A stretch of 64,000 nucleotides of DNA. Origin: Candidatus Latescibacterota bacterium (GTDB lineage Bacteria; Krumholzibacteriota; Krumholzibacteriia; WVZY01). The position numbers and the translations under genes are program-made. The stretch covers positions 1 to 64,000 of the forward strand of contig CAWBQK010000001.1 of assembly GCA_963791045.1 (NCBI GenBank), read 5' to 3'. The notes under the pieces were generated by a model that was not told where the DNA came from, made no database searches, and was given only the letters and a program-made list of their open reading frames with translations. Below are positions 1 to 64,000 of this stretch, piece by piece (within the stretch, counting starts at the first letter, position 1; each line of letters begins with the position of its first letter).

Positions 1-865
1 CAGTTCCCCGCGTATCGACAGCTGCCGAGTCTCATCCTTCGAAACGGGGCCCAGGGCTCGGACAATATCCGATGCGGCGAAAAGAATTTCAAGATCATCG
101 ACCCCATCCGCATTTGTCGGCGGGCAATCACACGGGGCCCGGTTGATCATGGGCGATGTGGTGTCCTTTACCCGTGTGCCCAAAGGTTCCACAATGTTCC
201 CGTCTATCCAAAGATACAAACTCGAGACATCGATCTCGCTCACCTCGAGCCCGATCATGCCCGGAATCGCCGTCTTGATCTGACCTTTTCTCTGAACGTT
301 GAAGGGGTTTTTGCACGTACCCGGCATAACGTCGAAGGACACGGGGCCGTTCACGACTTCAACGGCGATTGTGACTCGCGAATCAACGCCCGCGTCATCT
401 AAAACCTCGACGGCAAAGAAATGAATTCCACTCGCGCGGAAAGCCTTTGATGGCGCGCAAACTTCGGACTCCATCGTAAGGGGTAACGAACACATCCCAC
501 GCTTCGGGGTCATCAAGGTCAAGGATGTCCCACCCGTAACGGTACGCGGCGATCTCGCCACCGCCGGCCGACTGTTTCGCGGACCAGCAAAAAATAAGGG
601 GCACGCCGTTGGGAATCCTCATAATGGTACCCGCCCACGGCCATTCGATCGGATCCATATACTCGTTGGTAACGGTGAGTTCCGGGCCTGATTCGACAAG
701 GAGCATCGAAGCGGATTGAGGACCGGTGGCCGTCTCATTTATGCCGTCGAGGCCTGGTTCGTTGGGATCCTGGCATCCCATAAACACCACCAGACTCATT
801 GCGACCGCGACGCAGAGCAGAATTATCACGAATCTGTTAACGGCGGACAATCGCTTGAAATTCAT
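1..865 (-). CDS. Lipoprotein with a C-terminal 'DxxPGxCxNP...CxC...DGxDD' module; frameshifted and running off the window edge
   Basis: Signal peptide with lipobox (VFMGC). Reading through indels near 470, 305 and 50 gives SFDVMPGTCKNPFNV...CDCPPTNADGVDDLEILF, which matches modules at 23.7-24.1 kb and 33.5-33.8 kb. Confidence 0.65.
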
Positions 866-1143
866 GTCTAACCCCCCTCCGGTCTCCGGAAACCATACTT
901 CATTCTAATTTTTGACTCCTAATATTTTAATTATACCACAGGCCGGGCTCCTTTTTCGATCCACACCCTGTATTGGCACGTGGAGGAATTGAGGACCGAT
1001 GACGAAACCCCAAGGCAAACTTGAACTTGACTAATTGATAATTTTTGGTATAATACCCGGACACCGCGCCCGTTTGAAGCAACACCATTTGAGTAGCGCG
1101 ACCATAGGTTTTACAGCACAGTTCCACCATCCTGGAGGGCCGT

Positions 1144-1797
1144 ATGTTTTCACTGCGTAAAGTGTTTGCTGGTATTTTTCTGCTCGCGATCATCGCGATC
1201 GTATTCCCCGCATCAAGTTTTGCGACGGAAATCACACACACAGCGACCGTGCCTCTGGCAACCACAAACTGGAATGAGACAGTTACGATTCCGAAATTCC
1301 AGTTGGATCCTCTGTGTTTACAGTCGGTGTGCATCGAATTGCGCGGCCATGTCGAAGGTGCTGCAAAGTTCGAGAGTCTCGACGCCGCCGATGCCGAGAT
1401 TATCATGAACCTGCAGGCAACGCTCACGATCAGCCGCCCGGATAACACGCCATTGGTGACTGTTATTCCGTTGGCCAATACGGTTGATTCCGTTACCGCT
1501 TTCGACGACGTCATCGACTTCGGTGGCACGTCGGGCAAGACGTACACCGACCTGTCCGGTAACGCAATCGAAACCGGTTGCACAATCGACGCCGCCGACC
1601 TGATGTTGTTCTCCGGCGCCGGTAACATCCTGCTTCCGATGGGTGCGACAGGTACGTCGAACGGCAGTGGCGCCGGCAACCTGATTCTTCAGTTCGCGAC
1701 ATCGGCTTCGGTCGAAGTAATCGTGACATACACGTATGACTGCTCGGTTCCCACACAGGCAACCACGTGGGGCAAGATAAAGAATCTGTATAACTAA
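1144..1797 (+). CDS. Secreted choice-of-anchor E-like protein with C-terminal TWGKIKNLY tail
   Basis: RBS GGAGG, signal peptide, TTNWNETVTIPKF and FDDVIDFGGTSG motifs, ends VPTQATTWGKIKNLYN. Confidence 0.8.
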   Translation: MFSLRKVFAGIFLLAIIAIVFPASSFATEITHTATVPLATTNWNETVTIPKFQLDPLCLQSVCIELRGHVEGAAKFESLDAADAEIIMNLQATLTISRPDNTPLVTVIPLANTVDSVTAFDDVIDFGGTSGKTYTDLSGNAIETGCTIDAADLMLFSGAGNILLPMGATGTSNGSGAGNLILQFATSASVEVIVTYTYDCSVPTQATTWGKIKNLYN

Positions 1798-1817
1798 ATA
1801 CAGTTTTTCGGAGTGCT

Positions 1818-1864
1818 AAAAAAGGGTTCGGGTTGAAGCTAACGCACAACCCGGACCCTTTTTG
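1818..1864. terminator. Bidirectional intrinsic terminator
   Basis: AAAAAAGGGTTCGGGTTG...CAACCCGGACCCTTTTT hairpin between convergent genes. Confidence 0.8.
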
Positions 1865-1898
1865 TTTTCGCTGACAGGGATGAAGAGCTGGATTTGTA

Positions 1899-3575
1899 TC
1901 ACTTGAGCAATACGACGCGTTGTGTCTCGACGCGTCCCGACGATCGGAGGCGAACGAAGTAAACACCCGACGCCATCGGCTGGCCGCGGTCGTCCCTGCC
2001 GTCCCAGGTGGCTGCATGTTGGCCCGAAGCCGTCCATCGATCGAGTAGCGTTCGCACGTGTCGTCCCTTCACATCGTACAAGCGGAGACTGACGACACCG
2101 GGATCAAGAGTGGAGTAGGAAATTGTGGTCTGCGGGTTGAACGGATTGGGTTGAGCCCGAAGATGCAGATCTCCGACGCTCTGGGTACGAATCCCTGTAG
2201 CCGCCGGCACAAACTTCGTCACGAACACATCCCAACCGCCACTGTACGGGAGATCGCCTCCGCCGCAGTCGACGGCATCCTTGAAGCTCCCAATAAACGC
2301 CATATCCCCGGTGACGTTTACCGCCGCGGCAATGGAATACGCTTTGTCGTTCTGCATTCCCAAATTGAAAAGATCGAAACGCTGGCTCCACTTCGGAGCA
2401 CCCGCGCCATCGAACTGAGCGACACAAAAATCGAGTGGATCGGCAACATGGGGACCGCGTCCAAAGTCGACCTCTCCAAAGAAATGCCCGGCAAGCGTCA
2501 CGTTTCCGAATCCGTCAACCGCCACCGAGTAGGACCGCTGTGGCAAATCGTCGCCAAAACTTTGACTCCACAGATGTGAACCGTCCGCGCCGAATTTCGC
2601 CAGAAAGATATCCGTACTTCCAATACTCGTCAGGTCTCCGCCACCGAGATCGAGTGGGTCCGAAAATTCACCGGTGACAAAAACATTGCCCGACAGATCC
2701 ATCGCAACGTCATTTATATATTGATACGTTCCCGGATCGCCGTAGGTGTGACTCCATGCGTGATTGCCCACACTGTCGTATCTGGCCAGAAACAGGCTGC
2801 TGACCTCACCCGCGAGCGGCCCACCACCAAAATCAAAGGCGCCGTTGTGATAACCGCCGACGACCGCATTACCCATTGGATCACCCGCCACCGACGTGAT
2901 CGTAATGGAGCCCCCGGTGCACTTTTTACTCCACAGGTGCGCGCCGGTCGCGTGGAACTTCACGATAAACATATTCGTTGTAAACCAACTTGCCGTAAGT
3001 GTGGCTCCGCCGAAATCGATCGTGCCGGTGAACAACCCGGCGACAATAAGATTTCCCGCACCATCGATGCCCGCCGCTTTCACATCAACCGACGCCGAGG
3101 CTCCGCCAAAATTACGACTCCAGACGTGATTCCCATCCGTGTCAAACTTTGCGATGACCCCGTCACGGAAACCCTCGGCAACGATCGTGCCCCCGCCAAA
3201 GTCCACCGTTCCGATGAAATCGTTAACCATGAGAATATTCGAATCGCCATCGACCACAAATCTGTTGGTGTTGTATTTTAGAGAATCACCGAGGTTCAGA
3301 CTCCAGGCGTGATCGCCGTCGGAGTCGAGTTTTGCGAGGAATACACAATCCGACGGTCCATCGCAAACCAGATTCCCGCCACCGAAGTTAACGGTTCCAT
3401 CGAAGTGCCCCGTCATAATTACATTGCCCGAATTATCCAGCGCGACGGATGTCGCGACCTGATCGCCTGCGTCACCGAAGGATTGACTCCATACATGCAC
3501 GGCCGCTTCCGTGGAAACGGCCTGGGTGATGACTATAATGGAGAGGATTGCGAGGAGTCGGATGCGAGCGCACAT
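1899..3575 (-). CDS. Secreted SBBP-like beta-propeller repeat protein with FlgD-Ig/T9SS-like C-terminal domain
   Basis: Repeats of the form VAxDxxGNVxxxGxFxGxxDFGGG and FLAKxDxxGxHxWS; C-terminal QPNPFNP...MASGVYFVRL...VVLLK. Start moved to MCARIR, which begins the signal peptide. Confidence 0.8.
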   Translation of the reverse strand: MCARIRLLAILSIIVITQAVSTEAAVHVWSQSFGDAGDQVATSVALDNSGNVIMTGHFDGTVNFGGGNLVCDGPSDCVFLAKLDSDGDHAWSLNLGDSLKYNTNRFVVDGDSNILMVNDFIGTVDFGGGTIVAEGFRDGVIAKFDTDGNHVWSRNFGGASASVDVKAAGIDGAGNLIVAGLFTGTIDFGGATLTASWFTTNMFIVKFHATGAHLWSKKCTGGSITITSVAGDPMGNAVVGGYHNGAFDFGGGPLAGEVSSLFLARYDSVGNHAWSHTYGDPGTYQYINDVAMDLSGNVFVTGEFSDPLDLGGGDLTSIGSTDIFLAKFGADGSHLWSQSFGDDLPQRSYSVAVDGFGNVTLAGHFFGEVDFGRGPHVADPLDFCVAQFDGAGAPKWSQRFDLFNLGMQNDKAYSIAAAVNVTGDMAFIGSFKDAVDCGGGDLPYSGGWDVFVTKFVPAATGIRTQSVGDLHLRAQPNPFNPQTTISYSTLDPGVVSLRLYDVKGRHVRTLLDRWTASGQHAATWDGRDDRGQPMASGVYFVRLRSSGRVETQRVVLLK

Positions 3576-4106
3576 GATGTTGGTTCTCCCGGGTGTGATC
3601 TGGACGTATGTGACTCGGTCCAAATAAGTCTTTGTACATATAAGGATATCGGATACCGCGTTCTACAGTCAATTCGTTACGAAGAGACGATGGCCCAGAG
3701 GCAGCTTTGAGGGGACGTGAAGGAATTAAATAGAGGTTGGTGTCGTATCGTAGAGCATGATTCCCGATGGCGGCTTGAAATAGCTCTGTTTATTCGCAGG
3801 CGATCGATCACCCCGATTCTGCGCACTCGCCGACACTGTTTCCCAAACAATGCATACGATTGACGTATTTGCGGTTACGTGATACTCTTCATGTAATCGT
3901 CACGTGACACCTGCCGTCACGCGTCGCTGCAGCACAACCACCGACACGACATCCACGCGCGAGGGCAACCACACGCCCTGGGGGAGTTGCATGCGCGCGC
4001 GACAACTCAGTACGATCCAACCGACCGTCGCGGTCAGACTACACCGATCATCGCCGGTCACACTCCTCTTCAATATAGGGTCTCGCACAAGGAAGGGTGA
4101 TCTGCC

Positions 4107-6593
4107 ATGACACGCATTGGTATAGCCGCGTTGATATGTCTCGCGCTAGTTGTCGGTTCAATCGTTGCCACACCGGTGTTCGTTTCCGAAGCCAACATGC
4201 CGCCAATTGAGAAATCACCGACAGCTACCGGCGATTCATGGAACGTCAGCGTGAACGGACGCTTCGCCAATGGCCCCTCGCTCGCCGTCGATGTGCGAAA
4301 CGACACGGCCTACTCGGGGAACGGAGCCGTTTTCGAAATTGTTGATTTCGAAAATGTATCACCACCTGCCCTGCTGGGACGGGTGACGTTGCCAGCGGCG
4401 ATCAAGGCCATAAAAGTTGTCGACAACTATGCGTACGTCGCCAATAACGGAGATGGCCTGCGGGTCATCGATATTTCGGATCCGACCGCCCCGACCGAAG
4501 TCGGCGCATACGAGGTGTCGAACTATTCTTTGGGCGTCGACGTCGTTGGCAGCACCCTCTACCTGGCAAATAGCTGGGACGGGCTTCGCATCTTCGATGT
4601 ATCAACGCCATCCAGCCCGTCGGAGATTTCACACCGCACGATTGCCTGCGAGGCCCGGGACGTCAAGGTGGTTGGGGATTATGCGTACATTGCCGGAGGC
4701 ACAAACGGCCTGTTTATTATTAATATCTCCGATCCCAGCACCCCAACCGAAGTCGGAAGCTACGACACATCGGGCAATTATTACAAGATTGAGGTCGTGG
4801 GCGATTTTGCATTTATGGCCGCCTACACTTACGATCTGGAAATCGTCGACATAGAAAATCCGGCGGCTCCGTCAAAGCTTACACACTTGTCCGTGAATGG
4901 GTCGGCCGTCTCCCTTTGCGTGGACGGAGACTACGCCTACGTCGGGTCGGACGGGATAACTGTGGTCGACATCTCAGAACCGGAGCTCCCCTTTGTGGTC
5001 GGTTCACTGGCCCAACCCCCGGTGTCGAACGACATCGTGATATTCGGTTCCCGCGCCTACATTGCGGCGGACTACGGCGGAGTCGTCGCGTATAATGTGG
5101 CAGCCCCCACTTCTCCTTCCATCGTCCTCACACACGACACAAGCGGTGACGCCGTGGGGGTCACAGCGGCCATGGGTGTCACCACCAGCGCGCCGGGGCC
5201 AGCCGTGTCGGACTATATGTATATCGCCGAATTAAACGACGGCATTCGAATCGTCGACATCACGAATCCGGCGAACCCGACCAGTGTCGGGCAATATGTG
5301 AGTTCGTCAAATAGAGCCGAAGCTGTCGCTGCCGCGGGTAACATTCTCTGCACCGCGTGGACGGATGGGTTCCGAACAATCGATATCGAAAATCCTGCCA
5401 CACCGACGCAGATGGGGTTCTATAACACAAATGCCTCCCTCGGCGTTGCGATCAACGGAAACTATGCGTATGTGGCGGCGAAAGGTTATGGCCTTTACGT
5501 AATAGACATAACGAATCCTGAGTTTCCAGCCGAAGCGGGCGTGTACGATACACCGGGGACCGCCTATGATGTCGTTTACAGCGGCGGATACGCGTATGTC
5601 GCGGATAACAATTCCGGGCTCTCGATCATAGACGTGTCCACACCAACCGCGCCGAGTCTGGTCGGCGCTTACACCGCCCCCAACTCCGCCTACGGCGTGG
5701 CGGTCACCGGCAACTATGCTTATGTCACCAGCTTCAGTAACACAGTTTATGTACTTGATGTTTCGACTCCATCCGCACTTGTTGAAATCGCCACGATCGT
5801 GCCGGGCGGAAACATCAGAGATGTCTTCATTAGCGGCAACTATCTATATGTCGCGAAAGCCCTTTCGGGGGTCGACGTCTTCTATATCAATGACAAGGTC
5901 AACTCCCCACATGTTGGGAGATTCGACACGGGTAGCACCGCGTACGACATTTTTGCCATCGGACACTCCGTTTACGTCGCCGACTTCGAAGATGGCGTGT
6001 GGATGCTCGAGTTCGACCCGCCGCCGACACCCACATTCATTTCAGCGTTCTTCTGCGAACCGGTCGATGACGGTGTCGAGCTGTCCTGGGAGATCCTGTC
6101 CGACGATGTCGTGAAGGGGTTCAAGATCTATCGCGGCGATGGGAGCGGCGGAAACGGCCGGGTCGTCAACTCTGGTGGATTGATCCCGCCCAACGCGGAC
6201 CGGTTTGTGGATGCGTCGACACAGGCGGGCGAAACCTATCAGTACAGACTGGCGGTCGTACTCGATGACGGAAGCGAAATCCTGTCGATTCCGCAAACTG
6301 TCACCATTCGCGATATCGAGCTGACTCTTGAGCCAAACTACCCCAACCCGTTTAACCCTACGACGACCATCACATTCGTGCTTTCATCGAATGGGCCGGT
6401 GAACGTGTCGGTCTATACCGCCGACGGGAAACTCGTGCAAACAATCGTGGACGGCCCCATGAGCGCGGGCCAAAAGTCGTTCGCATGGGACGGGAAGGAT
6501 ATGAACGGCATCCCCGTCAGCTCCGGCGTCTACTTCTGCCGTCTGAAAACAGGAAACCGCACGCTGACGCAAAAAATGACGCTTATTAAATAG
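4107..6593 (+). CDS. LVIVD-repeat secreted protein with FlgD-Ig/T9SS-like C-terminal domain
   Basis: Many YAYVA...GLxIxDxSxP repeats; ends NYPNPFNP...VSSGVYFCRL...KMTLIK. Confidence 0.9.
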   Translation: MTRIGIAALICLALVVGSIVATPVFVSEANMPPIEKSPTATGDSWNVSVNGRFANGPSLAVDVRNDTAYSGNGAVFEIVDFENVSPPALLGRVTLPAAIKAIKVVDNYAYVANNGDGLRVIDISDPTAPTEVGAYEVSNYSLGVDVVGSTLYLANSWDGLRIFDVSTPSSPSEISHRTIACEARDVKVVGDYAYIAGGTNGLFIINISDPSTPTEVGSYDTSGNYYKIEVVGDFAFMAAYTYDLEIVDIENPAAPSKLTHLSVNGSAVSLCVDGDYAYVGSDGITVVDISEPELPFVVGSLAQPPVSNDIVIFGSRAYIAADYGGVVAYNVAAPTSPSIVLTHDTSGDAVGVTAAMGVTTSAPGPAVSDYMYIAELNDGIRIVDITNPANPTSVGQYVSSSNRAEAVAAAGNILCTAWTDGFRTIDIENPATPTQMGFYNTNASLGVAINGNYAYVAAKGYGLYVIDITNPEFPAEAGVYDTPGTAYDVVYSGGYAYVADNNSGLSIIDVSTPTAPSLVGAYTAPNSAYGVAVTGNYAYVTSFSNTVYVLDVSTPSALVEIATIVPGGNIRDVFISGNYLYVAKALSGVDVFYINDKVNSPHVGRFDTGSTAYDIFAIGHSVYVADFEDGVWMLEFDPPPTPTFISAFFCEPVDDGVELSWEILSDDVVKGFKIYRGDGSGGNGRVVNSGGLIPPNADRFVDASTQAGETYQYRLAVVLDDGSEILSIPQTVTIRDIELTLEPNYPNPFNPTTTITFVLSSNGPVNVSVYTADGKLVQTIVDGPMSAGQKSFAWDGKDMNGIPVSSGVYFCRLKTGNRTLTQKMTLIK

Positions 6594-6645
6594 GTGGTTC
6601 TGTCAATGCGCGACACTGCCGTCGCGCGTTTGGAGATTGCCATGC

Positions 6646-6678
6646 AAAAAAAGGGGCGCCTCTCAAGGGCGCCCCTTT
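6646..6678. terminator. Intrinsic terminator
   Basis: AAAAAAAGGGGCGCC-TCTCAAG-GGCGCCCCTTT hairpin between convergent genes. Confidence 0.8.
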
Positions 6679-6692
6679 GCCAAGTTCTCCGA

Positions 6693-9600
6693 CTATCGAA
6701 CAATCGCGATTTTGCGCGACACACTCATCTGGTTCGCCTCGAGCTTGACGAAGTAGACGCCAGTCGCAAGGTTGCTCGCGTTCAAGCGGACTTCGCCCGC
6801 ACCCGCGGGACGCCGATCGTTCTCGAGTATCCTCGCCACGCGGCGCCCCAGAACGTCGTACACAGTAATAGTCACCGGCCCCGACTCGTCTAGGCTGAAT
6901 GGAATCGTGGCCGACGTTGACACCGGGTTCGGGTACGGCGCCATGAGCGCGAACTTGGGCGCCTGTACGGGGCCACCCACAATCGCCGTCGCCGTCACGT
7001 TGCACGCATTCATCTTCAAATGAGGAAGCGCGATATTGCTCGCACTGCCCGAACGCTCGCTGTCCACCACGCGAATGACTCCGTAAGAATCGTATGGGAG
7101 ACCCGTCGTGTCGTTCCACCATTTCCACTCGTTCGTTTCGTCGAAGCTGACCGCAATGTCGTAGTCCGTACCGGCGGCGAGACTCACCGATATCGGAATC
7201 TGGTGCCACCGCGTGCCCGGCGCCGAAGAACGAATCTCACCCTCGGTGAGGAGCGCCCCTCTTGTGATTCCGGTGGCCTCGTATACCCTCGCGCGGATCG
7301 GCTCACCCTCGGGGATGTCCGCTATCCAGCTGAGCGAGTACACCTCCTGATCGATCAGCGACGTGACGTACGCGCCATACTCGGAGTTATCCACGGATGT
7401 CGTAACCGTCGGAGGGTAGACGTCATTCATTTTGGCAAGGTCGAACGAAACCCCGGCCACTCCGAGCGTGTACCCCAGGCGGTAGTGCGGAAGCGCACCA
7501 TTCGCGGCATCCCCACTGATCTCCGCATCGACGACACGGATTGCGTCAACGGAGTACGGTTGCGAGACCTGCGCCTCGTACCAGTATGGCCACGATGTCG
7601 CCGTTCCGAACTCGACCGCGATGTCGTACTCCATACCCTCCTCGAGTACATACCCGATCGGGATATCGTGGAACATCATCCCCGTCGAGGAGACGTCCAG
7701 TGTGCCCTCCGCTACGAGCGCCCCTCTTGTGGTTCCAGTGGCCTCGTAGACCCGGGCCGTAATCGTCTGCGGCACAATGAGATCCGCCCGCCACCCCAGA
7801 GAGCAAAGCGTCACGGTCTCATCGGCCTTTATGTAGAGACCGCGTTCCTGGTCGTCGTTCGAGGATGATGTCATCGTGGTCCCCTGATCCGGATCGAGGT
7901 CCGCGGCGACTGGACAATCGGCTGCCGAACCCTGGATCGAGAAGTTGAGCAGCGCAAAGTTGCTCGCATCTCCCCCGTATTCCCCGTCTCTGACCCGAAT
8001 CACGCCACCCACGTCGAAAGTCGAGATCGAATGTTCATCCCACCAGTCCCAGGAGTTCGCGGCGCCGAACTGCACCGAGATATCGTACTCCTGACACGCC
8101 TCAAGCGTGTAACTGATCGGAATGTAGTGGACAACCTGCCCCGGTTGCACGGCGGTCAACGACCCGGAGGCAAGAAGAGCCCCGCGCGTGGTCCCGTCGG
8201 CGGCGTAGATCTGCACATTGATTACTTGCGGCAATTCGAGGTCTACTTCTATTCCAATTGCGCACACATCGAAGTCTTTGAGCGCGGTGACATACACCCC
8301 GCGGTCCTGATCGTCGCTGAGAGAAGTGTAGTCCGGAGGCGTGTTCGGGATGAGGTCCGCGATCTGACCCGGGCAGCTTCCATCGGCCCCGATGGTGAGC
8401 TGGCTTGTCCGTGTTGTTGCCGAACCTGTGTAGCTGTTTGCAAATGCGTAGTTGTCACCATAAGTTCCAGGCGAAAGCCCCTCGGCGAGATAATTGACAT
8501 TAACCTCTACACTCACCGATCCGCCGGGGTAAACAAACCCGCTGGTAATTGAGGCCGTGTTCCATGCGATCAAACCCGTAAGGTTCCACGGCAACCCCGA
8601 CCCGCCAAGATTCTCCACAGTGTAAGTCACACCCTTTGGGGTGAACGGTCCACCCTCCAGGCCGGTCGAGACGAACGGCAAACTGGGGGATACATTAAGA
8701 AGTGGCGCCGACTCGTGGGACGCCGCGCCGATCCATGTATCCCAGGACGGGTCGGGATCGTTTGACGCGTATTGACCGCAGAACCAAAAAGTCCTGAAGT
8801 CCCCGGCCCTGTCGATATCGCAATCGAAGCGATTACCCCAGTGGAATGGTGAGCTGTATGTCCCCGAATTGATTCCATCGTCATAATAGGACTCTCCAGA
8901 GTGGAGCAACGAGCTGGCCCCGATGCTTCCTCCCTCCGTGAAGTCCGAGTAACGGATACTCATGTTCTCGCTTGGCCCTCCGCGGGCAAAGACAACAATT
9001 CCCCTATCCAACGGATCCAGGTCCACGGCTGGATATGCATAGTAGTATCCACTCGCACCATACGCCCCGGATTCCTGCTCCAGGGTTCGCACTGGTGTAT
9101 TGACAACGTATATCTCGATCGCCGACCGGTCATCCACCTCCCCCCAGTTGATCGACTGTGTATGGGTGGTCCAAAGCCGACTCAAATAGTACTTCGCGCT
9201 GCAGAGCCGCGCATCGCCGGAGCGTACGTGGGTTCCATCTCCTTGCTCAATGGGCGGCGGATTGTCGTACGTTCCAACAGGGATGTTGTACCCGTTCAAT
9301 ACCGGCGCTGCGACCGAGCCCGTGATCTCCCAGAACGTTATGAATGATCCACCGAATCGCTTGGAATTTATGAGATAGTATTCACCGGGGTATGAGTTCA
9401 ACTCTGCGGCGCAGATACTCCTTGCGGACGTCCCATCGCCCGGGTTGGTCATTGCGAAAAACTCCTCTCGGCCCGACCCGGCTTGCACGTAGATTTCCGC
9501 CTTGTCCAGGCATGCGATTCTCGATCGCTGAAACACGTTTGACCAATTAAGGTCGTCGGTCACCAGGTAGACGGCACCCGGATCGCAGCCGAGATCGATG

Positions 9601-10559
9601 TAATCAGCGCGGTAACCCCCATTGTTCGTCCAGACATAGTTGTATGTCCAGTGAGCGCCAATTCCCATTGGCTCGGACGTCGCGGAAACGCAGAGGCACA
9701 CCCACGCTTCGTCCTCGATATAGTCGGCCGCGGTGAAGCTCAAAATCCACCTGTCATCCCACTCGTCATACAAAACCCTTGGATTGAGGCGGTTCGAAGC
9801 CACTGAGGACAGCGTGGAGAGACTCGCCTGGTGAAGCTCTGTGCCGCTCTTGTCGTAAACGGCAAAAACACTGTTTACGACCAACACGACGTAATCCTTA
9901 GACACCGCAATATCCGGACTCCCAGGTCTCCAAATAGGATCGTAGACCCCCTGGAAATCCTGAATGAGGTTCTGCGCGAGAATCTCTTTCAACTCAGCTT
10001 CCGTCGCCGTGTCGAGGGTTCCCTTTCTGCCAAGTTCCGCGAGAACTTCCGCGGACAGCTCAAAGTCGTCTGATTCTCCATCGTCAAAGCGCTTCATTTC
10101 ACTAGCGGTCGGCCGGTATTCCGGCGCGGGACGCAACGCGAGGTCCGCCGAGAATTCCGGCTGCGTCAGCCCGGCCACCGAAACCGCCTGGTACGTCACA
10201 TCCGGTGTACCGGCATTGGCCGCGGCGTTCGCCTTGACCTTGTCGATAGCCGCTCTCCGGCGAGCGGGGTCTTTCGGAAGCGGCGGCATGAGTTCACCAT
10301 CCAACGAGATCGCCTCGTCCGGTTTACCCGCAACTTCATCGGAATCGTTCATCGGGAGCGCAATATTCTGCATTGAACTCGCCGCGTTCTTCGCGTCACC
10401 AGTCACCGTCCCCGGGGGGGCCCCACTTACTTGTGTCTCATTGTCGATTACAAGCGAGCCGCCCAGGAATGCCAGGGCAAACAGTGAAACAACTGTGATC
10501 ACGGCAGCCATGGAACGATTGCGCGTGAAGCGCACTCGAAGCCAATCGTGCTTCCTCAT
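6693..10559 (-). CDS. Large secreted protein with three tandem beta-rich repeats and a T9SS-like C-terminal domain
   Basis: N-terminal hydrophobic segment; three repeats containing TRGAL(L/V)xxG...YDIxVxF; ends APYPNP...LATGVYFVKL...KIAIVR. Confidence 0.8.
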   Translation of the reverse strand: MRKHDWLRVRFTRNRSMAAVITVVSLFALAFLGGSLVIDNETQVSGAPPGTVTGDAKNAASSMQNIALPMNDSDEVAGKPDEAISLDGELMPPLPKDPARRRAAIDKVKANAAANAGTPDVTYQAVSVAGLTQPEFSADLALRPAPEYRPTASEMKRFDDGESDDFELSAEVLAELGRKGTLDTATEAELKEILAQNLIQDFQGVYDPIWRPGSPDIAVSKDYVVLVVNSVFAVYDKSGTELHQASLSTLSSVASNRLNPRVLYDEWDDRWILSFTAADYIEDEAWVCLCVSATSEPMGIGAHWTYNYVWTNNGGYRADYIDLGCDPGAVYLVTDDLNWSNVFQRSRIACLDKAEIYVQAGSGREEFFAMTNPGDGTSARSICAAELNSYPGEYYLINSKRFGGSFITFWEITGSVAAPVLNGYNIPVGTYDNPPPIEQGDGTHVRSGDARLCSAKYYLSRLWTTHTQSINWGEVDDRSAIEIYVVNTPVRTLEQESGAYGASGYYYAYPAVDLDPLDRGIVVFARGGPSENMSIRYSDFTEGGSIGASSLLHSGESYYDDGINSGTYSSPFHWGNRFDCDIDRAGDFRTFWFCGQYASNDPDPSWDTWIGAASHESAPLLNVSPSLPFVSTGLEGGPFTPKGVTYTVENLGGSGLPWNLTGLIAWNTASITSGFVYPGGSVSVEVNVNYLAEGLSPGTYGDNYAFANSYTGSATTRTSQLTIGADGSCPGQIADLIPNTPPDYTSLSDDQDRGVYVTALKDFDVCAIGIEVDLELPQVINVQIYAADGTTRGALLASGSLTAVQPGQVVHYIPISYTLEACQEYDISVQFGAANSWDWWDEHSISTFDVGGVIRVRDGEYGGDASNFALLNFSIQGSAADCPVAADLDPDQGTTMTSSSNDDQERGLYIKADETVTLCSLGWRADLIVPQTITARVYEATGTTRGALVAEGTLDVSSTGMMFHDIPIGYVLEEGMEYDIAVEFGTATSWPYWYEAQVSQPYSVDAIRVVDAEISGDAANGALPHYRLGYTLGVAGVSFDLAKMNDVYPPTVTTSVDNSEYGAYVTSLIDQEVYSLSWIADIPEGEPIRARVYEATGITRGALLTEGEIRSSAPGTRWHQIPISVSLAAGTDYDIAVSFDETNEWKWWNDTTGLPYDSYGVIRVVDSERSGSASNIALPHLKMNACNVTATAIVGGPVQAPKFALMAPYPNPVSTSATIPFSLDESGPVTITVYDVLGRRVARILENDRRPAGAGEVRLNASNLATGVYFVKLEANQMSVSRKIAIVR

Positions 10560-10811
10560 TGGTGGACCTCCGTGCTGTGCGAGGGCGGACAAACGCCCTC
10601 AGAAGACACAATCGCATACAATCGTGTAGAGAATAATCAGGAGAGGCTCGTGGAGTGCGAATGGCGGAAGGTGCGAGAATGGAGCACCCAGCCAGGGTGG
10701 CCGCGACTCCAAACCGCTCTCTCGTGATTTCTTTAAATCAACCCGTAGCAATCGATATTTTATCACAAAGGGGGGAGCTTTGTCAGCAGTGTTGCGTCAG
10801 GCGCTCGCGCC

Positions 10812-11951
10812 TCACGGTGTCGTTGCGGCCCCCGACATCAATATTATTGGAAGTATCTTCACCCTCACGTCACCCCAACACAACGAGATGTTATAGAAAT
10901 TCGGCTCGTAATAACGGTTGAGTCTGTCGTCAAAGAAATCATACTCGACCGTGTGGACACCCTCGGTGAGCGTTTCAAAGACAATATCTTCAATCACGAG
11001 TTCGCCGCAGTCGGGCTTGTAAGCAGCTCTCCTTTGAAAGGACACTCTCGTGATCTCCGTGGGTGAAGCCCGAAACGAAATCACGGCGCCGGTTCCAATC
11101 TGAGGGCGGCTCGGCGAGATCCACAACCACTGGTTGTAATTCATCGCTTGCGCCTCATTGGAGATCTCCGACCAGTTGTCCGCCTCATCGGCCGTCATTA
11201 ATCTGAAATAGTAGAACGCTCCTTTCAGCGGGGAGATCTCAAACACTTCGGTCTCACCCGCCGGCTGCGGCGTGGGAGCCCCGTCGACCTTGACCGCGTA
11301 ATCCCAGTCCGACTGGGTGACAATGTTGCGCAGCGAGTAGCGGATGTCGTAGCGTGTCGCAACCCCCGTCAAATCATCATCGCCGGGCGCCGTCCACGTC
11401 AGCACGAATGTAGTTTCGTCCAGCGCCTTCGCCATCAGATCGGTGACGTCCGCCGGCGGCACAAACTCCGACAGGGTGGACCCTGAAGCGTTGTTGGACA
11501 GGTCGGATACGTTGTCTTCCTCGTCGATCGTCTTCAACGCGAAATAATAATCGGTGCTCGAAGGGAGCTTCGTCACCACGATTGTCTCGACCTCGCCGGC
11601 TGGTTTTGGGGTTGGTAGAACAACAGAGTCGAGAGGCGTTGCCGCGTCCCAGTTTTCCGCTGTGATCGCTGATTCTGAATGGCGGATTTCATAATGGTCC
11701 GCCGTCCCGCTATCGCCGTCATCCCCGGGTGCCGTCCACGCAAGCGCGATCGACTCGTGGCTGGGCGAGCGCTGTTTCAGATCCACTACAGCAGCGGGAG
11801 GAATTGTATCGAGCTGCGTCCCATTGTTGTTACCGTCGTCTGTCGGCGTCACGCCGTCGTCACCACACCCAATCGAGCCCAAACCCACCAGAACCGGAAC
11901 GGACAAGATCGCCGCGAACAAAAATATTCTGTCGTACCGTCGGGTCCTCAT
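10812..11951 (-). CDS. Fibronectin type III-domain lipoprotein
   Basis: Lipobox SIGC; two LxWTAPGDD...YxIRxS...YYFxLxTxDE repeats. Confidence 0.8.
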   Translation of the reverse strand: MRTRRYDRIFLFAAILSVPVLVGLGSIGCGDDGVTPTDDGNNNGTQLDTIPPAAVVDLKQRSPSHESIALAWTAPGDDGDSGTADHYEIRHSESAITAENWDAATPLDSVVLPTPKPAGEVETIVVTKLPSSTDYYFALKTIDEEDNVSDLSNNASGSTLSEFVPPADVTDLMAKALDETTFVLTWTAPGDDDLTGVATRYDIRYSLRNIVTQSDWDYAVKVDGAPTPQPAGETEVFEISPLKGAFYYFRLMTADEADNWSEISNEAQAMNYNQWLWISPSRPQIGTGAVISFRASPTEITRVSFQRRAAYKPDCGELVIEDIVFETLTEGVHTVEYDFFDDRLNRYYEPNFYNISLCWGDVRVKILPIILMSGAATTP

Positions 11952-13997
11952 TTGAGCATCACCATTTTCTTTGTGAGCGTCCTCTTCCCCGCCGTCAGGC
12001 GGTAGAAATAGACCCCAGAACTAACCGGCGCACCGTCGGCATCCCTTCCATCCCACTTGTGCTCCCGATATCCCACGGCGGTCTCGTCGGCGACTATTGT
12101 AACGAGCTTCCCCCGCACGTCATAAACCGACAGCATCGCCCGCACCCGCGATGGAAGCGTGAACGAGATCGTGGTCGATGGATTGAATGGATTCGGGTGG
12201 TTTTGATCCAGCGTTAACTCCACGGCGGGCACGTCGAGGGCCGTCGTGAATGACGCAACCAGTGCGCCCGAATCGATAACGCCGACGCGGTAGACGTAAG
12301 CGCCGCCGGGCCTGACGGCCAAGTCGACAAAGGAAAACGACCCGCCATCCTGAAGCACCGGGCCGTCCAGCAGTTTGAAATCCGTGTCCGGTCCGTCTTT
12401 TCGAGCGATCTCAAAGTCCAAATGGGTTTGATCGGTGGCGAGCGCCCACGTGATCTCAACGCCTTTGCCAATCCACACCGCTTCATGGCGTTGCACGTAC
12501 GTGGGAACGGTGACATCAACCGACGCGAGGTCCACGTAGCTGCTGACATTGCCGTATGTGTTCACCGCGGCAACCTTCATACACCAGGTTTCCATCGGCG
12601 AGATGCCGTGGAGCGTGATCACCGTGTCGGCCGTTTCCGCGATACGGTTGTCCGGCGACGGCGTGAAATCGGGTTCGATTCCCTGGTGCACCGTGTAGTG
12701 CGACAGATCAACGACGGGGCTGTGCCGCCATCTGAGCAGGAGCTCGCCTGTGCCCGTCGTGTACGTCCCGATGAAACCCGACGGAGCGGAAACCCGGCGG
12801 CGGAGCGTCGGATCTCCGTACAAAATCAGATGGCCGGCCGCCGCCTTGAAGCCGGCGCCGTATATCAATACGGTTTCACGCATCGACCGAAACAGCACGT
12901 CCCCAATCCGGTCTCCGGCAAAAATACCGGCGTGAACTTCGTTCGCAACGTGCGTAGGAACACCGTCCGTCGTCGTTCTCGCCAGAAACGCGGCCGCGCC
13001 CGCTGCCGGAAAACCGGATGACAGCGTCGGCGAATCCAACTGCATGTTTCCCGTATTGCAGCTGTAATAACCGATGACGACGGGATGGGAGGTCCACAGA
13101 TCCACCGAGTCCATGTATCCGACAGTGAATTTCGCATCATTGCTGTTATTGAAGAACGCCAGGGGTGTGCCGTGGCCCGCAAAAACAATATAATCACTGC
13201 TCGACATCAACGTCAGGAACTCGTCGCGTTCCCAGCACGTCGCACACACTCCGTAGGGCGGTGTCGTGTACCCGTCCGATGTGAACTTCACCTCCCGGTC
13301 GAGCGAAAAGCCGCCGGCCGTGTGAAGCTCGATCGCGGTCAGGAGACCCTGGGTTACCCCATCGCACCCCATACCGAGATCCGGCAGTCTGGCAACGACA
13401 AACCCATTGTCCACGATCGCATCGGAATCAAAATCCACGTACCACGCATCGGAGGAAATGAATCGTGACCTGGCTTTCGGTCGGTTCGGAAGCGCCCGGT
13501 TGAAAGGTCACATCCCAGAGGGGCCGCGGTACGACCAACTGGCCGCCGAGCAGGAGGAAATAACGAACGCCGTTGGCGTCTGCAATTGTTTTGATTACGC
13601 TACGGACTTCCGTCCAAAGCATGGGGTTCGCGACCTTGATCCCGAACCGCGCAAGGCACTCGTCGGAGTCGAGCTCCACGTATTCCGCAGTAAGACCCTC
13701 GGTGTCCGCGAGCACCGAGATGTATTCCGCAATCGCATCATCAAATTGTGTGTTGGTCTCAATACGCGTGCTGGTAACGAGGAGAACATCGACCGTGGGG
13801 TCCACGTGACCGGATGGATTGTCTGTGTGAGCCGTCTGCCGTGGCCGCTCAACCCCGCAAACGGTGACTGCCCAGAACAGGCAAAGGAGAAACAAGGCCG
13901 CCACGAACAGAGCCTTACTGAGGCCGGTGCTGGGCCCGCGCGATTGTCGTATGCAAGCTGCTTTAGGCAAAACCGTCATGACGCCCTCATAGATCAA
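11948..13997 (-). CDS. C25 (gingipain-family) cysteine peptidase with FlgD-Ig C-terminal domain, split by one frameshift near 13460
   Basis: ORFs 13428-13997 and 11948-13438 join into YFLLLGG...SDAWYVDFD...VARLP; catalytic-type FAGHG and YSCNTG motifs; LYGDP; NHPNPFNP C-terminal domain. Confidence 0.75.
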
Positions 13998-14096
13998 TAA
14001 TGTCTCACCGGCACACTACCGCCGGTCAGCTCATTATATCACATTATTCGGGCTCCATTCCGCGTGTCCCAAGAAACAGCCCGGAGATTTCCAGCG

Positions 14097-14125
14097 CTAT
14101 TCGTACAGCGCCTTGATCTTGCCCC
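14097..14125 (-). pseudogene. 3' remnant of a TWGK-tail gene (GKIKALYE*)
   Basis: The minus strand reads GG GGC AAG ATC AAG GCG CTG TAC GAA TAG and is cut immediately upstream by an IS-like end at 14126. Confidence 0.65.
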
Positions 14126-14169
14126 TGTCCCTACCAGAAATTCCGTCCGCGTTGCCTCACTTGCGGTTA

Positions 14170-14277
14170 CCCCGTAGTGTCCGAAAATACGATCGACAAC
14201 GCCGACCGCGTGCCGCACGTGTATCAGACTGCTGGTGGTTGTGTTGCAGTGCGATCGAGTTTTCGGACACTACGGGG
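14170..14277. mobile_element. MITE-like element, about 108 bp
   Basis: 26-bp terminal inverted repeats, CCCCGTAGTGTCCGAAAATACGATCG and CGATCGAGTTTTCGGACACTACGGGG, with TTA on both sides. Confidence 0.65.
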
Positions 14278-14342
14278 TTAACGGCGGGAACGAGCGCAGG
14301 CTGCTTTATTACAGTCTTGCTAACCAAACAATTTGCATAAAA

Positions 14343-14603
14343 CTAAGATTCTGATTTCGCACCCTTAACTAGATGGGATATCATGCCAGTGGGCGCAGGC
14401 ACGATTTCGATTTTTTGAATATTGTTTGTTGGGATGATAACAAGTTCTCCGTCCAGCTCGACCCCGATATAGTTGGCAGCCATACTGCGTTCTATTCTAG
14501 CTCCAGCATTCCTCTGTCTGTCATCGTCCGCCTCAATGCTAAAAACAATCGGATCTCCTGAAAGAAGATGTATAGAGATAGTTATTTCAGATAATTTTTG
14601 CAA
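14343..14603 (-). CDS. Small hypothetical protein in an AT-rich patch
   Basis: 86-aa ORF with GGGGA RBS and TTG start. Confidence 0.6.
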   Translation of the reverse strand: MQKLSEITISIHLLSGDPIVFSIEADDDRQRNAGARIERSMAANYIGVELDGELVIIPTNNIQKIEIVPAPTGMISHLVKGAKSES

Positions 14604-14855
14604 GTGTCCCCCTTTAAAAATTGATCGTAAGACTCGAAAGAAGATCAGATTACACCATACTCCACAGCAGGATATTAATCTCCCCTAAAGTATCTTACCA
14701 GTCTAGCAACCTGAATCAACTTTAACTTTTTTACATCCCGTCGCAACAACTGCCAGTTAACTGCCACGGAGCCGTTGTTGTTACCTCTGTTCTATTTTTA
14801 TTCGGTCTGACTCGCCACTTTTGAACTTGCGTTGATCCTATTATATCATTGTTCC

Positions 14856-15343
14856 ATGATATTCATCCTCCTACGTACACTCGCCTCTGCGCTGAGGTCC
14901 CGTCGTGCGCTGGCTCTCGAAATTCTCGCGCTCCGGCACCAACTCGATGTCCTTCAAAGGAATGCCAAACGGCCCAGGTTGTCCAACCGGGACCGCATCC
15001 TTTGGATCATCCTGTCGCGAGTCTGGACCGACTGGCGGCAGTCGTTAACGCTCGTCACGCCGGACACCGTCGTCCGGTGGCAAAGGCGGGGATTCCGGCT
15101 GTACTGGCGATGGAAGAGCCGTCCCCTTTGGCGTGGGCGGCCCCACATTCCGAAATCCGTTCGCCACCTGATTTGTCAAATGTCGAGTGCCAATCCTCTC
15201 TGGGGCGCGCCTCGGATTCATGGAGAACTCTTGAAGCTAGGGATCGACGTGAGTCAGGCCACCGTATCCAAGTATATGAAGAAACGGCGCAAACCTCCCT
15301 CACAAACCTGGCGTACCTTTCTCAAAAACCACTCCGCGGACAC
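14856..15343 (+). mobile_element. Truncated integrase-core (rve-type) IS transposase, N-terminal HTH part only
   Basis: LEILALRHQL, VTPDTVVRWQR, NPLWGAPRIHGELLKLG and SQTWRTFLKNH motifs; interrupted at 15344 by another IS end. A candidate left end, TGTCCCTACCAGAAA, lies at 14126. Confidence 0.8.
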
Positions 15344-15507
15344 TGACCTGCCCCCACTGATCGTACCACTTTTTGTGGTTCACCCCATATAATTGAGTCT
15401 CCCCTTCAAGCCGCTGCCTCGATGGCTGCCGGTGCCGGCGGACGATAGCCCAGCGAGCTATGGGGCCGCTTCCAGTTGTACTCTTTGCGCCACTGATGAA
15501 CAAGCAC
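15344..15507 (-). mobile_element. IS3-family right-end remnant (IS407-group-like)
   Basis: Terminal TGACCTGCCCCC; the minus strand encodes WRKEYNWKRPHSSLGYRPPAP...*. Confidence 0.7.
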
Positions 15508-15610
15508 TGAACCGTCCCGGTTTTTCCGGAGTCCTGGTTACGTTACTCCGGCCACCATGGCTGGAGTTTCCTCACTGTGATAACACGCCTCCTCATATTC
15601 CGCCACCCGA
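15508..15610 (-). mobile_element. IS3-family right-end remnant (IS51/IS629-group-like)
   Basis: Terminal TGAACCGTCCCGGTTTTTCCGGAG; the minus strand encodes AEYEEACYHSEETPAMVAGVT*. Confidence 0.65.
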
Positions 15611-15751
15611 GCCAGCCCCTTCTCCGAGGTAATTCCCGTCGTGGTAAATCGGGCAGAACGGCACCGGAATAGAAAAGTCACCCTGGGGCCAACTCCAAAG
15701 CGGGAGACAGGCTCGACAATCGCCGAAAGAAACACCAACACCCGCACACCG

Positions 15752-15949
15752 CCCAATTGAGATATCCTGGCGATTTTTCAGTGTAAGATTACTGTAAGAT
15801 GGGGGTTTTGGGCGGATGAGGCGAATGCCGTAAGTCGTTGTGGAATTTGGAGCTGGTGAACGGAATCGAACCGTTGACTTGGTATTACGAATACGTTGGT
15901 CCGCCAAAAACCAACTCATTGTGAACGCGCTAATTAACAAACTTGTAGC
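15752..15949. repeat. att-like repeat copy A: 96-bp arm, degenerate tRNA-Thr 3' fragment (15848 to about 15906) and second arm
   Basis: CCCAATTG...GTGTAAGATTACTGTAAGATGGGGG...TGGAGCTGGTGAACGGAATCGAACCGTTGAC...TTGTGAACGCGCTAATTAACAAACT. Confidence 0.85.
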
Positions 15950-16081
15950 GAGGTCCTCGGGCACTCCACACACAGTAGCAGAAACCGGCTGCGTCACCTG
16001 TTTTTCTCTGCTAAAATAGAAGGAAGATACCGCCCGGACGAACCCTTCCGTCACGCCGGGCGCACTCAGCGACCGTATCCA

Positions 16082-17902
16082 GTGGAGATTATTGTGTCAC
16101 GCCATTGGAAAAGCATCCTGTCAAGTCTGCTTGTTCTCACGCTTGCCGTATCCTGCAGCGACGACCCCACCGGCCCGAAAACGGACCCGTTATTCCCCTC
16201 AGTCGTCTTCGAGTATGAACATCCGTTTCCCGTCACGAGCCTACAAGAGATGTGGGGTGCCGCGTCCGACGACATTTATGCTGTGGGATCCTACGGTGAG
16301 ATTCTGCACTATGACGGAGCAGAGTGGACGTCCATGCCAAGCCCGCGCAATTGGCTACTGTTCGATGTATGGGGAGTGGCCAGCGACGACATCGTCGCTG
16401 TCGGCGTGGGTGGCCTCATTCTGCATTTCGATGGCACCGAGTGGCAGATCGAAGAATCCGGCACGGACTCGTGGTTGTACGGCGTTTGGGGATGTGCACC
16501 TGACACGATCTATGCCGTAGGGCGTTCGGGCAACGTTCTTCGGTTCGATGGCAGCGCGTGGGAGTCGCTTCCTCAACCGACCGAATCGGATCTACTCACA
16601 GTCTGGGGAACGAGTGGTGACAACGTCTACGTCGGAGCACGTGACGCGCTACTTCATTTCGACGGCCAGAACTGGACCGACGTGGGAATCGAGGTTCGCG
16701 TCCGTGTAATTGGCATTTGGGGATCGTCCCCAACCGACGTGTGGGCCACCGACGGGACCAACTGGCTTTGGCACTACGACGGAGCCACGTGGGAAACCGT
16801 CTACACGCTAATCATGTATCCCTTCACGAACCTGTGGGGTTTCGCGTCCAATGACGTTTTTGGCGTAGGCCAAGACGGCATGGTGTCCCACTTCGGCGGG
16901 GCACAGTGGATGTTGGAAGAAAGCTTCGATGGTGTCGACCTTGGGGGTATCTGGGGAGGTACCGCCACCGACCTTTGGGTGTGCGGTTCCATAAAGGGAG
17001 CAAACGGTGGGGCGCTGTTCCACCGGGACGGTTCGGATTGGACGCAGGTCGGACAATCCCTTGCGGAAGACAAACTCCAGGATATCTGGAGCGACGCGAC
17101 GGGCGAGCGAGCGTTCGCGGTTGGACTCGATATAATCTTGCAGAAAGAAGACGGAGAATGGACTGCGGTTCCAGTGACACCTCCGTCTAATCTGACTGCG
17201 GTTTGGGGCGCACCGTCGGGCGAGGTGTTTGCGGTCGGCGAGAATCGCCTGTGCCTTCTCTTTGACGGAAGCACGTGGCGGAATGTCGGTCCGGACCAGG
17301 ACATGTTGCGCTTCTACGACGTCTGGGGCACGTCAAAAAACAACGTGTACGTTGGCGCACAGGATGGTCTCTGGCGGTTCAACGGCACCGATTGGGATGC
17401 GCCAGACATCTCCGAACACGTGATCGCCGTTTGGGGTACGAACGAATCAAACATCTACTCGGCTGGTAGAGGCGTGGATCTCCACGGCGTTGTACGGCGT
17501 TTCGATGGCGACACGTGGGAACCGATCTACGATGACTCGACAATCGGGGTTTGGGCGCTCACCGGCGCCGGGCCGCAGGACATCCTCATTCTGGCCAGTG
17601 AGTTGGACTCTCGTCGTGAGTTCTTGCTCCGCTTTGATGGCAAGGAGTGGCGCGACGTGACTCCATCACAGGTGTCGGAGTTCCGATCGATCGGTGGAAA
17701 CGTGCAACTAGGGTTTGTTGTCTATGGTTATAACCTGGACGAGCACTATGCGACGGACCAAACTCTGCTGCGCCTGGCGAACGATCGCTGGGAGGTACTA
17801 AGTCCCCGCTACGGAGCGGATTTTAAAGGGATTTGGGGAGGTCTGGAAAACGGCGTGTACCTCGTGGGCCGAAGTGAGATCGTGCGATGTTTGTTGAGGT
17901 GA
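16082..17902 (+). CDS. Lipoprotein with beta-propeller WG repeats (cassette cargo)
   Basis: Lipobox AVSC; about 14 repeats of the form xxVWGxxxxDxYAVGxxGxILHFDGxxW. Confidence 0.85.
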   Translation: MEIIVSRHWKSILSSLLVLTLAVSCSDDPTGPKTDPLFPSVVFEYEHPFPVTSLQEMWGAASDDIYAVGSYGEILHYDGAEWTSMPSPRNWLLFDVWGVASDDIVAVGVGGLILHFDGTEWQIEESGTDSWLYGVWGCAPDTIYAVGRSGNVLRFDGSAWESLPQPTESDLLTVWGTSGDNVYVGARDALLHFDGQNWTDVGIEVRVRVIGIWGSSPTDVWATDGTNWLWHYDGATWETVYTLIMYPFTNLWGFASNDVFGVGQDGMVSHFGGAQWMLEESFDGVDLGGIWGGTATDLWVCGSIKGANGGALFHRDGSDWTQVGQSLAEDKLQDIWSDATGERAFAVGLDIILQKEDGEWTAVPVTPPSNLTAVWGAPSGEVFAVGENRLCLLFDGSTWRNVGPDQDMLRFYDVWGTSKNNVYVGAQDGLWRFNGTDWDAPDISEHVIAVWGTNESNIYSAGRGVDLHGVVRRFDGDTWEPIYDDSTIGVWALTGAGPQDILILASELDSRREFLLRFDGKEWRDVTPSQVSEFRSIGGNVQLGFVVYGYNLDEHYATDQTLLRLANDRWEVLSPRYGADFKGIWGGLENGVYLVGRSEIVRCLLR

Positions 17903-18040
17903 TCGGGCCGCTTTGAAATGGGACACCTGCGTCGGCGTGTGAGTAGATTTTGGCGAAGAGAAAAATCGTGCCTCGCAGCCAAATCCAAAGCGGGGGAAAT
18001 GCACGACGGCCACCAAAGAAACGCCTATCCCTGCGCATCA

Positions 18041-18240
<200 letters not shown>

Positions 18241-18502
18241 TGGTTACGGCGTATCCGCATTTGCGTGTTCTTGCGTATGATCGGTCACAGTCGGCGGTAT
18301 TATACAGTGTCAGTGTAAGAAGAAGTGTAAGATGAGAAATCACACTGGACGCCGCAAATCTCGATAATACGGCGATTATGTGGTTACCTCGAAGTGAAAT
18401 CGAGTTTTCGTACGCTACGGCCAAAAGCAGGCTATCTACGCACGGATGGGTTTTTCAGAGGAGACAGCGGTTTTTCTCTTCACAATATTTCTCGGAGTTC
18501 GA

Positions 18503-19057
18503 TTACAACTTCCGGGCACGCATTACGACCTTCCCGTCGGCCTCGTTATCTTCGGGTTCGGGGTATTTCGTAATCGTGATTATCATATCCCCACTTCCAC
18601 CGCAGCCTGTTATTGTATAGGCTTTTGGTTCCCCATCAACCACCATAAACCCTATATAACGTGTTTCCCCCCTCCAGGCAGCCAGGCCGCATCCTGGTTC
18701 TGTCCGGTACTCTGTAAAAGGGTTAATTAACAGTCTGCCGTTGGGAAGAAAATCAATCAACGTGTTGCCCAATGGAGATTCGTCCGTCAAGCAACGTGGA
18801 TAATCCCCCCCACTCTCGCGAGCCCACGCATCAACAGCATCACGTACCGTATAGCAATTTTGTATTACCAGCTCCTCAATCGTTGGTAAATCAGGCTTTC
18901 TCTTGCCATCAAAATCCAGCGCATTCCCTGTGTCCTGGGAACATAATTGCTCGCTAGAAACCCTGGGGGCAATCGGCGATCCAGATGTCTCCACGCTCTC
19001 TTGGTGGCACGCTGGTATTACTAATAGTAGTATTAAAAATAATAATGCGCTCTTCAT
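18503..19057 (-). CDS. Hypothetical lipoprotein with a possible pilin/pseudopilin-like globular domain (AT-rich cassette cargo)
   Basis: Lipobox IPAC; NCYTVRDAVDAWARESGGDYP...LINPFT resembles the segment following the N-terminal helix of pilin-like proteins. Confidence 0.6.
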   Translation of the reverse strand: MKSALLFLILLLVIPACHQESVETSGSPIAPRVSSEQLCSQDTGNALDFDGKRKPDLPTIEELVIQNCYTVRDAVDAWARESGGDYPRCLTDESPLGNTLIDFLPNGRLLINPFTEYRTEPGCGLAAWRGETRYIGFMVVDGEPKAYTITGCGGSGDMIITITKYPEPEDNEADGKVVMRARKL

Positions 19058-19402
19058 TAGGACCCCCTTTTTCTACCGGCTTTGCCCTTTCAGCTCGGGC
19101 TAGCTGCATAACCCATGCCCATTTCTCACATCGTGGCCAGGGGGGCGTAATTGTATTGGCATCACTCACTAACGACATCCAAATACAACTTAAAACAATT
19201 TCGTGATTTATCATTTTCTCATTTCCACTTCCGATACTCCCTCAGGTACTGTATAATGCACCTGCACGTGACACAGAAAAGGCGACTGAGTTAGCCTTTC
19301 CCCAAGCTTTTAATATAATCAGTCCCACACCACACGGGATCTTCGTCTTACTCGCCACCGCTTTTTCTTTGGTTTTCAATATTGTTTTGAGGGGGGTAAA
19401 AC

Positions 19403-19657
19403 ATGAACCGCAAGGCCGGTTTTTATTCCGTTGTATTGTGTCTGTTTTTGACCCTTGCCGTCTCGGATTGCGCTAAACAAAACCCAACCGAGCCGCGCTA
19501 TACCCCAACAGCAGTCCCTCACAGGGTCAGCACCGAAACTATACATTACATCTACCGAGCAACACAGCTCGACAGCCTTCTAACACCTTCAATCCAGCCA
19601 AACGTCACCGGAGGCGACACGGTCTGGTGTGAGTCGTCAAGCACAATGAGACTATAA
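19403..19657 (+). pseudogene. Lipoprotein N-terminus truncated by the IS
   Basis: GAGGGG RBS and lipobox VSDC; the ORF runs into the IS inverted repeat at about 19635. Confidence 0.6.
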
Positions 19658-19666
19658 TCCCCAAAA

Positions 19667-20695
19667 TTAATAGACACTCTCCCGTAGTTCAGCCGGTCTA
19701 ATCGGTTCTTCCTTTTTCACTTTCAGTCCAAGATTCTCGCGACGCCGACGCTCGAGCGTTTGCATTTTCACCAGCGCCCTCGCTGTTGTGATCTCTCGGT
19801 TACGACCATGATACATGTCGGCCGGCGTCAGGTTGTTGATCGACTCGTGGTAACGCTCATGGTTGTAATGGTGAACGAAGCGTTCGAGTTCTTGTTCGAG
19901 CTCCCATGGTGCATAGTAGTTCTGAAGCGTGACCACGTTCTTCATCGTTCGGTGGTACCGTTCGATCTTGCCCTGTGTCATCGGATGGTAAGGTCGGCCT
20001 CGCGTATGGTCGATCTCCTTTTGAGCCAGATAAGTCGCCAGTTCATTCGAGACGTAGGCCGGACCGTTGTCGCTTAAGAGCCGCGGGCGGTGACGTACTC
20101 GTGCATCCGTCACTCCTGTCTTCTCAATGGCCCGATCCAGCGTCTCCTTAACGTCTGTCGCTGCCATGCCGGCTGAAAGTGTCCAGGCGACGATGTAGCG
20201 GCTATAGTCGTCAAGGACGGTCGAGAGGTAATACCAGCCCCATCCGATCACCTTCATGTAGGTGAAGTCCGTTTGCCAGAGCTCATGCACGCGCCGCGTC
20301 TTGTGCTTGAACTCGGAGGCAGCCGAGAGCACGATATAGTTAGGACTTGCCACAAGATCATATGACTTCAAGATTCGATAAACACTGCTCTCGCTCACAA
20401 ACCATCCTTCTTTGTCCGTGATGTGCCAGGCCAACTCCCGCGGTGATGCCTCCGGCTTCTCGATCGCCAGTTCCGCAACACGCTCTCGCTCCACATCCGG
20501 GATCCGGTTCCAGAACCGTCGCCTCTGTCCTGTTCGGCTCGCCAGACCGTCATAGCCATCTCGCGCATATGCCGCGTACCAGCGATAGAATGTACTGCGT
20601 GGCACGTCGAACTCGCAGAGCGTTCGGCTCACCGGCAACGATGAGCCCTCCACCAGACGAATCACTTCCATCTTTTCCGACTGGCTGTACCTCAT
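19667..20695 (-). CDS. IS3-family transposase OrfB (DDE/rve)
   Basis: WQTDFTY, LDDYSRYI, LLSDNG and QGKIERYHRT motifs. Confidence 0.9.
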   Translation of the reverse strand: MRYSQSEKMEVIRLVEGSSLPVSRTLCEFDVPRSTFYRWYAAYARDGYDGLASRTGQRRRFWNRIPDVERERVAELAIEKPEASPRELAWHITDKEGWFVSESSVYRILKSYDLVASPNYIVLSAASEFKHKTRRVHELWQTDFTYMKVIGWGWYYLSTVLDDYSRYIVAWTLSAGMAATDVKETLDRAIEKTGVTDARVRHRPRLLSDNGPAYVSNELATYLAQKEIDHTRGRPYHPMTQGKIERYHRTMKNVVTLQNYYAPWELEQELERFVHHYNHERYHESINNLTPADMYHGRNREITTARALVKMQTLERRRRENLGLKVKKEEPIRPAELRESVY

Positions 20696-21057
20696 CCCTC
20701 GTCCGACTCCGTCTCCAAGCCGGCGTGACTTTTTTTAAGAACGTCGTTTTTCAGGCTCAGGTCCGCAACAAGGTGCTTGAGGTGGGAGTTTTCTTTGCGA
20801 AGCCCCAGCACCTCGCCCGAGGTCGCCTCTCGTTGTGTATCGCCCATCAGCCGTTTCTTGCCAGCCTCCAGGAACGCCTTGCTCCAGCTGTAGTAGACAT
20901 TCGGACTGATCCCTTCGCGGCGACAAAGCTCGGCAATGCTCTCCTCGCCACGGAGCCCTTCCAATACAATACGGATCTTTTCTTCAGATGAATACTTGCG
21001 GCGGGTCTTGCGTTTGATATCTCGAACAACGCTCTCGGGGTCTGTCTTCCTGGCCAT
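20692..21057 (-). CDS. IS3-family transposase OrfA (HTH)
   Basis: YSSEEKIRIVLEGLRGEESIAELCRREGI. Confidence 0.9.
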   Translation of the reverse strand: MARKTDPESVVRDIKRKTRRKYSSEEKIRIVLEGLRGEESIAELCRREGISPNVYYSWSKAFLEAGKKRLMGDTQREATSGEVLGLRKENSHLKHLVADLSLKNDVLKKSHAGLETESDEG

Positions 21058-21126
21058 GGGGCACTCCTTTCATGGTACAATCATACCTCAGAGTGTCCAT
21101 TAATTTTGGACTTGATTGTGTCTCAC

Positions 21127-21612
21127 TCATGCTGACAGGAAACAGTTGACCAGCGAGATGTCGATTACTCTTTCAGCAGCATCCCAACGCTCATCACCGT
21201 TCCAATCAATCCAGCCATTTATGTACTCGGGGTAAATATAGAAAGCATCCGGCGGACATGGAATGAATATCTCGACGACAAAGTAGACGAAATCACCGTC
21301 CAGATGATACGTGATATTTTCGATTCTTTCGTGCGTGATGTCACCACCATTGCTGGGGCAATAACCCGGCATTTGCGCGCCGCTGGACGTCAGAGATCCA
21401 CCCGGCTTTGGCCGCTGCGCCACGCCTGTATCGACAACGAAGAGAATCGCAGAACAGAGAAGCAACAAGCGACAAACAACAGGAAGACGATGTCCGTATT
21501 TTGAACTCAATTCAGCCCCCTCTACTCCGGCATCACCCGAGATCCGCGCTCCCACAGACGCCAACGTATCTCGTTTGGTCCACGCTGTCGAACCATCTAT
21601 TAACCACCTCAC
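21127..21612 (-). pseudogene. Secreted GEVED-like-domain protein, C-terminally truncated by the IS (true start probably near 21511)
   Basis: Signal peptide; YCPSNG and EYINGWIDWNGD motifs; the stop codon lies inside the IS inverted repeat. Confidence 0.6.
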
Positions 21613-22139
21613 TCAAAACAAAAAAGACCCCTTCTCCCGCACAGAGGGGCCTCTATCATGATATGTGAACACAGGGCGTCCGCCTTTCCTTTACTGTCGC
21701 CTTGCCCTTGCGGAGTGAGTATAGCACACTTGTTGATCGCGACAAGGGAAAAGAAACACAAACAAGAGTTCGTGACCGTAATTCTTTCCGTCTCATTCTT
21801 GCACTTCGTCTTTGGGACGCTGCACATCTTTGTCATGAGTGTCAACTCTTCTTTACAGTGTGAAGTTGACTGTAAACCTTCCTTACACTTCAAACCCCAG
21901 ACTTGGTGTGTTCTTTCAGTTCTGCTGTGGGATGGATGTCAAAACCGATAGATTCGAAATAAGCGAAGAGACCCCCGTCACGTTTCGTTTTCTTTTCCAC
22001 GGTTGTGAGCCGTCTTTGGCATCGGAATTTTGCGGGGCTTCGGGCGGATCTCATCGGCGGCGAGTCAGTCCCCGAACCCGCCCGTTCACCTCGATCTCGA
22101 CCCCAGCCAGGCAGCGGGCGGGAATCAGCCGGCACACCA

Positions 22140-22235
22140 CCCAATTGCGACATACTGGCGATTTTTTAGTGTAAGATAACTGTAAGATGGGGGTTTTGCG
22201 GGGATGAGGCGAATGCCGTAAGTCGTTGTAGAATT
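22140..22235. repeat. att-like arm, copy C, abutting the 3' end of the intact tRNA-Thr
   Basis: Same 96-bp arm as copies A and B, with TGTAAGAT direct repeats. Confidence 0.9.
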
Positions 22236-22311
<76 letters not shown>

Positions 22312-22483
22312 TCCATAAGACCGTCCGTATAATAAGACACTGGGGCCCGGCAATCAACCCCGAAATGAACCGACCTGCAGCCCCCCCATGAGCCCCTAAA
22401 GTAGACAGCCAATGGCCGACCCCACCGACCACGTGGTATGATTCCCCGACCAAAACAAAACAACACGTAGGATACAGACACAA

Positions 22484-23257
22484 ATGTTCAGCTACTTCAA
22501 AAACAGACGCCGTAAAAAACTACGCGCAAAACCGATCCCGACCGAATGGCCGAAATGGATCGCAAACAACTTCGCGCTTTGGAACCGCATCCCCGAAGAC
22601 GAACGCAGCGAGATTCTCACCCGCATCCACGTCTTTCTGGCGGAAAAAAACTTCGAAGGGTGCAACGGACTCGAAGTCACCGACGAGATGCGCGTGACGA
22701 TCGCAGCCCAAGCGTGTCTCTTTCTTCTCCACCGCAAACACGACTACTATCCTTCGCTCCTCTCGATCCTGGTTTACCCGGAACCGTTTGTCACCGAAAT
22801 GGCGGAAATCGACGAGGCCGGAGTGGTGACAGAAGTCGCAAAAGACCAGGCGGGTCAAACATGGAGCCAGGGATCGCTTATCCTCGCCTGGGATGAGGTT
22901 GTCGAAGGCGGCCGGGACTTGAGCGACGGCTTCAATGTCGTCCTCCACGAATTCACCCATCAACTCGATCTCGAAAATGGCGACATCGACGGCGTACCCT
23001 ACCTCAATTCCAACGAAGCCTACGCGAAATGGATCGACACATTCGGCGCCGCACTCGACGCGTTCCGCGACGATCTCGACAACGGCAAAAGGACGTTCCT
23101 CGACCCCTACGGCGCCGAACACCCATGCGAATTCTTCGCCGTGGCGGTGGAAAGTTTCTTCGAGGAACCAAAAGATTTCAAAAGAGCGCACCCGGATCTA
23201 TACGAAGAATTAAGAGCCTATTTCCAGCAAGACCCTGCCCGGTGGCGCCCCGCTTAG
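22484..23257 (+). CDS. M90-family zinc peptidase (MtfA-like)
   Basis: VTIAAQAC, ILVYP, DGFNVVLHEFTHQLD and EFFAVAVESFFE motifs. Confidence 0.9.
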   Translation: MFSYFKNRRRKKLRAKPIPTEWPKWIANNFALWNRIPEDERSEILTRIHVFLAEKNFEGCNGLEVTDEMRVTIAAQACLFLLHRKHDYYPSLLSILVYPEPFVTEMAEIDEAGVVTEVAKDQAGQTWSQGSLILAWDEVVEGGRDLSDGFNVVLHEFTHQLDLENGDIDGVPYLNSNEAYAKWIDTFGAALDAFRDDLDNGKRTFLDPYGAEHPCEFFAVAVESFFEEPKDFKRAHPDLYEELRAYFQQDPARWRPA

Positions 23258-23371
23258 CACCACCAACACACCAGCTCACAACAGGACACAAAAGAGATGA
23301 CCGCCGGCAAAACCAGCGGCCATCCCTTGCAACACCGGCACACGGCCGGATTCACGGACAGAAGGTGTCCG

Positions 23372-24568
23372 TTATTTGAGAACCGTCAGTCGTTTGACCT
23401 GAGTCTCCCCGCTTGTCGTCATACGGGTGAAATACACACCACTCGCGACGCCATCGGCATGCCAATCGAGCGTGTGCTCGCCGTACTCGACGGTCTGATT
23501 GACCAGCACTTCAATAAGACGGCCCGCCACATCATAAATGGCGAGCTGGACAAACTGATTCTCGGGCACAAAGAACGTAATCTTTGTCACCGGGTTGAAC
23601 GGGTTCGGATACGCGTCCTTCAACACCGGCTTGTCCGAGTACTCAAACGGCAGGTACTTGTTCCCCTTGATCAAAATACAGTCCTGCGCCTCGAGAGCGA
23701 CGCCGTCAAGGTAGTACCCGGTGAGCGTCAGTGTCCGCTCTCCATGGTACCCCGGGGCGATCGCCGCTGCGATGTCCTGGGAAATGAACTTCATCATGAT
23801 GTCGTCGAACCCGTCGGGACCCGCCGTCGTGCAGGCGCAGTCGGCGTCATCCACCACCGGTCCCGCGACGTCATTGATCTTCGGACCACCACCCTTCGAG
23901 AGCGGAGCCACACCCTCGAGCCGAAGTGACGAGAGATCCACGGTCGACACGTCGAATGTCGCGCTCCCAAGAAGCGCAACGGGCATCACACCGCCTTTCA
24001 TCGGCTTTTCGCCCTCGGCGAATTCGAAGAACTTGATGTTGAACGGGTTCGGGCAGGATCCAGGCTTGATATCCAAATCCATCTCGGGGCAGATGATTGA
24101 CGTTGAACCGCTCCCGTACACAATTTCGAAATCGGGAAACCGACACGCGCAAATAGTCCCGAACTCCGGGTGCGCGACCACGCTTATCGGCTGGTTTATC
24201 GTGGCACAGTCCGTACAGTTCCACAGAACGAGCACCCTCATAAACCGCACCTCAAAAAACCCATTGAGCGGCAGCGACCACCCAATCGATACTCCGCTGG
24301 ACGTGTTCCCTATCGTTACGGGGGGAACGTCAAGATCCGCCAACCAGGTCATGCTAGGCGGGTACTCAATCTTAAACTCCATCCCCGTAAAGAGAATGTT
24401 GAAATCCTCCGCAACAACATAAAGCGTATCGAGTCCCGGTCCGGGGCAGTCCATCGCGCGCATCGTCAACGCCTCGTCGAAGTACACCTTCACCATCTGG
24501 CTATTTGCCGGCGCCGCCACCAGGCACACCACGACCATGAGCGCAAATGCGCAAAAAGCAGGTCTCAT
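23372..24568 (-). CDS. Secreted protein: cohesin-like Cys-containing N-domain, DIKPGSCPNP module and FlgD/T9SS-like C-terminal domain
   Basis: Signal peptide; DIKPGSCPNPFN...CACTTAGPDGFDD; ends AYPNPFNP...ASGVYFTRM...LTVLK. Confidence 0.8.
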   Translation of the reverse strand: MRPAFCAFALMVVVCLVAAPANSQMVKVYFDEALTMRAMDCPGPGLDTLYVVAEDFNILFTGMEFKIEYPPSMTWLADLDVPPVTIGNTSSGVSIGWSLPLNGFFEVRFMRVLVLWNCTDCATINQPISVVAHPEFGTICACRFPDFEIVYGSGSTSIICPEMDLDIKPGSCPNPFNIKFFEFAEGEKPMKGGVMPVALLGSATFDVSTVDLSSLRLEGVAPLSKGGGPKINDVAGPVVDDADCACTTAGPDGFDDIMMKFISQDIAAAIAPGYHGERTLTLTGYYLDGVALEAQDCILIKGNKYLPFEYSDKPVLKDAYPNPFNPVTKITFFVPENQFVQLAIYDVAGRLIEVLVNQTVEYGEHTLDWHADGVASGVYFTRMTTSGETQVKRLTVLK

Positions 24569-24803
24569 TGCAGAACCTCCTTTGGTTCAAGACCTCGCTG
24601 GATAAACGTATGTCTGGGCAGAAGCTGCGGGTAGGATCAGCAATACTAACAATCACGTAGACAAGGGCTCCACACATAACCCGAATCTACGGAAAGAGAT
24701 AACACTCGAACTATCTCTGGCGTAAGTATAATCGGATTGCTGAAGCCCCGCGCTGCACATCTGTAATATAGCACCGCTTTTGAGGTGGTGCAAGGTGTAC
24801 GGT

Positions 24804-25853
24804 TTACTTCTTACCTAACATGTAGAGCTGCCAGATATCGCGGTCGGACATGTTGAAGATCGGGGCGCAGGCCATGAGTCCGGTCTTGCCGATGCTCTTC
24901 TCCAGGTACTTGAGTTCCTTGAATTTCTCCATGATTTCAGGCTCATCGGGAGGCTTAAAACCCGCCTCCCGCATGAGAAGAATCCCCTTGGCCCTGATAG
25001 AAAGCTCGAGATGAAGCCTGAGCATGCAAAGCATATCAACCACCACCTCGCCGGCAAAACGGGACTGCAGGGACTCGAAATAGCCCCCTATCCGCGATTC
25101 CGTCACGGTTCCGGTCTGGATGATCTCGAGCAGTTCCTGATCGGTGTCAAAACGAACGCCCAGCCACCGTCGCGTGGCGCGTTCGCTCGTTCGGAACACG
25201 ATCCACACAATCTGCGGCAGGACCACGAGGATCCCGATCGTCGATAAAACCGGCGAGAAGAAAAAGTGGTTGTAGGCGGAGTGCAAAAAATACGCAACGG
25301 TAAGACCAGGCAAGAACCCCGAGAGCCGCCCCCATGTCCCCCGTCCATCGGTCGCGAGCGAATACTGGTCGCACATCTGCTTGGAGATAATTCCCATAAT
25401 CCCGGTGACGCCACCGTGCATGACGGCGGTCCCAAACCCGCGAATGATCCACACAAGCAGATTGGTCGTCTCGAGGTACCGGAAATAATAGATGTTCTCG
25501 ACAATGGCAAAACCGGCGCCGATCGCAAAACCGTAGATCGCCGCATCCACCATAAAACCGACACGCCGCCGGCAAATCAAGATGACGAGAAGACTCGCCT
25601 TCAATGATTCCTCGACAAACGGCGCCACATACCGGGCAAAGATGGTCGCGTCGGTAAACACCGCGCCTATCAACCAGCTGTTGAGCCACAGGCAGGAAAA
25701 CGCCGCGACACACCCAAAGAGAATCGCGCCGAGAACCGCGCGAAACCGCATGAGCTTAAACGAGTCGACGGCGATCAGGACGAGCAGAAACACGACCACC
25801 GGCAAAAGGCTGGCCGCGAGACTAACAATGGAATGCAGAGTAGATGAAAGCAC
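24804..25853 (-). CDS. PrsW-family intramembrane protease
   Basis: Multi-pass membrane protein with APFVEESLK (EE), GAGFAIVEN, MHG and LHSAYN motifs. Confidence 0.9.
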   Translation of the reverse strand: MLSSTLHSIVSLAASLLPVVVFLLVLIAVDSFKLMRFRAVLGAILFGCVAAFSCLWLNSWLIGAVFTDATIFARYVAPFVEESLKASLLVILICRRRVGFMVDAAIYGFAIGAGFAIVENIYYFRYLETTNLLVWIIRGFGTAVMHGGVTGIMGIISKQMCDQYSLATDGRGTWGRLSGFLPGLTVAYFLHSAYNHFFFSPVLSTIGILVVLPQIVWIVFRTSERATRRWLGVRFDTDQELLEIIQTGTVTESRIGGYFESLQSRFAGEVVVDMLCMLRLHLELSIRAKGILLMREAGFKPPDEPEIMEKFKELKYLEKSIGKTGLMACAPIFNMSDRDIWQLYMLGKK

Positions 25854-25859
25854 CGATGT

Positions 25860-28811
25860 TTAAAGCAATTTCAAGGAAATCATGAACTCGTCCCGGTACT
25901 GATAGTTCTTCTCCCACGCACCGGCGTAACCGAATGACAATGTCGATGACATAGTCGAGAATATGACGAGTTTGAAATCAATTTGCAACCCCGCGTTTAT
26001 GAGCGTCCTCCGGATCGGCTCGTTGTGCCAGTTCGTCGAAAGCGCCGTGGAGAAAAGCCTCATATGCGCCCAGTTGCAGTAAAGCGACGGAATACCAAGA
26101 TGCTCGAACCGCACCGGCGGCAGCGCAAGCTCGACCATAAACTTGCCAAACGTCGTCCCGCCAACCTCGTTGATCTCGACGCCGGGATAACTGTAATAGT
26201 CTCTGTACCGTTTGACCTCCTGATAGTCCACCCAGTTGTTCCCAAACGCACCAAAGAAGTAGTTGGCGAACGGTTCGTAATCGTCGCCGTGCGACTTGCC
26301 GAGCGCCGGGCGAAACCACACCGACATGTGGTCGACGGGCGTCAGGAAGCCCCAGTCGAGCGTTCCCCAGTACCGAGGGATGTGGTGCTTGTTGACGTAG
26401 TTGTCGACCACATTGAGGGACCACTTGATCCCCTTCTCGGCCTCGACACCGCCAATCGTCCGGCCGAGACTCTTGTAATACAGCCCGGCGCCAAAGTTCA
26501 GATACTCCTTGAACGACGCTAGAACGTTCTGATAATCGGGCAGCGTTTCGAGGTCGCCGTACCAGGCGCCAAACAATTTGTAGTCAAGACTCTTCGGCCG
26601 CTCGCTCTTGAGCACGCCACTGTAACTCCCCCCGACGCCGTACCCTTTGCGCGCGTACTTGGTCGGACCAAAGAAATCATAAAAGTCCGCCGGGTTGAGC
26701 GCGCCCGAAAACTCCCACGGGTAGTGGCTGTATTTGAGCTTGATATGCGCCTGCTCGCTGTCCTCGATCATCCCGTTGGACGGTGTGTAGGCCGCCGTCA
26801 CATCGATTCCGTGCATCCACATCGGATCCATAAAGCTCGCGCGCACGCCCCAGGCCACATGCCCTTTGTAGTCTTCAACAATCGGATACCACCAACCCAG
26901 CCGCACACTTTTGAGCGAGGAATAATCCGTCCCCACCAGGGCCGTCGAATCAATCTTCACGGCGGACGGCGGTGGGAGCATCCAGTTCTCGAGCATCGGG
27001 TACTTGTCGAACACTGCCTGACCGAGGAAGCGCACCGCGCTCACGTCTTCGATCGGCTGGTTGGCGAGCATGACCGGCCGGAACCCTTCCGACGTATACC
27101 GAAGCGCTATCAGCGAATCCTCCGAAACGGGAACCGGACGGAAATACCCGTTCTCGTCATTCGTGATCCACTCCATTTTCTTGTTTTCGAAATCATACCG
27201 CGTGACATTGGACACACCGGTCGCATACGTCGTCCCGAACAGGTATTTGCCATCGGGCGAGTGCACGTAGTTCGCCGGAGAATAGTTCGAGAACTCGTGA
27301 AGAACCTCGAATGTCGTCTCTCCCACCATCATCTCGGCGATGCTGAGCTTGATGAGCCGCTGATGACCGTTCACTTCGAGAAGGGTACCCGTCAGCGACT
27401 CCCCATCGGGAGACACATCGATATCAAAGAGATCGCGCCCGAACGGCAGCGTCAGGAGAATAAACGCGTCCTGGTCGTAGGGGGGCGGAATCATCACCAC
27501 GCTGGAAAGCCCGTTGTGATGCCGGATTCCCCACAACGACCGGTCGACCCGGTTGATCGCGAGGTCACCGGTTCGGATGTCTTTCATCAGTTTTGTCGCC
27601 TTGTTCGACACCACGCTCACCGAATTAAGATCGCGCCAGTGATGACTGTTGTCCGTCGTGTAAAACAGTGTCTTTGAAGAATCGTCAAAGGCGAGCGACG
27701 CCACGTAGTAGAGCGCCGGTGTTGGAATGTCCACCACCTTGCGGCTCTCCCACGTATCGATATCGACAGCGACAATATGGGCCATCTCTCCCGGGTACAG
27801 CACGGCGCTGTAGAGCTCCCGGGTCTCCGGATCGAAATACATTCTCGACGCCGACCCCAGCGCGCCCCGCGACAGTTCGCGGTACGGCGTCACCGGGTAC
27901 TGCCGGACCGAATCGAGCGCGGCGGCCTGCCACTCGTGCTCGAACTCGACCCACCTGGCCCACTCATCGTCGAGAGGCGTCCCGTAAACCTTCTTAAACT
28001 GGGTGCCAAAGTGACGTTTGGACCCGTCGTTGCGGTTGACCCACTGGATCATCTTTTCGGGCCCGTACATATAGACGAGATACGAGACGAACCGCGTGCC
28101 GTACAGGTACGACATCTGGCCGACCTGCCAATCGATGGCCGATCCCTCGGACTCGAGCCCGACGATGTCGTAGAAAAATCCGTCCTCGGCGACCTTGGCC
28201 CGGAATACCATCTCGTCGTACCCACCCAACACACGTCCGTACCCGCCGGCCATCCACGTTTCCATGAAGACGGCCATCCCCTCGTGATACCACCGGGGCG
28301 CATACATTCTCGGCGATGTGAGATAACTGTACATCGCGGAGAGCGGCGCCTCCGGCTCGGTCATCACCTTGCCGGAAAAGAACCCCCGCCAGAACCTGTC
28401 GCGCGATGACGCCTGGTCCGACGCCACCACGTGCAGAAGCTCGTGGCTCATTACCCAGTTGAGGCGTTCGTTTGTCGGGGATGTTTCATACACCTGCTCG
28501 TAGGGCTCGATCCCGATGAGCAGGTAGTTGACGGGGAGCGAGGTGGCGCCGGCGTAACCATGATCGTTGAGATCCCGAAGGATTACGGTCACTTTTTCGC
28601 TCGGTTCCCAGTCAAACATTTCGATGTGAAAGGTAATCGAGTTTTCGAAACACCGCACGAGATGTGGAATCACATATTCGTGTTCCTCATCGTAATAGAT
28701 GAGGCGCATGTGATCGGTTTCGATTTGTTTGAATTTGAGCTGGGAATGGGCGGAGAGCGGAACCACCAGTACTAGAATGACAGCAATAAAGGCAAATATG
28801 TTCTTTTTCAT
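25860..28811 (-). CDS. Outer-membrane protein: gluzincin/MA-like HExxH domain, TolB-like propeller and C-terminal beta-barrel
   Basis: Signal peptide starting MKKNIF; SHELLH followed by WYHEGMAVFME; DVSPDG/HSPDG blades; amphipathic aromatic-rich strands at the C-terminus. Confidence 0.75.
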   Translation of the reverse strand: MKKNIFAFIAVILVLVVPLSAHSQLKFKQIETDHMRLIYYDEEHEYVIPHLVRCFENSITFHIEMFDWEPSEKVTVILRDLNDHGYAGATSLPVNYLLIGIEPYEQVYETSPTNERLNWVMSHELLHVVASDQASSRDRFWRGFFSGKVMTEPEAPLSAMYSYLTSPRMYAPRWYHEGMAVFMETWMAGGYGRVLGGYDEMVFRAKVAEDGFFYDIVGLESEGSAIDWQVGQMSYLYGTRFVSYLVYMYGPEKMIQWVNRNDGSKRHFGTQFKKVYGTPLDDEWARWVEFEHEWQAAALDSVRQYPVTPYRELSRGALGSASRMYFDPETRELYSAVLYPGEMAHIVAVDIDTWESRKVVDIPTPALYYVASLAFDDSSKTLFYTTDNSHHWRDLNSVSVVSNKATKLMKDIRTGDLAINRVDRSLWGIRHHNGLSSVVMIPPPYDQDAFILLTLPFGRDLFDIDVSPDGESLTGTLLEVNGHQRLIKLSIAEMMVGETTFEVLHEFSNYSPANYVHSPDGKYLFGTTYATGVSNVTRYDFENKKMEWITNDENGYFRPVPVSEDSLIALRYTSEGFRPVMLANQPIEDVSAVRFLGQAVFDKYPMLENWMLPPPSAVKIDSTALVGTDYSSLKSVRLGWWYPIVEDYKGHVAWGVRASFMDPMWMHGIDVTAAYTPSNGMIEDSEQAHIKLKYSHYPWEFSGALNPADFYDFFGPTKYARKGYGVGGSYSGVLKSERPKSLDYKLFGAWYGDLETLPDYQNVLASFKEYLNFGAGLYYKSLGRTIGGVEAEKGIKWSLNVVDNYVNKHHIPRYWGTLDWGFLTPVDHMSVWFRPALGKSHGDDYEPFANYFFGAFGNNWVDYQEVKRYRDYYSYPGVEINEVGGTTFGKFMVELALPPVRFEHLGIPSLYCNWAHMRLFSTALSTNWHNEPIRRTLINAGLQIDFKLVIFSTMSSTLSFGYAGAWEKNYQYRDEFMISLKLL

Positions 28812-28831
28812 GCTCTTTTGTGGGAAGGGGT

Positions 28832-28868
28832 AAAGGGGAAGCCGCGGAATAACCGCGGCATCCCCTTT
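28832..28868 (-). terminator. Strong intergenic hairpin after the repeat-protein gene
   Basis: AAAGGGGA-A-GCCGCGG-AATAA-CCGCGGC-A-TCCCCTTT. Confidence 0.65.
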
Positions 28869-28895
28869 TACGTCGCGCTGCACCTGCGCTGACTG

Positions 28896-30935
28896 CTACT
28901 GGGCGATCTTTACGCGCTGGAAAATCTCCGCGCGTTCGGTCGGCGTGAGGCGCTCGAAGAATTCGGCGCGCTGACTCACACTCATCGCCTGGAATCTCTC
29001 GGCGGACATATCATGACGCTGGTAGAACGCCGTGCGTTCGGCCGGCGTCAACCGCTCTACGAGATTGGAGCGCTCGACCACATTCATCCGCGCGTACGAT
29101 GACTCGTACACGTTCGCCTTCTGGAAGAACTCGGCGCGTTCGGAGAATGTCATACGCTCGAAGATCGAAAGCTTGCCCGCAAGGCTCATCGCCTCAAAGC
29201 GGCCGGCGGTAAAATTGAGTCTCTCAAAGAACTCGGCACGCTCAGCCGGGGTCAAACGGTTGTAAATGTTCGCACGCTCGGCGATGTCCATCTTGTTGTA
29301 GACGGACTGCGCCACGTTGAGGCGGTTGTGTATTTTCATCCGTTCGTACGGCGTAAGCTTTTCATAGATGTTCGCACGCGCTTTCATGTCCATCTTCGCA
29401 TACCGCTCGGAGGTGATGCTCTGACGGAGGAAGATGTCGGCACGCTCGGCCGGGGTCAGGCGCTCGAAAATATCAGCGCGCTCTGCCACGCTCATCTTGC
29501 CGATCCTCTCGCTCGTGAAGCTGATCCGCTGGGCAATCGAATACCGCTCGGCCGGGGTCAGACGCTCTACGAACTTGGCGCGTTCGGCGATATTGAGACC
29601 CTTGTAGCGCTCGGCGGTCATTTCGTAGCGCTGGAAGAACTCCATCCGCTCGGTCGGTGTGAGACGCTCGAACATCTCAACGCGCTGAGCCATATCCATC
29701 CGACCCGAGGCGGCCGAGAAGATATTGATCTTGTTGAAGATCTCCTGGCGCTGGGCCGGGGTGAGGCGCTCGACGAAGGCCGCCCGCTCGGCGACATTCA
29801 TGGTCGAGAACTTCGAACTCGTCATATTGAAGCGCTGGAAGAACTCGGCGCGCTCTGCCGGGGTCAAACGTTCAAAGATCTCGGCACGCTGCGCCTGGTT
29901 GAAATTCGCATACCGCTCCTGCGAGAAAGCGATACGATTGAAGATTTCCTGGCGCTCGGAGAACGTGAGGCGCTCGAAGAAGAGAGCGCGTTCGGCGATG
30001 TCCATCCGCTCGGCGGCGGCGCTGAAAACGTTGATCTTGTTGAAGATCTCCTGGCGCTGGGCCGGGGTCATACGCTCGGCAAAGCTCGCACGTTCGGCCA
30101 TGCTCATCGCGGAGAACTTCTCGCTTGTCATATTGAAGCGCTGGAAGATCTCGGCACGCTGGGCCGGGGTCAGACGCTCGAACATTTCGGCGCGGCCCGC
30201 CGCGTCCAACTTCGCATACCGCTCAGCCGAGAAGTTGAATTTCGAGAAGAAATTCGAACGTTCGGCCGGGGTCAGACGATTGAAGAACTCAGCACGGCCC
30301 GCCGCGTCCATTTTGTCAAAACGCGCGCTCGTGAAGTTGATCCGGCTGAACATCTCCTGCCGCTGCGCGGGGGTCAAACGCTCGACAAACTCGGCGCGCT
30401 GCGCGACACTCATCGCGGAGAACTTCTCGCTCGTCATGTTGAAGCGCTGAAAAAACTCTGCGCGCTCGGCCGGGGTCAGACGCTCAAAAATCTCAGCACG
30501 CTGCGCCTGGTTGAAGTTCGCGTAGCGTTCAGCCGTGAAGCTAAACTTCTCGAAGATCGCCTGGCGTTCCGCCGGAGTCATGCGCTCCACGAAGCTTGCA
30601 CGCTCGGCGATGGACATCTTGCCCCAGACGGCCTCGTACGGATTCATCCGCTGAAACATGTTGGTCCTCTGTACCGGGGTCAGACGCCCGAAGAGACCCG
30701 CCAGTTCCTCATCCGACATCCAGTCCGCCGTCTCAACAGCAGACTCGCCCGCCTTTTGGCCTTTGAGGTGAACATCCTCGGAGCTGAGCTGGTCCGCTCT
30801 GTACCTGTCGGCAGTACCGATGGCGCCCTCGAGTCCGTCTTCCTTCGGCGGTGTGGCGAAGAATGAGAAATAAGCGATCGCGACGATGGCGACGACCGCG
30901 AAAACACCGAGAAGACTTCTGTTTCGTCCACTCAT
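28896..30935 (-). CDS. Membrane-anchored protein of 17 full and 1 partial 34-aa helical repeats (ERLTPAER...)
   Basis: 82-aa leader with a TM helix, then gap-free 34-aa periodicity (82 + 17x34 + 19 = 679 aa). Confidence 0.9.
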   Translation of the reverse strand: MSGRNRSLLGVFAVVAIVAIAYFSFFATPPKEDGLEGAIGTADRYRADQLSSEDVHLKGQKAGESAVETADWMSDEELAGLFGRLTPVQRTNMFQRMNPYEAVWGKMSIAERASFVERMTPAERQAIFEKFSFTAERYANFNQAQRAEIFERLTPAERAEFFQRFNMTSEKFSAMSVAQRAEFVERLTPAQRQEMFSRINFTSARFDKMDAAGRAEFFNRLTPAERSNFFSKFNFSAERYAKLDAAGRAEMFERLTPAQRAEIFQRFNMTSEKFSAMSMAERASFAERMTPAQRQEIFNKINVFSAAAERMDIAERALFFERLTFSERQEIFNRIAFSQERYANFNQAQRAEIFERLTPAERAEFFQRFNMTSSKFSTMNVAERAAFVERLTPAQRQEIFNKINIFSAASGRMDMAQRVEMFERLTPTERMEFFQRYEMTAERYKGLNIAERAKFVERLTPAERYSIAQRISFTSERIGKMSVAERADIFERLTPAERADIFLRQSITSERYAKMDMKARANIYEKLTPYERMKIHNRLNVAQSVYNKMDIAERANIYNRLTPAERAEFFERLNFTAGRFEAMSLAGKLSIFERMTFSERAEFFQKANVYESSYARMNVVERSNLVERLTPAERTAFYQRHDMSAERFQAMSVSQRAEFFERLTPTERAEIFQRVKIAQ

Positions 30936-31000
30936 TTTCGACCCCCCTTTGGGTTTGGTGTGGGAAATAGCCTAAGCTTTGGTGAAACCGCTTCTAATAA

Positions 31001-31030
31001 AATTACCGGCCAACTCATGGAAAGTTGGTG
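31001..31030 (-). promoter_or_regulatory. Putative ECF sigma promoter upstream of the repeat-protein gene
   Basis: Minus strand CACCAACTTT-N13-GGTAATT; same motif and spacing as at 32392-32421. Confidence 0.65.
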
Positions 31031-31049
31031 GAAATGTCCACCTGGTTCC

Positions 31050-31835
31050 CTAGGGTTGTTCCGGCAAAATTTCGCGATCGAGAAGGACCTGGCCTCCCGA
31101 TATGACCTTGACCAGAAATGGGGCCGCAGGGTCTTCGTCGAGCTCGAACATGAACTCGTACGTGCCCTCGCCCTTGTTCCGGACTCGGATCTCGCGGTCT
31201 CCGATTGTGACCTGATTCGATGGATGTTCTGACAGTTTGCCTCCGGAAAAGCCCAACGCCTGCCCACCATATCCGAGGATGATTTCGACCTCATCTTCTG
31301 ACTGGATATCGAGATGCGTGAGCAAACGCGTCTTGACGCGTTGCAGAGACATGGCGCCGGTGGCTCCCGGCACACTGATGTTCAAAACGGGATTGGATTG
31401 ATCAACGCTGCTAAAATCGATTGTGCCACGTAACTGTGAAATGTCAAGGGGATCGTTGACGCCGGCTTCGTAAGCCAATAAATGATATCCAATTATGCCA
31501 ACAAACATCCCCATGACCGCCGCTGCGGCCACTTTCAATACGGGCCGCGGCGCGAAGAAATCGCGAATACGGTCCCATGCGGCGATCCGACCCGCCGGCT
31601 GAGGCGCCGGTGGTGTCGCCGCTTCGAGTGAGCGAAGAATGCGCTGTCTAAGCTCTGGAGGCGGGTCGATCTCTCCCACCTGACCGAAGAGCATCGTCAT
31701 CTGACGAAGCTGCTCAAAGTGCTTGAGCGCCTCGTCGTGCGATTCCAGATAGGAGTTTAGTTCCCTTCGATCATTGGGAGAGATCGAGTCGTCTATCTCG
31801 AGCCACATGAGTTCTTCTATTCTTCGTTCGATCAT
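31050..31835 (-). CDS. Single-pass anti-sigma factor
   Basis: N-terminal anti-sigma-like domain (EIDDSIS...YLESH...PPPELRQRIL), one TM helix, directly downstream of the ECF gene. Confidence 0.8.
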   Translation of the reverse strand: MIERRIEELMWLEIDDSISPNDRRELNSYLESHDEALKHFEQLRQMTMLFGQVGEIDPPPELRQRILRSLEAATPPAPQPAGRIAAWDRIRDFFAPRPVLKVAAAAVMGMFVGIIGYHLLAYEAGVNDPLDISQLRGTIDFSSVDQSNPVLNISVPGATGAMSLQRVKTRLLTHLDIQSEDEVEIILGYGGQALGFSGGKLSEHPSNQVTIGDREIRVRNKGEGTYEFMFELDEDPAAPFLVKVISGGQVLLDREILPEQP

Positions 31836-31849
31836 GGCACGATCCTTTG

Positions 31850-32371
31850 TTAACCCACGATGCCTTTACTCTGGAGAATTTCCTTGAGCTGTTGTCTCGC
31901 AGTAAAAAGACGTGATTTGACCGTTTTCTCGGGAACGTTAAGGACTTCCGCGATCTCCTTGTACGAGAAACCCTGGTAGTGCCTCAATGCGACAACGATC
32001 CGGTAATCCGGTTTAAGCATCTTGAGAGCCGCCTGCAGATGCCGTCCCAGCTCACGATCGCGGAACTTCTCCTCGGGGCTCTTCCCCGGAGCCGGAATAT
32101 TGCTGTCGAGCTCGTCAAACCGTTTCCGGTAGTTGACGATATTGAGGGACTCGTTGATGAGGATCCGGTACATCCAGGGGAAAAAGCGGCAGGAGGTATC
32201 GAAGGTGTGAAGCTTTTCATATGCCTTTCACAAAAGCGGACTGGGTGGCATCCATTGCATCTTCGGAGTCACCCAGTACTCTGTACGCGGCGTTAAAAAG
32301 CTTTTTTTCGTACCTTTCCACCAACACTTCGAATGCCTTCCGTTCCCCGCAAGGCAGGCTTGAACAATCAT
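31850..32371 (-). CDS. ECF RNA polymerase sigma factor (SigW-like), frameshifted near 32345 and 32225
   Basis: Reconstructed AFEVLVERYEKKLFNAAYRVLGDSEDAMDATQSAFVKAY...FFPWMYRILIN...GFSYKEIAEVLNVPEKTVKSRLFTAR. Start position is approximate. Confidence 0.85.
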
Positions 32372-32391
32372 CTCATCACGGTCAGTTGCCT

Positions 32392-32421
32392 AAATACCGT
32401 GGATGAGTCGAAAAGTTGGTG
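32392..32421 (-). promoter_or_regulatory. Putative autoregulatory ECF promoter
   Basis: Minus strand CACCAACTTT-N13-GGTATTT immediately upstream of the sigma gene. Confidence 0.65.
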
Positions 32422-32543
32422 AGTATTTTCGAAGAAGTTTGCCGTTTTGTGGGTCCCACGCCTGACCCCCGGAGACAGCCCGAAAGGTTCGCCCCGGCCA
32501 GTCGGCCGGAGGGTGTCGCGGTCGATTTAGAAATGGGTTATGT

Positions 32544-32829
32544 CTATTCGATTTCGAAGATATGGTCAAATCCTGCCATCCGGAAAATCTCCCGTATATG
32601 CCGGTTCATATTCATGAGTTTGAGACTGCTGCCCGTCTCACCAAGCCGTTTCTGGACGTCCAAGCAGCACCCCGAGCCCGGCGCTCGAAATGTATTCCAG
32701 ATCGGCAAAATCGACACGCAGGACTGCCGACACCTTGTTCATGGCCTCACGCGCGACATCGTACCTGCGATGCATCGAGCCTGCCGACCAGTTCGAATCC
32801 GGTCCTCGTGTTTCTCGCACCTCGAACAT
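32544..32829 (-). CDS. STAS-domain anti-sigma antagonist, frameshifted
   Basis: LVGRLDA, VDFADLEYISSAGLGVLL and IREIFRMAGFDHIFEIE* spread over different frames. Confidence 0.8.
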
Positions 32830-32830
32830 G

Positions 32831-33239
32831 TTATCGCCCCAGCTCCTTCATGATCGTGACTTGCATATGCCGGTCCTTGTACTCGTAGGTGATTTTGTCC
32901 ACGATCGACTTGACGAGATGTAATCCAAGCCCCCCGACCTTCCGTTCCTCGATCGGCTGGTCCGTCGTCCACATCGGGAATCCGCGATGGATCAAAAGGG
33001 TCGACATCCTCATCCACCAACTTGATGACGTAGCTGGCCGTCACTCGGGATCCATCTGGATCCCGATGGGATGTCCGGCCCCAGTGTTATGCCGGACCAT
33101 ATTGGTAAACAGTTCTTCCATGGCAAGGTTGATCGAATACGCCAGCGATTCATCGATCTTGCTGGTCCGTCAAGAATTGACCGATATATTCGAAAATCCC
33201 ATCAAGAGATTTGAAATCTCGTTGGAATGTTTTTTCCAT
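32831..33239 (-). CDS. RsbW-like HATPase anti-sigma kinase, frameshifted
   Basis: INLAMEELFTNMVRH, DVDPFDP and ERKVGGLGLHLVKSIVD spread over different frames. Confidence 0.8.
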
Positions 33240-33379
33240 TTCCACTGCACCACCTTGGAGCCATCATATACGCAGACCTGGACGCCGCAAGTGTCAATTA
33301 CACGCCATCCTCGCGGATAACCCGCAGCCCAGTCACTGGACGGGCTAAAAGCCCGGGAAAAGAACGGAAACCACGAGGG

Positions 33380-35197
33380 CTATTCTCTTGTATCGGAGTC
33401 TGAAGATTCGGTACTGAGAGGAACAAGGACATCACGGGGGAGCTGCACCGGTTGCTCGGATGTCCGGGAGATCAACACACAATTGACTGCCTCGAAGGAA
33501 GTTCCTGATTTCACCGATCCTGACAGCGTCCAATTCCGGCGTTCATTTTCCAGAACGGTCGATGGATCGGCCAACACATCGGAAAGTCTGAACTGGAGGA
33601 CGAGGTCCTGAAAACCGTCACCGCCCTCGTTCGAACAATCACAATCCCCGCCTGTACCCGGCCGGCTCACATCGCGGTACTGCACCCTCGTCGGGGCGGC
33701 ATCTTCAAGGTAAAGCGACGTCACATCGATGTCGCTGACATCGAAGTCTTCCCCGCCGACAACGGCAACCGTCACCAGGTCCTGAATACCCAATTCGACG
33801 GCGTTCGGACACACACCGGGGGCGATGTCAAAAAACACATCGAGCGTCACATCGACCCATTCGTGTATCACGACGTTCGAACCCGCCGTGGCGCCGTCAT
33901 CATGATCGTCACCAATCACCGCAATGAGAAGGTCGCGCCCCGCGTTATTGCCGCGGTACAAAAACACGGCGTGGCCGGTCGAGTCGGTTCGAGCCTTCGA
34001 CACGACGCCGGAGTGCGGCCCCGATACGATCTTGAGAGCCACATCGACGTCGACTACGGGGACGCCATGATCCTGGACGACGGCCTTGATTTCACACGGC
34101 GAACCGACCTGGGTCTGCCCCGCCGATGCCGACAAAACGAACCCGTCTGGAGCAAGACCGTCGGCCACCGGCGCGGCTGCCACCACACCACGAGCACCGC
34201 GGCCGCCAATGAACGAGGCAAAGAACAGATTTTCCTCGTTGGATTGTGTCGCTGTATTTATTGAAATCCTGGAATCGCCCGGCGAAACGAACGGCCGCAG
34301 GTCATAATACTCATCATCGCTCGCCATGTTTGTGGGCACCGCGTACGCATCGACCGGATTTGCCGGAGAATCGTCGATGCCGCCGATACTTAGCAATCCG
34401 CCTGACGCGGGCGATCCGTCGTCGGGCCCTCCGGCGGACGTCGTCAAACGCTCACCGTTGACCTGGATGATCGTGTACTGATCGGTCCCACCGCTCGACT
34501 GCAGGCTGAAAGTGATTCCAACCCCGAGTTCATAACGCATCGATGCCAGATCCGCGGGAACCGGGCTGGAAAGATTGATTTTGAAGCTATCTTGCCTCGC
34601 CGACTGGGCGCCAAAATAGAGCGCCACATCGTTGTCCGGATAGGCGTCGGGGTCATCGAAAACCACGGCCAGAATAACCCCGTCGATGAGGTCGCTCTGG
34701 TCCTCCCACACATCGACGGGCACGCGCCCGGCGGGCGCGGCGTCGATCTCGCCCTTGATGAGCCGTGTCACGTCGGCCACGGCATTCCATGATCCGACGG
34801 CATTTGGAACCGTACGATCCCAGGCGACATGGTGACCGTCGATACGTATCTCACCGTCCGTGATTTGATGGGAAAAATTACCCGACGCGGCCGCCGCCAA
34901 AAAAACCTTGCGTACTACGCCGCGGGCCGGCTTGTCGACCTCAATGGTGCCAAACGACAGTTCGGTGCCTATGCCGTTTACCGACACGCTCAAAGGGCCT
35001 GTCGCGGCAAAGATCGTCTCCAGGCTCTGGGAAAAACGAACGGTCTGGTTCGACCGATCGGATGCGCCGGGTGGTTTTGTCGGCTGGGTGCGCTTCTTCG
35101 GTTTATATTTTACGCCGTTAGCAGGGGTTACAAACGCGGCGCAAACGAGGACCAGAACAAGGGAGCGCACCACGCAACGAAAGAGGGTTCGTATCAT
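33380..35197 (-). CDS. Secreted multidomain protein with an Ig-like (Big-1-like) domain and a C-terminal DIAPGVCPN module
   Basis: GAGGAG RBS and signal peptide; VSGPHSG...TDSTGHAVFLY; FDIAPGVCPN...CDCSNEGGDGFQD. Confidence 0.75.
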   Translation of the reverse strand: MIRTLFRCVVRSLVLVLVCAAFVTPANGVKYKPKKRTQPTKPPGASDRSNQTVRFSQSLETIFAATGPLSVSVNGIGTELSFGTIEVDKPARGVVRKVFLAAAASGNFSHQITDGEIRIDGHHVAWDRTVPNAVGSWNAVADVTRLIKGEIDAAPAGRVPVDVWEDQSDLIDGVILAVVFDDPDAYPDNDVALYFGAQSARQDSFKINLSSPVPADLASMRYELGVGITFSLQSSGGTDQYTIIQVNGERLTTSAGGPDDGSPASGGLLSIGGIDDSPANPVDAYAVPTNMASDDEYYDLRPFVSPGDSRISINTATQSNEENLFFASFIGGRGARGVVAAAPVADGLAPDGFVLSASAGQTQVGSPCEIKAVVQDHGVPVVDVDVALKIVSGPHSGVVSKARTDSTGHAVFLYRGNNAGRDLLIAVIGDDHDDGATAGSNVVIHEWVDVTLDVFFDIAPGVCPNAVELGIQDLVTVAVVGGEDFDVSDIDVTSLYLEDAAPTRVQYRDVSRPGTGGDCDCSNEGGDGFQDLVLQFRLSDVLADPSTVLENERRNWTLSGSVKSGTSFEAVNCVLISRTSEQPVQLPRDVLVPLSTESSDSDTRE

Positions 35198-35320
35198 GGT
35201 TCTCCTCAAGGGGCAATTGCCTTTCTTTAAGTAAATTATAATGTTACAGCGCTTGTAAGTCAAATTCAAACCCCGGAGGCCGGTCGTGGGTGGGTGGGAT
35301 CGGCTCCCAACAAAAAGCAC

Positions 35321-35361
35321 AAAGCCCCTCCGGTCAATCAAGGCCGGAGGGGCTCTTTTTC
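35321..35361. terminator. Intrinsic terminator
   Basis: AAAGCCCCTCCGGTC...GGCCGGAGGGGCTCTTTTT hairpin. Confidence 0.7.
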
Positions 35362-35412
35362 AATCCAATCAGTTATGTCGTCAACCGCCGGCGGCGGTCA
35401 CTCGAACCCTCG

Positions 35413-36972
35413 CTAGAGGGAGAAATCCTTTACCAGGTACAACTCGAGGAAATTCGAGTCGTATTCGTCGATCGCCATCTGGAAATCCCTGTAATCGTAA
35501 CGCGCATACTTCGCCTCGACGCCAAAGCCCCGTGCGAACATATATTCGAGCCCGATATCGAAGCTGTATTTCTCGATATTGAGGTCGCGCTTGCTTCTAT
35601 AATAGACGCCGCCGAGAGACAGTGTCGCCCCGTGGTACGCCGCCGGGATTACCCGCGCCGTAATCACGTAGTCGGAGAACGCCGCACTGCCGTCGAGATT
35701 CTCGTATTTTCCGAGATAGTACGCGTAGCTCAAAACCAACCCGCCAAACCGCTCTTTGTCGATGCTGTACTCCGCCGAGAACATATCGTAGTCGACGCGC
35801 GTGCCAAGCTCTTCCCGCTTGCGCTCGCGCCCCTGATAGAGCGCCGACAGCGAACCGAATCGATCGAGACGGTATTTTGCCGTCAGCTGATAGCGAGTGT
35901 AGTCCTCGTCACCGATGAGAGTCGACGATTTATCATCCTTGTCGTTGCGCATCCCGCCCAACGCGCGGAGGAACAAACGGCCATCGTGATTGAACCATGC
36001 GTTGAAAAGAAAACCGTTAGATTTGCGTCTATCGATTTTGTCGCTCGTCCAGCGGTTGTCGTACCCAACCCTTAGACCGCCCCTCTTGTTCCAGCTCTTG
36101 GTCAGAGAAACCGTGTTGAACACGTTCTCGGTTCCACGGTCGGTGATGCTGTGCTTGGTATAACCATACACGAACCGATAATCGAGAAGGAATTGTTCGG
36201 GCAAATAAAGCTTCGCCGCGCCCCACGGCAAATGGGTGTAAAGCTTGACATCCGAATCGTTCACCTCATCTTCACGATAACTGTAGCCACCCGAGACCAC
36301 GAGCTGCTCAAATCTTGGCGTCGGAATGGTCCCTCTCAGACGAACCTCGTCGCCCTTGCGATCTCTGTCGTCGTGGAGGTAATCCTGGAAACCGTAAGAC
36401 TTGTACTCGAGCAGCAGAGTTCCGCCGTAGTGAAACGACTGGGCGCCGATAGTGAGCGCGCCGCGTTTGAAATCGGACGCCACAACGGTCGGATCTGTGG
36501 GATCGTATTCGGTATAGGTTTCGCCCTTTTTGTCGATGTGGTCAAACCCAGCATACAACTTGAGCTGCTCCACCGGCGTAATCGACAGGCGACCGCCCCA
36601 CGACGTTCTCCTGGTGGCGTTTCGTCCCTCGGACTCGTAAATTCTCCGGTACTTGTTGTCGTACAACGAGAACGAAAAGCTTTTTGCCTTCGAGAAAGAC
36701 ATTCGCGAATTCCTGTTCTCGCGCGCAACGTTCGTCAGATCCGCGGTGACCCGCAGACCGTTATCCATCGTGTAGAAGAAATTCTGAAGCGAGAACGCCG
36801 TTCCCTCGTAAAGGTTGTGTGTTTCCTGGAAAACGGCACGGTTCCCGTTCTCGTCCAGGAAGTTATAACCAAGTTTTGCACGGCCGCTGCCCTCGTCTGC
36901 GAGGACCTGTGCTGCGGCCGCGAGAAAAAGCGCCATCGCTATAAAAAACACAGTGTATTTTTTCCGCCGCAT
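35413..36972 (-). CDS. Outer-membrane beta-barrel, MtrB/PioB-like porin partner
   Basis: Signal peptide and Tyr-rich amphipathic strands; lies directly downstream of the multiheme cytochrome. Confidence 0.7.
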   Translation of the reverse strand: MRRKKYTVFFIAMALFLAAAAQVLADEGSGRAKLGYNFLDENGNRAVFQETHNLYEGTAFSLQNFFYTMDNGLRVTADLTNVARENRNSRMSFSKAKSFSFSLYDNKYRRIYESEGRNATRRTSWGGRLSITPVEQLKLYAGFDHIDKKGETYTEYDPTDPTVVASDFKRGALTIGAQSFHYGGTLLLEYKSYGFQDYLHDDRDRKGDEVRLRGTIPTPRFEQLVVSGGYSYREDEVNDSDVKLYTHLPWGAAKLYLPEQFLLDYRFVYGYTKHSITDRGTENVFNTVSLTKSWNKRGGLRVGYDNRWTSDKIDRRKSNGFLFNAWFNHDGRLFLRALGGMRNDKDDKSSTLIGDEDYTRYQLTAKYRLDRFGSLSALYQGRERKREELGTRVDYDMFSAEYSIDKERFGGLVLSYAYYLGKYENLDGSAAFSDYVITARVIPAAYHGATLSLGGVYYRSKRDLNIEKYSFDIGLEYMFARGFGVEAKYARYDYRDFQMAIDEYDSNFLELYLVKDFSL

Positions 36973-36983
36973 AGTAAACCTCG

Positions 36984-37931
36984 CTACCTGACTAGGGTGT
37001 GACAGCCGCTCTGATAACAATCCAGCCCGTACTTCGCGGGAAGATCCGGATCGAGATAGAAGTTACTGTTGAACGATCCATGCGTATCAACGTGACAGTA
37101 TTCGCATGAGACGTTCGCGTATGCGCCGCCGTGCGCTGTATTGTGCTTTGCGGGGTAATGACACTGGGTACAAATTTTGTTTCCGGGCTGCCTGAGGAGC
37201 CGGTCTTGCTCGCTGCCGTGCGGTTTGTGACAGTCGAGGCAGCCGGTGCCGCTCTGAGCGGAGTAGGCGTTTACCGCCTGGTGTTCGTAAAGGAACGGGC
37301 CTCCCTGCTCGGGGTGACAGTCGCGGCAGTGCTGCTGCAGATCGTACATGACCGCCTGGTCATCGCGTTTGACGAAGCTGTGGCAGTCCAGGCACGTCAA
37401 TGCTTTCTGCAGAACTGGATGATTCGAACGCCTGCGAAACTGATCGCGGGTTGACGCGTGGCACTTGAAACAGAACTCCATGTCACGATCGAGAAGGAGC
37501 TTTGCATCGTTTGTGTGCACTTTGTGGCACGACATACAGCTCAGTTCGGCGCTCGAGTGTGCGTCATAACCGTAATTGTCGAGATCGCTGTGACCCTCGT
37601 GGCACTGTGTACAAATATCTATCGCGCTCTTGCCCGTATAATCCGCCGGGTTGGTAATGGTCTCCTTCGAGGGATCGTCCAGGTGCCCCGCGGCGCCCTG
37701 GTGGCAAATCGCGCACGCCACGACCGTTCCCGGGTCCTTGATCTCGGAACTCAGGCGATGGGCCGTCGCCTTGAGCGAGAGGTTGTAATCTTCGTGACAG
37801 TCGAGACAGGTCTCGTCATCAACGTCCACATCCTTTGTCAGGGTCGCAGACGGAAATGCAAAAACAATGATGACGAGCAACGCGAAGCCCAATCCCAACA
37901 GCCACCGGCTGTTTGATGTCCGCATTCTCAC
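36984..37931 (-). CDS. DmsE/MtrA-family decaheme c-type cytochrome
   Basis: Ten CxxCH motifs plus a terminal CYQSGCH; GPFLYEH and CHKPHGS motifs. Confidence 0.9.
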   Translation of the reverse strand: MRMRTSNSRWLLGLGFALLVIIVFAFPSATLTKDVDVDDETCLDCHEDYNLSLKATAHRLSSEIKDPGTVVACAICHQGAAGHLDDPSKETITNPADYTGKSAIDICTQCHEGHSDLDNYGYDAHSSAELSCMSCHKVHTNDAKLLLDRDMEFCFKCHASTRDQFRRRSNHPVLQKALTCLDCHSFVKRDDQAVMYDLQQHCRDCHPEQGGPFLYEHQAVNAYSAQSGTGCLDCHKPHGSEQDRLLRQPGNKICTQCHYPAKHNTAHGGAYANVSCEYCHVDTHGSFNSNFYLDPDLPAKYGLDCYQSGCHTLVR

Positions 37932-38313
37932 CTCCGAGGTTGACGACAGGTAACTGATTGTGAAAAGGGTAGCAATTTGCGTAACTGCGTCAACTGTTTT
38001 TTTTTCTATATATTAGGAAGATTGAACAACTTGGTCTCGACGCCCTTCAGCGCGTGGCGTTTTGATCAACTTGAACAACAATAGCGGGAATTAAGCGAGC
38101 GGGGTTCCAACAACGGAACCCCACCCTTAAAACTTGTCTTTGCCGGTGGTCGCGACTGTTTCTGTAACACTCTTTGTCCAGGAAGGCAGATCCCACGCAG
38201 TGGGACCCGCCTTCCCTTCGGGACGACGACCTCTTCCTGGTTCGCCGGCCTTTCAACGAGAGACTAGAGCCGACCGATACCAGGTCCGGACCGGTCGCGA
38301 CCACACAAATTCA

Positions 38314-39078
38314 TCAACGCTCGTACAAGGATTTTACCTTGCCGAACGTGGCTTTCTGTACGTTGCCGTTCGTGGGTTCGATCTTGAAGTTGTCCTTGCC
38401 GTCACCCGGGCCCCCGTAACTGCAATCGTCTCCCACCCAGGGGATACTCCCCATCGACCCGCACGTCCCGGGCGCACTCTCGGGCAAGGGCGGAAGGTAC
38501 ACCGTCAAGGCGCCGCTCGTGGCGAAGCCGACATAGTTGACCTCCGTGTATACCTTCGCCACACCCTGGCATGGCGTAATGACGGACACCACCCATTCAT
38601 CCAACCCCTGCTGGATATGGTAGAATTCCATCGTATAACGGCTGTACAGTTCGACGGTGAACGAGTAACCCTCGACGGGCTTGACCCAACCGACCACCCG
38701 ACAACATTGGTCCTCTCCGATTTGAACCCCGAATTCATTCTTGAGCTGGACCATCACCTGTCCCCAGTCGATCCCCTCAAGGTTGCCCATCTCGAGCCTC
38801 CATCGGATTGGACGTTCGCCGGTACAATCCACACAAGGGTCCGACGCCGCGGGACTGACATTCCTGATGTCTTCCGGCCACACGGGCTCCTCGTAAAAAT
38901 GTTTCCTGTCTCCCGGCGGCCATTTCACATCAACCGTGGCCATCACAGGATCGGATTTCAAGTACCAGCCCAAGACGCTCTTACCTACGGGCGTGATCGT
39001 AACATCTGCCTGAGCTGGCACGGCGATTACCGCCACCGCCAACACAATAATACCCGCCAGGATACGTGTACCCCACAT
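38314..39078 (-). CDS. Secreted hypothetical protein with TFGKVKSLY tail
   Basis: GGAGG RBS, signal peptide, Cys-rich, ends VQKATFGKVKSLYER. Confidence 0.8.
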   Translation of the reverse strand: MWGTRILAGIIVLAVAVIAVPAQADVTITPVGKSVLGWYLKSDPVMATVDVKWPPGDRKHFYEEPVWPEDIRNVSPAASDPCVDCTGERPIRWRLEMGNLEGIDWGQVMVQLKNEFGVQIGEDQCCRVVGWVKPVEGYSFTVELYSRYTMEFYHIQQGLDEWVVSVITPCQGVAKVYTEVNYVGFATSGALTVYLPPLPESAPGTCGSMGSIPWVGDDCSYGGPGDGKDNFKIEPTNGNVQKATFGKVKSLYER

Positions 39079-39413
39079 ACCGACACCTCCTATAAAGGTC
39101 GGCTACAAAAAGGACCTATAATTTAGTGCGGATGTATTGAGCTTGTTGCAGTATGGCGAGATGCTTTGAACTCGATGCGAACTTGCGAGCTGTGTCTATA
39201 GAGGAAGGTGGGAAACCTCACTTACCGCTGCCTAAGCAGGGGAATTTAGCCTCAAAGTTAGGCTGCGTACTTTATAGTTTAACCAATTTGTTAACGATGT
39301 AAAGGCACTTTTTTATTGATTTTTGTCAGTTTTGTTAATGCGCTCATGAACACGAACCATGCCGCGCTGTCTCGCGACTCCGCGCGCATTTATGGTGATC
39401 GCGCAACACGTTG

Positions 39414-40829
39414 TTATTTCAAAAGTATCATCTTTTGCGTCAAACGAACTCCGCCCACATCCAATCTCGCGATGTAAACACCGGAAGATACAAACACTCC
39501 ATTTTTGTTGCGGCCGTCCCAGGCCGTCACGTTTAATCCGCCGGATCGCGGCTCGTCGATCAAAGTTTTGACGTGGCGTCCCAGCACATCGAAGACCGAA
39601 AGTCTGACATGCGACGACCTCTCCAGCGTGAATGGAATCGATGTCGAAGGGTTGAACGGGTTGGGTAGTTCCGGCCGAAAGAGGCAACGGCCGGTGCATC
39701 GCCCGCCACACCCGTTTGGACCGTCACACTAAATGCAATATCGAAAGGAGGAAGCCCGACTCCAACCGGGTCGGTCGTGATTTGGGTGTCGTCACCGATA
39801 TCAAAAATCCGAATTCCCGGTAGCGTCGGCGTTCTGTCCGCGACAAACAATTCCCCATCGGGTGAGAGTTCGACATCGTTCAATACGTAGTCGCCCGGCG
39901 CGTAAAGCGTGCCCGTCTTCGTCCCCGTCGAAGGATCGAATGAAATCAGTACCGTGTAAAAGTCGCCGTCGGTGACGATTGCATAGCCCTTGTTTTCGGA
40001 TACGATGACAAAGTCGTTTATGTCTCCCCCCGCGGCGGTTTCGGTGATCACAAATCCTTCCGTTTCAAAGGAGACTGGATCGATGACCTCGATCCCACCA
40101 TCGGAGATTCCCCAAAATCCGACGCAGGACACATAGAGTTTGCCCGTCCACGGATGCAAACGAATGTCCGAAGCGGGGTTGGAGCCGACAAGAGCGATCG
40201 ACTGGCCGCCGGGTGTGACCGAGTCGGTATCGACGAGCGTGTCCGCCTCCATGTCGACAACGGCGACATAGCTCGTTCCCACAGGACCCCAGGTTGTGGC
40301 GCGGTCGAGCCTTTGCACCGTCACAAAAAGGTGATTGCCCACACGGACCATCTGGTCCATCTCCGGTGTGCCGTCGGCGTCGGAAAACCCCGACAGATCG
40401 ATCGATCCCGTATTGGACCCGTTCGATGGATCGACAATCCAGAGGTCGGTCGTATTGTACCGGGTGACATACGCCTTTGTGTTATCAACCACGAATATGT
40501 CGTGCGGATCGGAGAACGTCCCCACCGTGAACTGCAGTACCGTCGAGAAATTGTCTTCGGGGTCGAGAATCTGGATATTGTCACCGCCGAAACGGTTGAC
40601 GACATATATCAGACCCGAGAAATACCGTGACACCGCGTCGCTGTGCACACCGGCCACGTTTGTTTGCGTCGAATAGGCGCCGTCGAGTTCGACCACCGAG
40701 GATGCCCCGGTTATGAAATCCGTCGTGGTGACAAACGCGAAGTCGTTCGCGCCAGCGGATACCGCCGGCACAAACCACAATCAGCACACCCGCCGCCACT
40801 CGCCATGAATTTCTCCACATCGACCTCAT
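39414..40829 (-). CDS. YncE/BtuG-like beta-propeller with FlgD-Ig C-terminal domain, frameshifted near 40780 and 39664
   Basis: IYVVNRFGGDNIQILDP, PHDIFVV...KAYVTRY. Restoring one base gives NYPNPFNP...VSSGVYIARL...KMILLK*. Confidence 0.75.
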
Positions 40830-40843
40830 GCGCCGGACACTCC

Positions 40844-43023
40844 TCACGGTTGATAACCAAATGTCACAAAAAAGCTTCTTCCGGGCAGCGGAAAACCGTT
40901 TACGTCGCTGATCTGGTTGTCTGGTCAGATTGCGCCCTTCGAAAGCCAGCATGACGCCGTTGCCAAGGGGGCGCCATTGGACCGCGGCGTTATGAATCTC
41001 CCGGGCGGGCACCGCCGAATGGTTGGCCGGATCGAGGTAGTTTTCGCCGATGTGATTGAAGTTCGTATGAAAGCTTCCACTTCTCCAACAACACGTCGAA
41101 GGAAAACCCAAGCGTATGCCGGGGCCGCGATGGAAGCTGGTTCCCGTTGTGGTACGGGATCGGCCCCACGTCCTTGCTATCGAGATACGAGTAGTTCCCT
41201 CCGACCCTCAGCCGGTTGCCCACCTGTGACGGCAAAAGAAAATTCCATCCCCCGGATCCGCGCCGCGCCGATATTTTGCGGCCGGGTCGTGAACTGCGAA
41301 TTGGGGAAGAACAAGAATGAGATTGCTCACTTCGTTGTCGAGATAAACCAACTCAACAAATATGTTTCTGAATTTCCAAAAACCGCCGGCATCCGAAATC
41401 ACCGCGCCAATATCCCGATTCAGACCTTCTTCGGGTTCCAGATCGGCGCTTCCCGTAACCGAACCGGTGTTGCCGAACAGTTCGACAAAGGTTGGCAGCG
41501 CGGTAGTAACGCCCCCAGTTGCCTTTGAAGGTGAGAAACGAAGCGGCAAGCCACCGGAATCCGGCGCGCGGCGAGACGTTGTTCCGGGTGACCTCACCCT
41601 GCGGCGTGGGCGGCAGCCACGGAAATCGGGGCGCGATCGTAAAATTCATTGGTGTGCGTCTGGTACCGGCCGGCGGCCGTCAAAACCAGACCAATCCGCT
41701 CGAGAACGACATCGCCCGACACCACACCGGCATAAGAGGTGCGCAGGCGATCGGGTCCGGACGACTGCGACGGGGAGAACGGACTCGGGATGATACTTTT
41801 CGTTTTTTCCCTCGGCGAACAGCTCCAGCCTCAGCGGCAGAGCCGGTGTGTCGAATGTCGACCGCCCCTGCAAACCAGCCGTCCGAAAATCATTGTCGGT
41901 CTCCTGCCGGGTCATGGAGATTTCGCCGTTCGGGTCATTGAACTTCTCGTTCGCCCCGATAAAGAAACCCTGCGCGGCGAATGTCAGGCGGTCGGTGAAT
42001 ACCTCGCCCGGGTCGACCCGGAGGTAAGCCATGTGGCGTTTTCTCGCGCTACGCGCCGTCGTTGCCTGGTGCGAGCCGATTCCCGGAACTCCGCCCTCGC
42101 GCTGGAAATAATTGTAGTTGAGCGATACGTCTCTGAGTACGGGCACCGTGGCGTTCAAACGGCCCATGACATTCCACGCGTCGGAATCATTGTTGATCCG
42201 TTCGGTGGCGTTGTCGTCTCCCGGATTCTCCGGAGTGCCGCCGTCATCGACAAACGTAAAATTGCCGTCGCTCTTAAAATGTCCGCCGTGGGCGAACACC
42301 TTCACGGCGCCCTTCCCCGACCACAACGACAACACCTGGCGTGCCGTGTTGAACGAGCCGTGTGACAACCGCGCTTCCGCCTGGGTCCCCGGCGCTGCGC
42401 TCACGCCGCTCCCCGCGCCGCCCCGCGAGGTCAAGTTGACCGCGCCCCCTATCGCCGACGACCCCAGATGCGGTGGCGTAAAACCGCGATAGACCTCGAT
42501 CGCATTGACGCCGCCCAGCGGCAGATCACCGAGATTCGACATTCCCCCGTAAGCGTCGTTCAACGGAATCCCATCGAGGAAAACATCGACCTGGTTCGAC
42601 GACGATCCCCGGATCGAGACCGTCGCAAAACTTCCCAGACCTCCGTACTGGCGAACGCGAACACCGACGGTCCGTTCGAGCACCGTCGACAAATCGTCGA
42701 CGCGGTGACGCCGCTCGCCCAGATCAAGAACGGCGACAAAACCCGACCGTTTAAAAACGTCATATTGATTTCTTGAAACGCGTGGCGCTTCTACGATAAT
42801 CGCCGGAACCGAAAAGAGACTGTCGAGAACCGTGCCACTGGCGTCGTCCGTCGCCTCGCCGTCCACCGCGTTCGCCGTCGGCAGCGCAAAACACATGAGC
42901 ATCAACATGACCACAAAAAGACGCAACGCGCCCCGGATCACAGCGATGTCAAACGGCGGCCGCCTACGAGCGCACGCCGATCGCACGGGAAATATCAAGA
43001 AAGATTCAGAAGGTATCACTCAT
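40844..43023 (-). CDS. TonB-dependent receptor, probable cobalamin importer (BtuB-like), with multiple frameshifts
   Basis: Plug-domain motifs [27 protein letters not shown] and AIGGAVN; later [11 protein letters not shown]...LEPEEG. Preceded by a B12 riboswitch. Confidence 0.85.
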
Positions 43024-43065
43024 GTCCCTCCCTCTCGTCCTCGAAGAGGTTTTGGGCGGGGTCGG

Positions 43066-43224
43066 CTTCAGGCAGGTCTCCTGACTCATGGCTCGAACGC
43101 CTCCACCCCCTTCCCAGCGCCGGTTGCGCCAGTGGTATCGGGTGGGCGGCTCGCCAATCACAGTGGCGGGTCCGTGAGGGATTCTCACCCTCTTCCCTAT
43201 CAGCTCCTAATGAGCACCTGAAGT
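43066..43224 (-). promoter_or_regulatory. Cobalamin riboswitch
   Basis: AGGTGC...AGGGAAGAGGGTGAGAATCCCTCACGGACCCGCCACTGT...CCACTGG...GGGAAGG...AGTCAGGAGACCTGCC (B12 box). Confidence 0.95.
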
Positions 43225-43314
43225 ATTTTTATGATCGGTTCGATTCTAGGCAGGCGTGCGTGGGTGTCAAGCAAAAGGCATTCGGGAGAAAAAAAGAAAG
43301 TGTGGACAAAAAAA

Positions 43315-43391
43315 TGGCGCGCCCAGGAGGACTCGAACCCCCAACCTTCTGGTCCGTAGCCAAACGCTCTATCCAATTGAGCTATGGGCGC
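43315..43391 (-). tRNA. tRNA-Arg(ACG)
   Basis: Cloverleaf, anticodon loop CTACGGA, encoded CCA. Confidence 0.95.
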
Positions 43392-43401
43392 GCCCAAGTA
43401 T

Positions 43402-43842
43402 TTATTCGTCCAAAAACGTCGATCTCTTTAGAGTCGGTCCACCCGGCGGTGTAATCGACCCTGCTTCTTTTACGGGTTCGGTTCTCTGCGGCGGTTCGTT
43501 CATCTTCTGCCCATACGCCTCATGAACCTCGGTCTCGAATCGAAGACCGCCGACGGCTCCAGCGATGAGATTAAAAATCAATCCGCCGATCGTGATAAAC
43601 ACCGATCCGATGGTTCCGTAAACCATCGCCGCGACCGGCACCGCGAGAACGCCAAACACAATCCCCAACATCCCCATCTCAGGAAAGTCCTCTCCGAGGA
43701 GCGCCATGTTGAGTCCGCCGGCAAGGACCATCACAGATCCATATATCAACCCGATAACGAAGCCGATGAAAGTGTATATGAAAAACGCGATCTTGAAGAG
43801 CGAAAACAGCTCAATTCGTTTTATTTCTAGACGGGTCCGCAA
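43402..43842 (-). CDS. Two-TM membrane protein, DUF3566-like
   Basis: EIKRIELFSLFK...FNLIAGAVGGLRFE. Start placed at the TTG downstream of the tRNA. Confidence 0.7.
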   Translation of the reverse strand: MRTRLEIKRIELFSLFKIAFFIYTFIGFVIGLIYGSVMVLAGGLNMALLGEDFPEMGMLGIVFGVLAVPVAAMVYGTIGSVFITIGGLIFNLIAGAVGGLRFETEVHEAYGQKMNEPPQRTEPVKEAGSITPPGGPTLKRSTFLDE

Positions 43843-43870
43843 CAGCGAAACCTTTTCATTAAAAAATGAG

Positions 43871-43960
<90 letters not shown>

Positions 43961-43973
43961 AATCGGTTTTTTC

Positions 43974-44060
43974 TGGCGGAGGGCGAGGGATTCGAACCCC
44001 CATGGCTGTTCGCCCGGCGGTTTTCAAGACCGCTGCCTTACCAGTTAGGACTAGCCCTCC
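43974..44060 (-). tRNA. tRNA-Ser(TGA)
   Basis: Anticodon arm GCGGT-CTTGAAA-ACCGC, variable arm, encoded CCA. Confidence 0.93.
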
Positions 44061-44237
44061 AGACGTCTCAAGAACTTATTCTATCTTGACTTAGAAGTAA
44101 AGCGCAATTTCCGGGTTTTGGACGGAGACGGCGGAGAAGGGGCCGGGGGCACGTTGCCGCCGGCCCATTCCAGTGCTAAACTAATAGATACAATCTCCCA
44201 AAGATTTCTTCCGACCCACACTCGACGGAGGCACCCC

Positions 44238-44792
44238 ATGCGAACGACATGGCTGTTCCTGGCCCTGACCATTCTGTGCGCCGCATCGACCGTCCAGGCC
44301 CAGGGCGGCACCCTCATGCTTTTCTCCGACCCGAGCGGCCTCGACTGCGACCTCCATGACGATGCTCCGGGACTCTGCACATACTATGTAGTCCACATGG
44401 GAACCGCAGGAGCGACGGCGTCCCAGTTCGCCGCACCGAAACCCGCCTGCCATATGGGGATCTTCCTGTCGGACACAGGGCAATACGCCGTCACGATCGG
44501 TAGCTCACAGACCGGCACGGCAATTGGGTACGGGGCCTGTCTCAGCTCACCCATTCATATTCTCACGATAAACTTTTTTTGCCAGGGTTTGACCGGGGAG
44601 TGCTGCATGTACAGCATCGTGCCCGACCCCAACATCGCGTCGGGTCAGATCGAAGTCGTGGACTGCAGCGAGACCCTCGTGTACGGCTCGGGTGGAACGT
44701 CGGCGGTCAATCCGACCGTCTCGTGCTGTTGCCAGTGCACACCAGCGAAGGAATCTACGTGGGGCAAGGTCAAGTCGCTCTACGTCAACTGA
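44238..44792 (+). CDS. Cys-rich secreted protein with TWGKVKSLY tail
   Basis: GGAGG RBS, signal peptide, ends CTPAKESTWGKVKSLYVN. Confidence 0.85.
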   Translation: MRTTWLFLALTILCAASTVQAQGGTLMLFSDPSGLDCDLHDDAPGLCTYYVVHMGTAGATASQFAAPKPACHMGIFLSDTGQYAVTIGSSQTGTAIGYGACLSSPIHILTINFFCQGLTGECCMYSIVPDPNIASGQIEVVDCSETLVYGSGGTSAVNPTVSCCCQCTPAKESTWGKVKSLYVN

Positions 44793-44866
44793 TTATTTTC
44801 GACGTATTACCAACGAGGACCAGTCGGCGCAAGGCGACGGATGATCCGAGGTTACACCGTCACCAC

Positions 44867-44895
44867 TTGACTTAATGTTAAGCAAATGATATACT
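44867..44895 (+). promoter_or_regulatory. Sigma70-type promoter
   Basis: TTGACT-N17-TATACT. Confidence 0.65.
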
Positions 44896-45104
44896 ACGCC
44901 ACCTTCGACCCAGGGGAAAGGCGTTCCAACCCCACGAAAGGGGGTGGTCAACTGCACATCTTCGGGCCTTCCACGCCTTGGCATCCCGGTTAAACTTCCT
45001 CGCCCCACAACTTGCCCGTCATTTCAAACCAGCCTGGCGTTCTTCTCAATCATGTATTGATACGTAGTTTTGTTCTGTTGTTTGGCGACGAAGGAGGATC
45101 TATC

Positions 45105-45658
45105 GTGAAACGCATGCTATTTGTTACGCTGATTCTGGTTGCGGGCGGCAAGTATCGCATTCGCCCAGACCGTGGCTTCAATCGGCATGTTCGGTGACAT
45201 CCAGGCACCGACTGCAACCTTTGGGACAACATCCCGGGGCTTTGCTCCTATTATGCCGTCCATGTGGGCACACCCGGGCGCAACCGCCTGTCAGTTCGCC
45301 GCTCCACAGCCCAGCTGCATTTGGCAATCTGGCTCTCCGACACCGCGATGTTTCCGGTGACAATCGGAAATTCCCAGAACGGGGTGGCCATCGGTTACGG
45401 CGCGTGTCTCGCATCTCCATTGCCGTGCTGTTGGTCAATTATTTCTGTCAGGGACTCACTCCGCCTTGCTGTCGTTACAGGGTCGTTCCGGACCCCAACG
45501 ACCGCACGGGACAAGTGGAGGTCGTCGACTGTAACAACATGCTGCGAACAACCTCCGGATTGTGCGCGATCATCAATCCAACGATCGACTGTCCGTGCTG
45601 GGCAACACCAACAAAAGAAAGCACCTGGGGCAAGGTTAAGTCTCTTTACAGCCAATAG
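45105..45658 (+). CDS. Tandem paralog of 44238-44792, with several frameshifts
   Basis: AAGGAGG RBS and GTG start; shared PGATACQFAAP, VTIGNSQNGVAIGYGACL and VPDPN motifs; ends ESTWGKVKSLYSQ. Confidence 0.8.
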
Positions 45659-45683
45659 GAATCGCCGGATCTCCACATTAAAC

Positions 45684-45725
45684 AAAAGACACCCGGCCGT
45701 CCGCGGGCGACCGGGTGTCTTTTTT
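45684..45725. terminator. Bidirectional intrinsic terminator
   Basis: AAAAGACACCCGG...CCGGGTGTCTTTTTT hairpin. Confidence 0.85.
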
Positions 45726-45741
45726 GAATCTCAGTAGTCAA

Positions 45742-48700
45742 TTATTTCAATAAAAGCATTTTTCTTGTTTCCACAATTCCGCCGCCCTCCAACCTGTAGA
45801 AATAGATTCCCGTCCCCACCATATTCCCATGGCCGGTCATGCCCATCCCATCGCCGCTCGTATCGACCGGCGGGCAACTCTTCATCGACGAGCACCCTCA
45901 CCAACGCGCCCGTCACGTCATATATCCCAAGCCGCACACCGGCGACGGAATTACCGGAGATATTGAAAACAATCGTGGTCACCGGATTGAAGGGGTTTGG
46001 GTAGTTTTGAAGAAGCCCCGTATCCTCGGTAACAAAATCATCGGGAATATCACGAACAGCCGTCATAACTTCAAATCCAGCCACTCCGTTGCGGTGCACG
46101 TTCGACTGGTATGCGGGCCACGGAACGCTGCCGCTGTCGTAAGTCCCGTCCAGGTCCCACACATACACCCCACGGTCCCACCCCATCGCCACCAGGTCTA
46201 CATCGCCGTCTTCATCGAGGTCGGTGATAAACGGCGCACCGCGGATGGCGTCCTGCGTGGTCACCGGGAACCCGTCGATCTCGTCCCCGAGGATATTGAA
46301 CGCGCGGATAAAGCGCGACTCGTCGCCGAATACGATCTCAGGCACCCCGTCACCGTCGAGGTCGCCAACCACCGGAGACGCTTCGCTGTAATCTTCGGAT
46401 ACGATGACCGGCCATCCCGGATAGTCGTTCCCCTCATGATCGAATATGTAGAGACGCGATTCGAAGCTGTTCCAGCCGTAGACGACGGCCTCAAGCGTCC
46501 CATCGTAATTGAAATCGGCAAACGCAGGAGAAGACGTAAAGAAAATATCCCTCAACGCAACCGTTCGCGGCCATCCGTCGACAACGGTTCCGTCACAATT
46601 CAGAAGATAGACACGCCCATAAGATCCTTTGGACTGCGCCAGAAGTTCGATCTCGCCATCTCCGTCCGCGTCTCCCGCTATGATACTTCCCGCGCTTTCT
46701 CCGTCCATTGCGAACGGCCACCCGGCAACACAGCCGGTGCTGTCGCCGCTGAAAACATAAATACTATCGACGCGCGTCCCGAGCACTATGTCGTCCTTGA
46801 AATCCCCGTCAATGTCACAAAGCGTCGGTGTCTGGTAGTGAAAAATGGTCGCCGGCGTCCGACTGAACACACCATGCGTCGCCGGATTGTCATCGCCGTC
46901 GCGGTACTCCGTCCCGTCCGAATTCCATGCATAAACAACACCCCGAATATCCACCGCGATCACTTCGTAAAACCCATCGCCGTTCAGGTCTCCCGCGACC
47001 GGCGCCGCGCGAAATTCATTCTCCGCGGTTTGCGGCCAACCGGGAAGAAGGTTGCCGTCGTGCGAGACGCAGTAAACCTGATCTGTGTTCAGGTCCGCGG
47101 CGATAATATCAAGACCGGGCACGTTGTCGAGATTGGCGAGGGCGATGGCGGCGTTGAATTGCGCCCCTACCTCGGCCAAAACTCCCCACGTCTGGGGATC
47201 GCTATCCCCGTCGAGGACCTCCTGCCCGTCGTGATGCCACGCGCATATGTGCGCGCTTCCCGCAACCAGTTCGAGGTCACCGTCGCCGTCAATATCACCG
47301 ACGACCGTCGGGCTTGTCGTTGAGACGTCCACCTCCAGCGGCCACCCCACGAGCTGCGGCGGATTGGTGCTCACCGAATACTCCGTGGACGGCGCGCTTT
47401 CGTTCCCCGAACTGTCCACCGCGGTCACCACATAATAATAACGCGTGCTCGCCGACAGTCCCGGATCGATGAACACCGTGTGTTCCAACGGATCGACGGA
47501 AACGAGATCGTAAGGACCACCTTCGCCGAGCGATCGATAGACCTGGTATCGAGACACGTCGGGACTCGGACTCTTCGACCAGTATGTTTTTATACGGTCG
47601 ACGCCAAGACCCGCGTCAAACACAAGATTGGACGGAGGATAAGGTGCGCGGAGCTCGATCGTGTCGACGTACGCGCGGCCAAAGAGATCGGTCACTTCGA
47701 CGACAATATTATTTTCGACGGCCGTATCGGATTCCTCCAGATGGAAACCCGCCGAGTTTTCTCCGCCGGTGAACGGGGCGAGGTCGGGATACCCGGCCGT
47801 CCCCTCGTGAACTATCACCCGTCCACTGAGATCGGTCACGACCGCCGTCAGACCGAAAGCCGTTCCCGTCCCGTAGTTTTTGAGCTTGTAGAAGAGGAGA
47901 AATTCCTCGTTGTTTTCGTTTATACCGTTTCCATTGCCATAGGGCGCGTCATCGGAAATTCGGAGCGTCGTGAGCGCGAGGTCAGGGGCATGAACTTCCC
48001 GCTGGAGGATGTCCTCCCACTTCGGCAACCCGTTATTCTCGATCACAAGATCGAACTGTATTGACCGCGCATCTTCTATCGCTGAATTGAATGTCACTCG
48101 AATCGAGTCTGTTGCCGCCGCGGCCGTCCCCGCCCCGATCACACCAAAAGAAGCCGTGCTGTCGACAACGATCACATCGGCGTCATCACAGCGAAGCGTC
48201 GCCGTCACGCTTCCCGAAGGCGTTCCGCCCGCATTTTTGAGTTCGAGGGCAAAGTCGACCGTCTCTCCCGCATCGATTACACCATCGCCATTGCCAAAGG
48301 TCCCACCAGTCGTGTCATCATCGACCGCGGCCGACGACAGGCTAACGTGCGCCCCGAGAGTCGGATCGACGGTTATCGTTCCCTGGTAACGAACCAGGTT
48401 TAAACCGGTAACCACGACGGAGATTTCCCCCGGCGTGTCCGCCGAAAAATCAAATGTGATACCGCCCATTGCGTCGGTCGCGCCATACTGATAATCATCG
48501 CCGTCTTTCCGAAGACATACAAACGCGGAATCCACGGGAAGCCCGTCCGATGTGACCGCCACAACAAGATTTGTGTTTCCGAGCGCCACATTCGTCGCAT
48601 GGTAAACATTCGGGTGTTTGACGGCACCCGTCCACATCGGCATCTCCGGATCGCCCAGAAGCGTGTATACGTAGTGCGTCCACAGATCGACGTTGTCCGC

Positions 48701-50542
48701 CGACTCCGCCCACGGCGTGCGCGCGGCTCTCGAAAACGTTAACGTCTCGCCGCCCCGAACCACGTTGTGATTGAAAGCGAGGTCGTAGTACGCGTTCATG
48801 TAATGCGAATCGCACGCGGGAAATTCGAGATGACTCGCGCCAACCGTCGCAACCGCGCCCCCGTTCGGATTCGTCAACATGTTCTCGGTAATACACTGGT
48901 AATCGAACGCAGACACTTTACAGTCGACCATGAATATCGTAAAAAGCCGATCGCCGTTCGTCAGCGCGTCTATGTCCGATTGAATAACGCTCTGATCGGC
49001 GCACGAAAAGTTGAATCGGGACCCGTGCCCGACATGATTCACCATGTTGAAACCCGAATCGAGAGAATCGATCATAATTTGCCGGGTCAAATCCACCGCC
49101 CCCGGAAATATCTCGTACGTTTCGTAAGCTCTCGTTCCACGGATCGGCTTGTCGTCCATGAAGAGCACCCACGTCATTTCGGAAATGTCGGCTCCGTTGA
49201 GGGCCATCGGTTCGCCCTCGACCCAATCGGGCGGAAAGAGAACTTCCGCGCCAAACAACACTTTGTCGGTGTATTCAGTGTCCATGGGGGTTTCATACGC
49301 AATTACTTTGTCAATAATAGTCACCGCGTCGACCAGCGTCGATGTCGGCACCCGGCCGACATGCACTTCCGCATAGAGATCGGGGTCGTCAAAATCCGCT
49401 CCGTGCTCTCCCCAATATTCGTCGTTGTTCGAATTCCAGGATCCATCGAGACAGGCGAAATACATGTCGGCGGGTATCTTGACTCCTTCGCCCAGGTATC
49501 GGGTCAACCCATAGCGCACCGGAATGACATCGGTATCCCCGCCGAGCAGGACGAACTCGATTCCCCATTTTTCGTACGCGTCGCGAATAAAGAAGCGAAT
49601 GGTTTCCGCAAGGTCCACACCGTTTATGCAATTCTCCGCAATCCACTCCACAGACCTGACAACCGTCGGAACACCTTTTGATGTTTTCCAGTCCGCGAGA
49701 CGTTCGAACTCGCTCGATAATTCCTCCGTGGTGATTATCAGATAATCCACAGGGCTCCCCTCGATCGAGGGGCTCATCGTCGGGCTAAAACCGCCTTTCG
49801 GCATTTCGACCGCGATACGATCCCCGCCGTAGGAATTAGTGGCCCCCGTATTCACAACGAGAGTTGCCAGGATTCCATCGATCTTCTCCTGGAAATCAGA
49901 ATCGTGCCGCCGTCTTGAAACAGGCGCTTCGCCGGCGGCAGGAGCTGTTGTCACGGCGACCTTGACCGTCTCGTTCAGGTTCAAATCGCCGTTTGACAGA
50001 CGAAGCGGATAAACGGCAAAACTGGCTATCGAATACCCGTGAAGAAATCCCGTTCCCAGATATATACCGTTCGCCGGCGGGTACACGTCGCCTTCGGAAG
50101 AACCGGCGAACAACGGCGTTCCCTTCCCCACCAGTCCATCGATCGTCGAGTACGGAGAAGCGGCCGGGATCGTGACACCGCGCGCGATTGTTTTCTCAGC
50201 GCCCGGCGTGAATGAGTATCCGTCCACCCGATCACCAGGTGGCAAAATAAAGCTCACGATCCGACAGGGCAGGACGGGTCGTCCCGCGTCGCGCACCATC
50301 TCAAACCCTTCTCCTGCAACGCGGACGCGCGACAAATTCCCGCTCGCAACCAAAGTGACATCGTTTTCGGAGAGCGAGACGATGTAATCCAGGTTGGCGG
50401 CCGAAAGAGTGGCCGGGATAAAAGCAAATAAAAGAATGGGAAATAAGACAAGGAGCGTTGGCATCCGTCGCCGCGCGCGGGACGCGCCGCGCGACTCGGA
50501 TCGGCGGACCGAAACCATGTGGACGGAATACACTGACCGCAT
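45742..50542 (-). CDS. C25 gingipain-family peptidase with propeptide, FnIII, FG-GAP repeats and FlgD-Ig C-terminal domain (frameshift near 45830; start may be near 50463)
   Basis: VLLGGD, DMYFACLDG, VGRVP, NHVGHG, VDCKV and LLGDP motifs; GDxDGDG repeats; QNYPNPFNP. Confidence 0.9.
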
Positions 50543-50752
50543 GTGCCCCCCAGGTCAGAATCGAGTATTGTGCCTTCTGAATTCTCGACCAACTGCATCG
50601 GTATGCGGGGCAATTATACGCCAAGTTCGAAGAACCGTCAATGTAGTGGGAAAAAAACGATTTTGCGAAGTATTGGTATGTTTTTCCAGTCGAAACGGAT
50701 GGCGAGTTAGGTATCCCGAACCAGCTTTCACCGTGACACCGGTATCTCAACG

Positions 50753-51232
50753 TCAAAGATCCAGCTCCAGATACAGCGCCGCCTCGATGGGGTTGTGACG
50801 ATACGCGACGGGCGCTGAGAAACCAAGCGACCGGTACAGGGCGACGGCCGCCTTCATGTTTTCGACAACGTCGAGCCGCATCTTTTTGTATCCAATCTGC
50901 CGCGCGCGTTCGACCGCCGTTTCGGCGAGCGACCTGCCAATCTTATAACCACGATGCTCCGACTTAACGTACAACCGCTTCATTTCGCAGGAATCATCGT
51001 CAATGCGGCGTATGCCTATACAACCGGAGGGTGCGCCGGCGACAAGCGCCACGAACAAACACCCCGTCGGCGGCGCGTATTCGCCGGGAAACGCCTCCAT
51101 CTCGTCGGCAAACCCCTCAAAGCACAGTTCGAAATCGAGCGACTCGGCATATTCGGTCATCAAGGCTTTTGCGTCATCGATGAAATCTTCGGCCACGGCG
51201 TCCGCGATTCTAACTTCGGGCTTTGAACACAT
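50753..51232 (-). CDS. GNAT-family N-acetyltransferase
   Basis: CEMKRLYV...RGYKIGRSL and LYRSLGF motifs. Confidence 0.9.
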   Translation of the reverse strand: MCSKPEVRIADAVAEDFIDDAKALMTEYAESLDFELCFEGFADEMEAFPGEYAPPTGCLFVALVAGAPSGCIGIRRIDDDSCEMKRLYVKSEHRGYKIGRSLAETAVERARQIGYKKMRLDVVENMKAAVALYRSLGFSAPVAYRHNPIEAALYLELDL

Positions 51233-51371
51233 ATTGCTTTATCGTTTCCTCTCGAGGCATTCTTATTTCCCTGTCCTCGTTTTAGCGATCTGTTTATACT
51301 GGTTGCCCGATAGAAAGTCAATCTTTGCATGAGTTCGCCCCAGCCCGGCCAGGCGCAAACACAGTCGCAGA

Positions 51372-52334
51372 TCATCGATGATGGTCGTCGAACAAACCGC
51401 GCTCGGATTCTTCCATTTCTCTGAGCTTGCGCCTGTTCCGGAGCCAGGTGCGGATTATCACGAATACAAACAGAAGGGCGAGAAGAGTGAACAGCGGACC
51501 CGTCTGGAAGAGCATCAAACCCGACCGGTACTTTGACACCAGATGGCCGGAAAACCTCACGTAGTAATCGACCTGTGTCTCTTCCCAGAACACCTCGAAG
51601 GCCTTATCGAAATCCCCCAACGCAGCCACCTCACCCAAAAACAAGGGAACCAGATCCATCTCCCTGTCGAACCTGTGCTGAAACGCCGCGTAAGACACGC
51701 GGTACGCCTCGCGAACCCGCGTCTCATCCGGCGGCAATCGGTCTGATATCTGCGCAAGGTGCGGCGCTCGCCGGCCCCACACCGCTTCCATGAGCCGCCA
51801 GCTCTCCACGACGGACCACTGGTGCGCCTGCCACTGGGCGAGGCCTTCGAGAAACCAGATAGGCATGCGGATGTCCCCCACGCGCTGTGCGAGGAGAATA
51901 TGGGATAATTCATGTGGAATAACCTTCTCAAGCGTATTCCACGCGTTTGACGCTCGTTTGACATCAACGAGCATCACCTGAGCCTCCATAAACGCGAATG
52001 CGACACCCCAGGGCGGAAATTGAACGTTCATCCGCTTGCCGTATTCTTCGAGCTCGGGGATGAGAAAGATGCGAAACGATCCGACCTCGGCGAGGCCCAG
52101 ACCTTTCGCGAGTTCGGGGATGCGTTCCGAACAGATTTCAGCGACACGTTCGGCGACTCTTTGGTCCTCGGCGCGGAATTCGATGGTAACTCCGAAGTCG
52201 TCCAACACTATCAATTTTGGAACGGGGTTCTGGGCTGCGGCACGAAGAGGAAAGACCAACAAAACAAACAAGAATGATGCTTGAAGAGCGATGACCGTAC
52301 TACGGCCGATTCTATTCCGACAGCACGTCATCAA
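51372..52334 (-). CDS. Peptidase MA-family metallohydrolase with C-terminal TM helix
   Basis: PHELSH...PIWFLEGLA. Confidence 0.8.
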   Translation of the reverse strand: MMTCCRNRIGRSTVIALQASFLFVLLVFPLRAAAQNPVPKLIVLDDFGVTIEFRAEDQRVAERVAEICSERIPELAKGLGLAEVGSFRIFLIPELEEYGKRMNVQFPPWGVAFAFMEAQVMLVDVKRASNAWNTLEKVIPHELSHILLAQRVGDIRMPIWFLEGLAQWQAHQWSVVESWRLMEAVWGRRAPHLAQISDRLPPDETRVREAYRVSYAAFQHRFDREMDLVPLFLGEVAALGDFDKAFEVFWEETQVDYYVRFSGHLVSKYRSGLMLFQTGPLFTLLALLFVFVIIRTWLRNRRKLREMEESERGLFDDHHR

Positions 52335-53436
52335 TTACTCCGGATCCAACCACGACATCCCCGCGATAAAACGCGACCGTCTGCCCAGGACAAATTGCGC
52401 GTTGCGGGTCGGAAAACTCGACTATCCCGGCGCCGCCATCAATCTCGATACGCGAGACCGGGGCCGAAGGGTGACGATACCTGATTTGCGCGGTAATCCC
52501 CGACGGATCGGCGACCGCCACGGGATCGATCCATTCGAGCGTGCAAACGAGACCGCGTTCGAGGAGGTCGTCGTTGTCGCCGATGATGAGCGTATTTCTC
52601 CCGCCGTCTATGCGTACGACATACTGTGGGATTCCGGTAGCAATCCCGAGATGACGTCTCTGGCCAATTGTATACGATGTAAGCCCCTTGTGCTCCCCCA
52701 CTCGCTCACCCCTGGTGTTCTCGATCGGGCCCGGCGTAAATTCGAGATTGTTCTTCTCCAGAAATGACTTGAGCGTTCCTTCAGGGACAAAACAAACTTC
52801 CTGACTCTCCGACTTGTCCGCGACCGACATATCGGCGTCCTGAGCGTAGTCCCTCACCGTCGCCTTATCATAGTCACCCAAAGGAAACACCACGCGCCCG
52901 AGCGTACCGCTGTCATGAACGCCCGAAAGGAAATATGACTGGTCCTTCGCACGATTGACGGCTCTTGCAAGATAAAGGCCGCCGCTGGCGCTCTCGAAGA
53001 CACGCGCGTAATGCCCCGTCGCGACGAAGTCCGCGCCGACCTTGTCCGCGTAGTCGAGAAGGGTGTCAAAACGGACAATCGTGTTGCAGCGGACACAGGG
53101 GTTTGGCGTTCTCGCGTTCTGATATTCCGACAAAAAGTTGCCGACTACCTCTTTGGAGAAGAAATCCTCCACATCGACAACACGGTGGGACATCCCGAGA
53201 CGTTCACATTCCCTGCGCGCATCATCGATCGCCTCAATCGAGCAGCAACTCCTGTCGGGAACCTCCGCGTCCCCGTAACAATAGTTCTTCATCGTCAGCC
53301 CGATGGCGCGAAACCCTTCGCGAACGAGCAGAAGAGCGGCCACGGCGCTATCCACGCCGCCGCTCATCGACACCAACACCGTGGCGCCGGGGTGTTTTTG
53401 CTTCAACCCTTCGATGTCAAGAAATCGCCCGTTCAC
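52312..53436 (-). CDS. mnmA: tRNA 2-thiouridine(34) synthase
   Basis: SMSGGVDS, TPNPCVRCN, ATGHY, KDQSYFL and ESQEVCF motifs. Confidence 0.97.
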   Translation of the reverse strand: MNGRFLDIEGLKQKHPGATVLVSMSGGVDSAVAALLLVREGFRAIGLTMKNYCYGDAEVPDRSCCSIEAIDDARRECERLGMSHRVVDVEDFFSKEVVGNFLSEYQNARTPNPCVRCNTIVRFDTLLDYADKVGADFVATGHYARVFESASGGLYLARAVNRAKDQSYFLSGVHDSGTLGRVVFPLGDYDKATVRDYAQDADMSVADKSESQEVCFVPEGTLKSFLEKNNLEFTPGPIENTRGERVGEHKGLTSYTIGQRRHLGIATGIPQYVVRIDGGRNTLIIGDNDDLLERGLVCTLEWIDPVAVADPSGITAQIRYRHPSAPVSRIEIDGGAGIVEFSDPQRAICPGQTVAFYRGDVVVGSGVIDDVLSE

Positions 53437-53515
53437 CCTTTACCGTCCTAAAACAAAAGACCTCCTCCCGGAGTCGCCCCGCGGGAGAAGGTCTCCGATG
53501 GTCATCGTTATGCTC

Positions 53516-54670
53516 TTATTCAGCCTGTTCTCTTTTTGCCGCAGCGATTTTCTTGAGATCGCCCTGACGTGTGATTTGTTTCGTCGCGTAACTTCCCCAC
53601 TGCGGATCTCCGACGGCGTTCTCGAACTTTGAGATCGCCTCGTCGTAGCGCTGGAGTTTCTCGAGCGATTTGCCCCACGCACAGTACAACCCCGCCTTCT
53701 TGTCGGCGATTTCAAGCCCCTTCTTTGCGGTCTCAATCGCTTTGGTAGGATTGTTGGTCTGGTTGTACGACATCGCGAGATACTGGTACGCCTCGGAAAA
53801 ATCGGGCTTGAGTTCGATGGCCTTCGCAAACTCCGGAGCGGCCTTGTCGTACTGCTTATTCTGGAAATACGAGATCCCGAGGTTGAACCGATGCGCCGGG
53901 CTCTCCGGATCGGCTTTGACGAGATCCTCGAACACTGCCTCAGACTTTTCAAAATCCTTGTCTTCGATATAGAGCCGGCCCAGCTGGGTCTTGATCTTAA
54001 CGGACTCTTCGGGCGGGGCCACTGTGACGGCACGTTCGTAAAGTTCGAGCGATTTTTCCTTGTCTCCCTCATCCATGGCCATCTTGGCCAGGCTTCCAAG
54101 ACTCTGGTAATCATTCGGATCGATTTCTAAGGCTTTTTCATAATGAATCTTGGCGTTGACGGGATCGTTCATGCCCTTGTAAATCACGCCGAGGCGGACA
54201 TGCGCGTCGTGATTCCCCGGCTCGAGCGCCACAACTTTTTTGTAGGTTTCGACGGCCGGAGCGTACTGCTTGGAGAGCACCTGGTAATGACCGAGATTCG
54301 CGAGAAGGCGAAGATCTTCGGGGTATTTCTTGACCACAGTCTCGTACGCGGTCGCCGCCTTGTCGTATTGCTTGAGATTCGAATAGCATTTTCCGAGTTC
54401 ATGGAGCGCGTCGAACCGTGACGGATCCGTCGCGATGACTTTTTCGAACTCGGCCGCCGCTTTTTCATAATCACCGGCGGCTACAAACTGCTGCGCCGTC
54501 TGGAACATGAGATCGACCTCGGTGAGGTTCCGTTCGAATCCACGATCGTCGGTTGTTGTACTTATAACTTTTTTGTCATCTTGTGCATATGCACTTCCCT
54601 CGCCGTCAACCAACATCCCAGGTATCAGGAGCAGTCCCGACAAAACGACGATCAGTATCGATTTATTCAT
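53516..54670 (-). CDS. Secreted TPR protein
   Basis: Signal peptide and multiple TPR repeats. Confidence 0.9.
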   Translation of the reverse strand: MNKSILIVVLSGLLLIPGMLVDGEGSAYAQDDKKVISTTTDDRGFERNLTEVDLMFQTAQQFVAAGDYEKAAAEFEKVIATDPSRFDALHELGKCYSNLKQYDKAATAYETVVKKYPEDLRLLANLGHYQVLSKQYAPAVETYKKVVALEPGNHDAHVRLGVIYKGMNDPVNAKIHYEKALEIDPNDYQSLGSLAKMAMDEGDKEKSLELYERAVTVAPPEESVKIKTQLGRLYIEDKDFEKSEAVFEDLVKADPESPAHRFNLGISYFQNKQYDKAAPEFAKAIELKPDFSEAYQYLAMSYNQTNNPTKAIETAKKGLEIADKKAGLYCAWGKSLEKLQRYDEAISKFENAVGDPQWGSYATKQITRQGDLKKIAAAKREQAE

Positions 54671-54779
54671 TTTTACCCTTCCTTACTCAGGGAGACAACA
54701 CTCAGCAAGCAACCCATTATAAATATGGGTGTTAGCCCCCACCTGTGTCAAGTAATGATCCCAAAGACTTTCCGCGAGC

Positions 54780-55443
54780 TCATTCGCCCATATCCATGTA
54801 AGTCTTTATGAGTTCAACGTTTTCGGCCGCAGTTCTACCCACTTCACTTTCCGGGCTCAGGGCCACGACCCTCTCCCATTCCCGGACCGCCTCGGCGAAC
54901 AACTTCGAATCGGCAAAGGCAAGCCCCAGGTTGTAATGCGCCTGGGCGCTTTCCGGGTCTATCCCCAGAGCGTCCTGGTAGAAGGACACGGCTTTTCCGA
55001 TTTCACCGCGGACGTGGTAATAGTGACCGAGATGACAGCGGGCGAGAACGTCATTTGGGTCGGCCTCGATCGCCTTCTCGAAGCTGCCCCGGGCCCGGTC
55101 AAATCGGTTGATCCTGTCATAGGCGATTCCGCAATTGACGTAGGCCTTTGCATACGTCGAATCCAGCGAAATCGCCTCCTCGTAATAAGCAATCGCGCTG
55201 TCGGGCTGATCGAGACCGAGGTACGCGTTGCCGAGATAGAAACTCAACACGGCATCCTCCGCGCCGTCATCCATCAACCCACGAAGATAAGATACTTTTT
55301 CCTCTCCCGACAACCCATCGAGCTCTTTCTTGACCTCGTCGATATCGACCGCATGCGCGACAGGCAGGAACATAACAGAGAAAAGAATTGCCGCGATGCC
55401 ATACAGCATGAATGGTTGTATTCGAAGTGAAACGTTTTTCATT
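54780..55443 (-). CDS. TPR protein (start uncertain)
   Basis: AYVNCGIAY and AHYNLGLAF TPR motifs. Confidence 0.85.
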
Positions 55444-55504
55444 GTGTCATTCGGTGTATCGCCCGGCGCTTCCGCGGCGCCGGAACCAAAACCGTCCCTC
55501 GGGC

Positions 55505-56740
55505 CTAGTAGTTTCGGCCGCCCTTCCTCTTCCATAGCTCGCTTCCGCAGATCCCGACATACACTCGGATGAGCCGATCTTCTATTCCGTTGTTTTTCAA
55601 CGAACCGGCCTGCCCAAACTGGAGCGCGAGATCGATTTTGCCCATCCCATTCTTGATCGAGAAACCGGTTCCCAGCGAGACGAGAAATTTTTTCAAGGGC
55701 TCGCCCTGGGGGTAATCAAAAGGAAGTGTCTGATAATTGAAACCCAACCGCAGGGGCATCCGCTTTCCTTTCAACGAAATCCCGGGGAGATACTCGAGAC
55801 CAAGCGCGTAGCTCTTCTCTTCGGCTAACCGATCGACGGGAAACGACAACCCCTCGAATTTCTTGAAATCACTGTAGGTGTAACTTGCAAGGAGAAGAAA
55901 TCTATTGGCAACGCGCCATGATATCCCGGCATTCACGCGCGAAGGCAATTTAACCGTACGCGTGTAGGACGTGTCGACGGTGGCGAGATCGCGGAATTGT
56001 TCGCGAACATCGGAATCATAGTCGATGCCGCTTTCCCACATCCCTCCGATCGTCAGGCCATCAAGGGGAAAGAGAACCAAACCGGCGGCGTAACCGGTGC
56101 CGCTCATGGATACTTTTCTTAACGCGCCCGACGGCTCGTACAAAGGATCCTCAAATACCACGTCCCATCTTTCCTCCACAGAACCGTCCTCGAGCGAGAA
56201 CGTCAGCCCGACGGATGCGAAACGCGTGACGTCGAATGACGCCGTCAATGGAATCGAAAACAACCCACCGGACCTTGTGTACGTGGTCGTGTATACGTCG
56301 TCGCTTTCGGTTGCATCATCGACAACAAATCCGCCCTCTGGATCGAACCTGCCCATATATCCGATCGAAAACCGGAACAGATTGTAAACGGGGAATACAA
56401 TCCGCAATCCTGTAAAAGCGACCGAAATGTCCCGCTCGCGGTAGTCGTCCGAACGGCCCTGGTCGATCCCGACAAACTGCGATGCGCCGATCGTCACCCG
56501 CGGCAGTTTGGAGAGAAGCGCCGGGTTCGCGCTGACGGCGGCGAGTGAATCCACCAGGATCTGCTGCGATCCCCCAAGCGATACGGCACGGACATCCCCA
56601 GCGTCGAGCCGCTCGCCAACAAGAATCATGCTGTAGGTCGACACCGCCCTCACACCTACGGGCACAAGAAGCCCAAGAACGATCAGGATGGTCATGAGAT
56701 AATTGCGATTCGGCATCTTGCTAACTACCTTACTTGCCAA
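55505..56740 (-). CDS. Outer-membrane beta-barrel (FadL/PorV-like)
   Basis: RAVSLGG...NPALL hatch motif; amphipathic strands. Confidence 0.7.
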   Translation of the reverse strand: MASKVVSKMPNRNYLMTILIVLGLLVPVGVRAVSTYSMILVGERLDAGDVRAVSLGGSQQILVDSLAAVSANPALLSKLPRVTIGASQFVGIDQGRSDDYRERDISVAFTGLRIVFPVYNLFRFSIGYMGRFDPEGGFVVDDATESDDVYTTTYTRSGGLFSIPLTASFDVTRFASVGLTFSLEDGSVEERWDVVFEDPLYEPSGALRKVSMSGTGYAAGLVLFPLDGLTIGGMWESGIDYDSDVREQFRDLATVDTSYTRTVKLPSRVNAGISWRVANRFLLLASYTYSDFKKFEGLSFPVDRLAEEKSYALGLEYLPGISLKGKRMPLRLGFNYQTLPFDYPQGEPLKKFLVSLGTGFSIKNGMGKIDLALQFGQAGSLKNNGIEDRLIRVYVGICGSELWKRKGGRNY

Positions 56741-57905
56741 ATTCAGCGGGGGCGGACAACGTGAAACGGTAAGTCGGTTTCAAACTGTCGGCCGCACTGC
56801 TCGTATAAAATTCCATTCTTCGCATCGCAGTCCCCTCGTTCGTGAACTGGAGCACAAACCCCGCGTCGTCCCGGCCCTGCGACAACATCAACTGAAGCGC
56901 ATTTCGAATCGAAAACTTGAGTTTCTCAAAATCCGCGGGGACCACAACCGCCGTCACCAAAGTGCCCGACAGGATCCCGGGATCGGCAAAATCAACCGAC
57001 TCGGGAATATAGAGCGTGAGGGAAAAGTCCGTTCCCACTCGCGAATCGGGAACGATAAAGATTTCCAGAGTCGCTTCATGGACAAATGTTTCCGGGTCCA
57101 CGATCGACAGGTCCACCGGGATGAACACACGCTGCGCGGTCCCATCCGACAAGAGCAAATTGGTCGTGGTTCCGTGATCCTGCACGAATGTCCCGTCGGC
57201 GAGCATCTGGTACGTGGATTGTTTTCCATTTGTGAACACGACCTGGAGAAGCGGTTTGTTCTGGAGCGGGTCGTCGGACGGACTCGGATAAAGCCGCGAG
57301 CCGTATTCGATCATCCTCTCGACCGTGGGATCGTTGAGAACGACCGCGAATCCATTATTGGGCCTGTCTCCGCGAATCCATTCCTGAACAACCTGAGGGT
57401 CGAGGTTGTAGGACCTCGGAATGTTCGTCATGATTCGATCGGTGTTGACCTGCGTGTCATCGGGTATCGGGTCCCCCAACGGCAGATCGAATAGCGTGTC
57501 GCTCTCCGAATACGGCTCTTCGAGTTCGTTGAACACAGCGCCGAACTCAGGCACGCCGGATGTATCGATCGCGCTGATCAGCGTGAGCAGAATCCACGCC
57601 TCGTCGACGACTAGAAGCGTATCTTCACCCGCCGTTGAAAAGTTCGGACGAACGATCATCCACGATTCAAAATCGTCCCGGCGTCCAAGCCACATCCGAT
57701 CGTTGTACGCCATAAGAGAGTTGACGGGGAACACCGCGTCCCCGGACACCACCGGGAATGTATCCTGGAACACTTCGCCGGGCTGGCTCTGGATGAGCCC
57801 ATCATCGACGAAGTCGGACCCCAAAGGGGTTTCCGGGTCCGACGTGCATCCCGCGGCAAGCGCGAGAATCAGGTAAAGGGCCGCGACGGCGGCGAGTCTA
57901 TTCAT
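56730..57905 (-). CDS. Hypothetical lipoprotein
   Basis: Lipobox AAGC; LVQEW-like...NNGF segment. Confidence 0.75.
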   Translation of the reverse strand: MNRLAAVAALYLILALAAGCTSDPETPLGSDFVDDGLIQSQPGEVFQDTFPVVSGDAVFPVNSLMAYNDRMWLGRRDDFESWMIVRPNFSTAGEDTLLVVDEAWILLTLISAIDTSGVPEFGAVFNELEEPYSESDTLFDLPLGDPIPDDTQVNTDRIMTNIPRSYNLDPQVVQEWIRGDRPNNGFAVVLNDPTVERMIEYGSRLYPSPSDDPLQNKPLLQVVFTNGKQSTYQMLADGTFVQDHGTTTNLLLSDGTAQRVFIPVDLSIVDPETFVHEATLEIFIVPDSRVGTDFSLTLYIPESVDFADPGILSGTLVTAVVVPADFEKLKFSIRNALQLMLSQGRDDAGFVLQFTNEGTAMRRMEFYTSSAADSLKPTYRFTLSAPAEFGK

Positions 57906-57976
57906 ACTGATTTCCTTGATCGTAATTGCAAATTACTATCACAAAATATCTTATAACGTCAAGGCGATTAGCCCGA

Positions 57977-58378
57977 CTATTGGACGGGTTTGGTCGACAC
58001 CACCAGTCGCTTCGCACCAGCCCCTTTGACGATATCCATCACCTCGACCACCGTGCCGTGCGACACGCGCGAGTCCGCCTTGAGGACAATGGATTTCTCT
58101 TCGCTCTCGTCGAGCTTTCCCTTTAGCAGCGCGGGGAGAAGAGACATATCAACGGGTTCGTCATTGAGGTACACCGCTCCGTTAGGATCGATATACACGA
58201 CGATTGGATTCTGGCGCACCACATCCGAGTGCGCGGCTTTGGGCAGTTCGAGCTTTATGGCAGGGGTCGCAAGAAAAGAGGTCGATATCATAAAGAATAT
58301 CAACAACAGGAACAAAACATCGATAAGCGATGTAACGTTCAATATGACGGATCGTTTTTTTTGCGGTCTAAGTTGCAT
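57977..58378 (-). CDS. exbD: ExbD/TolR biopolymer transport protein
   Basis: LNVTSLIDVLFLLLIFFMI and LKAD motifs. Confidence 0.9.
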   Translation of the reverse strand: MQLRPQKKRSVILNVTSLIDVLFLLLIFFMISTSFLATPAIKLELPKAAHSDVVRQNPIVVYIDPNGAVYLNDEPVDMSLLPALLKGKLDESEEKSIVLKADSRVSHGTVVEVMDIVKGAGAKRLVVSTKPVQ

Positions 58379-59015
58379 CGGAAAAATCTCTCACATTCGT
58401 CGACGACTGCTGATCCATCGCGGCGAGATTCTTTAACAAAATATGGGCGTACGTTTCTATCTTTATAACGAAGTTGTCCACGCGCGAATCAAAAAAGTTG
58501 TAAGCGATCAGCGCGGGAATACCAACAGACAGCCCAAACGCCGTCGTAATGAGCGCCTGGGCGATACCGCCCGACAGGAGCCCCGCCTGGCCGACGCCGG
58601 AGATGCTGATGACAGAGAATACATTGATCATACCAAACACGGTTCCCAGCAGCCCAAGAAGCGGGCTGGCCGCGGCGACCGTTTCGAGAACTACCAGATA
58701 TCGGGAAAGGCGTTTGACCTCACGACGCCCCGTGTCTTCCATCGCCTGGCGAATAACGGCCAGCGGCGAGGCGGATTCTTCGAGCCCCGCGCGAACCACG
58801 TTGGCAAACGGCGTGTTGTAGCGCTCGCAAATCTTGATCGCCATCGGTATATCCGCGGCGGAACGAACCGATTCGATACAGTTGATGATTTCGCGCTGCA
58901 AAACCCTCTGTGTCGTTAGACTCAAGATCTTCTCGATCACGACACCAAGACCCAACACTGACAACAAAGTCAGCGGGATCATCACCGGTCCCCCCTTAAC
59001 GAGGATCGCCCACAT
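58368..59015 (-). CDS. exbB: MotA/TolQ/ExbB proton channel protein
   Basis: PLLGLLGTVFGMI and GIAQALITTAFGL motifs. Confidence 0.9.
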   Translation of the reverse strand: MWAILVKGGPVMIPLTLLSVLGLGVVIEKILSLTTQRVLQREIINCIESVRSAADIPMAIKICERYNTPFANVVRAGLEESASPLAVIRQAMEDTGRREVKRLSRYLVVLETVAAASPLLGLLGTVFGMINVFSVISISGVGQAGLLSGGIAQALITTAFGLSVGIPALIAYNFFDSRVDNFVIKIETYAHILLKNLAAMDQQSSTNVRDFSDAT

Positions 59016-59020
59016 CTAGC

Positions 59021-59884
59021 CTACTCCTTTCCGAAAAACTCTCTTTCATCGCCCGGCAATAGATAATAAAAACCGAACGTAACATCCAGGTATTCCTCGG
59101 GGAAGTCATCGGGCAACGGCCGGAACGGAGCCGCGCCTTTTATCGCGTTGCTGCTCGAACGATGGAGAGAGTCGTGGCCCAGGGATTCAACGACGTCGAG
59201 GCCGACCATTTTCCCATCCGGATAAATCCTAAAGCTGATCTTCGTATAACCGTGAATCGCCCCCAGGGCCGTAAACGCCAGAGGAGGAATCCAATGGCGC
59301 TTGATTCTTCGTTTCAAGTCTAGCAAATACGGCGCAAAATCCCAAGCCGTGGTATTTATCGAAATTCCGCCGACGGACGCCCTCGCCGAATCCTCGTGCT
59401 TGAATTCCGGGTTTTGCTGGGGCAGGCTCGGCGCCCTGCTCGGAGACTGCTGATCGAGGAACTTGGAACGCTTGAACGCTTCCCCGAGGTCGGTCATCTC
59501 TTCCGGCAGGGGCGGGAGTTCGCTCTCTCCTCCGCCTTCCTCTCCCGGTTGCGGGGACGGTGTATCCGGAATCGGCACCACTCCCCCGCTTCTTGGAAGC
59601 GCCGAATCATCATTGCGATCATCGTTGTCGCTGGCCGCCGATGATACCGTCGACAGGTATTTGCTCGCCCTTTCTGTCGGAGTCGGCGTATTTGGCGGCG
59701 AGACCAGTTCAAACTCTATTGGTTCCACCACGATAGGCGGTTCCTCGAATTCCAGGAAATCCGACGGAAACATGTCCTTGATCCCCGGAATGAGCGCGAC
59801 GGCGTGTATCATAATCGACACCACCACGGCCCAAAAGATCGTCGGGTCTCTGTGATGCAACGCGGCCGGTGATAGTACGCTCAT
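59021..59884 (-). CDS. TonB/TolA-like energy transducer
   Basis: TM helix with SxxxH, Pro-rich linker, C-terminal YLLDLKRRIKRHW...AAPFRPLP. Confidence 0.85.
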   Translation of the reverse strand: MSVLSPAALHHRDPTIFWAVVVSIMIHAVALIPGIKDMFPSDFLEFEEPPIVVEPIEFELVSPPNTPTPTERASKYLSTVSSAASDNDDRNDDSALPRSGGVVPIPDTPSPQPGEEGGGESELPPLPEEMTDLGEAFKRSKFLDQQSPSRAPSLPQQNPEFKHEDSARASVGGISINTTAWDFAPYLLDLKRRIKRHWIPPLAFTALGAIHGYTKISFRIYPDGKMVGLDVVESLGHDSLHRSSSNAIKGAAPFRPLPDDFPEEYLDVTFGFYYLLPGDEREFFGKE

Positions 59885-59893
59885 ACGGCAACC

Positions 59894-60727
59894 CTACCCG
59901 TCGACACGTTCCAGTCGGCACACCACGGTACCGGTAAACAGCTCACGGAGCAGCGGAACACGTGTCGTGAAATCAAGAACCCGGAATTTCGCCGGTTTGA
60001 GTTCCTCGAACGACATTCTGAATTCGGGGACCTCTTTGACGATTCTTCTATAACGGCGAATACTCATGTGATTGAGATCGTTGTCATACGAAAACATGAT
60101 CGCGTCGAGTTTTTTCTCAATCGCATCATCGGTCATGTCGCCGTTCCGTGATTTCAATATCTCACGAATCGCCCGCTTCAGCGATTCGCGGCTGAAAAGC
60201 AGATGACACCACGGGGTGTACACGTAATCGTAAAGATGCGACCCGAGCGGCGAGAAATGTGGGGTAAAAAAGAACCAGACAGCGCCACCGGGTTTTGTAA
60301 CACGGGCCATTTCTCTGACGGCACCCTCGGGATTCGCGAAGTGCTCCATCGCGTCGTTGGCCACGACGGTGTCGAACATTCCTGAAGGAACCGGGAGCGC
60401 GGATGCGTCACCGGCAAAAAATCCCCAGCGAAAAGACCTCCCTTCGCGTGACGCGAATTCTTCGCTGGCCAGCATATGATCGAGCGATATGTCCGTGCCA
60501 TAAACCTCCGCCGCACCCGCCTCGCCATACGCCACGGTCTTGCCTCCAAGCCCGCACCCGATGTCTAATATTCTTTTACCGCCGACGTCCGCTCTTGGTT
60601 CCAGATACTCCCGGATGAGCTCGCGCCCCCAGTGATATTCCCACTCCGAATACGCCTCGGCGGACTCACGTCCGCCCACACCCGGCCTCCGGAACACCTT
60701 GTTTAATAATATAATTAGCTTGTTCAC
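59894..60727 (-). CDS. Class I SAM-dependent methyltransferase
   Basis: ILDIGCGLGG and ARVTKPGG motifs. Confidence 0.9.
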   Translation of the reverse strand: MNKLIILLNKVFRRPGVGGRESAEAYSEWEYHWGRELIREYLEPRADVGGKRILDIGCGLGGKTVAYGEAGAAEVYGTDISLDHMLASEEFASREGRSFRWGFFAGDASALPVPSGMFDTVVANDAMEHFANPEGAVREMARVTKPGGAVWFFFTPHFSPLGSHLYDYVYTPWCHLLFSRESLKRAIREILKSRNGDMTDDAIEKKLDAIMFSYDNDLNHMSIRRYRRIVKEVPEFRMSFEELKPAKFRVLDFTTRVPLLRELFTGTVVCRLERVDG

Positions 60728-60900
60728 GCAGATTGAGAAAGCAAAAATCCCCCGCTTGACGCAATCTCCACGTTCAAACCAAAGGACTTGCGAAAAATCA
60801 GAAACTTGTTAAAATAATAGAGATTCGTCTGCCAAAGTTATCAGAACCAGACCGGATAACCAATTAAAAATAATACGATTTAGCCCTGGAGTCATCCAAA

Positions 60901-61149
60901 ATGCCAACATACGAGTACGAATGCACTAAGTGCGGAATCTCATTTGAGTTACAGCAAAAAATGACCGACAAACCCCGTGAGCGCTGCCCCAAATGCCGCG
61001 GGAAAGTCATCCGCTTGATCTCGGGCGGCGGAGGCGTCATCCTCAAGGGGAATGGTTTTTATGCAACTGATTATCGTAGTGACGCCTACAAAAAAGCCGC
61101 CAAATCGGATAAGGCCGCGGGCGCTGAGAAGAAAACCGCAAACTCGTAG
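60901..61149 (+). CDS. FmdB-family zinc-ribbon protein
   Basis: MPTYEYECTKCG...CPKC...KGNGFYATDY. Confidence 0.92.
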   Translation: MPTYEYECTKCGISFELQQKMTDKPRERCPKCRGKVIRLISGGGGVILKGNGFYATDYRSDAYKKAAKSDKAAGAEKKTANS

Positions 61150-61180
61150 CGATCACCGACGGCAAGATACGCGGTGGAAC

Positions 61181-61672
61181 TTAGTCGTGTGGTTGTGAGA
61201 GGAGCTTTCTCAACCCGTTGACAAGGGCGTCACGTTCGGCGTTGTCGAGCACGCCCACAACGCGGTTGGCTTCTTCGACCCGCACCTTGATTCCCTTGTT
61301 GACAATATCCAAACCTGCAGGCGTCAATTCGATCAGGATTGCGCGGCGGTCTTCCGGATCGGGTCGTCGCTCAACCAAACCCGACATCTCCAGCCTGTCA
61401 AGCCTGTTAGTCATTGCCCCGGACGACAGGACCACCGACCGGCTGATTTCACTCGGATTCATCCGGTAAGGATGCCCCTGTCGGCGAAGCGCGGCGAGCA
61501 CTTCGAATGCCCACAAATCCACACCCAATCGACCAAGCTCTTTTCTCGCCTTACTTCTTAACATTTTTGATAACAATAGGATACGACCGATAATCTCGAG
61601 GCCGGCTGTATCCAGGTCGGGCCGTTGGGCCTGCCACTGCGCATGAATCTCGTCAAATGGATCTGTTCCCAT
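61181..61672 (-). CDS. MarR-family regulator (PecS/TamR-like)
   Basis: QWQAQRPDLD, SGAMTNRLDRLE and DPEDRR motifs. Confidence 0.9.
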   Translation of the reverse strand: MGTDPFDEIHAQWQAQRPDLDTAGLEIIGRILLLSKMLRSKARKELGRLGVDLWAFEVLAALRRQGHPYRMNPSEISRSVVLSSGAMTNRLDRLEMSGLVERRPDPEDRRAILIELTPAGLDIVNKGIKVRVEEANRVVGVLDNAERDALVNGLRKLLSQPHD

Positions 61673-61691
61673 GCCTTCATAATATCAAACG

Positions 61692-61710
61692 ATACCTTGA
61701 TGTCAAGTAT
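61692..61710. promoter_or_regulatory. Putative MarR operator
   Basis: Palindrome CTTGA-TG-TCAAG within ATACCTTGATGTCAAGTAT in the divergent intergenic region. Confidence 0.6.
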
Positions 61711-61813
61711 TCTCACATAGATATTATGATTGACATGTTTCTTTATGTAATACATCTTTATATAAAACTTTATTCAGTCTCCCGTTGGCCCGGATTTTTG
61801 ACCAGGATGAACC

Positions 61814-62938
61814 ATGAAAAAGAAAGAATCTGAAAATACGAATCCAATACGCGAGAGTCAGGATTCCCCCCGCGTCAACATCGCCCTCGACGGCGCCACG
61901 CCTCGAGAGGAATGGCACATTGGCGATTTGGCATTCGCCACCGATATCGCCAGGGACCTGACGCTTCCGGTCGAGGAGCGAATCGAGGCGTTTGATGACA
62001 TATTCGACTCCGAAGTCGGAGATACCAACCTTGTGCGAGCAAGAAACATTGAACGAGAAACAGGATTTCGACAGCTCTATCTGAAGTTTGAGGGCGGCAA
62101 TCCCACAGGAACCCAGAAAGACCGGATTGCCTTTGCCCAGGCAGGCGACGCAGTCCGCCGCGGTTTTGACGCCGTCACGGTGGCAACTTGCGGCAACTAC
62201 GGCGTCGCAGTCGCGCTGGCGACCTCGCTCATCGGCCTGCGCTGCGTTGTCTATGTGCCCTGCAACTATCATTCGCGCCGTCTAAAAGAAATGGAGTCGT
62301 TCGGAGCAAGCATCATCCGCGAGGGCGACACTTATGAAGCCGCCGTCATCGCTTCCCGAGGATATGCGGAAAAGGAAGAAATTTATGACGCGAACCCGGG
62401 CGGCGCAAACACCACCACCCAGCTTCGCGCTTACGGTCAGATCGCGCACGAAATATACGATGATCTCCGGGACGCGCCGGCAATCGTGGGGATCCCGGTG
62501 TCCAACGGGACGACGCTCGCTGGAATCCACAAAGGGTTCGTCAGTCTGTACCGTCGAGGCAAGACATCACGAATTCCACGCATAGTTGCCGGCTCGTCGA
62601 CACGCAAGAATCCGATCGTCCATGCCTGGATCAAAAACCTTCCGGAATGCGAAGACCTCTCGCCGGTCGAAATCCGGGAAACGGATATTAACGAACCGCT
62701 CATCAACTGGCACTCGATCGATGGCGATCTGGCGCTGGATTCAATACGAAAGTCGAACGGATGGGCGGTCAACGCATCGGACAAAAAAATGCTGACGTAT
62801 TCGAAGTTTATCAGGGAACGGGAAGGACTGAGCGTTTTGCCGGCTTCGACGGCGGCGCTTATTGCGTTGATTGAAGGTCACGCCAAAGAAGCCCTGCCGA
62901 ACGACCGCTACGTCGTCCTTTTGACGGGAAAAAGATGA
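61814..62938 (+). CDS. Threonine synthase-like fold-type II PLP enzyme
   Basis: LYLKFEGGNPTGTQKDR, ATCGNYG and PVSNG motifs. Confidence 0.85.
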   Translation: MKKKESENTNPIRESQDSPRVNIALDGATPREEWHIGDLAFATDIARDLTLPVEERIEAFDDIFDSEVGDTNLVRARNIERETGFRQLYLKFEGGNPTGTQKDRIAFAQAGDAVRRGFDAVTVATCGNYGVAVALATSLIGLRCVVYVPCNYHSRRLKEMESFGASIIREGDTYEAAVIASRGYAEKEEIYDANPGGANTTTQLRAYGQIAHEIYDDLRDAPAIVGIPVSNGTTLAGIHKGFVSLYRRGKTSRIPRIVAGSSTRKNPIVHAWIKNLPECEDLSPVEIRETDINEPLINWHSIDGDLALDSIRKSNGWAVNASDKKMLTYSKFIREREGLSVLPASTAALIALIEGHAKEALPNDRYVVLLTGKR

Positions 62939-64000
62939 TGAACAAACAGCTCGAAGCAATCGTGTACTGTGAAGGCGCTTTCAACACGCCCAACGGCAAG
63001 ACTGCGCACGGACTGGTGCGCTTCACCAAACGCTACCGTGTGACGGCGGTTATCGACAGCCATTATGCCGGCCAGGACGCTGGCACGGTGCTCGACGACA
63101 AACCCAATGGAATCCCGATCGCCGGCTCGATCGATGATGCGCTCGAGAACCCCAACTCCAAAAAGGCTCCGCCCACTCACATGGTAATCGGGCTTGCGCC
63201 CGACGGAGGACGATTGGGGTACGCCGCGCGCAAAGACGTCACACATGCCCTCGCACGCGGTCTGAATATTGACTCGGGACTCCACGATTTCCTCTCCGAT
63301 GACCCTGCGATCGCCGCGGTGGCGAAGGAACATGGATCAACCATTCGAGATATCCGCAAGTCCCCACCGCAATCACAACTGCATTTCTTCTCCGGCCGAA
63401 TCGAAGAGGTCAAAGCGCTCAAGGTTGCCGTTCTTGGAACCGATTCCGCCATCGGCAAGCGAACAACCGCGTGGAAAGTCGTAGAAAGTCTCATTGAAGC
63501 GGGTTGTCGCACCGAGATGATCGGCACGGGCCAAACCGCCTGGCTCCAGGGAGCGCGACATTCGATCATGCTGGACACGCTCATAAACGATTTCCTGACC
63601 GGCGAGATCGAGCACGCGGTTGTGAGTGCATGGAATGACGCCCACCCCGATGTAATCGTCATCGAAGGTCAGGGAGGCCTTTTGAACCCCGCGTATCCCG
63701 GCGGATACGAGATCATCGCCGCCGCACGCCCCGATGTAATCCTGCTCCAGCATGCGCCGGCACGAAAGGAATACGACGGCTTCCCCGACTATCCGATCCA
63801 ACCGATTTCGAGACAAATTCAGGCCGTGGAAATCATATCCGGAAAACCCGTTGTCGCGCTGACCATCAATCACGAGGGGATTACGCCTGAAACAATCCCT
63901 CTCGTTTGCGAAACAATCTCGCAGGCGACCGGCCTGCCCGCCGTTGACGTGCTCATCGACGGCGCCACGGCTGTTGCGCAGATTTTGGCCAAGCATGTGG
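62935..64000 (+). CDS. DUF1611-domain protein (DgcN-like), partial
   Basis: GKTAHGLVR, SGLHDFL, GTDSAIGKRTT, GTGQT and IEGQG motifs; overlaps the upstream stop (ATGA) and runs off the window. Confidence 0.88.
   Translation, partial: MMNKQLEAIVYCEGAFNTPNGKTAHGLVRFTKRYRVTAVIDSHYAGQDAGTVLDDKPNGIPIAGSIDDALENPNSKKAPPTHMVIGLAPDGGRLGYAARKDVTHALARGLNIDSGLHDFLSDDPAIAAVAKEHGSTIRDIRKSPPQSQLHFFSGRIEEVKALKVAVLGTDSAIGKRTTAWKVVESLIEAGCRTEMIGTGQTAWLQGARHSIMLDTLINDFLTGEIEHAVVSAWNDAHPDVIVIEGQGGLLNPAYPGGYEIIAAARPDVILLQHAPARKEYDGFPDYPIQPISRQIQAVEIISGKPVVALTINHEGITPETIPLVCETISQATGLPAVDVLIDGATAVAQILAKHV

Follow-up and report, generated by a model that had tools for sequence, protein, structure and literature searches.

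A cluster of seven co-oriented genes occupies positions 24804-33239 on the minus strand of the window, the whole 64-kb stretch of DNA that was analysed, as determined from open reading frame (ORF) translations and profile searches (Table 1). A first-pass annotation had claimed seven such genes, and all were found. The gene order is kinase, STAS, ECF sigma factor, anti-sigma factor, repeat protein (REP), peptidase-propeller-barrel protein (BIG), and PrsW, and the intergenic gaps are short (6, 84, 114, 14, 172, and 1 nt from the PrsW end to the kinase end). A TonB-dependent receptor gene 8 kb away has several frame changes, as do three genes of the cluster.

Table 1. Genes of the seven-gene cassette, with positions in the window and the basis of each assignment
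Feature	Position	Strand	Basis
PrsW-family intramembrane protease, 349 aa	24804..25853	-	PF13367
BIG, 983 aa from Met at 28811; ORF open to 28883	25860..28811	-	AlphaFold2 model and HExxH
Repeat protein REP, 679 aa	28896..30935	-	Repeats, juxtamembrane motif, Pfam MgtE_N
Single-pass anti-sigma factor, 261 aa	31050..31835	-	NCBIfam antisigma NF052375, alignment of 23 orthologues
ECF sigma factor gene, two frame shifts	31850..32371	-	Sigma70_r4_2, TIGR02937
STAS (RsbV-like) gene, three frame shifts	32544..32829	-	Orthologue alignment
RsbW-like HATPase_c_2 kinase gene, three frame shifts	32831..33239	-	Orthologue alignment

The frame changes in the sigma, STAS, and kinase genes had been remarked on earlier, and frameshift-aware alignment to orthologues placed eight of them: near 32337 and 32225 in the sigma gene, which is not a single uninterrupted frame; near 32795-32816, 32758, and 32655 in the STAS gene; and near 33164, 33048, and 32963 in the kinase gene. 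When the shifts are read through, all three products are full length and have no in-frame stop. The kinase is identical to its orthologue in locus L002 at 68 of 132 positions (52%), the STAS protein to that in L045 at 51 of 94 (54%), and the sigma factor to that in L006 at 88 of 163 (54%), while the intact BIG and PrsW are 49-56% identical to the same loci. Because the read-through products are full length and resemble their orthologues as closely as the intact neighbours do, assembly error is a more likely source of the eight +/-1 shifts than decay. The several frame changes in the TonB-dependent receptor gene also count in favour of an artefact. If the shifts were real, the kinase, STAS, and sigma genes would be pseudogenes in a decaying locus and only the four downstream genes would work, which we consider possible but rather improbable. 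All eight shifts are packed into 1.4 kb, while the four downstream genes and the other long genes of the window (1603, 1299, and 983 aa) are intact; an IS element is also nearby (transposase and rve integrase, 19667-21057), and together with the multiply shifted TonB-dependent receptor gene it fits a genome that is accumulating lesions. However, the three genes lack in-frame stops and large deletions, each fragment is still 49-54% identical to orthologues, and the shifts leave the conserved serine motif, the N-box, and sigma region 4 undamaged; in addition, alternation of +1 and +2 shifts, with the frame regained inside a single small gene, is a typical mark of local consensus error.

The genes had been proposed to belong together, and their co-occurrence was looked for across 80 related loci representing about ten phyla; the possibility that they do not co-occur elsewhere fails decisively. 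PrsW is directly downstream of BIG in 69 of the 71 loci with at least 1200 bp of downstream sequence, and the remaining two have PrsW elsewhere in the locus. An ORF with a membrane helix and the juxtamembrane motif described below is upstream of BIG in 61 of 64 loci. Where at least 4500 bp of upstream sequence is available (48 loci), the sigma factor is present in 43, the STAS protein in 42, and the kinase in 39, and the complete partner set is found in 33 of the 46 loci having both flanks. A Pfam check of 35 upstream ORFs identified those of about 135 aa as HATPase_c_2 and those of about 94 aa as STAS. The order is kept across FCB-group phyla and Acidobacteriota, and since it repeats in dozens of genomes the arrangement is far beyond chance: the seven genes are one conserved unit. 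Four loci with ample flanks (L063, L064, L079, and L080) keep BIG, PrsW, and STAS and/or kinase, but have no ECF sigma factor within 10 kb, and the cassette core may therefore function without a sigma factor. The STAS and kinase matches in these four are much weaker, with E-values of 1e-11 to 1e-17 where the other loci reach about 1e-35 to 1e-55, and could belong to partner switches of another, unrelated kind. A search upstream of 19 kinase genes revealed no promoter motif in common.

The sigma factor has a Sigma70_r4_2 domain (E 1.7e-18), and its 125-aa C-terminal fragment matches TIGR02937 (71.7 bits versus 42.9); the region 2 fragment sits in another frame and aligns to orthologues. It has sigma2 and sigma4 only, as in ECF (group 4) factors. 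Taken alone, the kinase and STAS fragments of the window stay below the Pfam threshold; kinase orthologues reach 50-75 bits on PF13581, and STAS orthologues reach 35-60 bits on the STAS profile. The kinase orthologues have conserved EExFTN (N-box) and GGLG sequences, and the STAS orthologues have a conserved YISS(A/M)GL serine motif that reads YISSAGLG in the window copy; the pair has the features of the RsbW/RsbV type, namely an N-box and a G-box in a HATPase_c_2 kinase, together with a phosphorylatable serine in a STAS protein. No PP2C phosphatase is present among the scanned ORFs of the window (11 + 40 ORFs). In eight other loci a PP2C accompanies the cassette: L036, L040, L051, and L071 have it as an adjacent gene, L032, L035, and L038 as a fusion with the kinase, and L063 as part of a Cache-HAMP-PP2C protein.

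PrsW matches PF13367 over residues 38-217 with 77 bits (cut-off 23.5, E 1.9e-21). In 48 sequences E81, E82, K85, E119, N120, H146, H191, and N195 are invariant, making up the motifs EExxK, EN, H, and HxxxN; we take the catalytic motif set of PrsW to be EExxK/R, a second Glu, His, and HxxxN. The score against the NCBIfam PrsW equivalog NF033739 is 29.7 bits, below the cut-off of 225, which places the cassette protein in a subfamily apart from that equivalog, with an additional C-terminal domain. This domain of about 125 aa (residues ~222-349) is conserved among the 48 sequences; it matches no Pfam family, and even the best Atlas cluster (score 0.78) is not convincing. About seven membrane helices are predicted, and by the positive-inside rule the C-terminal domain would be cytoplasmic.

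BIG was modelled with AlphaFold2 from 64 aligned relatives (model m456eb9fba578; pLDDT 89.6, pTM 0.88). The model has, in order, a signal peptide, a helical HExxH peptidase domain (~28-302), a TolB-like beta-propeller (~310-583), and 16 long C-terminal beta-strands (637-982), so that all parts of the HExxH/propeller/barrel protein described in the first-pass annotation can be recognized. All 64 sequences share H123, E124, H127, and E177, and E200 is likewise invariant; with their invariant catalytic residues both BIG and PrsW look active. The peptidase domain is a candidate member of the gluzincins (Peptidase MA clan), which combine HExxH with a downstream Glu ligand; the window protein matches Peptidase_MA_2 weakly (22.5 bits versus a cut-off of 32.4), and six of 15 members match at E<=0.01. 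The middle domain is similar in fold to the six-bladed TolB propeller, matching TolB chains in Foldseek with E 2e-9 to 1e-8 and a target-normalised TM of ~0.5; PD40 matches weakly in four of 15 members. The protein is thus predicted to be a secreted peptidase-propeller, and the 16 C-terminal strands are read from the model as an outer-membrane barrel. Membership in the Omp85 superfamily was considered and rejected: Omp85_2 matches weakly in four of 15 members (best E 4.8e-4, below any curated threshold), a PDB profile search had no Omp85 relative at E<=1, a Foldseek search with the whole model listed propellers only, and the modelled periplasmic part consists of peptidase and propeller with no POTRA domains. 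BIG has more than 1400 homologues.

REP has a single N-terminal membrane helix, the motif GAIGTADRYRADQ (in its window form, PPKEDGLEGAIGTADRYRADQLSSEDVHL), and 17.5 repeats, each of exactly 34 aa without any indel; the helical repeats begin at residue 84. It matches Pfam MgtE_N (E 2.8e-32), which is a helical repeat likeness. The motif belongs to a juxtamembrane segment, conserved and about 27 aa long, with the pattern G(T/A)IG..KYR..Q(I/M)...DV.L. In REP-type proteins the G is present in 52 of 52 and is followed by T in 43, by A in eight, and by S in one, and the D, V, and L further downstream hardly vary. The leader motif named in the first-pass annotation is a real and widespread signature, with 1559 cluster representatives matching its profile at E<=1e-3. 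In the window anti-sigma factor, an N-terminal anti-sigma domain and a membrane helix are followed by the sequence RGTI about 18 aa past the helix, and the periplasmic domain comprises about 130 aa; the match of this protein to the NCBIfam antisigma NF052375 (E 7e-10) is below the cut-off. Separate anti-sigma factors have a similar G-(T/S/A)-(I/M/L) motif after the helix; in 23 of these the G is always present and is followed by T in 17, S in three, A in two, and V in one. Of 54 classifiable loci, 17 encode the anti-sigma N-domain, membrane helix, G(T/A)IG motif, and repeats in one ORF, and 37 encode the anti-sigma N-domain and the motif/repeat module separately, so about a third of lineages have a fused anti-sigma/repeat polypeptide, and in 21 of the best 150 library matches the motif is at about residue 100 rather than N-terminal. 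The repeats differ between lineages in period and sequence. REP had been proposed to be the exported output of the sigma factor. The fusion of the repeats to the anti-sigma N-domain in those 17 loci does not support this and instead places them among the inputs, as the portion of the anti-sigma factor that lies outside the cytoplasm.

With a little better than even confidence, the locus can be described as one copy of a widespread conserved seven-gene cassette for envelope signalling by regulated proteolysis of an anti-sigma factor, every mechanistic step of which we infer. It is best read as a regulated-proteolysis ECF module with the repeat domain as periplasmic sensor or substrate and the cytoplasmic partner switch as a second input. 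The anti-sigma N-domain would keep the sigma factor at the inner membrane, and the anti-sigma factor, itself or through its split-off partner REP, would reach into the periplasm with a long helical repeat array placed behind the conserved juxtamembrane segment. The BIG barrel would be the outer-membrane anchor, holding the HExxH peptidase and a gating propeller in the periplasm, and upon envelope perturbation BIG would attack or trim the repeat array. PrsW, with its active site presumably at the periplasmic face of the inner membrane, would then make a site-1-type cut near the conserved motif, as modelled on PrsW and RsiW in Bacillus, and a site-2 protease encoded elsewhere would release the sigma factor. 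The RsbW/STAS pair may add a cytoplasmic input, with the sigma factor or the PrsW cytoplasmic C-domain as candidate targets; in some lineages a GAF- or Cache-PP2C phosphatase is encoded beside the pair or as a fusion with the kinase.

Two other functional readings have to be weighed. REP may instead be a cargo that PrsW cuts off its anchor at the motif, that an Omp85-like BIG barrel passes through or into the outer membrane, and that the peptidase matures, leaving the sigma factor, anti-sigma factor, and partner switch only to regulate expression; in the fused forms one cut would free both cargo and sigma factor. The 16 strands and the weak Omp85_2 matches fit a role in translocation, lineage-variable repeats are frequent in surface proteins, and REP, BIG, and PrsW remain where the sigma factor is missing (L063, L064, and L079); a PrsW-dependent release route has also been proposed for polymorphic toxins (PMC3482391). 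Export and processing is nevertheless unlikely: the fusions make the repeats part of the regulator, BIG has neither POTRA domains nor a curated-level Omp85 match or PDB relative, and neither Pfam nor NCBIfam reveals a TPS-type or T9SS sorting signal in REP. More improbable still is the chance neighbourhood of two unrelated units, with BIG and PrsW as a housekeeping envelope quality-control pair (in a role like that of BepA or DegP) beside an ordinary ECF unit of kinase, STAS, sigma, and anti-sigma genes. The conservation of BIG is unusual for a signalling protein (44-55% identity across phyla and 129 invariant columns in 15 sequences) and the sigma unit is absent from some loci, but the order recurs in most two-flanked loci across about ten phyla, the gaps in the window are short, and in 17 loci REP, which connects the two units, is fused to the anti-sigma gene.

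The cassette appears to be new to the literature: the first-pass annotation knew of no description of this gene combination, and a literature search likewise found none. Regulated-proteolysis signalling by way of the cassette most closely recalls the sigmaW-RsiW-PrsW-RasP system of Bacillus subtilis, in which PrsW makes the site-1 cut in RsiW. Both have an ECF sigma factor, an adjacent single-pass anti-sigma factor, and PrsW with the same invariant catalytic motifs, and by analogy both would follow an extracytoplasmic site-1 cut with intramembrane cleavage. B. subtilis prsW is not known to be linked to sigW, so the linkage of the cassette prsW to the sigma unit is not itself a property of the known PrsW system. 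Further differences from B. subtilis are the diderm host, the extra cytoplasmic domain of PrsW and its score below the equivalog threshold, three more conserved partners (BIG, the motif/repeat module, and the RsbW/STAS pair), and the absence from the 64-kb window of a site-2 protease gene such as RasP/RseP. In Escherichia coli, the sigmaE-RseA-DegS-RseP and FecA-FecR-FecI systems pass the condition of the outer membrane on across the periplasm, ending in proteolysis of an anti-sigma factor in the inner membrane, and the cassette, also in a diderm, may by analogy do the same. Unlike these systems, it has no DegS-type PDZ protease, and its outer-membrane partner is itself a predicted metallopeptidase. 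FecR/FecA cell-surface signalling was rejected, as Pfam and NCBIfam identify no FecR domain or TonB-dependent transducer in the seven proteins.

For PrsW domains that carry a fused intracellular signalling domain, a role as signalling peptidases has been proposed (Zhang et al. 2012, PMC3482391). The cassette PrsW likewise combines the core with a cytoplasmic add-on, which in those fusions is proposed to gate cleavage by an intracellular signal; unlike theirs, the cassette add-on has no recognizable family. BIG resembles the Omp85 superfamily (BamA, TamA, and TpsB) in its C-terminal strands, but has a peptidase and a propeller as its N-terminal part. The partner switch is like RsbU/RsbV/RsbW-sigmaB in having a HATPase_c_2 kinase, a STAS protein with a conserved serine, and, in the eight loci noted above, a PP2C; unlike that system, the window has no PP2C and the sigma factor is of the ECF type, already provided with a membrane anti-sigma factor. 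A partner-switch comparison with an ECF sigma factor is offered by BtrS of Bordetella, which is accompanied by BtrU/V/W.

The seven genes lie on the minus strand at 24804-33239, exactly as the first-pass annotation had described them, and are separated, from the kinase to PrsW, by gaps of 1, 172, 14, 114, 84, and 6 nt. BIG denotes the protein with signal peptide, HExxH peptidase, propeller, and barrel, and REP the membrane-anchored repeat protein. A scan of 24500-33500 for sigma-70-type promoters and terminators gave no signal exceeding that of shuffled sequences, and no shared two-block promoter motif that outscored shuffles emerged upstream of 19 kinase genes.

Coordinates of the cassette genes, of the Ser/Thr kinases found upstream of related loci (L numbers, coordinates within the locus), and of predicted secreted proteins elsewhere in the window
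Feature	Coordinates	Strand	Basis and order of transcription
RsbW-like HATPase_c_2 kinase	33239-32831	minus	ORF listing and profile searches; first
STAS protein	32829-32544	minus	ORF listing and profile searches; second
ECF sigma factor	32371-31850	minus	ORF listing and profile searches; third
Single-pass anti-sigma factor	31835-31050	minus	ORF listing and profile searches; fourth
REP, 679-aa repeat protein	30935-28896	minus	ORF listing and profile searches; fifth
BIG, 983 aa	28811-25860 (ORF open from 28883)	minus	ORF listing and profile searches; sixth
PrsW-family protease	25853-24804	minus	ORF listing and profile searches; seventh
Ser/Thr kinase with TPR	L007:107-3052		
Ser/Thr kinase with TPR	L015:250-3237		
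Ser/Thr kinase with TPR	L027:4328-6955		
Ser/Thr kinase with TPR	L028:605-3175		
Ser/Thr kinase with TPR	L054:4679-6877		
Ser/Thr kinase with TPR	L078:29-2248		
T9SS-sorted or Peptidase_C25 protein	4107-6593	plus	
T9SS-sorted or Peptidase_C25 protein	6693-10592	minus	
T9SS-sorted or Peptidase_C25 protein	11948-13438	minus	
T9SS-sorted or Peptidase_C25 protein	23372-24568	minus	
T9SS-sorted or Peptidase_C25 protein	45731-50542	minus	

A scan of 185,579 genomes, one per species, found the cassette in at least 594; the 80 best of these loci were compared, and among them the gene order is kept over about ten phyla. Their records are labelled as Latescibacterota, Krumholzibacteriia, Eisenbacteria, Ignavibacteria and other Bacteroidota, Balneolales, Rhodothermaceae, Calditrichota, Zixibacteria, KSB1, Marinimicrobia, and several classes of Acidobacteriota, and cultivated carriers among them include Gracilimonas, Ignavibacterium, Rhodohalobacter, and Paludibaculum. 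To find partners, the window proteins and locus-derived HMMs were searched against the six-frame ORFs of each locus. At least 1200 bp of downstream sequence is available for 71 loci; in 69 of them PrsW directly follows BIG in the same orientation, and in the remaining two (L073 and L080) it is upstream of BIG. Of 64 loci that extend at least 1500 bp upstream, 61 have an ORF with a membrane helix and the motif described below immediately 5' of BIG; those that do not are L015 (a masked N-run), L019 (an inserted gene), and L080. Where at least 4500 bp was available upstream (48 loci), a sigma factor is present in 43, a STAS gene in 42, and a kinase in 39; counted anywhere in the locus, STAS genes number 48 and kinases 43. 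Genes were called by a simple longest-ORF procedure that set some starts wrongly and missed some small genes, which is why kinases are fewer than STAS genes. Pfam searches of 35 ORFs upstream of sigma genes identified those of about 135 aa as HATPase_c_2 and those of about 94 aa as STAS, with no match for three. The full set of five partners is in place in 33 of the 46 loci that include both flanks, and this recurrent gene order marks the cassette as a conserved unit, confirming the co-occurrence on which the first-pass proposal of a single system depended. Four loci with long flanks (L063, L064, L079, and L080) have BIG and PrsW with no ECF sigma factor within reach, and the first three of these also retain the motif protein. 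A STAS gene, a kinase gene, or both are directly adjacent in all four; these copies score far lower against the locus HMMs (E 1e-11 to 1e-17) and may be of a different kind.

The window REP has one N-terminal membrane helix followed by the segment PPKEDGLEGAIGTADRYRADQLSSEDVHL; its 17.5 repeats start at residue 84, have a period of exactly 34 residues, and contain no indel. Across loci, the gene between the anti-sigma factor and BIG encodes about 220-830 aa, and the repeat type differs, with units of 9-12 residues in many lineages and of 34 in the window. What is constant is the start of the protein: a membrane helix, (Y/F)PP, and then a pattern of about 27 residues, (E/D)D..G(T/A)IG..(K/R)(Y/H)(R/Q)..Q(I/M)...DV.L. 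In the 52 seed sequences the invariant Gly is followed by T (43), A (eight), or S (one), and at positions outside the pattern used for selection the D is found in 52, V or I in 51, and L in 47. Of 1.84 billion cluster representatives, 1559 matched a profile of this motif/repeat module at E<=1e-3, 645 of them at E<=1e-10. FoxR-type anti-sigma factors cleave themselves at a Gly-Thr bond; the motif was considered as such a site and set aside for REP because eight of the 52 sequences, the window's included, carry Ala. Pfam matches of REP to MgtE_N, DUF3106, and others were taken as helical-repeat likeness and not as functional homology. Aminicenantes-type repeat proteins (L073:7562-9796 and L065:2674-5013) match STI1/HOP DP (E 2e-21) and CT0912-like C-terminal domain profiles, which hints that some repeat variants may resemble chaperone-type client-binding helices. 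Masked or unknown stretches, seen as runs of X in translation, occur in the repeat genes L015:7848-8540 and L024:8291-9223; the repeats evidently disrupt assemblies, so published gene lengths for the family may be unreliable.

The first-pass annotation had taken the repeat protein to be the exported output of the sigma factor, a view contradicted by 17 loci in which an anti-sigma N-domain precedes the helix and motif within one ORF. These fusions are found in Balneolales, Rhodothermaceae, and several Ignavibacteria and Bacteroidota. The anti-sigma factor is a separate protein in 37 loci, and no anti-sigma domain was seen in 11, of which at least four (L001, L003, L008, and L012) are on contigs that stop short of the module or no more than about 450 bp from it. 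In 21 of the best 150 library matches the module is likewise not N-terminal but lies at about residue 100. Fusion of the two genes argues that both products share a topology and function jointly at the inner membrane, and by this argument the repeats are probably the extracytoplasmic part of the anti-sigma factor, which makes for a concrete and testable substrate hypothesis. Cleavage may, besides this anti-sigma role, release the repeat domain for some further purpose. The separate anti-sigma factors (23 aligned) have a G-(T/S/A)-(I/M/L) of their own about 15-20 residues past the helix, with G in all 23 and T next in 17.

BIG was modelled with AlphaFold2 from an alignment of 64 relatives (pLDDT 89.6, pTM 0.88), the single-sequence model having reached a pLDDT of only 31.6. 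In the four-part model, a signal helix is followed by a helical domain (about 28-302) carrying HExxH at 123-127, a beta-propeller (about 310-583), and 16 long antiparallel strands that occupy residue 637 to the C-terminus, are rich in Gly, Tyr, and Trp, and alternate in hydrophobicity. H123, E124, H127, and several downstream glutamates are invariant in 64 sequences. A Foldseek search of the PDB with the whole model returned TolB propellers (E 2e-9) and nothing that shares the full architecture; as the matches were to propellers only, the peptidase and barrel domains could not be placed. A PDB profile search gave two marginal propeller matches (best E 0.03), and weak Pfam matches among 15 members were to Peptidase_MA_2 in six, Omp85_2 in four, and PD40 in four. 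BIG is read here as a periplasmic metallopeptidase with a gating propeller and a 16-strand barrel as its putative outer-membrane anchor. More than 1400 relatives at over 50% identity occur in many phyla, the closest (P0002-P0005) being 71-77% identical; among Latescibacterota records the window protein reaches 65%. Neither BIG nor the motif/repeat module falls in a curated family, and each represents an uncharacterised one.

The window PrsW matches PF13367 with 77 bits and scores 29.7 against the NCBIfam equivalog of Bacillus PrsW, far below its cut-off of 225; the cassette PrsW is a separate subfamily. E81, E82, K85, E119, N120, H146, H191, and N195 are invariant in 48 aligned members. By the positive-inside rule the protein is predicted to have seven helices with the N-terminus outside, which would place the catalytic residues at periplasmic helix ends and residues of about 222-349 in the cytoplasm. 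This C-terminal domain is conserved throughout the 48 members, matched no Pfam family, and had no convincing match among Atlas clusters (best score 0.78). A well-conserved Peptidase_M90 (MtfA-like) gene (Pfam E 1.9e-86) lies about 1.5 kb past PrsW on the opposite strand, at 22484-23257 (+), and is not kept beside the cassette in other loci.

The STAS proteins conserve Y(I/V)SS(A/M)GL, where RsbV and SpoIIAA carry their phosphorylated serine, and the kinases conserve EExFTN and GGLG. Phosphatases accompany some cassettes: GAF-PP2C proteins in L036, L040, L051, and L071, a Cache-HAMP-PP2C protein in L063, and, in Thermoanaerobaculia, GAF-PP2C joined to the kinase in one polypeptide (L032:4702-7119, L035:5177-6760, and L038:5158-6888), a fusion unusual for a partner switch. 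No PP2C was found among the ORFs scanned in the 64-kb window. A Ser/Thr kinase with TPR repeats is encoded 5' of the cassette, in the same orientation, in six Ignavibacteria-type loci (in some with small ORFs between) and may be a lineage-specific extra input. Candidate targets of the switch are the sigma factor, as for RsbW and sigmaB, and the cytoplasmic domain of PrsW. Zhang et al. (PMC3482391) proposed that where a PrsW domain is fused to an intracellular signalling domain the protein is a signal-gated peptidase. For the kinase and STAS protein of L045 with the PrsW C-terminal domain, complex prediction gave a median of 0.55, and a control with the kinase replaced gave a higher value, 0.66, a result that counts neither for nor against an interaction.

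ECF sigma factors are the main envelope-stress sensors in bacteria, and their activation is understood in few model organisms, none of them, to our knowledge, from the FCB group or Acidobacteriota. The cassette would work like the sigmaW/RsiW/PrsW pathway, with a trans-envelope logic resembling that of sigmaE or Fec signalling; it lacks the domains that define the Fec and DegS types and so belongs to neither. By class, it would be regulated proteolysis of an ECF anti-sigma factor with two uncharacterised protein families attached. Function throughout is read from sequence, predicted structure, and gene order, and the mechanism we propose builds on the observed gene order, fusion, and invariant catalytic residues and on the predicted architecture of BIG. 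The anti-sigma N-domain would sequester the sigma factor, and the repeat array, in the window 17.5 two-helix units that MgtE_N-like profile matches suggest may form an elongated helical solenoid, would extend into the periplasm. BIG would degrade or trim the array from the outer-membrane side, the PrsW cut would fall near the conserved juxtamembrane segment, an unlinked site-2 protease would finish release, and the partner switch would contribute a cytoplasmic condition. In Bacillus, trimming comes after the PrsW cut.

A bolder version, a two-input proteolytic relay spanning the envelope, seems to us very doubtful as a whole. Here the helical array of the anti-sigma factor would be long enough to span the periplasm and would report the state of the outer membrane through an Omp85-like barrel bearing its own metallopeptidase, and a STAS/RsbW/PP2C switch would license PrsW from the cytoplasm through the conserved C-terminal domain, so that the sigma factor would be freed only when envelope and cytoplasmic signals coincide. 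If true, it would be the first partner switch to target a protease rather than a sigma factor, and BIG a new class of outer-membrane protease. PrsW, an ECF/anti-sigma pair, and an RsbW/STAS switch are each known on their own; the cassette unites them and adds the peptidase-propeller-barrel protein and the membrane-anchored motif/repeat module. The first-pass annotation knew of no description of this combination, and in a full-text literature search neither the combination nor BIG was found described. STAS, HATPase, RsbW, and Ignavibacteria go unmentioned in the main text of the ECF re-classification paper (PMC7826278), whose supplementary group tables may list the ECF group and its gene context.

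The frameshifts already remarked in three window genes are present, eight in all. Frameshift-tolerant alignment of the window DNA with intact orthologues, together with HMM mapping, placed three in the kinase gene (near 33164, 33048, and 32963), three in the STAS gene (near 32795-32816, 32758, and 32655), and two in the sigma gene (near 32337 and 32225). They are probably a local assembly or consensus error: the read-through products are full length without in-frame stops, and their identities (kinase 68/132 to L002, STAS 51/94 to L045, sigma 88/163 to L006) are like those of the intact BIG and PrsW to the same loci (49-56%), so that besides the indels themselves there is no sign of relaxed selection. 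Real and recent inactivation, for which the eight shifts would be the lesions, we consider rather unlikely. GGWCC sites are denser in the broken stretch (4.2/kb) than in intact genes (1.6/kb), but neither these nor homopolymers could be held as the cause, 11 GGWCC sites lying in intact genes without a shift. A TonB-dependent receptor gene at 39560-43019 (-), with its Plug domain at 41646-43019, is also broken: one frame alternates plausible receptor sequence with Arg-rich nonsense, in-frame stops fall at 41646 and 41208, and another frame takes over from about 40780. Local clusters of indels are therefore not peculiar to the regulators.

Elsewhere in the window, type IX secretion C-terminal sorting domains occur in four proteins, together with a 1603-aa Peptidase_C25 (gingipain-like) protein with FG-GAP repeats, consistent with an organism of the FCB group. 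An HTH_Tnp_1 transposase ORF (20692-21057) and, after it, an rve integrase ORF (19667-20695) make up an IS element at 19667-21057 (-), and a separate HTH_32 fragment lies at 14832-15392 (+). Directly upstream of the cassette, the region 33380-37931 includes a multihaem cytochrome (36984-37931, -) with paired CXXCH and MtrC-like matches, adjoined by proteins of 535 and 653 aa that have no Pfam or NCBIfam match; the three may form a module of the porin-cytochrome type.

Follow-up and report, generated by a model that had tools for sequence, protein, structure and literature searches.

P0001, a protein composed of a membrane anchor, a short conserved leader and a long array of 34-aa repeats, is encoded in a conserved cassette of regulatory and protease genes and is probably an envelope-side sensor or a sacrificial substrate that controls the stress sigma factor of this cassette, which is of the ECF type. 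In the 64-kb stretch of DNA analysed here (the window), its gene lies between the gene of an anti-sigma factor and the genes of an HExxH metallopeptidase and a PrsW-family protease (Table 1). The evidence comes from the anatomy of the protein and its relation to MgtE_N-type repeats, from relatives that share the leader, among them fusions with anti-sigma domains, and from the order, promoter-like elements and protease motifs of the cassette.

Table 1. Positions in the window of the repeat gene, its parts and the neighbouring cassette features
Feature	Position	Strand	Basis or remark
P0001 gene, leader and repeats, 679 aa	28896..30935	(-)	Open frame, translation
P0001 N-terminal TM anchor, residues 8-27	30855..30914	(-)	Hydrophobic over 20 residues, preceded by R4 and R6
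Juxtamembrane leader motif, residues 37-57 (GAIGTADRYRADQLSSEDVHL)	30765..30827	(-)	Conserved in relatives
Repeat array, residues 83-679: 17 complete 34-aa repeats and a further 19 aa	28899..30689	(-)	About 5-6 units of MgtE_N length (102 aa)
PrsW-family intramembrane protease, ~130-aa C-terminal extension	24804..25853	(-)	Pfam PrsW-protease, 77 bits (cut-off 23.5)
HExxH metallopeptidase, 1007 aa: signal peptide, MA-type domain, propeller-like middle, C-terminal Omp85-type barrel	25860..28883	(-)	
Omp85-type barrel of the peptidase, C-terminal 368 aa	25863-26966	(-)	Model pLDDT 80.8
CAACTT-N14-GGTAATT, spacer before the repeat gene	31001..31027	(-)	One of two matches in the window
Anti-sigma factor: RsiW-like N-domain, one TM, beta-rich C-domain	31050..31835	(-)	NCBIfam and profile matches
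ECF sigma factor, two frame changes	31850..32386	(-)	Region 4 alone in open frame
CAACTT-N14-GGTATTT, directly before the sigma gene	32392..32418	(-)	One of two matches in the window
STAS protein (RsbV-like), frame-broken	32547..32829	(-)	Split between frames -2 and -3 by tblastn (queries: L006 and L007 orthologues)
RsbW-like HATPase kinase, broken by stops and frame changes	32834..33253	(-)	16/16 loci

The repeat array and its relation to MgtE_N

The preliminary description of this gene was correct as an observation. A gap-free 34-aa register starting at residue 83 gives 17.56 repeats, against the 17.5 reported, and the self-identity of P0001 at offsets of 34, 68 and 102 residues is 0.425, 0.459 and 0.535, compared with a mean of 0.08 and a maximum of 0.125 in 2000 shuffles. 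The identities at offsets 12 and 22 (0.185 and 0.183; shuffle maximum 0.118) support the 12+10+12 substructure that had been read within each repeat. The three-repeat super-period was also recovered: repeats 3/6/9 are 76-85% identical, repeats 4/7/10 62-74% and repeats 2/5/8 50-71%, and TRF finds a 306-bp period with 2.7 copies at 29725-30539. Pairwise comparison of the 306-bp blocks places synonymous sites near saturation (pS 0.51-0.70) with dN/dS of 0.12-0.31, so the copies are old and under purifying selection; on this substitution pattern, the blocks are neither a recent duplication nor an assembly artefact. The repeat region is rich in the residues listed earlier (A 13.4%, R 12.7%, E 11.7%, F 10.4% and M 5.2%), Cys is absent from the entire protein, and R at position 2 followed by L or M at position 3 is near-invariant in each repeat.

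The anchor and leader stand as proposed, with GAIGTADRYRADQL at residues 37-50. The anchor is a helix in the model (residues 5-25), the protein starts only 7 residues ahead of it, and the ATG is preceded by AAAGGGGG, a Shine-Dalgarno-like element kept in 8/8 aligned relatives.

The repeats had been called unrecognised, which does not hold. The Pfam family MgtE_N (PF03448) matches P0001 above its gathering score, with 111.7 bits in six stretches (cut-off 25.9), bearing out the likeness of the 12-mers to MgtE_N-type helices suggested in the same description, and DUF3106 (PF11304) matches with 53.9 bits (cut-off 24.3). Scored singly against MgtE_N, three of the 102-aa blocks pass the cut-off (30.7, 30.8 and 30.0 bits) and two fall just under it (24.1 and 21.7 bits). 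Given that lone blocks pass, the super-period corresponds to the length of the 102-position MgtE_N model; in the first three blocks the alignment begins at profile position 2-3. Among relatives, L006 reaches 76.4 bits with DUF3106, and L014 reaches 242 bits with MgtE_N and also matches FliG_M. DUF3106 is a family without known function, for which a full-text search by name gave just two papers, both unrelated; its genes may adjoin ECF sigma genes in Burkholderiales.

In the structure prediction the array is helical throughout, each 34-aa repeat forming three short helices, in a model of low confidence (pLDDT 51.1, pTM 0.27, every residue under 70). Helices of the modelled length, about 10 residues, also make up MgtE_N, which is a right-handed superhelix of about ten of them, and the related ARM-like motifs of FliG. 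Foldseek searches with the low-confidence model returned generic HEAT/ARM alpha-solenoids and designed repeats at a TMq of about 0.3 or less, and we read this result as suggesting the alpha-solenoid class only. Since the model and the Foldseek matches are weak, the earlier term 'alpha-solenoid' is used here on the strength of the predicted helices and of the similarity to the MgtE_N profile. Sequence searches of solved structures found MgtE alone, marginally (E 0.95 for P0001 and 0.78 for a profile of the 102-aa block), and a search of the ESM Atlas with a homologue (P0003) gave no usable match.

Several assignments were considered and rejected. In MgtE, MgtE_N is one cytoplasmic domain that precedes the CBS and channel domains, whereas P0001 carries about 5-6 tandem units and neither of these domains; CBS and MgtE channel families are absent from its Pfam and NCBIfam matches. 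The array also differs from MgtE_N in that a membrane anchor would separate it from the cytoplasm and that its gene belongs to a sigma-factor cassette. P0001 is therefore not a MgtE magnesium transporter, given the missing domains and the position of the repeats after a probable N-in anchor. As stated earlier, there is no TPR consensus: no TPR family matches P0001 at E <= 0.1, while genuine TPR proteins encoded at other places in the window give strong scores. A parallel is found in the flagellar E-ring proteins FlgY, FlbB and MotE, in which a periplasmic helical domain of the MgtE_N type comes after an N-terminal anchor or signal, the same order as in P0001; they show that such a fold can function in the periplasm (PMC13023049). 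These proteins have one C-terminal MgtE_N head after a long single helix and are encoded in flagellar loci (PMC13023049), whereas P0001 consists of ~600 aa of continuous repeats behind a G[AT]IG..RYR..Q leader and has sigma and protease genes as neighbours. With about 5-6 units, and with seven cassette genes that encode regulators and proteases and none that is flagellar, P0001 was rejected as an E-ring protein.

A conserved leader with variable tails

The leader motif lies about 10 residues past the TM, and P0001 agrees with the family pattern TM-PPP-G[AT]IG[AT]Ax[RK]YR[AS][ED]QIxxxDVxL. Across 25 sequences, G37, G40, Y45 and Q49 never vary, and D54 and V55 hardly do. Conservation extends to positions that the search pattern left free, where 85 unique sequences keep I at +2 in 77, R or K at +7 in 84, D at +17 in 84 and V at +18 in 80. 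The motif is present in 78 of the 120 remote matches obtained by exhaustive search and in 20 related loci, which were gathered via the leader motif and an 8-sequence leader alignment and come from Latescibacterota, Krumholzibacteriia, Acidobacteriota and others. Pfam and NCBIfam have no model that extends over the leader. A word-index protein search with the whole of P0001 and with residues 1-82 found nothing within a length range of 373-1189 aa, an outcome that is uninformative on novelty, considering that the exhaustive search yielded 120 relatives.

The leader is common to the relatives, whereas the tails behind it have repeat periods of 9, 12, 34 or 67-77 aa. Tail composition, charge and period are unconserved, and this speaks against a surface that binds a specific ligand. 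From these sequence comparisons, it is the leader and not the repeats that defines the family. The preliminary description had overlooked this role of the leader, as well as the variation of the period between orthologues.

The length of the tails bears on whether P0001 could be a passive spacer, ruler or tether in the periplasm, that is, a rigid and undegraded rod that positions the Omp85-anchored peptidase or reports the distance between the membranes. An inner-membrane anchor continued by ~600 aa of helical repeats, a partner peptidase with an outer-membrane barrel and the structural precedent of the N-anchored, periplasmic MgtE_N-type proteins FlgY, FlbB and MotE (PMC13023049) would suit such a rod. 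A ruler would be expected to hold its length, however, and the complete tail-bearing genes (L005, L006, L007, L008, L014, L015, L019 and L020) range from 320 to 628 aa, with shorter library matches; moreover, the repeat types differ among relatives, and the low-confidence model does not establish a rod-like shape. We regard this explanation as rather unlikely.

A conserved leader followed by a hypervariable repeated tail, as seen here, is also the classic layout of a multi-copy precursor, and the preliminary description had raised this option. The leader would then direct processing, and the peptidases would cut the repeats into amphipathic signals or antimicrobials of 12 to 34 aa. The two proteases are always adjacent, some relatives have near-identical 12-mers (in L014, identity at offset 12 is 0.69), and the near-invariant R2-L/M3 of each repeat is a possible cut site. 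Such a role is nevertheless quite improbable: the supposed leader takes in the membrane anchor and, in certain relatives, an entire anti-sigma domain; modification and export genes are absent among the seven identified cassette genes; the repeats match the profile of a folded domain, MgtE_N; and the copies in P0001 have diverged to ~42% identity under purifying selection.

The relatives with an anti-sigma domain are informative about topology. L016 and L017 each encode an anti-sigma N-domain, a TM, the leader and repeats in a single frame. In 13 of the 78 leader-bearing library matches, over 100 aa separate the N-terminus from the leader; 10 of these 13 match the NCBIfam anti-sigma model, with scores below the model cut-off. 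The first 82 aa of P0019 are 37% identical to the anti-sigma factor of the window (E 2e-16). In the fused relatives, the TM, leader and repeats are the sole extracytoplasmic part of the anti-sigma factor. Given that a cytoplasmic anti-sigma domain is fused ahead of them, the repeats would be extracytoplasmic; together with the charges flanking the TM, this makes N-in/C-out with periplasmic repeats the best reading for P0001, in line with the location proposed earlier. P0001 itself was rejected as a class I (RsiW-type) anti-sigma factor, as it matches no anti-sigma family and the neighbouring gene carries that domain.

The gene cassette, its promoter-like elements and its proteases

Across the 20 loci, the cassette order is RsbW-like kinase, STAS protein, ECF sigma factor, RsiW-like anti-sigma factor, P0001-type gene, HExxH peptidase with barrel and PrsW; the label 'kinase' reflects sequence motifs and not a family scan. 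Counting only loci with DNA at the relevant position, the leader gene is accompanied by the kinase in 16/16, STAS in 16/16, sigma in 17/17, the peptidase in 16/16 (41-73% identity) and PrsW in 13/13. A separate anti-sigma gene was detected by tblastn in 13 loci and by ORF reading in 3 more. For the anti-sigma factor of the window, the NCBIfam anti-sigma model gives a match with E 7.2e-10 that stays below the model cut-off, and a profile of 10 orthologues matches the RsiW chain 5wuq_C (E 5.2e-8). An intact sigma orthologue matches the structures of sigma-H, RpoE and SigW. Neither the leader family nor the cassette was found in the open-access literature searched, which covered PrsW in Gram-negatives, PrsW with Peptidase_MA_2, DUF3106, DUF3619 and Omp85-metallopeptidase; PrsW, MgtE and STAS are all unmentioned in the available part of the main text of PMC7826278.

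In the window, the sigma gene segment 32223-32348 lies in a different frame from the remainder, and several frame breaks and stops fall within 31853-33260, whereas the orthologues, including the STAS gene, are intact in most relatives. With its kinase, STAS and sigma genes broken, the whole cassette, the repeat gene included, could be a decaying relic, disused in the source organism. This is very improbable, as the anti-sigma, repeat, peptidase and PrsW genes run uninterrupted over ~7 kb and the repeats are under purifying selection. Indel errors are, moreover, a plausible cause of the breaks, and similar ones occur in L010 and L017, which are related loci from nanopore-type MAGs. If the breaks in the kinase, STAS and sigma genes are real, a switch based on this cassette would be dead in this organism, despite the four intact genes downstream.

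The promoter-like element CAACTT-N14-GGTAWTT has two matches in the window, compared with 0.01 expected. In the spacer before the repeat gene of aligned relatives, CAACTT is found in 8/8 and the exact GGTAATT in 6/8. A sigma-type promoter copy of its own, apart from the sigma/anti-sigma unit, is what might be expected if the repeat protein were an effector instead of a regulator: an envelope-protective or chaperone-like protein, made together with both proteases when the sigma factor fires, by a logic like that of periplasmic helical proteins of the Spy/CpxP type. The window also encodes a complete, separate anti-sigma factor, and several repeats contain LTPAQ, which by eye is similar to LTxxQ, the motif of Spy/CpxP. 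Here too we see an unlikely explanation. In the fused relatives, the TM, leader and repeats are all that the anti-sigma factor has outside the cytoplasm, and a strict juxtamembrane leader is unexpected for a chaperone that works through its tail. No LTXXQ/CpxP-type Pfam family matches P0001 at E <= 0.1, so that LTPAQ is a resemblance only and a Spy/CpxP identity was rejected.

The adjacent proteases described earlier are present, the peptidase directly next to the repeat gene and PrsW after it, and both look active from their motifs. In 11 orthologues each, H147, E148 and H151 of the HExxH motif and E201 are invariant in the peptidase, as are E81, E82, H146, H191 and N195 in PrsW, whose EE, H and HxxxN we take to be the catalytic residues. 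The Peptidase_MA_2 match of the metallopeptidase is weak (22.5 bits, below the cut-off), and its sequence gives only a weak propeller match among solved structures. The model of its barrel matches BamA/TamA with a probability of 1.00 (TMq 0.40-0.52), which points to an enzyme anchored in the outer membrane through an Omp85-type barrel. The peptidase domain could sit on the cell surface instead of facing the periplasm; passengers of type Vd systems are displayed on the cell surface. A PrsW profile had no match by sequence among solved structures.

PrsW and residues 1-90 of P0001 were also modelled as a complex, which scored 0.42 (0.42, 0.11 and 0.43 in individual runs), while the best of three controls scored 0.00; contacts agreed between runs by at least 54%, and partner pLDDT was at least 60. 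The mark for this score is passed by 58/80 solved complexes and by 2/110 mismatched pairs, and passing scores of 0.60 or under comprise 7 of the 80 solved complexes and both passing mismatches; as the PrsW-leader pair used its own alignments, these counts apply to it only roughly. An enzyme-substrate pair is a poor case for this kind of test, and the prediction no more than hints at a pairing of PrsW with the leader.

A putative regulated-proteolysis switch

Taken at about an even chance, our proposal is that P0001 forms an inner-membrane-anchored periplasmic array acting as the sensor or shield of a proteolysis switch of the sigmaW/RsiW/PrsW type. The 'sensor' of the preliminary description fits this context of an ECF sigma factor, an anti-sigma factor and two proteases, and the interpretation given there is supported in part. 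We infer the proteolytic steps of the switch from the gene neighbourhood. In the topology, signal and order of cleavages envisaged here, a perturbation of the envelope would lead the Omp85-anchored metallopeptidase to attack the repeat array, and the juxtamembrane leader would then be processed at site 1 by PrsW, known as the site-1 protease of RsiW (PMC10202637). In fused relatives, leader processing would directly destabilise the anti-sigma domain. Where the two proteins are split, as in the window, it would make the separate RsiW-like anti-sigma factor accessible or free it for cleavage; control of sigma by P0001 would be indirect there, because the anti-sigma factor has its own TM and C-domain. 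The freed sigma factor would transcribe its own gene and, from the second copy of the promoter element, the repeat-peptidase-PrsW unit, whose transcription would reset or amplify the switch.

The cassette resembles the sigmaW-RsiW-PrsW-RasP system of Bacillus subtilis in its ECF sigma factor, RsiW-matching anti-sigma factor and PrsW-family protease, and in the fused relatives the repeats take the place of the extracytoplasmic domain of RsiW. It differs in that P0001 is a separate polypeptide with no anti-sigma domain, in having, in addition, a kinase and STAS protein and an HExxH peptidase anchored through an Omp85-type barrel, and in its hosts, which are diderm FCB-group and Acidobacteriota lineages. 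RseB with RseA and CpxP with CpxA are periplasmic co-regulators of envelope-stress switches. In these pairs, the extracytoplasmic partner is encoded beside the sensor or anti-sigma factor, and its removal or degradation gates signalling; P0001 would work likewise, although no sequence or family relation to RseB or CpxP was found in Pfam and NCBIfam and P0001, unlike them, is membrane-anchored and repetitive.

A further reading, which we think has a small chance of being right, is a trans-envelope proteolytic fuse, in which the leader would dock PrsW and the repeat rod would span the periplasm to the Omp85-barrel metallopeptidase. The state or geometry of the envelope would be read by the outer-membrane protease as it chews the rod down to the leader, and the rod would be fast-evolving, with a period and length specific to each lineage. 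If true, such a fuse would give ECF sigma factors a new type of input and would put both MgtE_N-type repeats and Omp85 barrels to a new use.

Control of sigma factors by regulated anti-sigma proteolysis is a familiar logic, but the signal sensed outside the cell is known for only a few systems. For the switch proposed here, the contrast between a strict leader and variable repeats leads to a testable proposal, namely that the leader is recognised and the repeats are consumed or merely bulky. MgtE_N-type repeats would thereby gain a second periplasmic role beside that in the flagellar E-ring, within a widespread cassette of poorly studied phyla that joins an RsiW-like anti-sigma factor, PrsW, an Omp85-barrel peptidase and an anchored repeat protein.

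Repeat architecture and fold of P0001

The repeat protein P0001 begins with MSGRNRS and a 20-residue hydrophobic run (residues 8–27), followed by PPKEDGLE and by GAIGTADRYRADQL (residues 37–50), which opens the juxtamembrane leader (residues 37–57). The repeats start at residue 83 and comprise 17 full 34-residue copies plus the last 19 residues, in a gap-free register. Self-identity at offsets 34, 68 and 102 is 0.425, 0.459 and 0.535, whereas 2000 shuffles of the residues gave a mean of 0.08 and a maximum of 0.125; the periodicity far exceeds chance. Scores of 0.185 and 0.183 at offsets 12 and 22 support the internal 12+10+12 layout. The preliminary description had proposed this register and layout, a three-repeat super-period and a composition rich in F, R, E, A and M without Cys, all of which were borne out: repeats 3/6/9 are 76–85% identical, 4/7/10 62–74% and 2/5/8 50–71%, Tandem Repeats Finder reports a 306-bp period, five successive 102-aa blocks align without gaps, and A, R, E and F exceed 10% each, with 5% M and no Cys. 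Between the 306-bp blocks, synonymous differences are near saturation (pS 0.51–0.70) and dN/dS is 0.12–0.31. The blocks are old, and the protein sequence of each has therefore been maintained by selection. Two open frames opposite the repeat gene were interpreted not as genes but as shadow ORFs arising from the repetitive coding strand, which is GC3-rich (GC3 0.78).

The protein had been called unrecognised, but it matches Pfam MgtE_N at 111.7 bits in six stretches (cut-off 25.9) and DUF3106 at 53.9 bits (cut-off 24.3), so that its tail groups with both by profile. When P0001 was scanned piecewise as 102-aa blocks, blocks 1–3 alone exceeded the MgtE_N cut-off (30.7, 30.8 and 30.0 bits; starts at profile position 2–3) and the last two fell slightly under it (24.1 and 21.7 bits); one lone 34-aa repeat gave no match to this profile. 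Because the MgtE_N model spans 102 positions, the super-period is most simply read as some five to six units of MgtE_N length in tandem, with three 34-aa sub-repeats apiece. The profile has a rough periodicity of its own, block 4 aligning 12 positions out of register, and units and profile should not be equated too strictly one to one. AlphaFold2, with an 8-row alignment, predicted each repeat as three short helices (about 10, 5 and 9 residues), but the model was low-confidence (mean pLDDT 51.1, pTM 0.27, zero residues at 70 or above) and its Foldseek matches were generic alpha-solenoids only (designed repeats, PP2A PR65, importin-alpha; TMq about 0.3 or less). A sequence search of solved structures returned MgtE alone, with marginal E-values. 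Profile matches and the helix pattern thus support an alpha-solenoid of MgtE_N type well; a confident three-dimensional model does not stand behind it. P0001 was rejected as an MgtE transporter, because CBS and channel domains are both missing and it would lie across the membrane from the N domain of MgtE, and as a FlgY/FlbB/MotE E-ring protein, since these have one head domain and a flagellar context (partial text of PMC13023049).

A leader-defined family and its anti-sigma fusions

Searched exhaustively with phmmer, 1.84 billion representative proteins yielded 120 matches at E <= 1e-3, a single one at <= 1e-30. Most cover residues 3–60 of P0001 only, and 78 of the 120 carry the leader pattern. 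The consensus of 85 unique sequences is a TM helix, PPP, an acidic pair and G[AT]IG[AT]Ax[RK]YR[AS]EQIxxxDVxL, with near-invariant positions also outside the search pattern (I+2 in 77/85, R/K+7 in 84/85, D+17 in 84/85, V+18 in 80/85); no Pfam or NCBIfam model covers it. After the leader come tandem helical repeats whose period differs among the related loci: 34 aa, as in the window (L001, L002, L005, L012); 12 aa (L003, L004, L006, L007, L008, L010, L011, L013, L014), with units such as ERFKPEERFAIF, DRATAAEKAxVL and SRLDPKAREDIF; 9 or 18 aa (L015, L016, L018, L019); 67 aa (L009); and 74 aa (L020). Periods of 11, 45, 66–69, 77 and 123 aa occur among further library matches, some of which have aperiodic tails. 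A 12-mer theme is common to the 12- and 34-aa types ([ED][RK], hydrophobic, capping residue, P/A, x, [ED][RK], xx, two hydrophobics), and these match MgtE_N, at best with 242 bits (L014), while MgtE_N scans of two 9-mer-type loci (L015, L019) and of L020 gave no match.

The comparison of leader-sharing homologues suggested at the outset therefore shows a conserved leader and periods of 9–123 aa, which makes the leader the family-defining part, the tail evolving freely under a 'short-helix repeat' constraint. The unconserved tail composition argues against specific ligand binding, a point against the switch proposed below; a passive spacer or ruler is a rival reading of the array. L001 and L002 are two contigs of one MAG, both with leader and 34-aa repeats but different in sequence, so that MAG has two cassettes or two strains. 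In four loci (L001, L003, L004, L012) the contig ends within the repeat gene; the repeats therefore appear to break short-read assemblies.

In L016 and L017, an anti-sigma N-domain, TM segment, leader and repeats lie in a single frame and a separate anti-sigma gene is absent. In 13 of the 78 leader-bearing library proteins over 100 residues precede the leader, and ten of these 13 match the NCBIfam anti-sigma model (E 1.4e-7 to 7e-4, all under the curated cut-off); the other three (P0036, P0087, P0116) gave no match to it. Over its first 82 residues, P0019 shares 37% identity with the window anti-sigma factor (E 2e-16). Such fusions would place leader and repeats across the membrane from the sigma-binding domain, that is, outside, and they tie the leader family functionally to anti-sigma control.

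The conserved cassette and its two proteases

A leader-pattern scan of one genome per species returned 20 loci, from Latescibacterota, Krumholzibacteriia, Holophagae, Thermoanaerobaculia, Vicinamibacterales, other Acidobacteriota, Gemmatimonadetes, Eisenbacteria, Zixiibacteriota, a MAG labelled Chondromyces and unclassified MAGs. Using the window's neighbour genes and the L007 upstream genes as tblastn queries, we detected one and the same cassette at every locus whose contig extends far enough: RsbW-like HATPase kinase (16/16), STAS protein (16/16), ECF sigma (17/17), anti-sigma factor (13 loci, with L011, L015 and L019 added by ORF reading), repeat gene, ~1000-aa peptidase (16/16, 41–73% identity) and PrsW (13/13). 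Every absence coincides with a contig end, and the window has the identical order on its minus strand. The intact L007 sigma matches sigma-H, RpoE, SigE and SigW structures (E 1e-21 to 1e-25), and the anti-sigma profile matches the RsiW N-domain (chain 5wuq_C, E 5.2e-8). In Bacillus subtilis, PrsW cuts the RsiW anti-sigma factor at site 1 and RasP acts afterwards (partial text of PMC10202637).

Features of the window and the basis of their assignment
Feature	Positions	Strand	Basis or remark
rve-family integrase/transposase with HTH domains	19667-20695	-	~4 kb downstream of cassette
PrsW-family protease	24804-25853	-	orthologue alignment; Pfam match residues 38-217
HExxH peptidase, 1007 aa	25860-28883	-	motif conservation and barrel model
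Predicted peptidase barrel	25863-26966	-	barrel model
Repeat protein P0001	28896-30935	-	open frame of 679 codons
Shadow ORF, 512 aa	29328-30866	+	
Shadow ORF, 241 aa	29725-30450	+	
CAACTT-N14-GGTAWTT elements	31001-31027; 32392-32418	-	sole two matches in 64-kb window, 0.01 expected
Separate anti-sigma factor	31050-31835	-	
Kinase, STAS and sigma genes	31853-33260	-	all broken by frame changes/stops
Sigma segment in different frame	32223-32348		compensating frame-change pair
Secreted protein, 653 aa	33380-35341	-	adjoins cassette upstream
Multihaem cytochrome c	36984-37931	-	farther upstream
ORF of 457 aa	41646-43019	-	TonB-dependent-receptor plug domain only
Several large secreted proteins	4107-13438; 23372-24568; 45731-50542		type IX secretion C-terminal sorting domains

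The peptidase keeps its catalytic-motif residues (H147, E148, H151, E201), and its N-terminus resembles a signal peptide. Weak propeller matches in the middle part precede a C-terminal stretch of 368 residues predicted as an all-beta barrel of 16-strand type (pLDDT 80.8, pTM 0.75). The barrel model had 90 structural matches at E <= 1e-3, the best being BamA, TamA and FhaC (probability 1.00, E from 4.7e-6, TMq 0.40–0.52); we thus read the peptidase as a metallopeptidase built onto a predicted Omp85-type outer-membrane barrel. We know of no described protease that fuses a propeller-like middle region to such a barrel, and a literature search for one found none. PrsW orthologues retain E81, E82, H146, H191 and N195. 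A conserved C-terminal extension of ~130 aa (residues ~220–349) lies outside the Pfam PrsW model, with many positions invariant among 11 orthologues, and it matched no family. When PrsW and P0001 residues 1–90 were modelled as a complex on custom alignments, the score was 0.42 (runs 0.42, 0.11, 0.43; best of three controls 0.00), with the runs agreeing in at least 54% of contacts and partner pLDDT of at least 60; the mark is reached by 58/80 solved complexes and 2/110 mismatches, and scores at 0.60 or under include just 7/80 solved complexes plus both passing mismatches, so that this weakly suggests a PrsW–leader contact. With protease genes next to the repeat gene, a multi-copy peptide precursor is a further rival.

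ECF promoters take the form AAC, about 16 nt, GT, and an element of this form occurs twice in the cassette. CAACTTTT-N13-GTATTT immediately precedes the sigma gene and is conserved among the closest relatives; another copy, CAACTT-N14-GGTAATT, falls within the 114 nt that separate the anti-sigma and repeat genes (CAACTT in 8/8 aligned spacers, exact GGTAATT in 6/8). Relatives carry the element at the two corresponding places. Two units may therefore be under the cassette's own sigma: sigma and anti-sigma; repeat, peptidase and PrsW. A sigma-induced effector or chaperone is another rival reading. The sigma ATG of L006 and L007 comes straight after the element's downstream half, which suggests a transcript that is leaderless or has a very short leader.

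Breaks in the window's regulator genes include loss of the relatives' ATG, and the flanking genes are intact (the 653-aa gene and four downstream genes, 24804–31835). The breaks could be local sequencing error, since breaks also occur in L010 and L017, two similar MAG loci, or real decay; the rival that the cassette is a relic draws on these breaks and has the intact, selected repeat gene against it. The plug-only ORF may represent a receptor that is truncated or has lost its frame, in keeping with scattered indels along the contig. Separate anti-sigma factors conserve LDxSxxxG[TSA][MI] (window residues ~125–140) about 15 residues past the TM segment, with G137 nearly invariant; on just 3–4 residues it faintly resembles the leader's G[AT]IG start, possibly a shared protease-recognition feature. 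The 653-aa protein, which has no family match, also lies upstream in L007 (~53–54% identity). A 1603-aa Peptidase_C25 (gingipain-family) protein occurs among the regions with type IX sorting domains, and both fit an FCB-group diderm host.

A candidate regulated-proteolysis switch

P0001 lacks an anti-sigma domain and was rejected as an anti-sigma factor proper; its closest functional counterpart is probably a co-regulator, or the outer domain, of an RsiW-type one. In the favoured reading, put at about even odds, the array would serve as sensor or shield in the periplasm for a switch of the sigmaW/RsiW/PrsW type. Envelope perturbation would let the Omp85-anchored peptidase attack the array from the outer-membrane side, and the leader would be the element that PrsW handles at the inner membrane. 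Once the protein is lost, the anti-sigma domain would be directly destabilised in fused forms or the separate RsiW-like factor exposed in split forms, and sigma would then re-express the module. We infer the topology of P0001, every cleavage, their order and the stimulus, starting from the observed anatomy, synteny, fusions, catalytic-motif conservation, barrel and duplicated promoter element. Against this reading, the window retains a complete separate anti-sigma factor, so the P0001–sigma link is indirect there, and the peptidase could face outward.

In the open-access literature searched, we found no account of the leader family, cassette or barrel-anchored peptidase; the supplements of the ECF classification paper PMC7826278, which reportedly list conserved neighbours of ECF groups, may bear on the point. 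The logic, regulated-proteolysis control of an ECF sigma factor, is known; the architecture of the P0001 cassette is unusual and testable.
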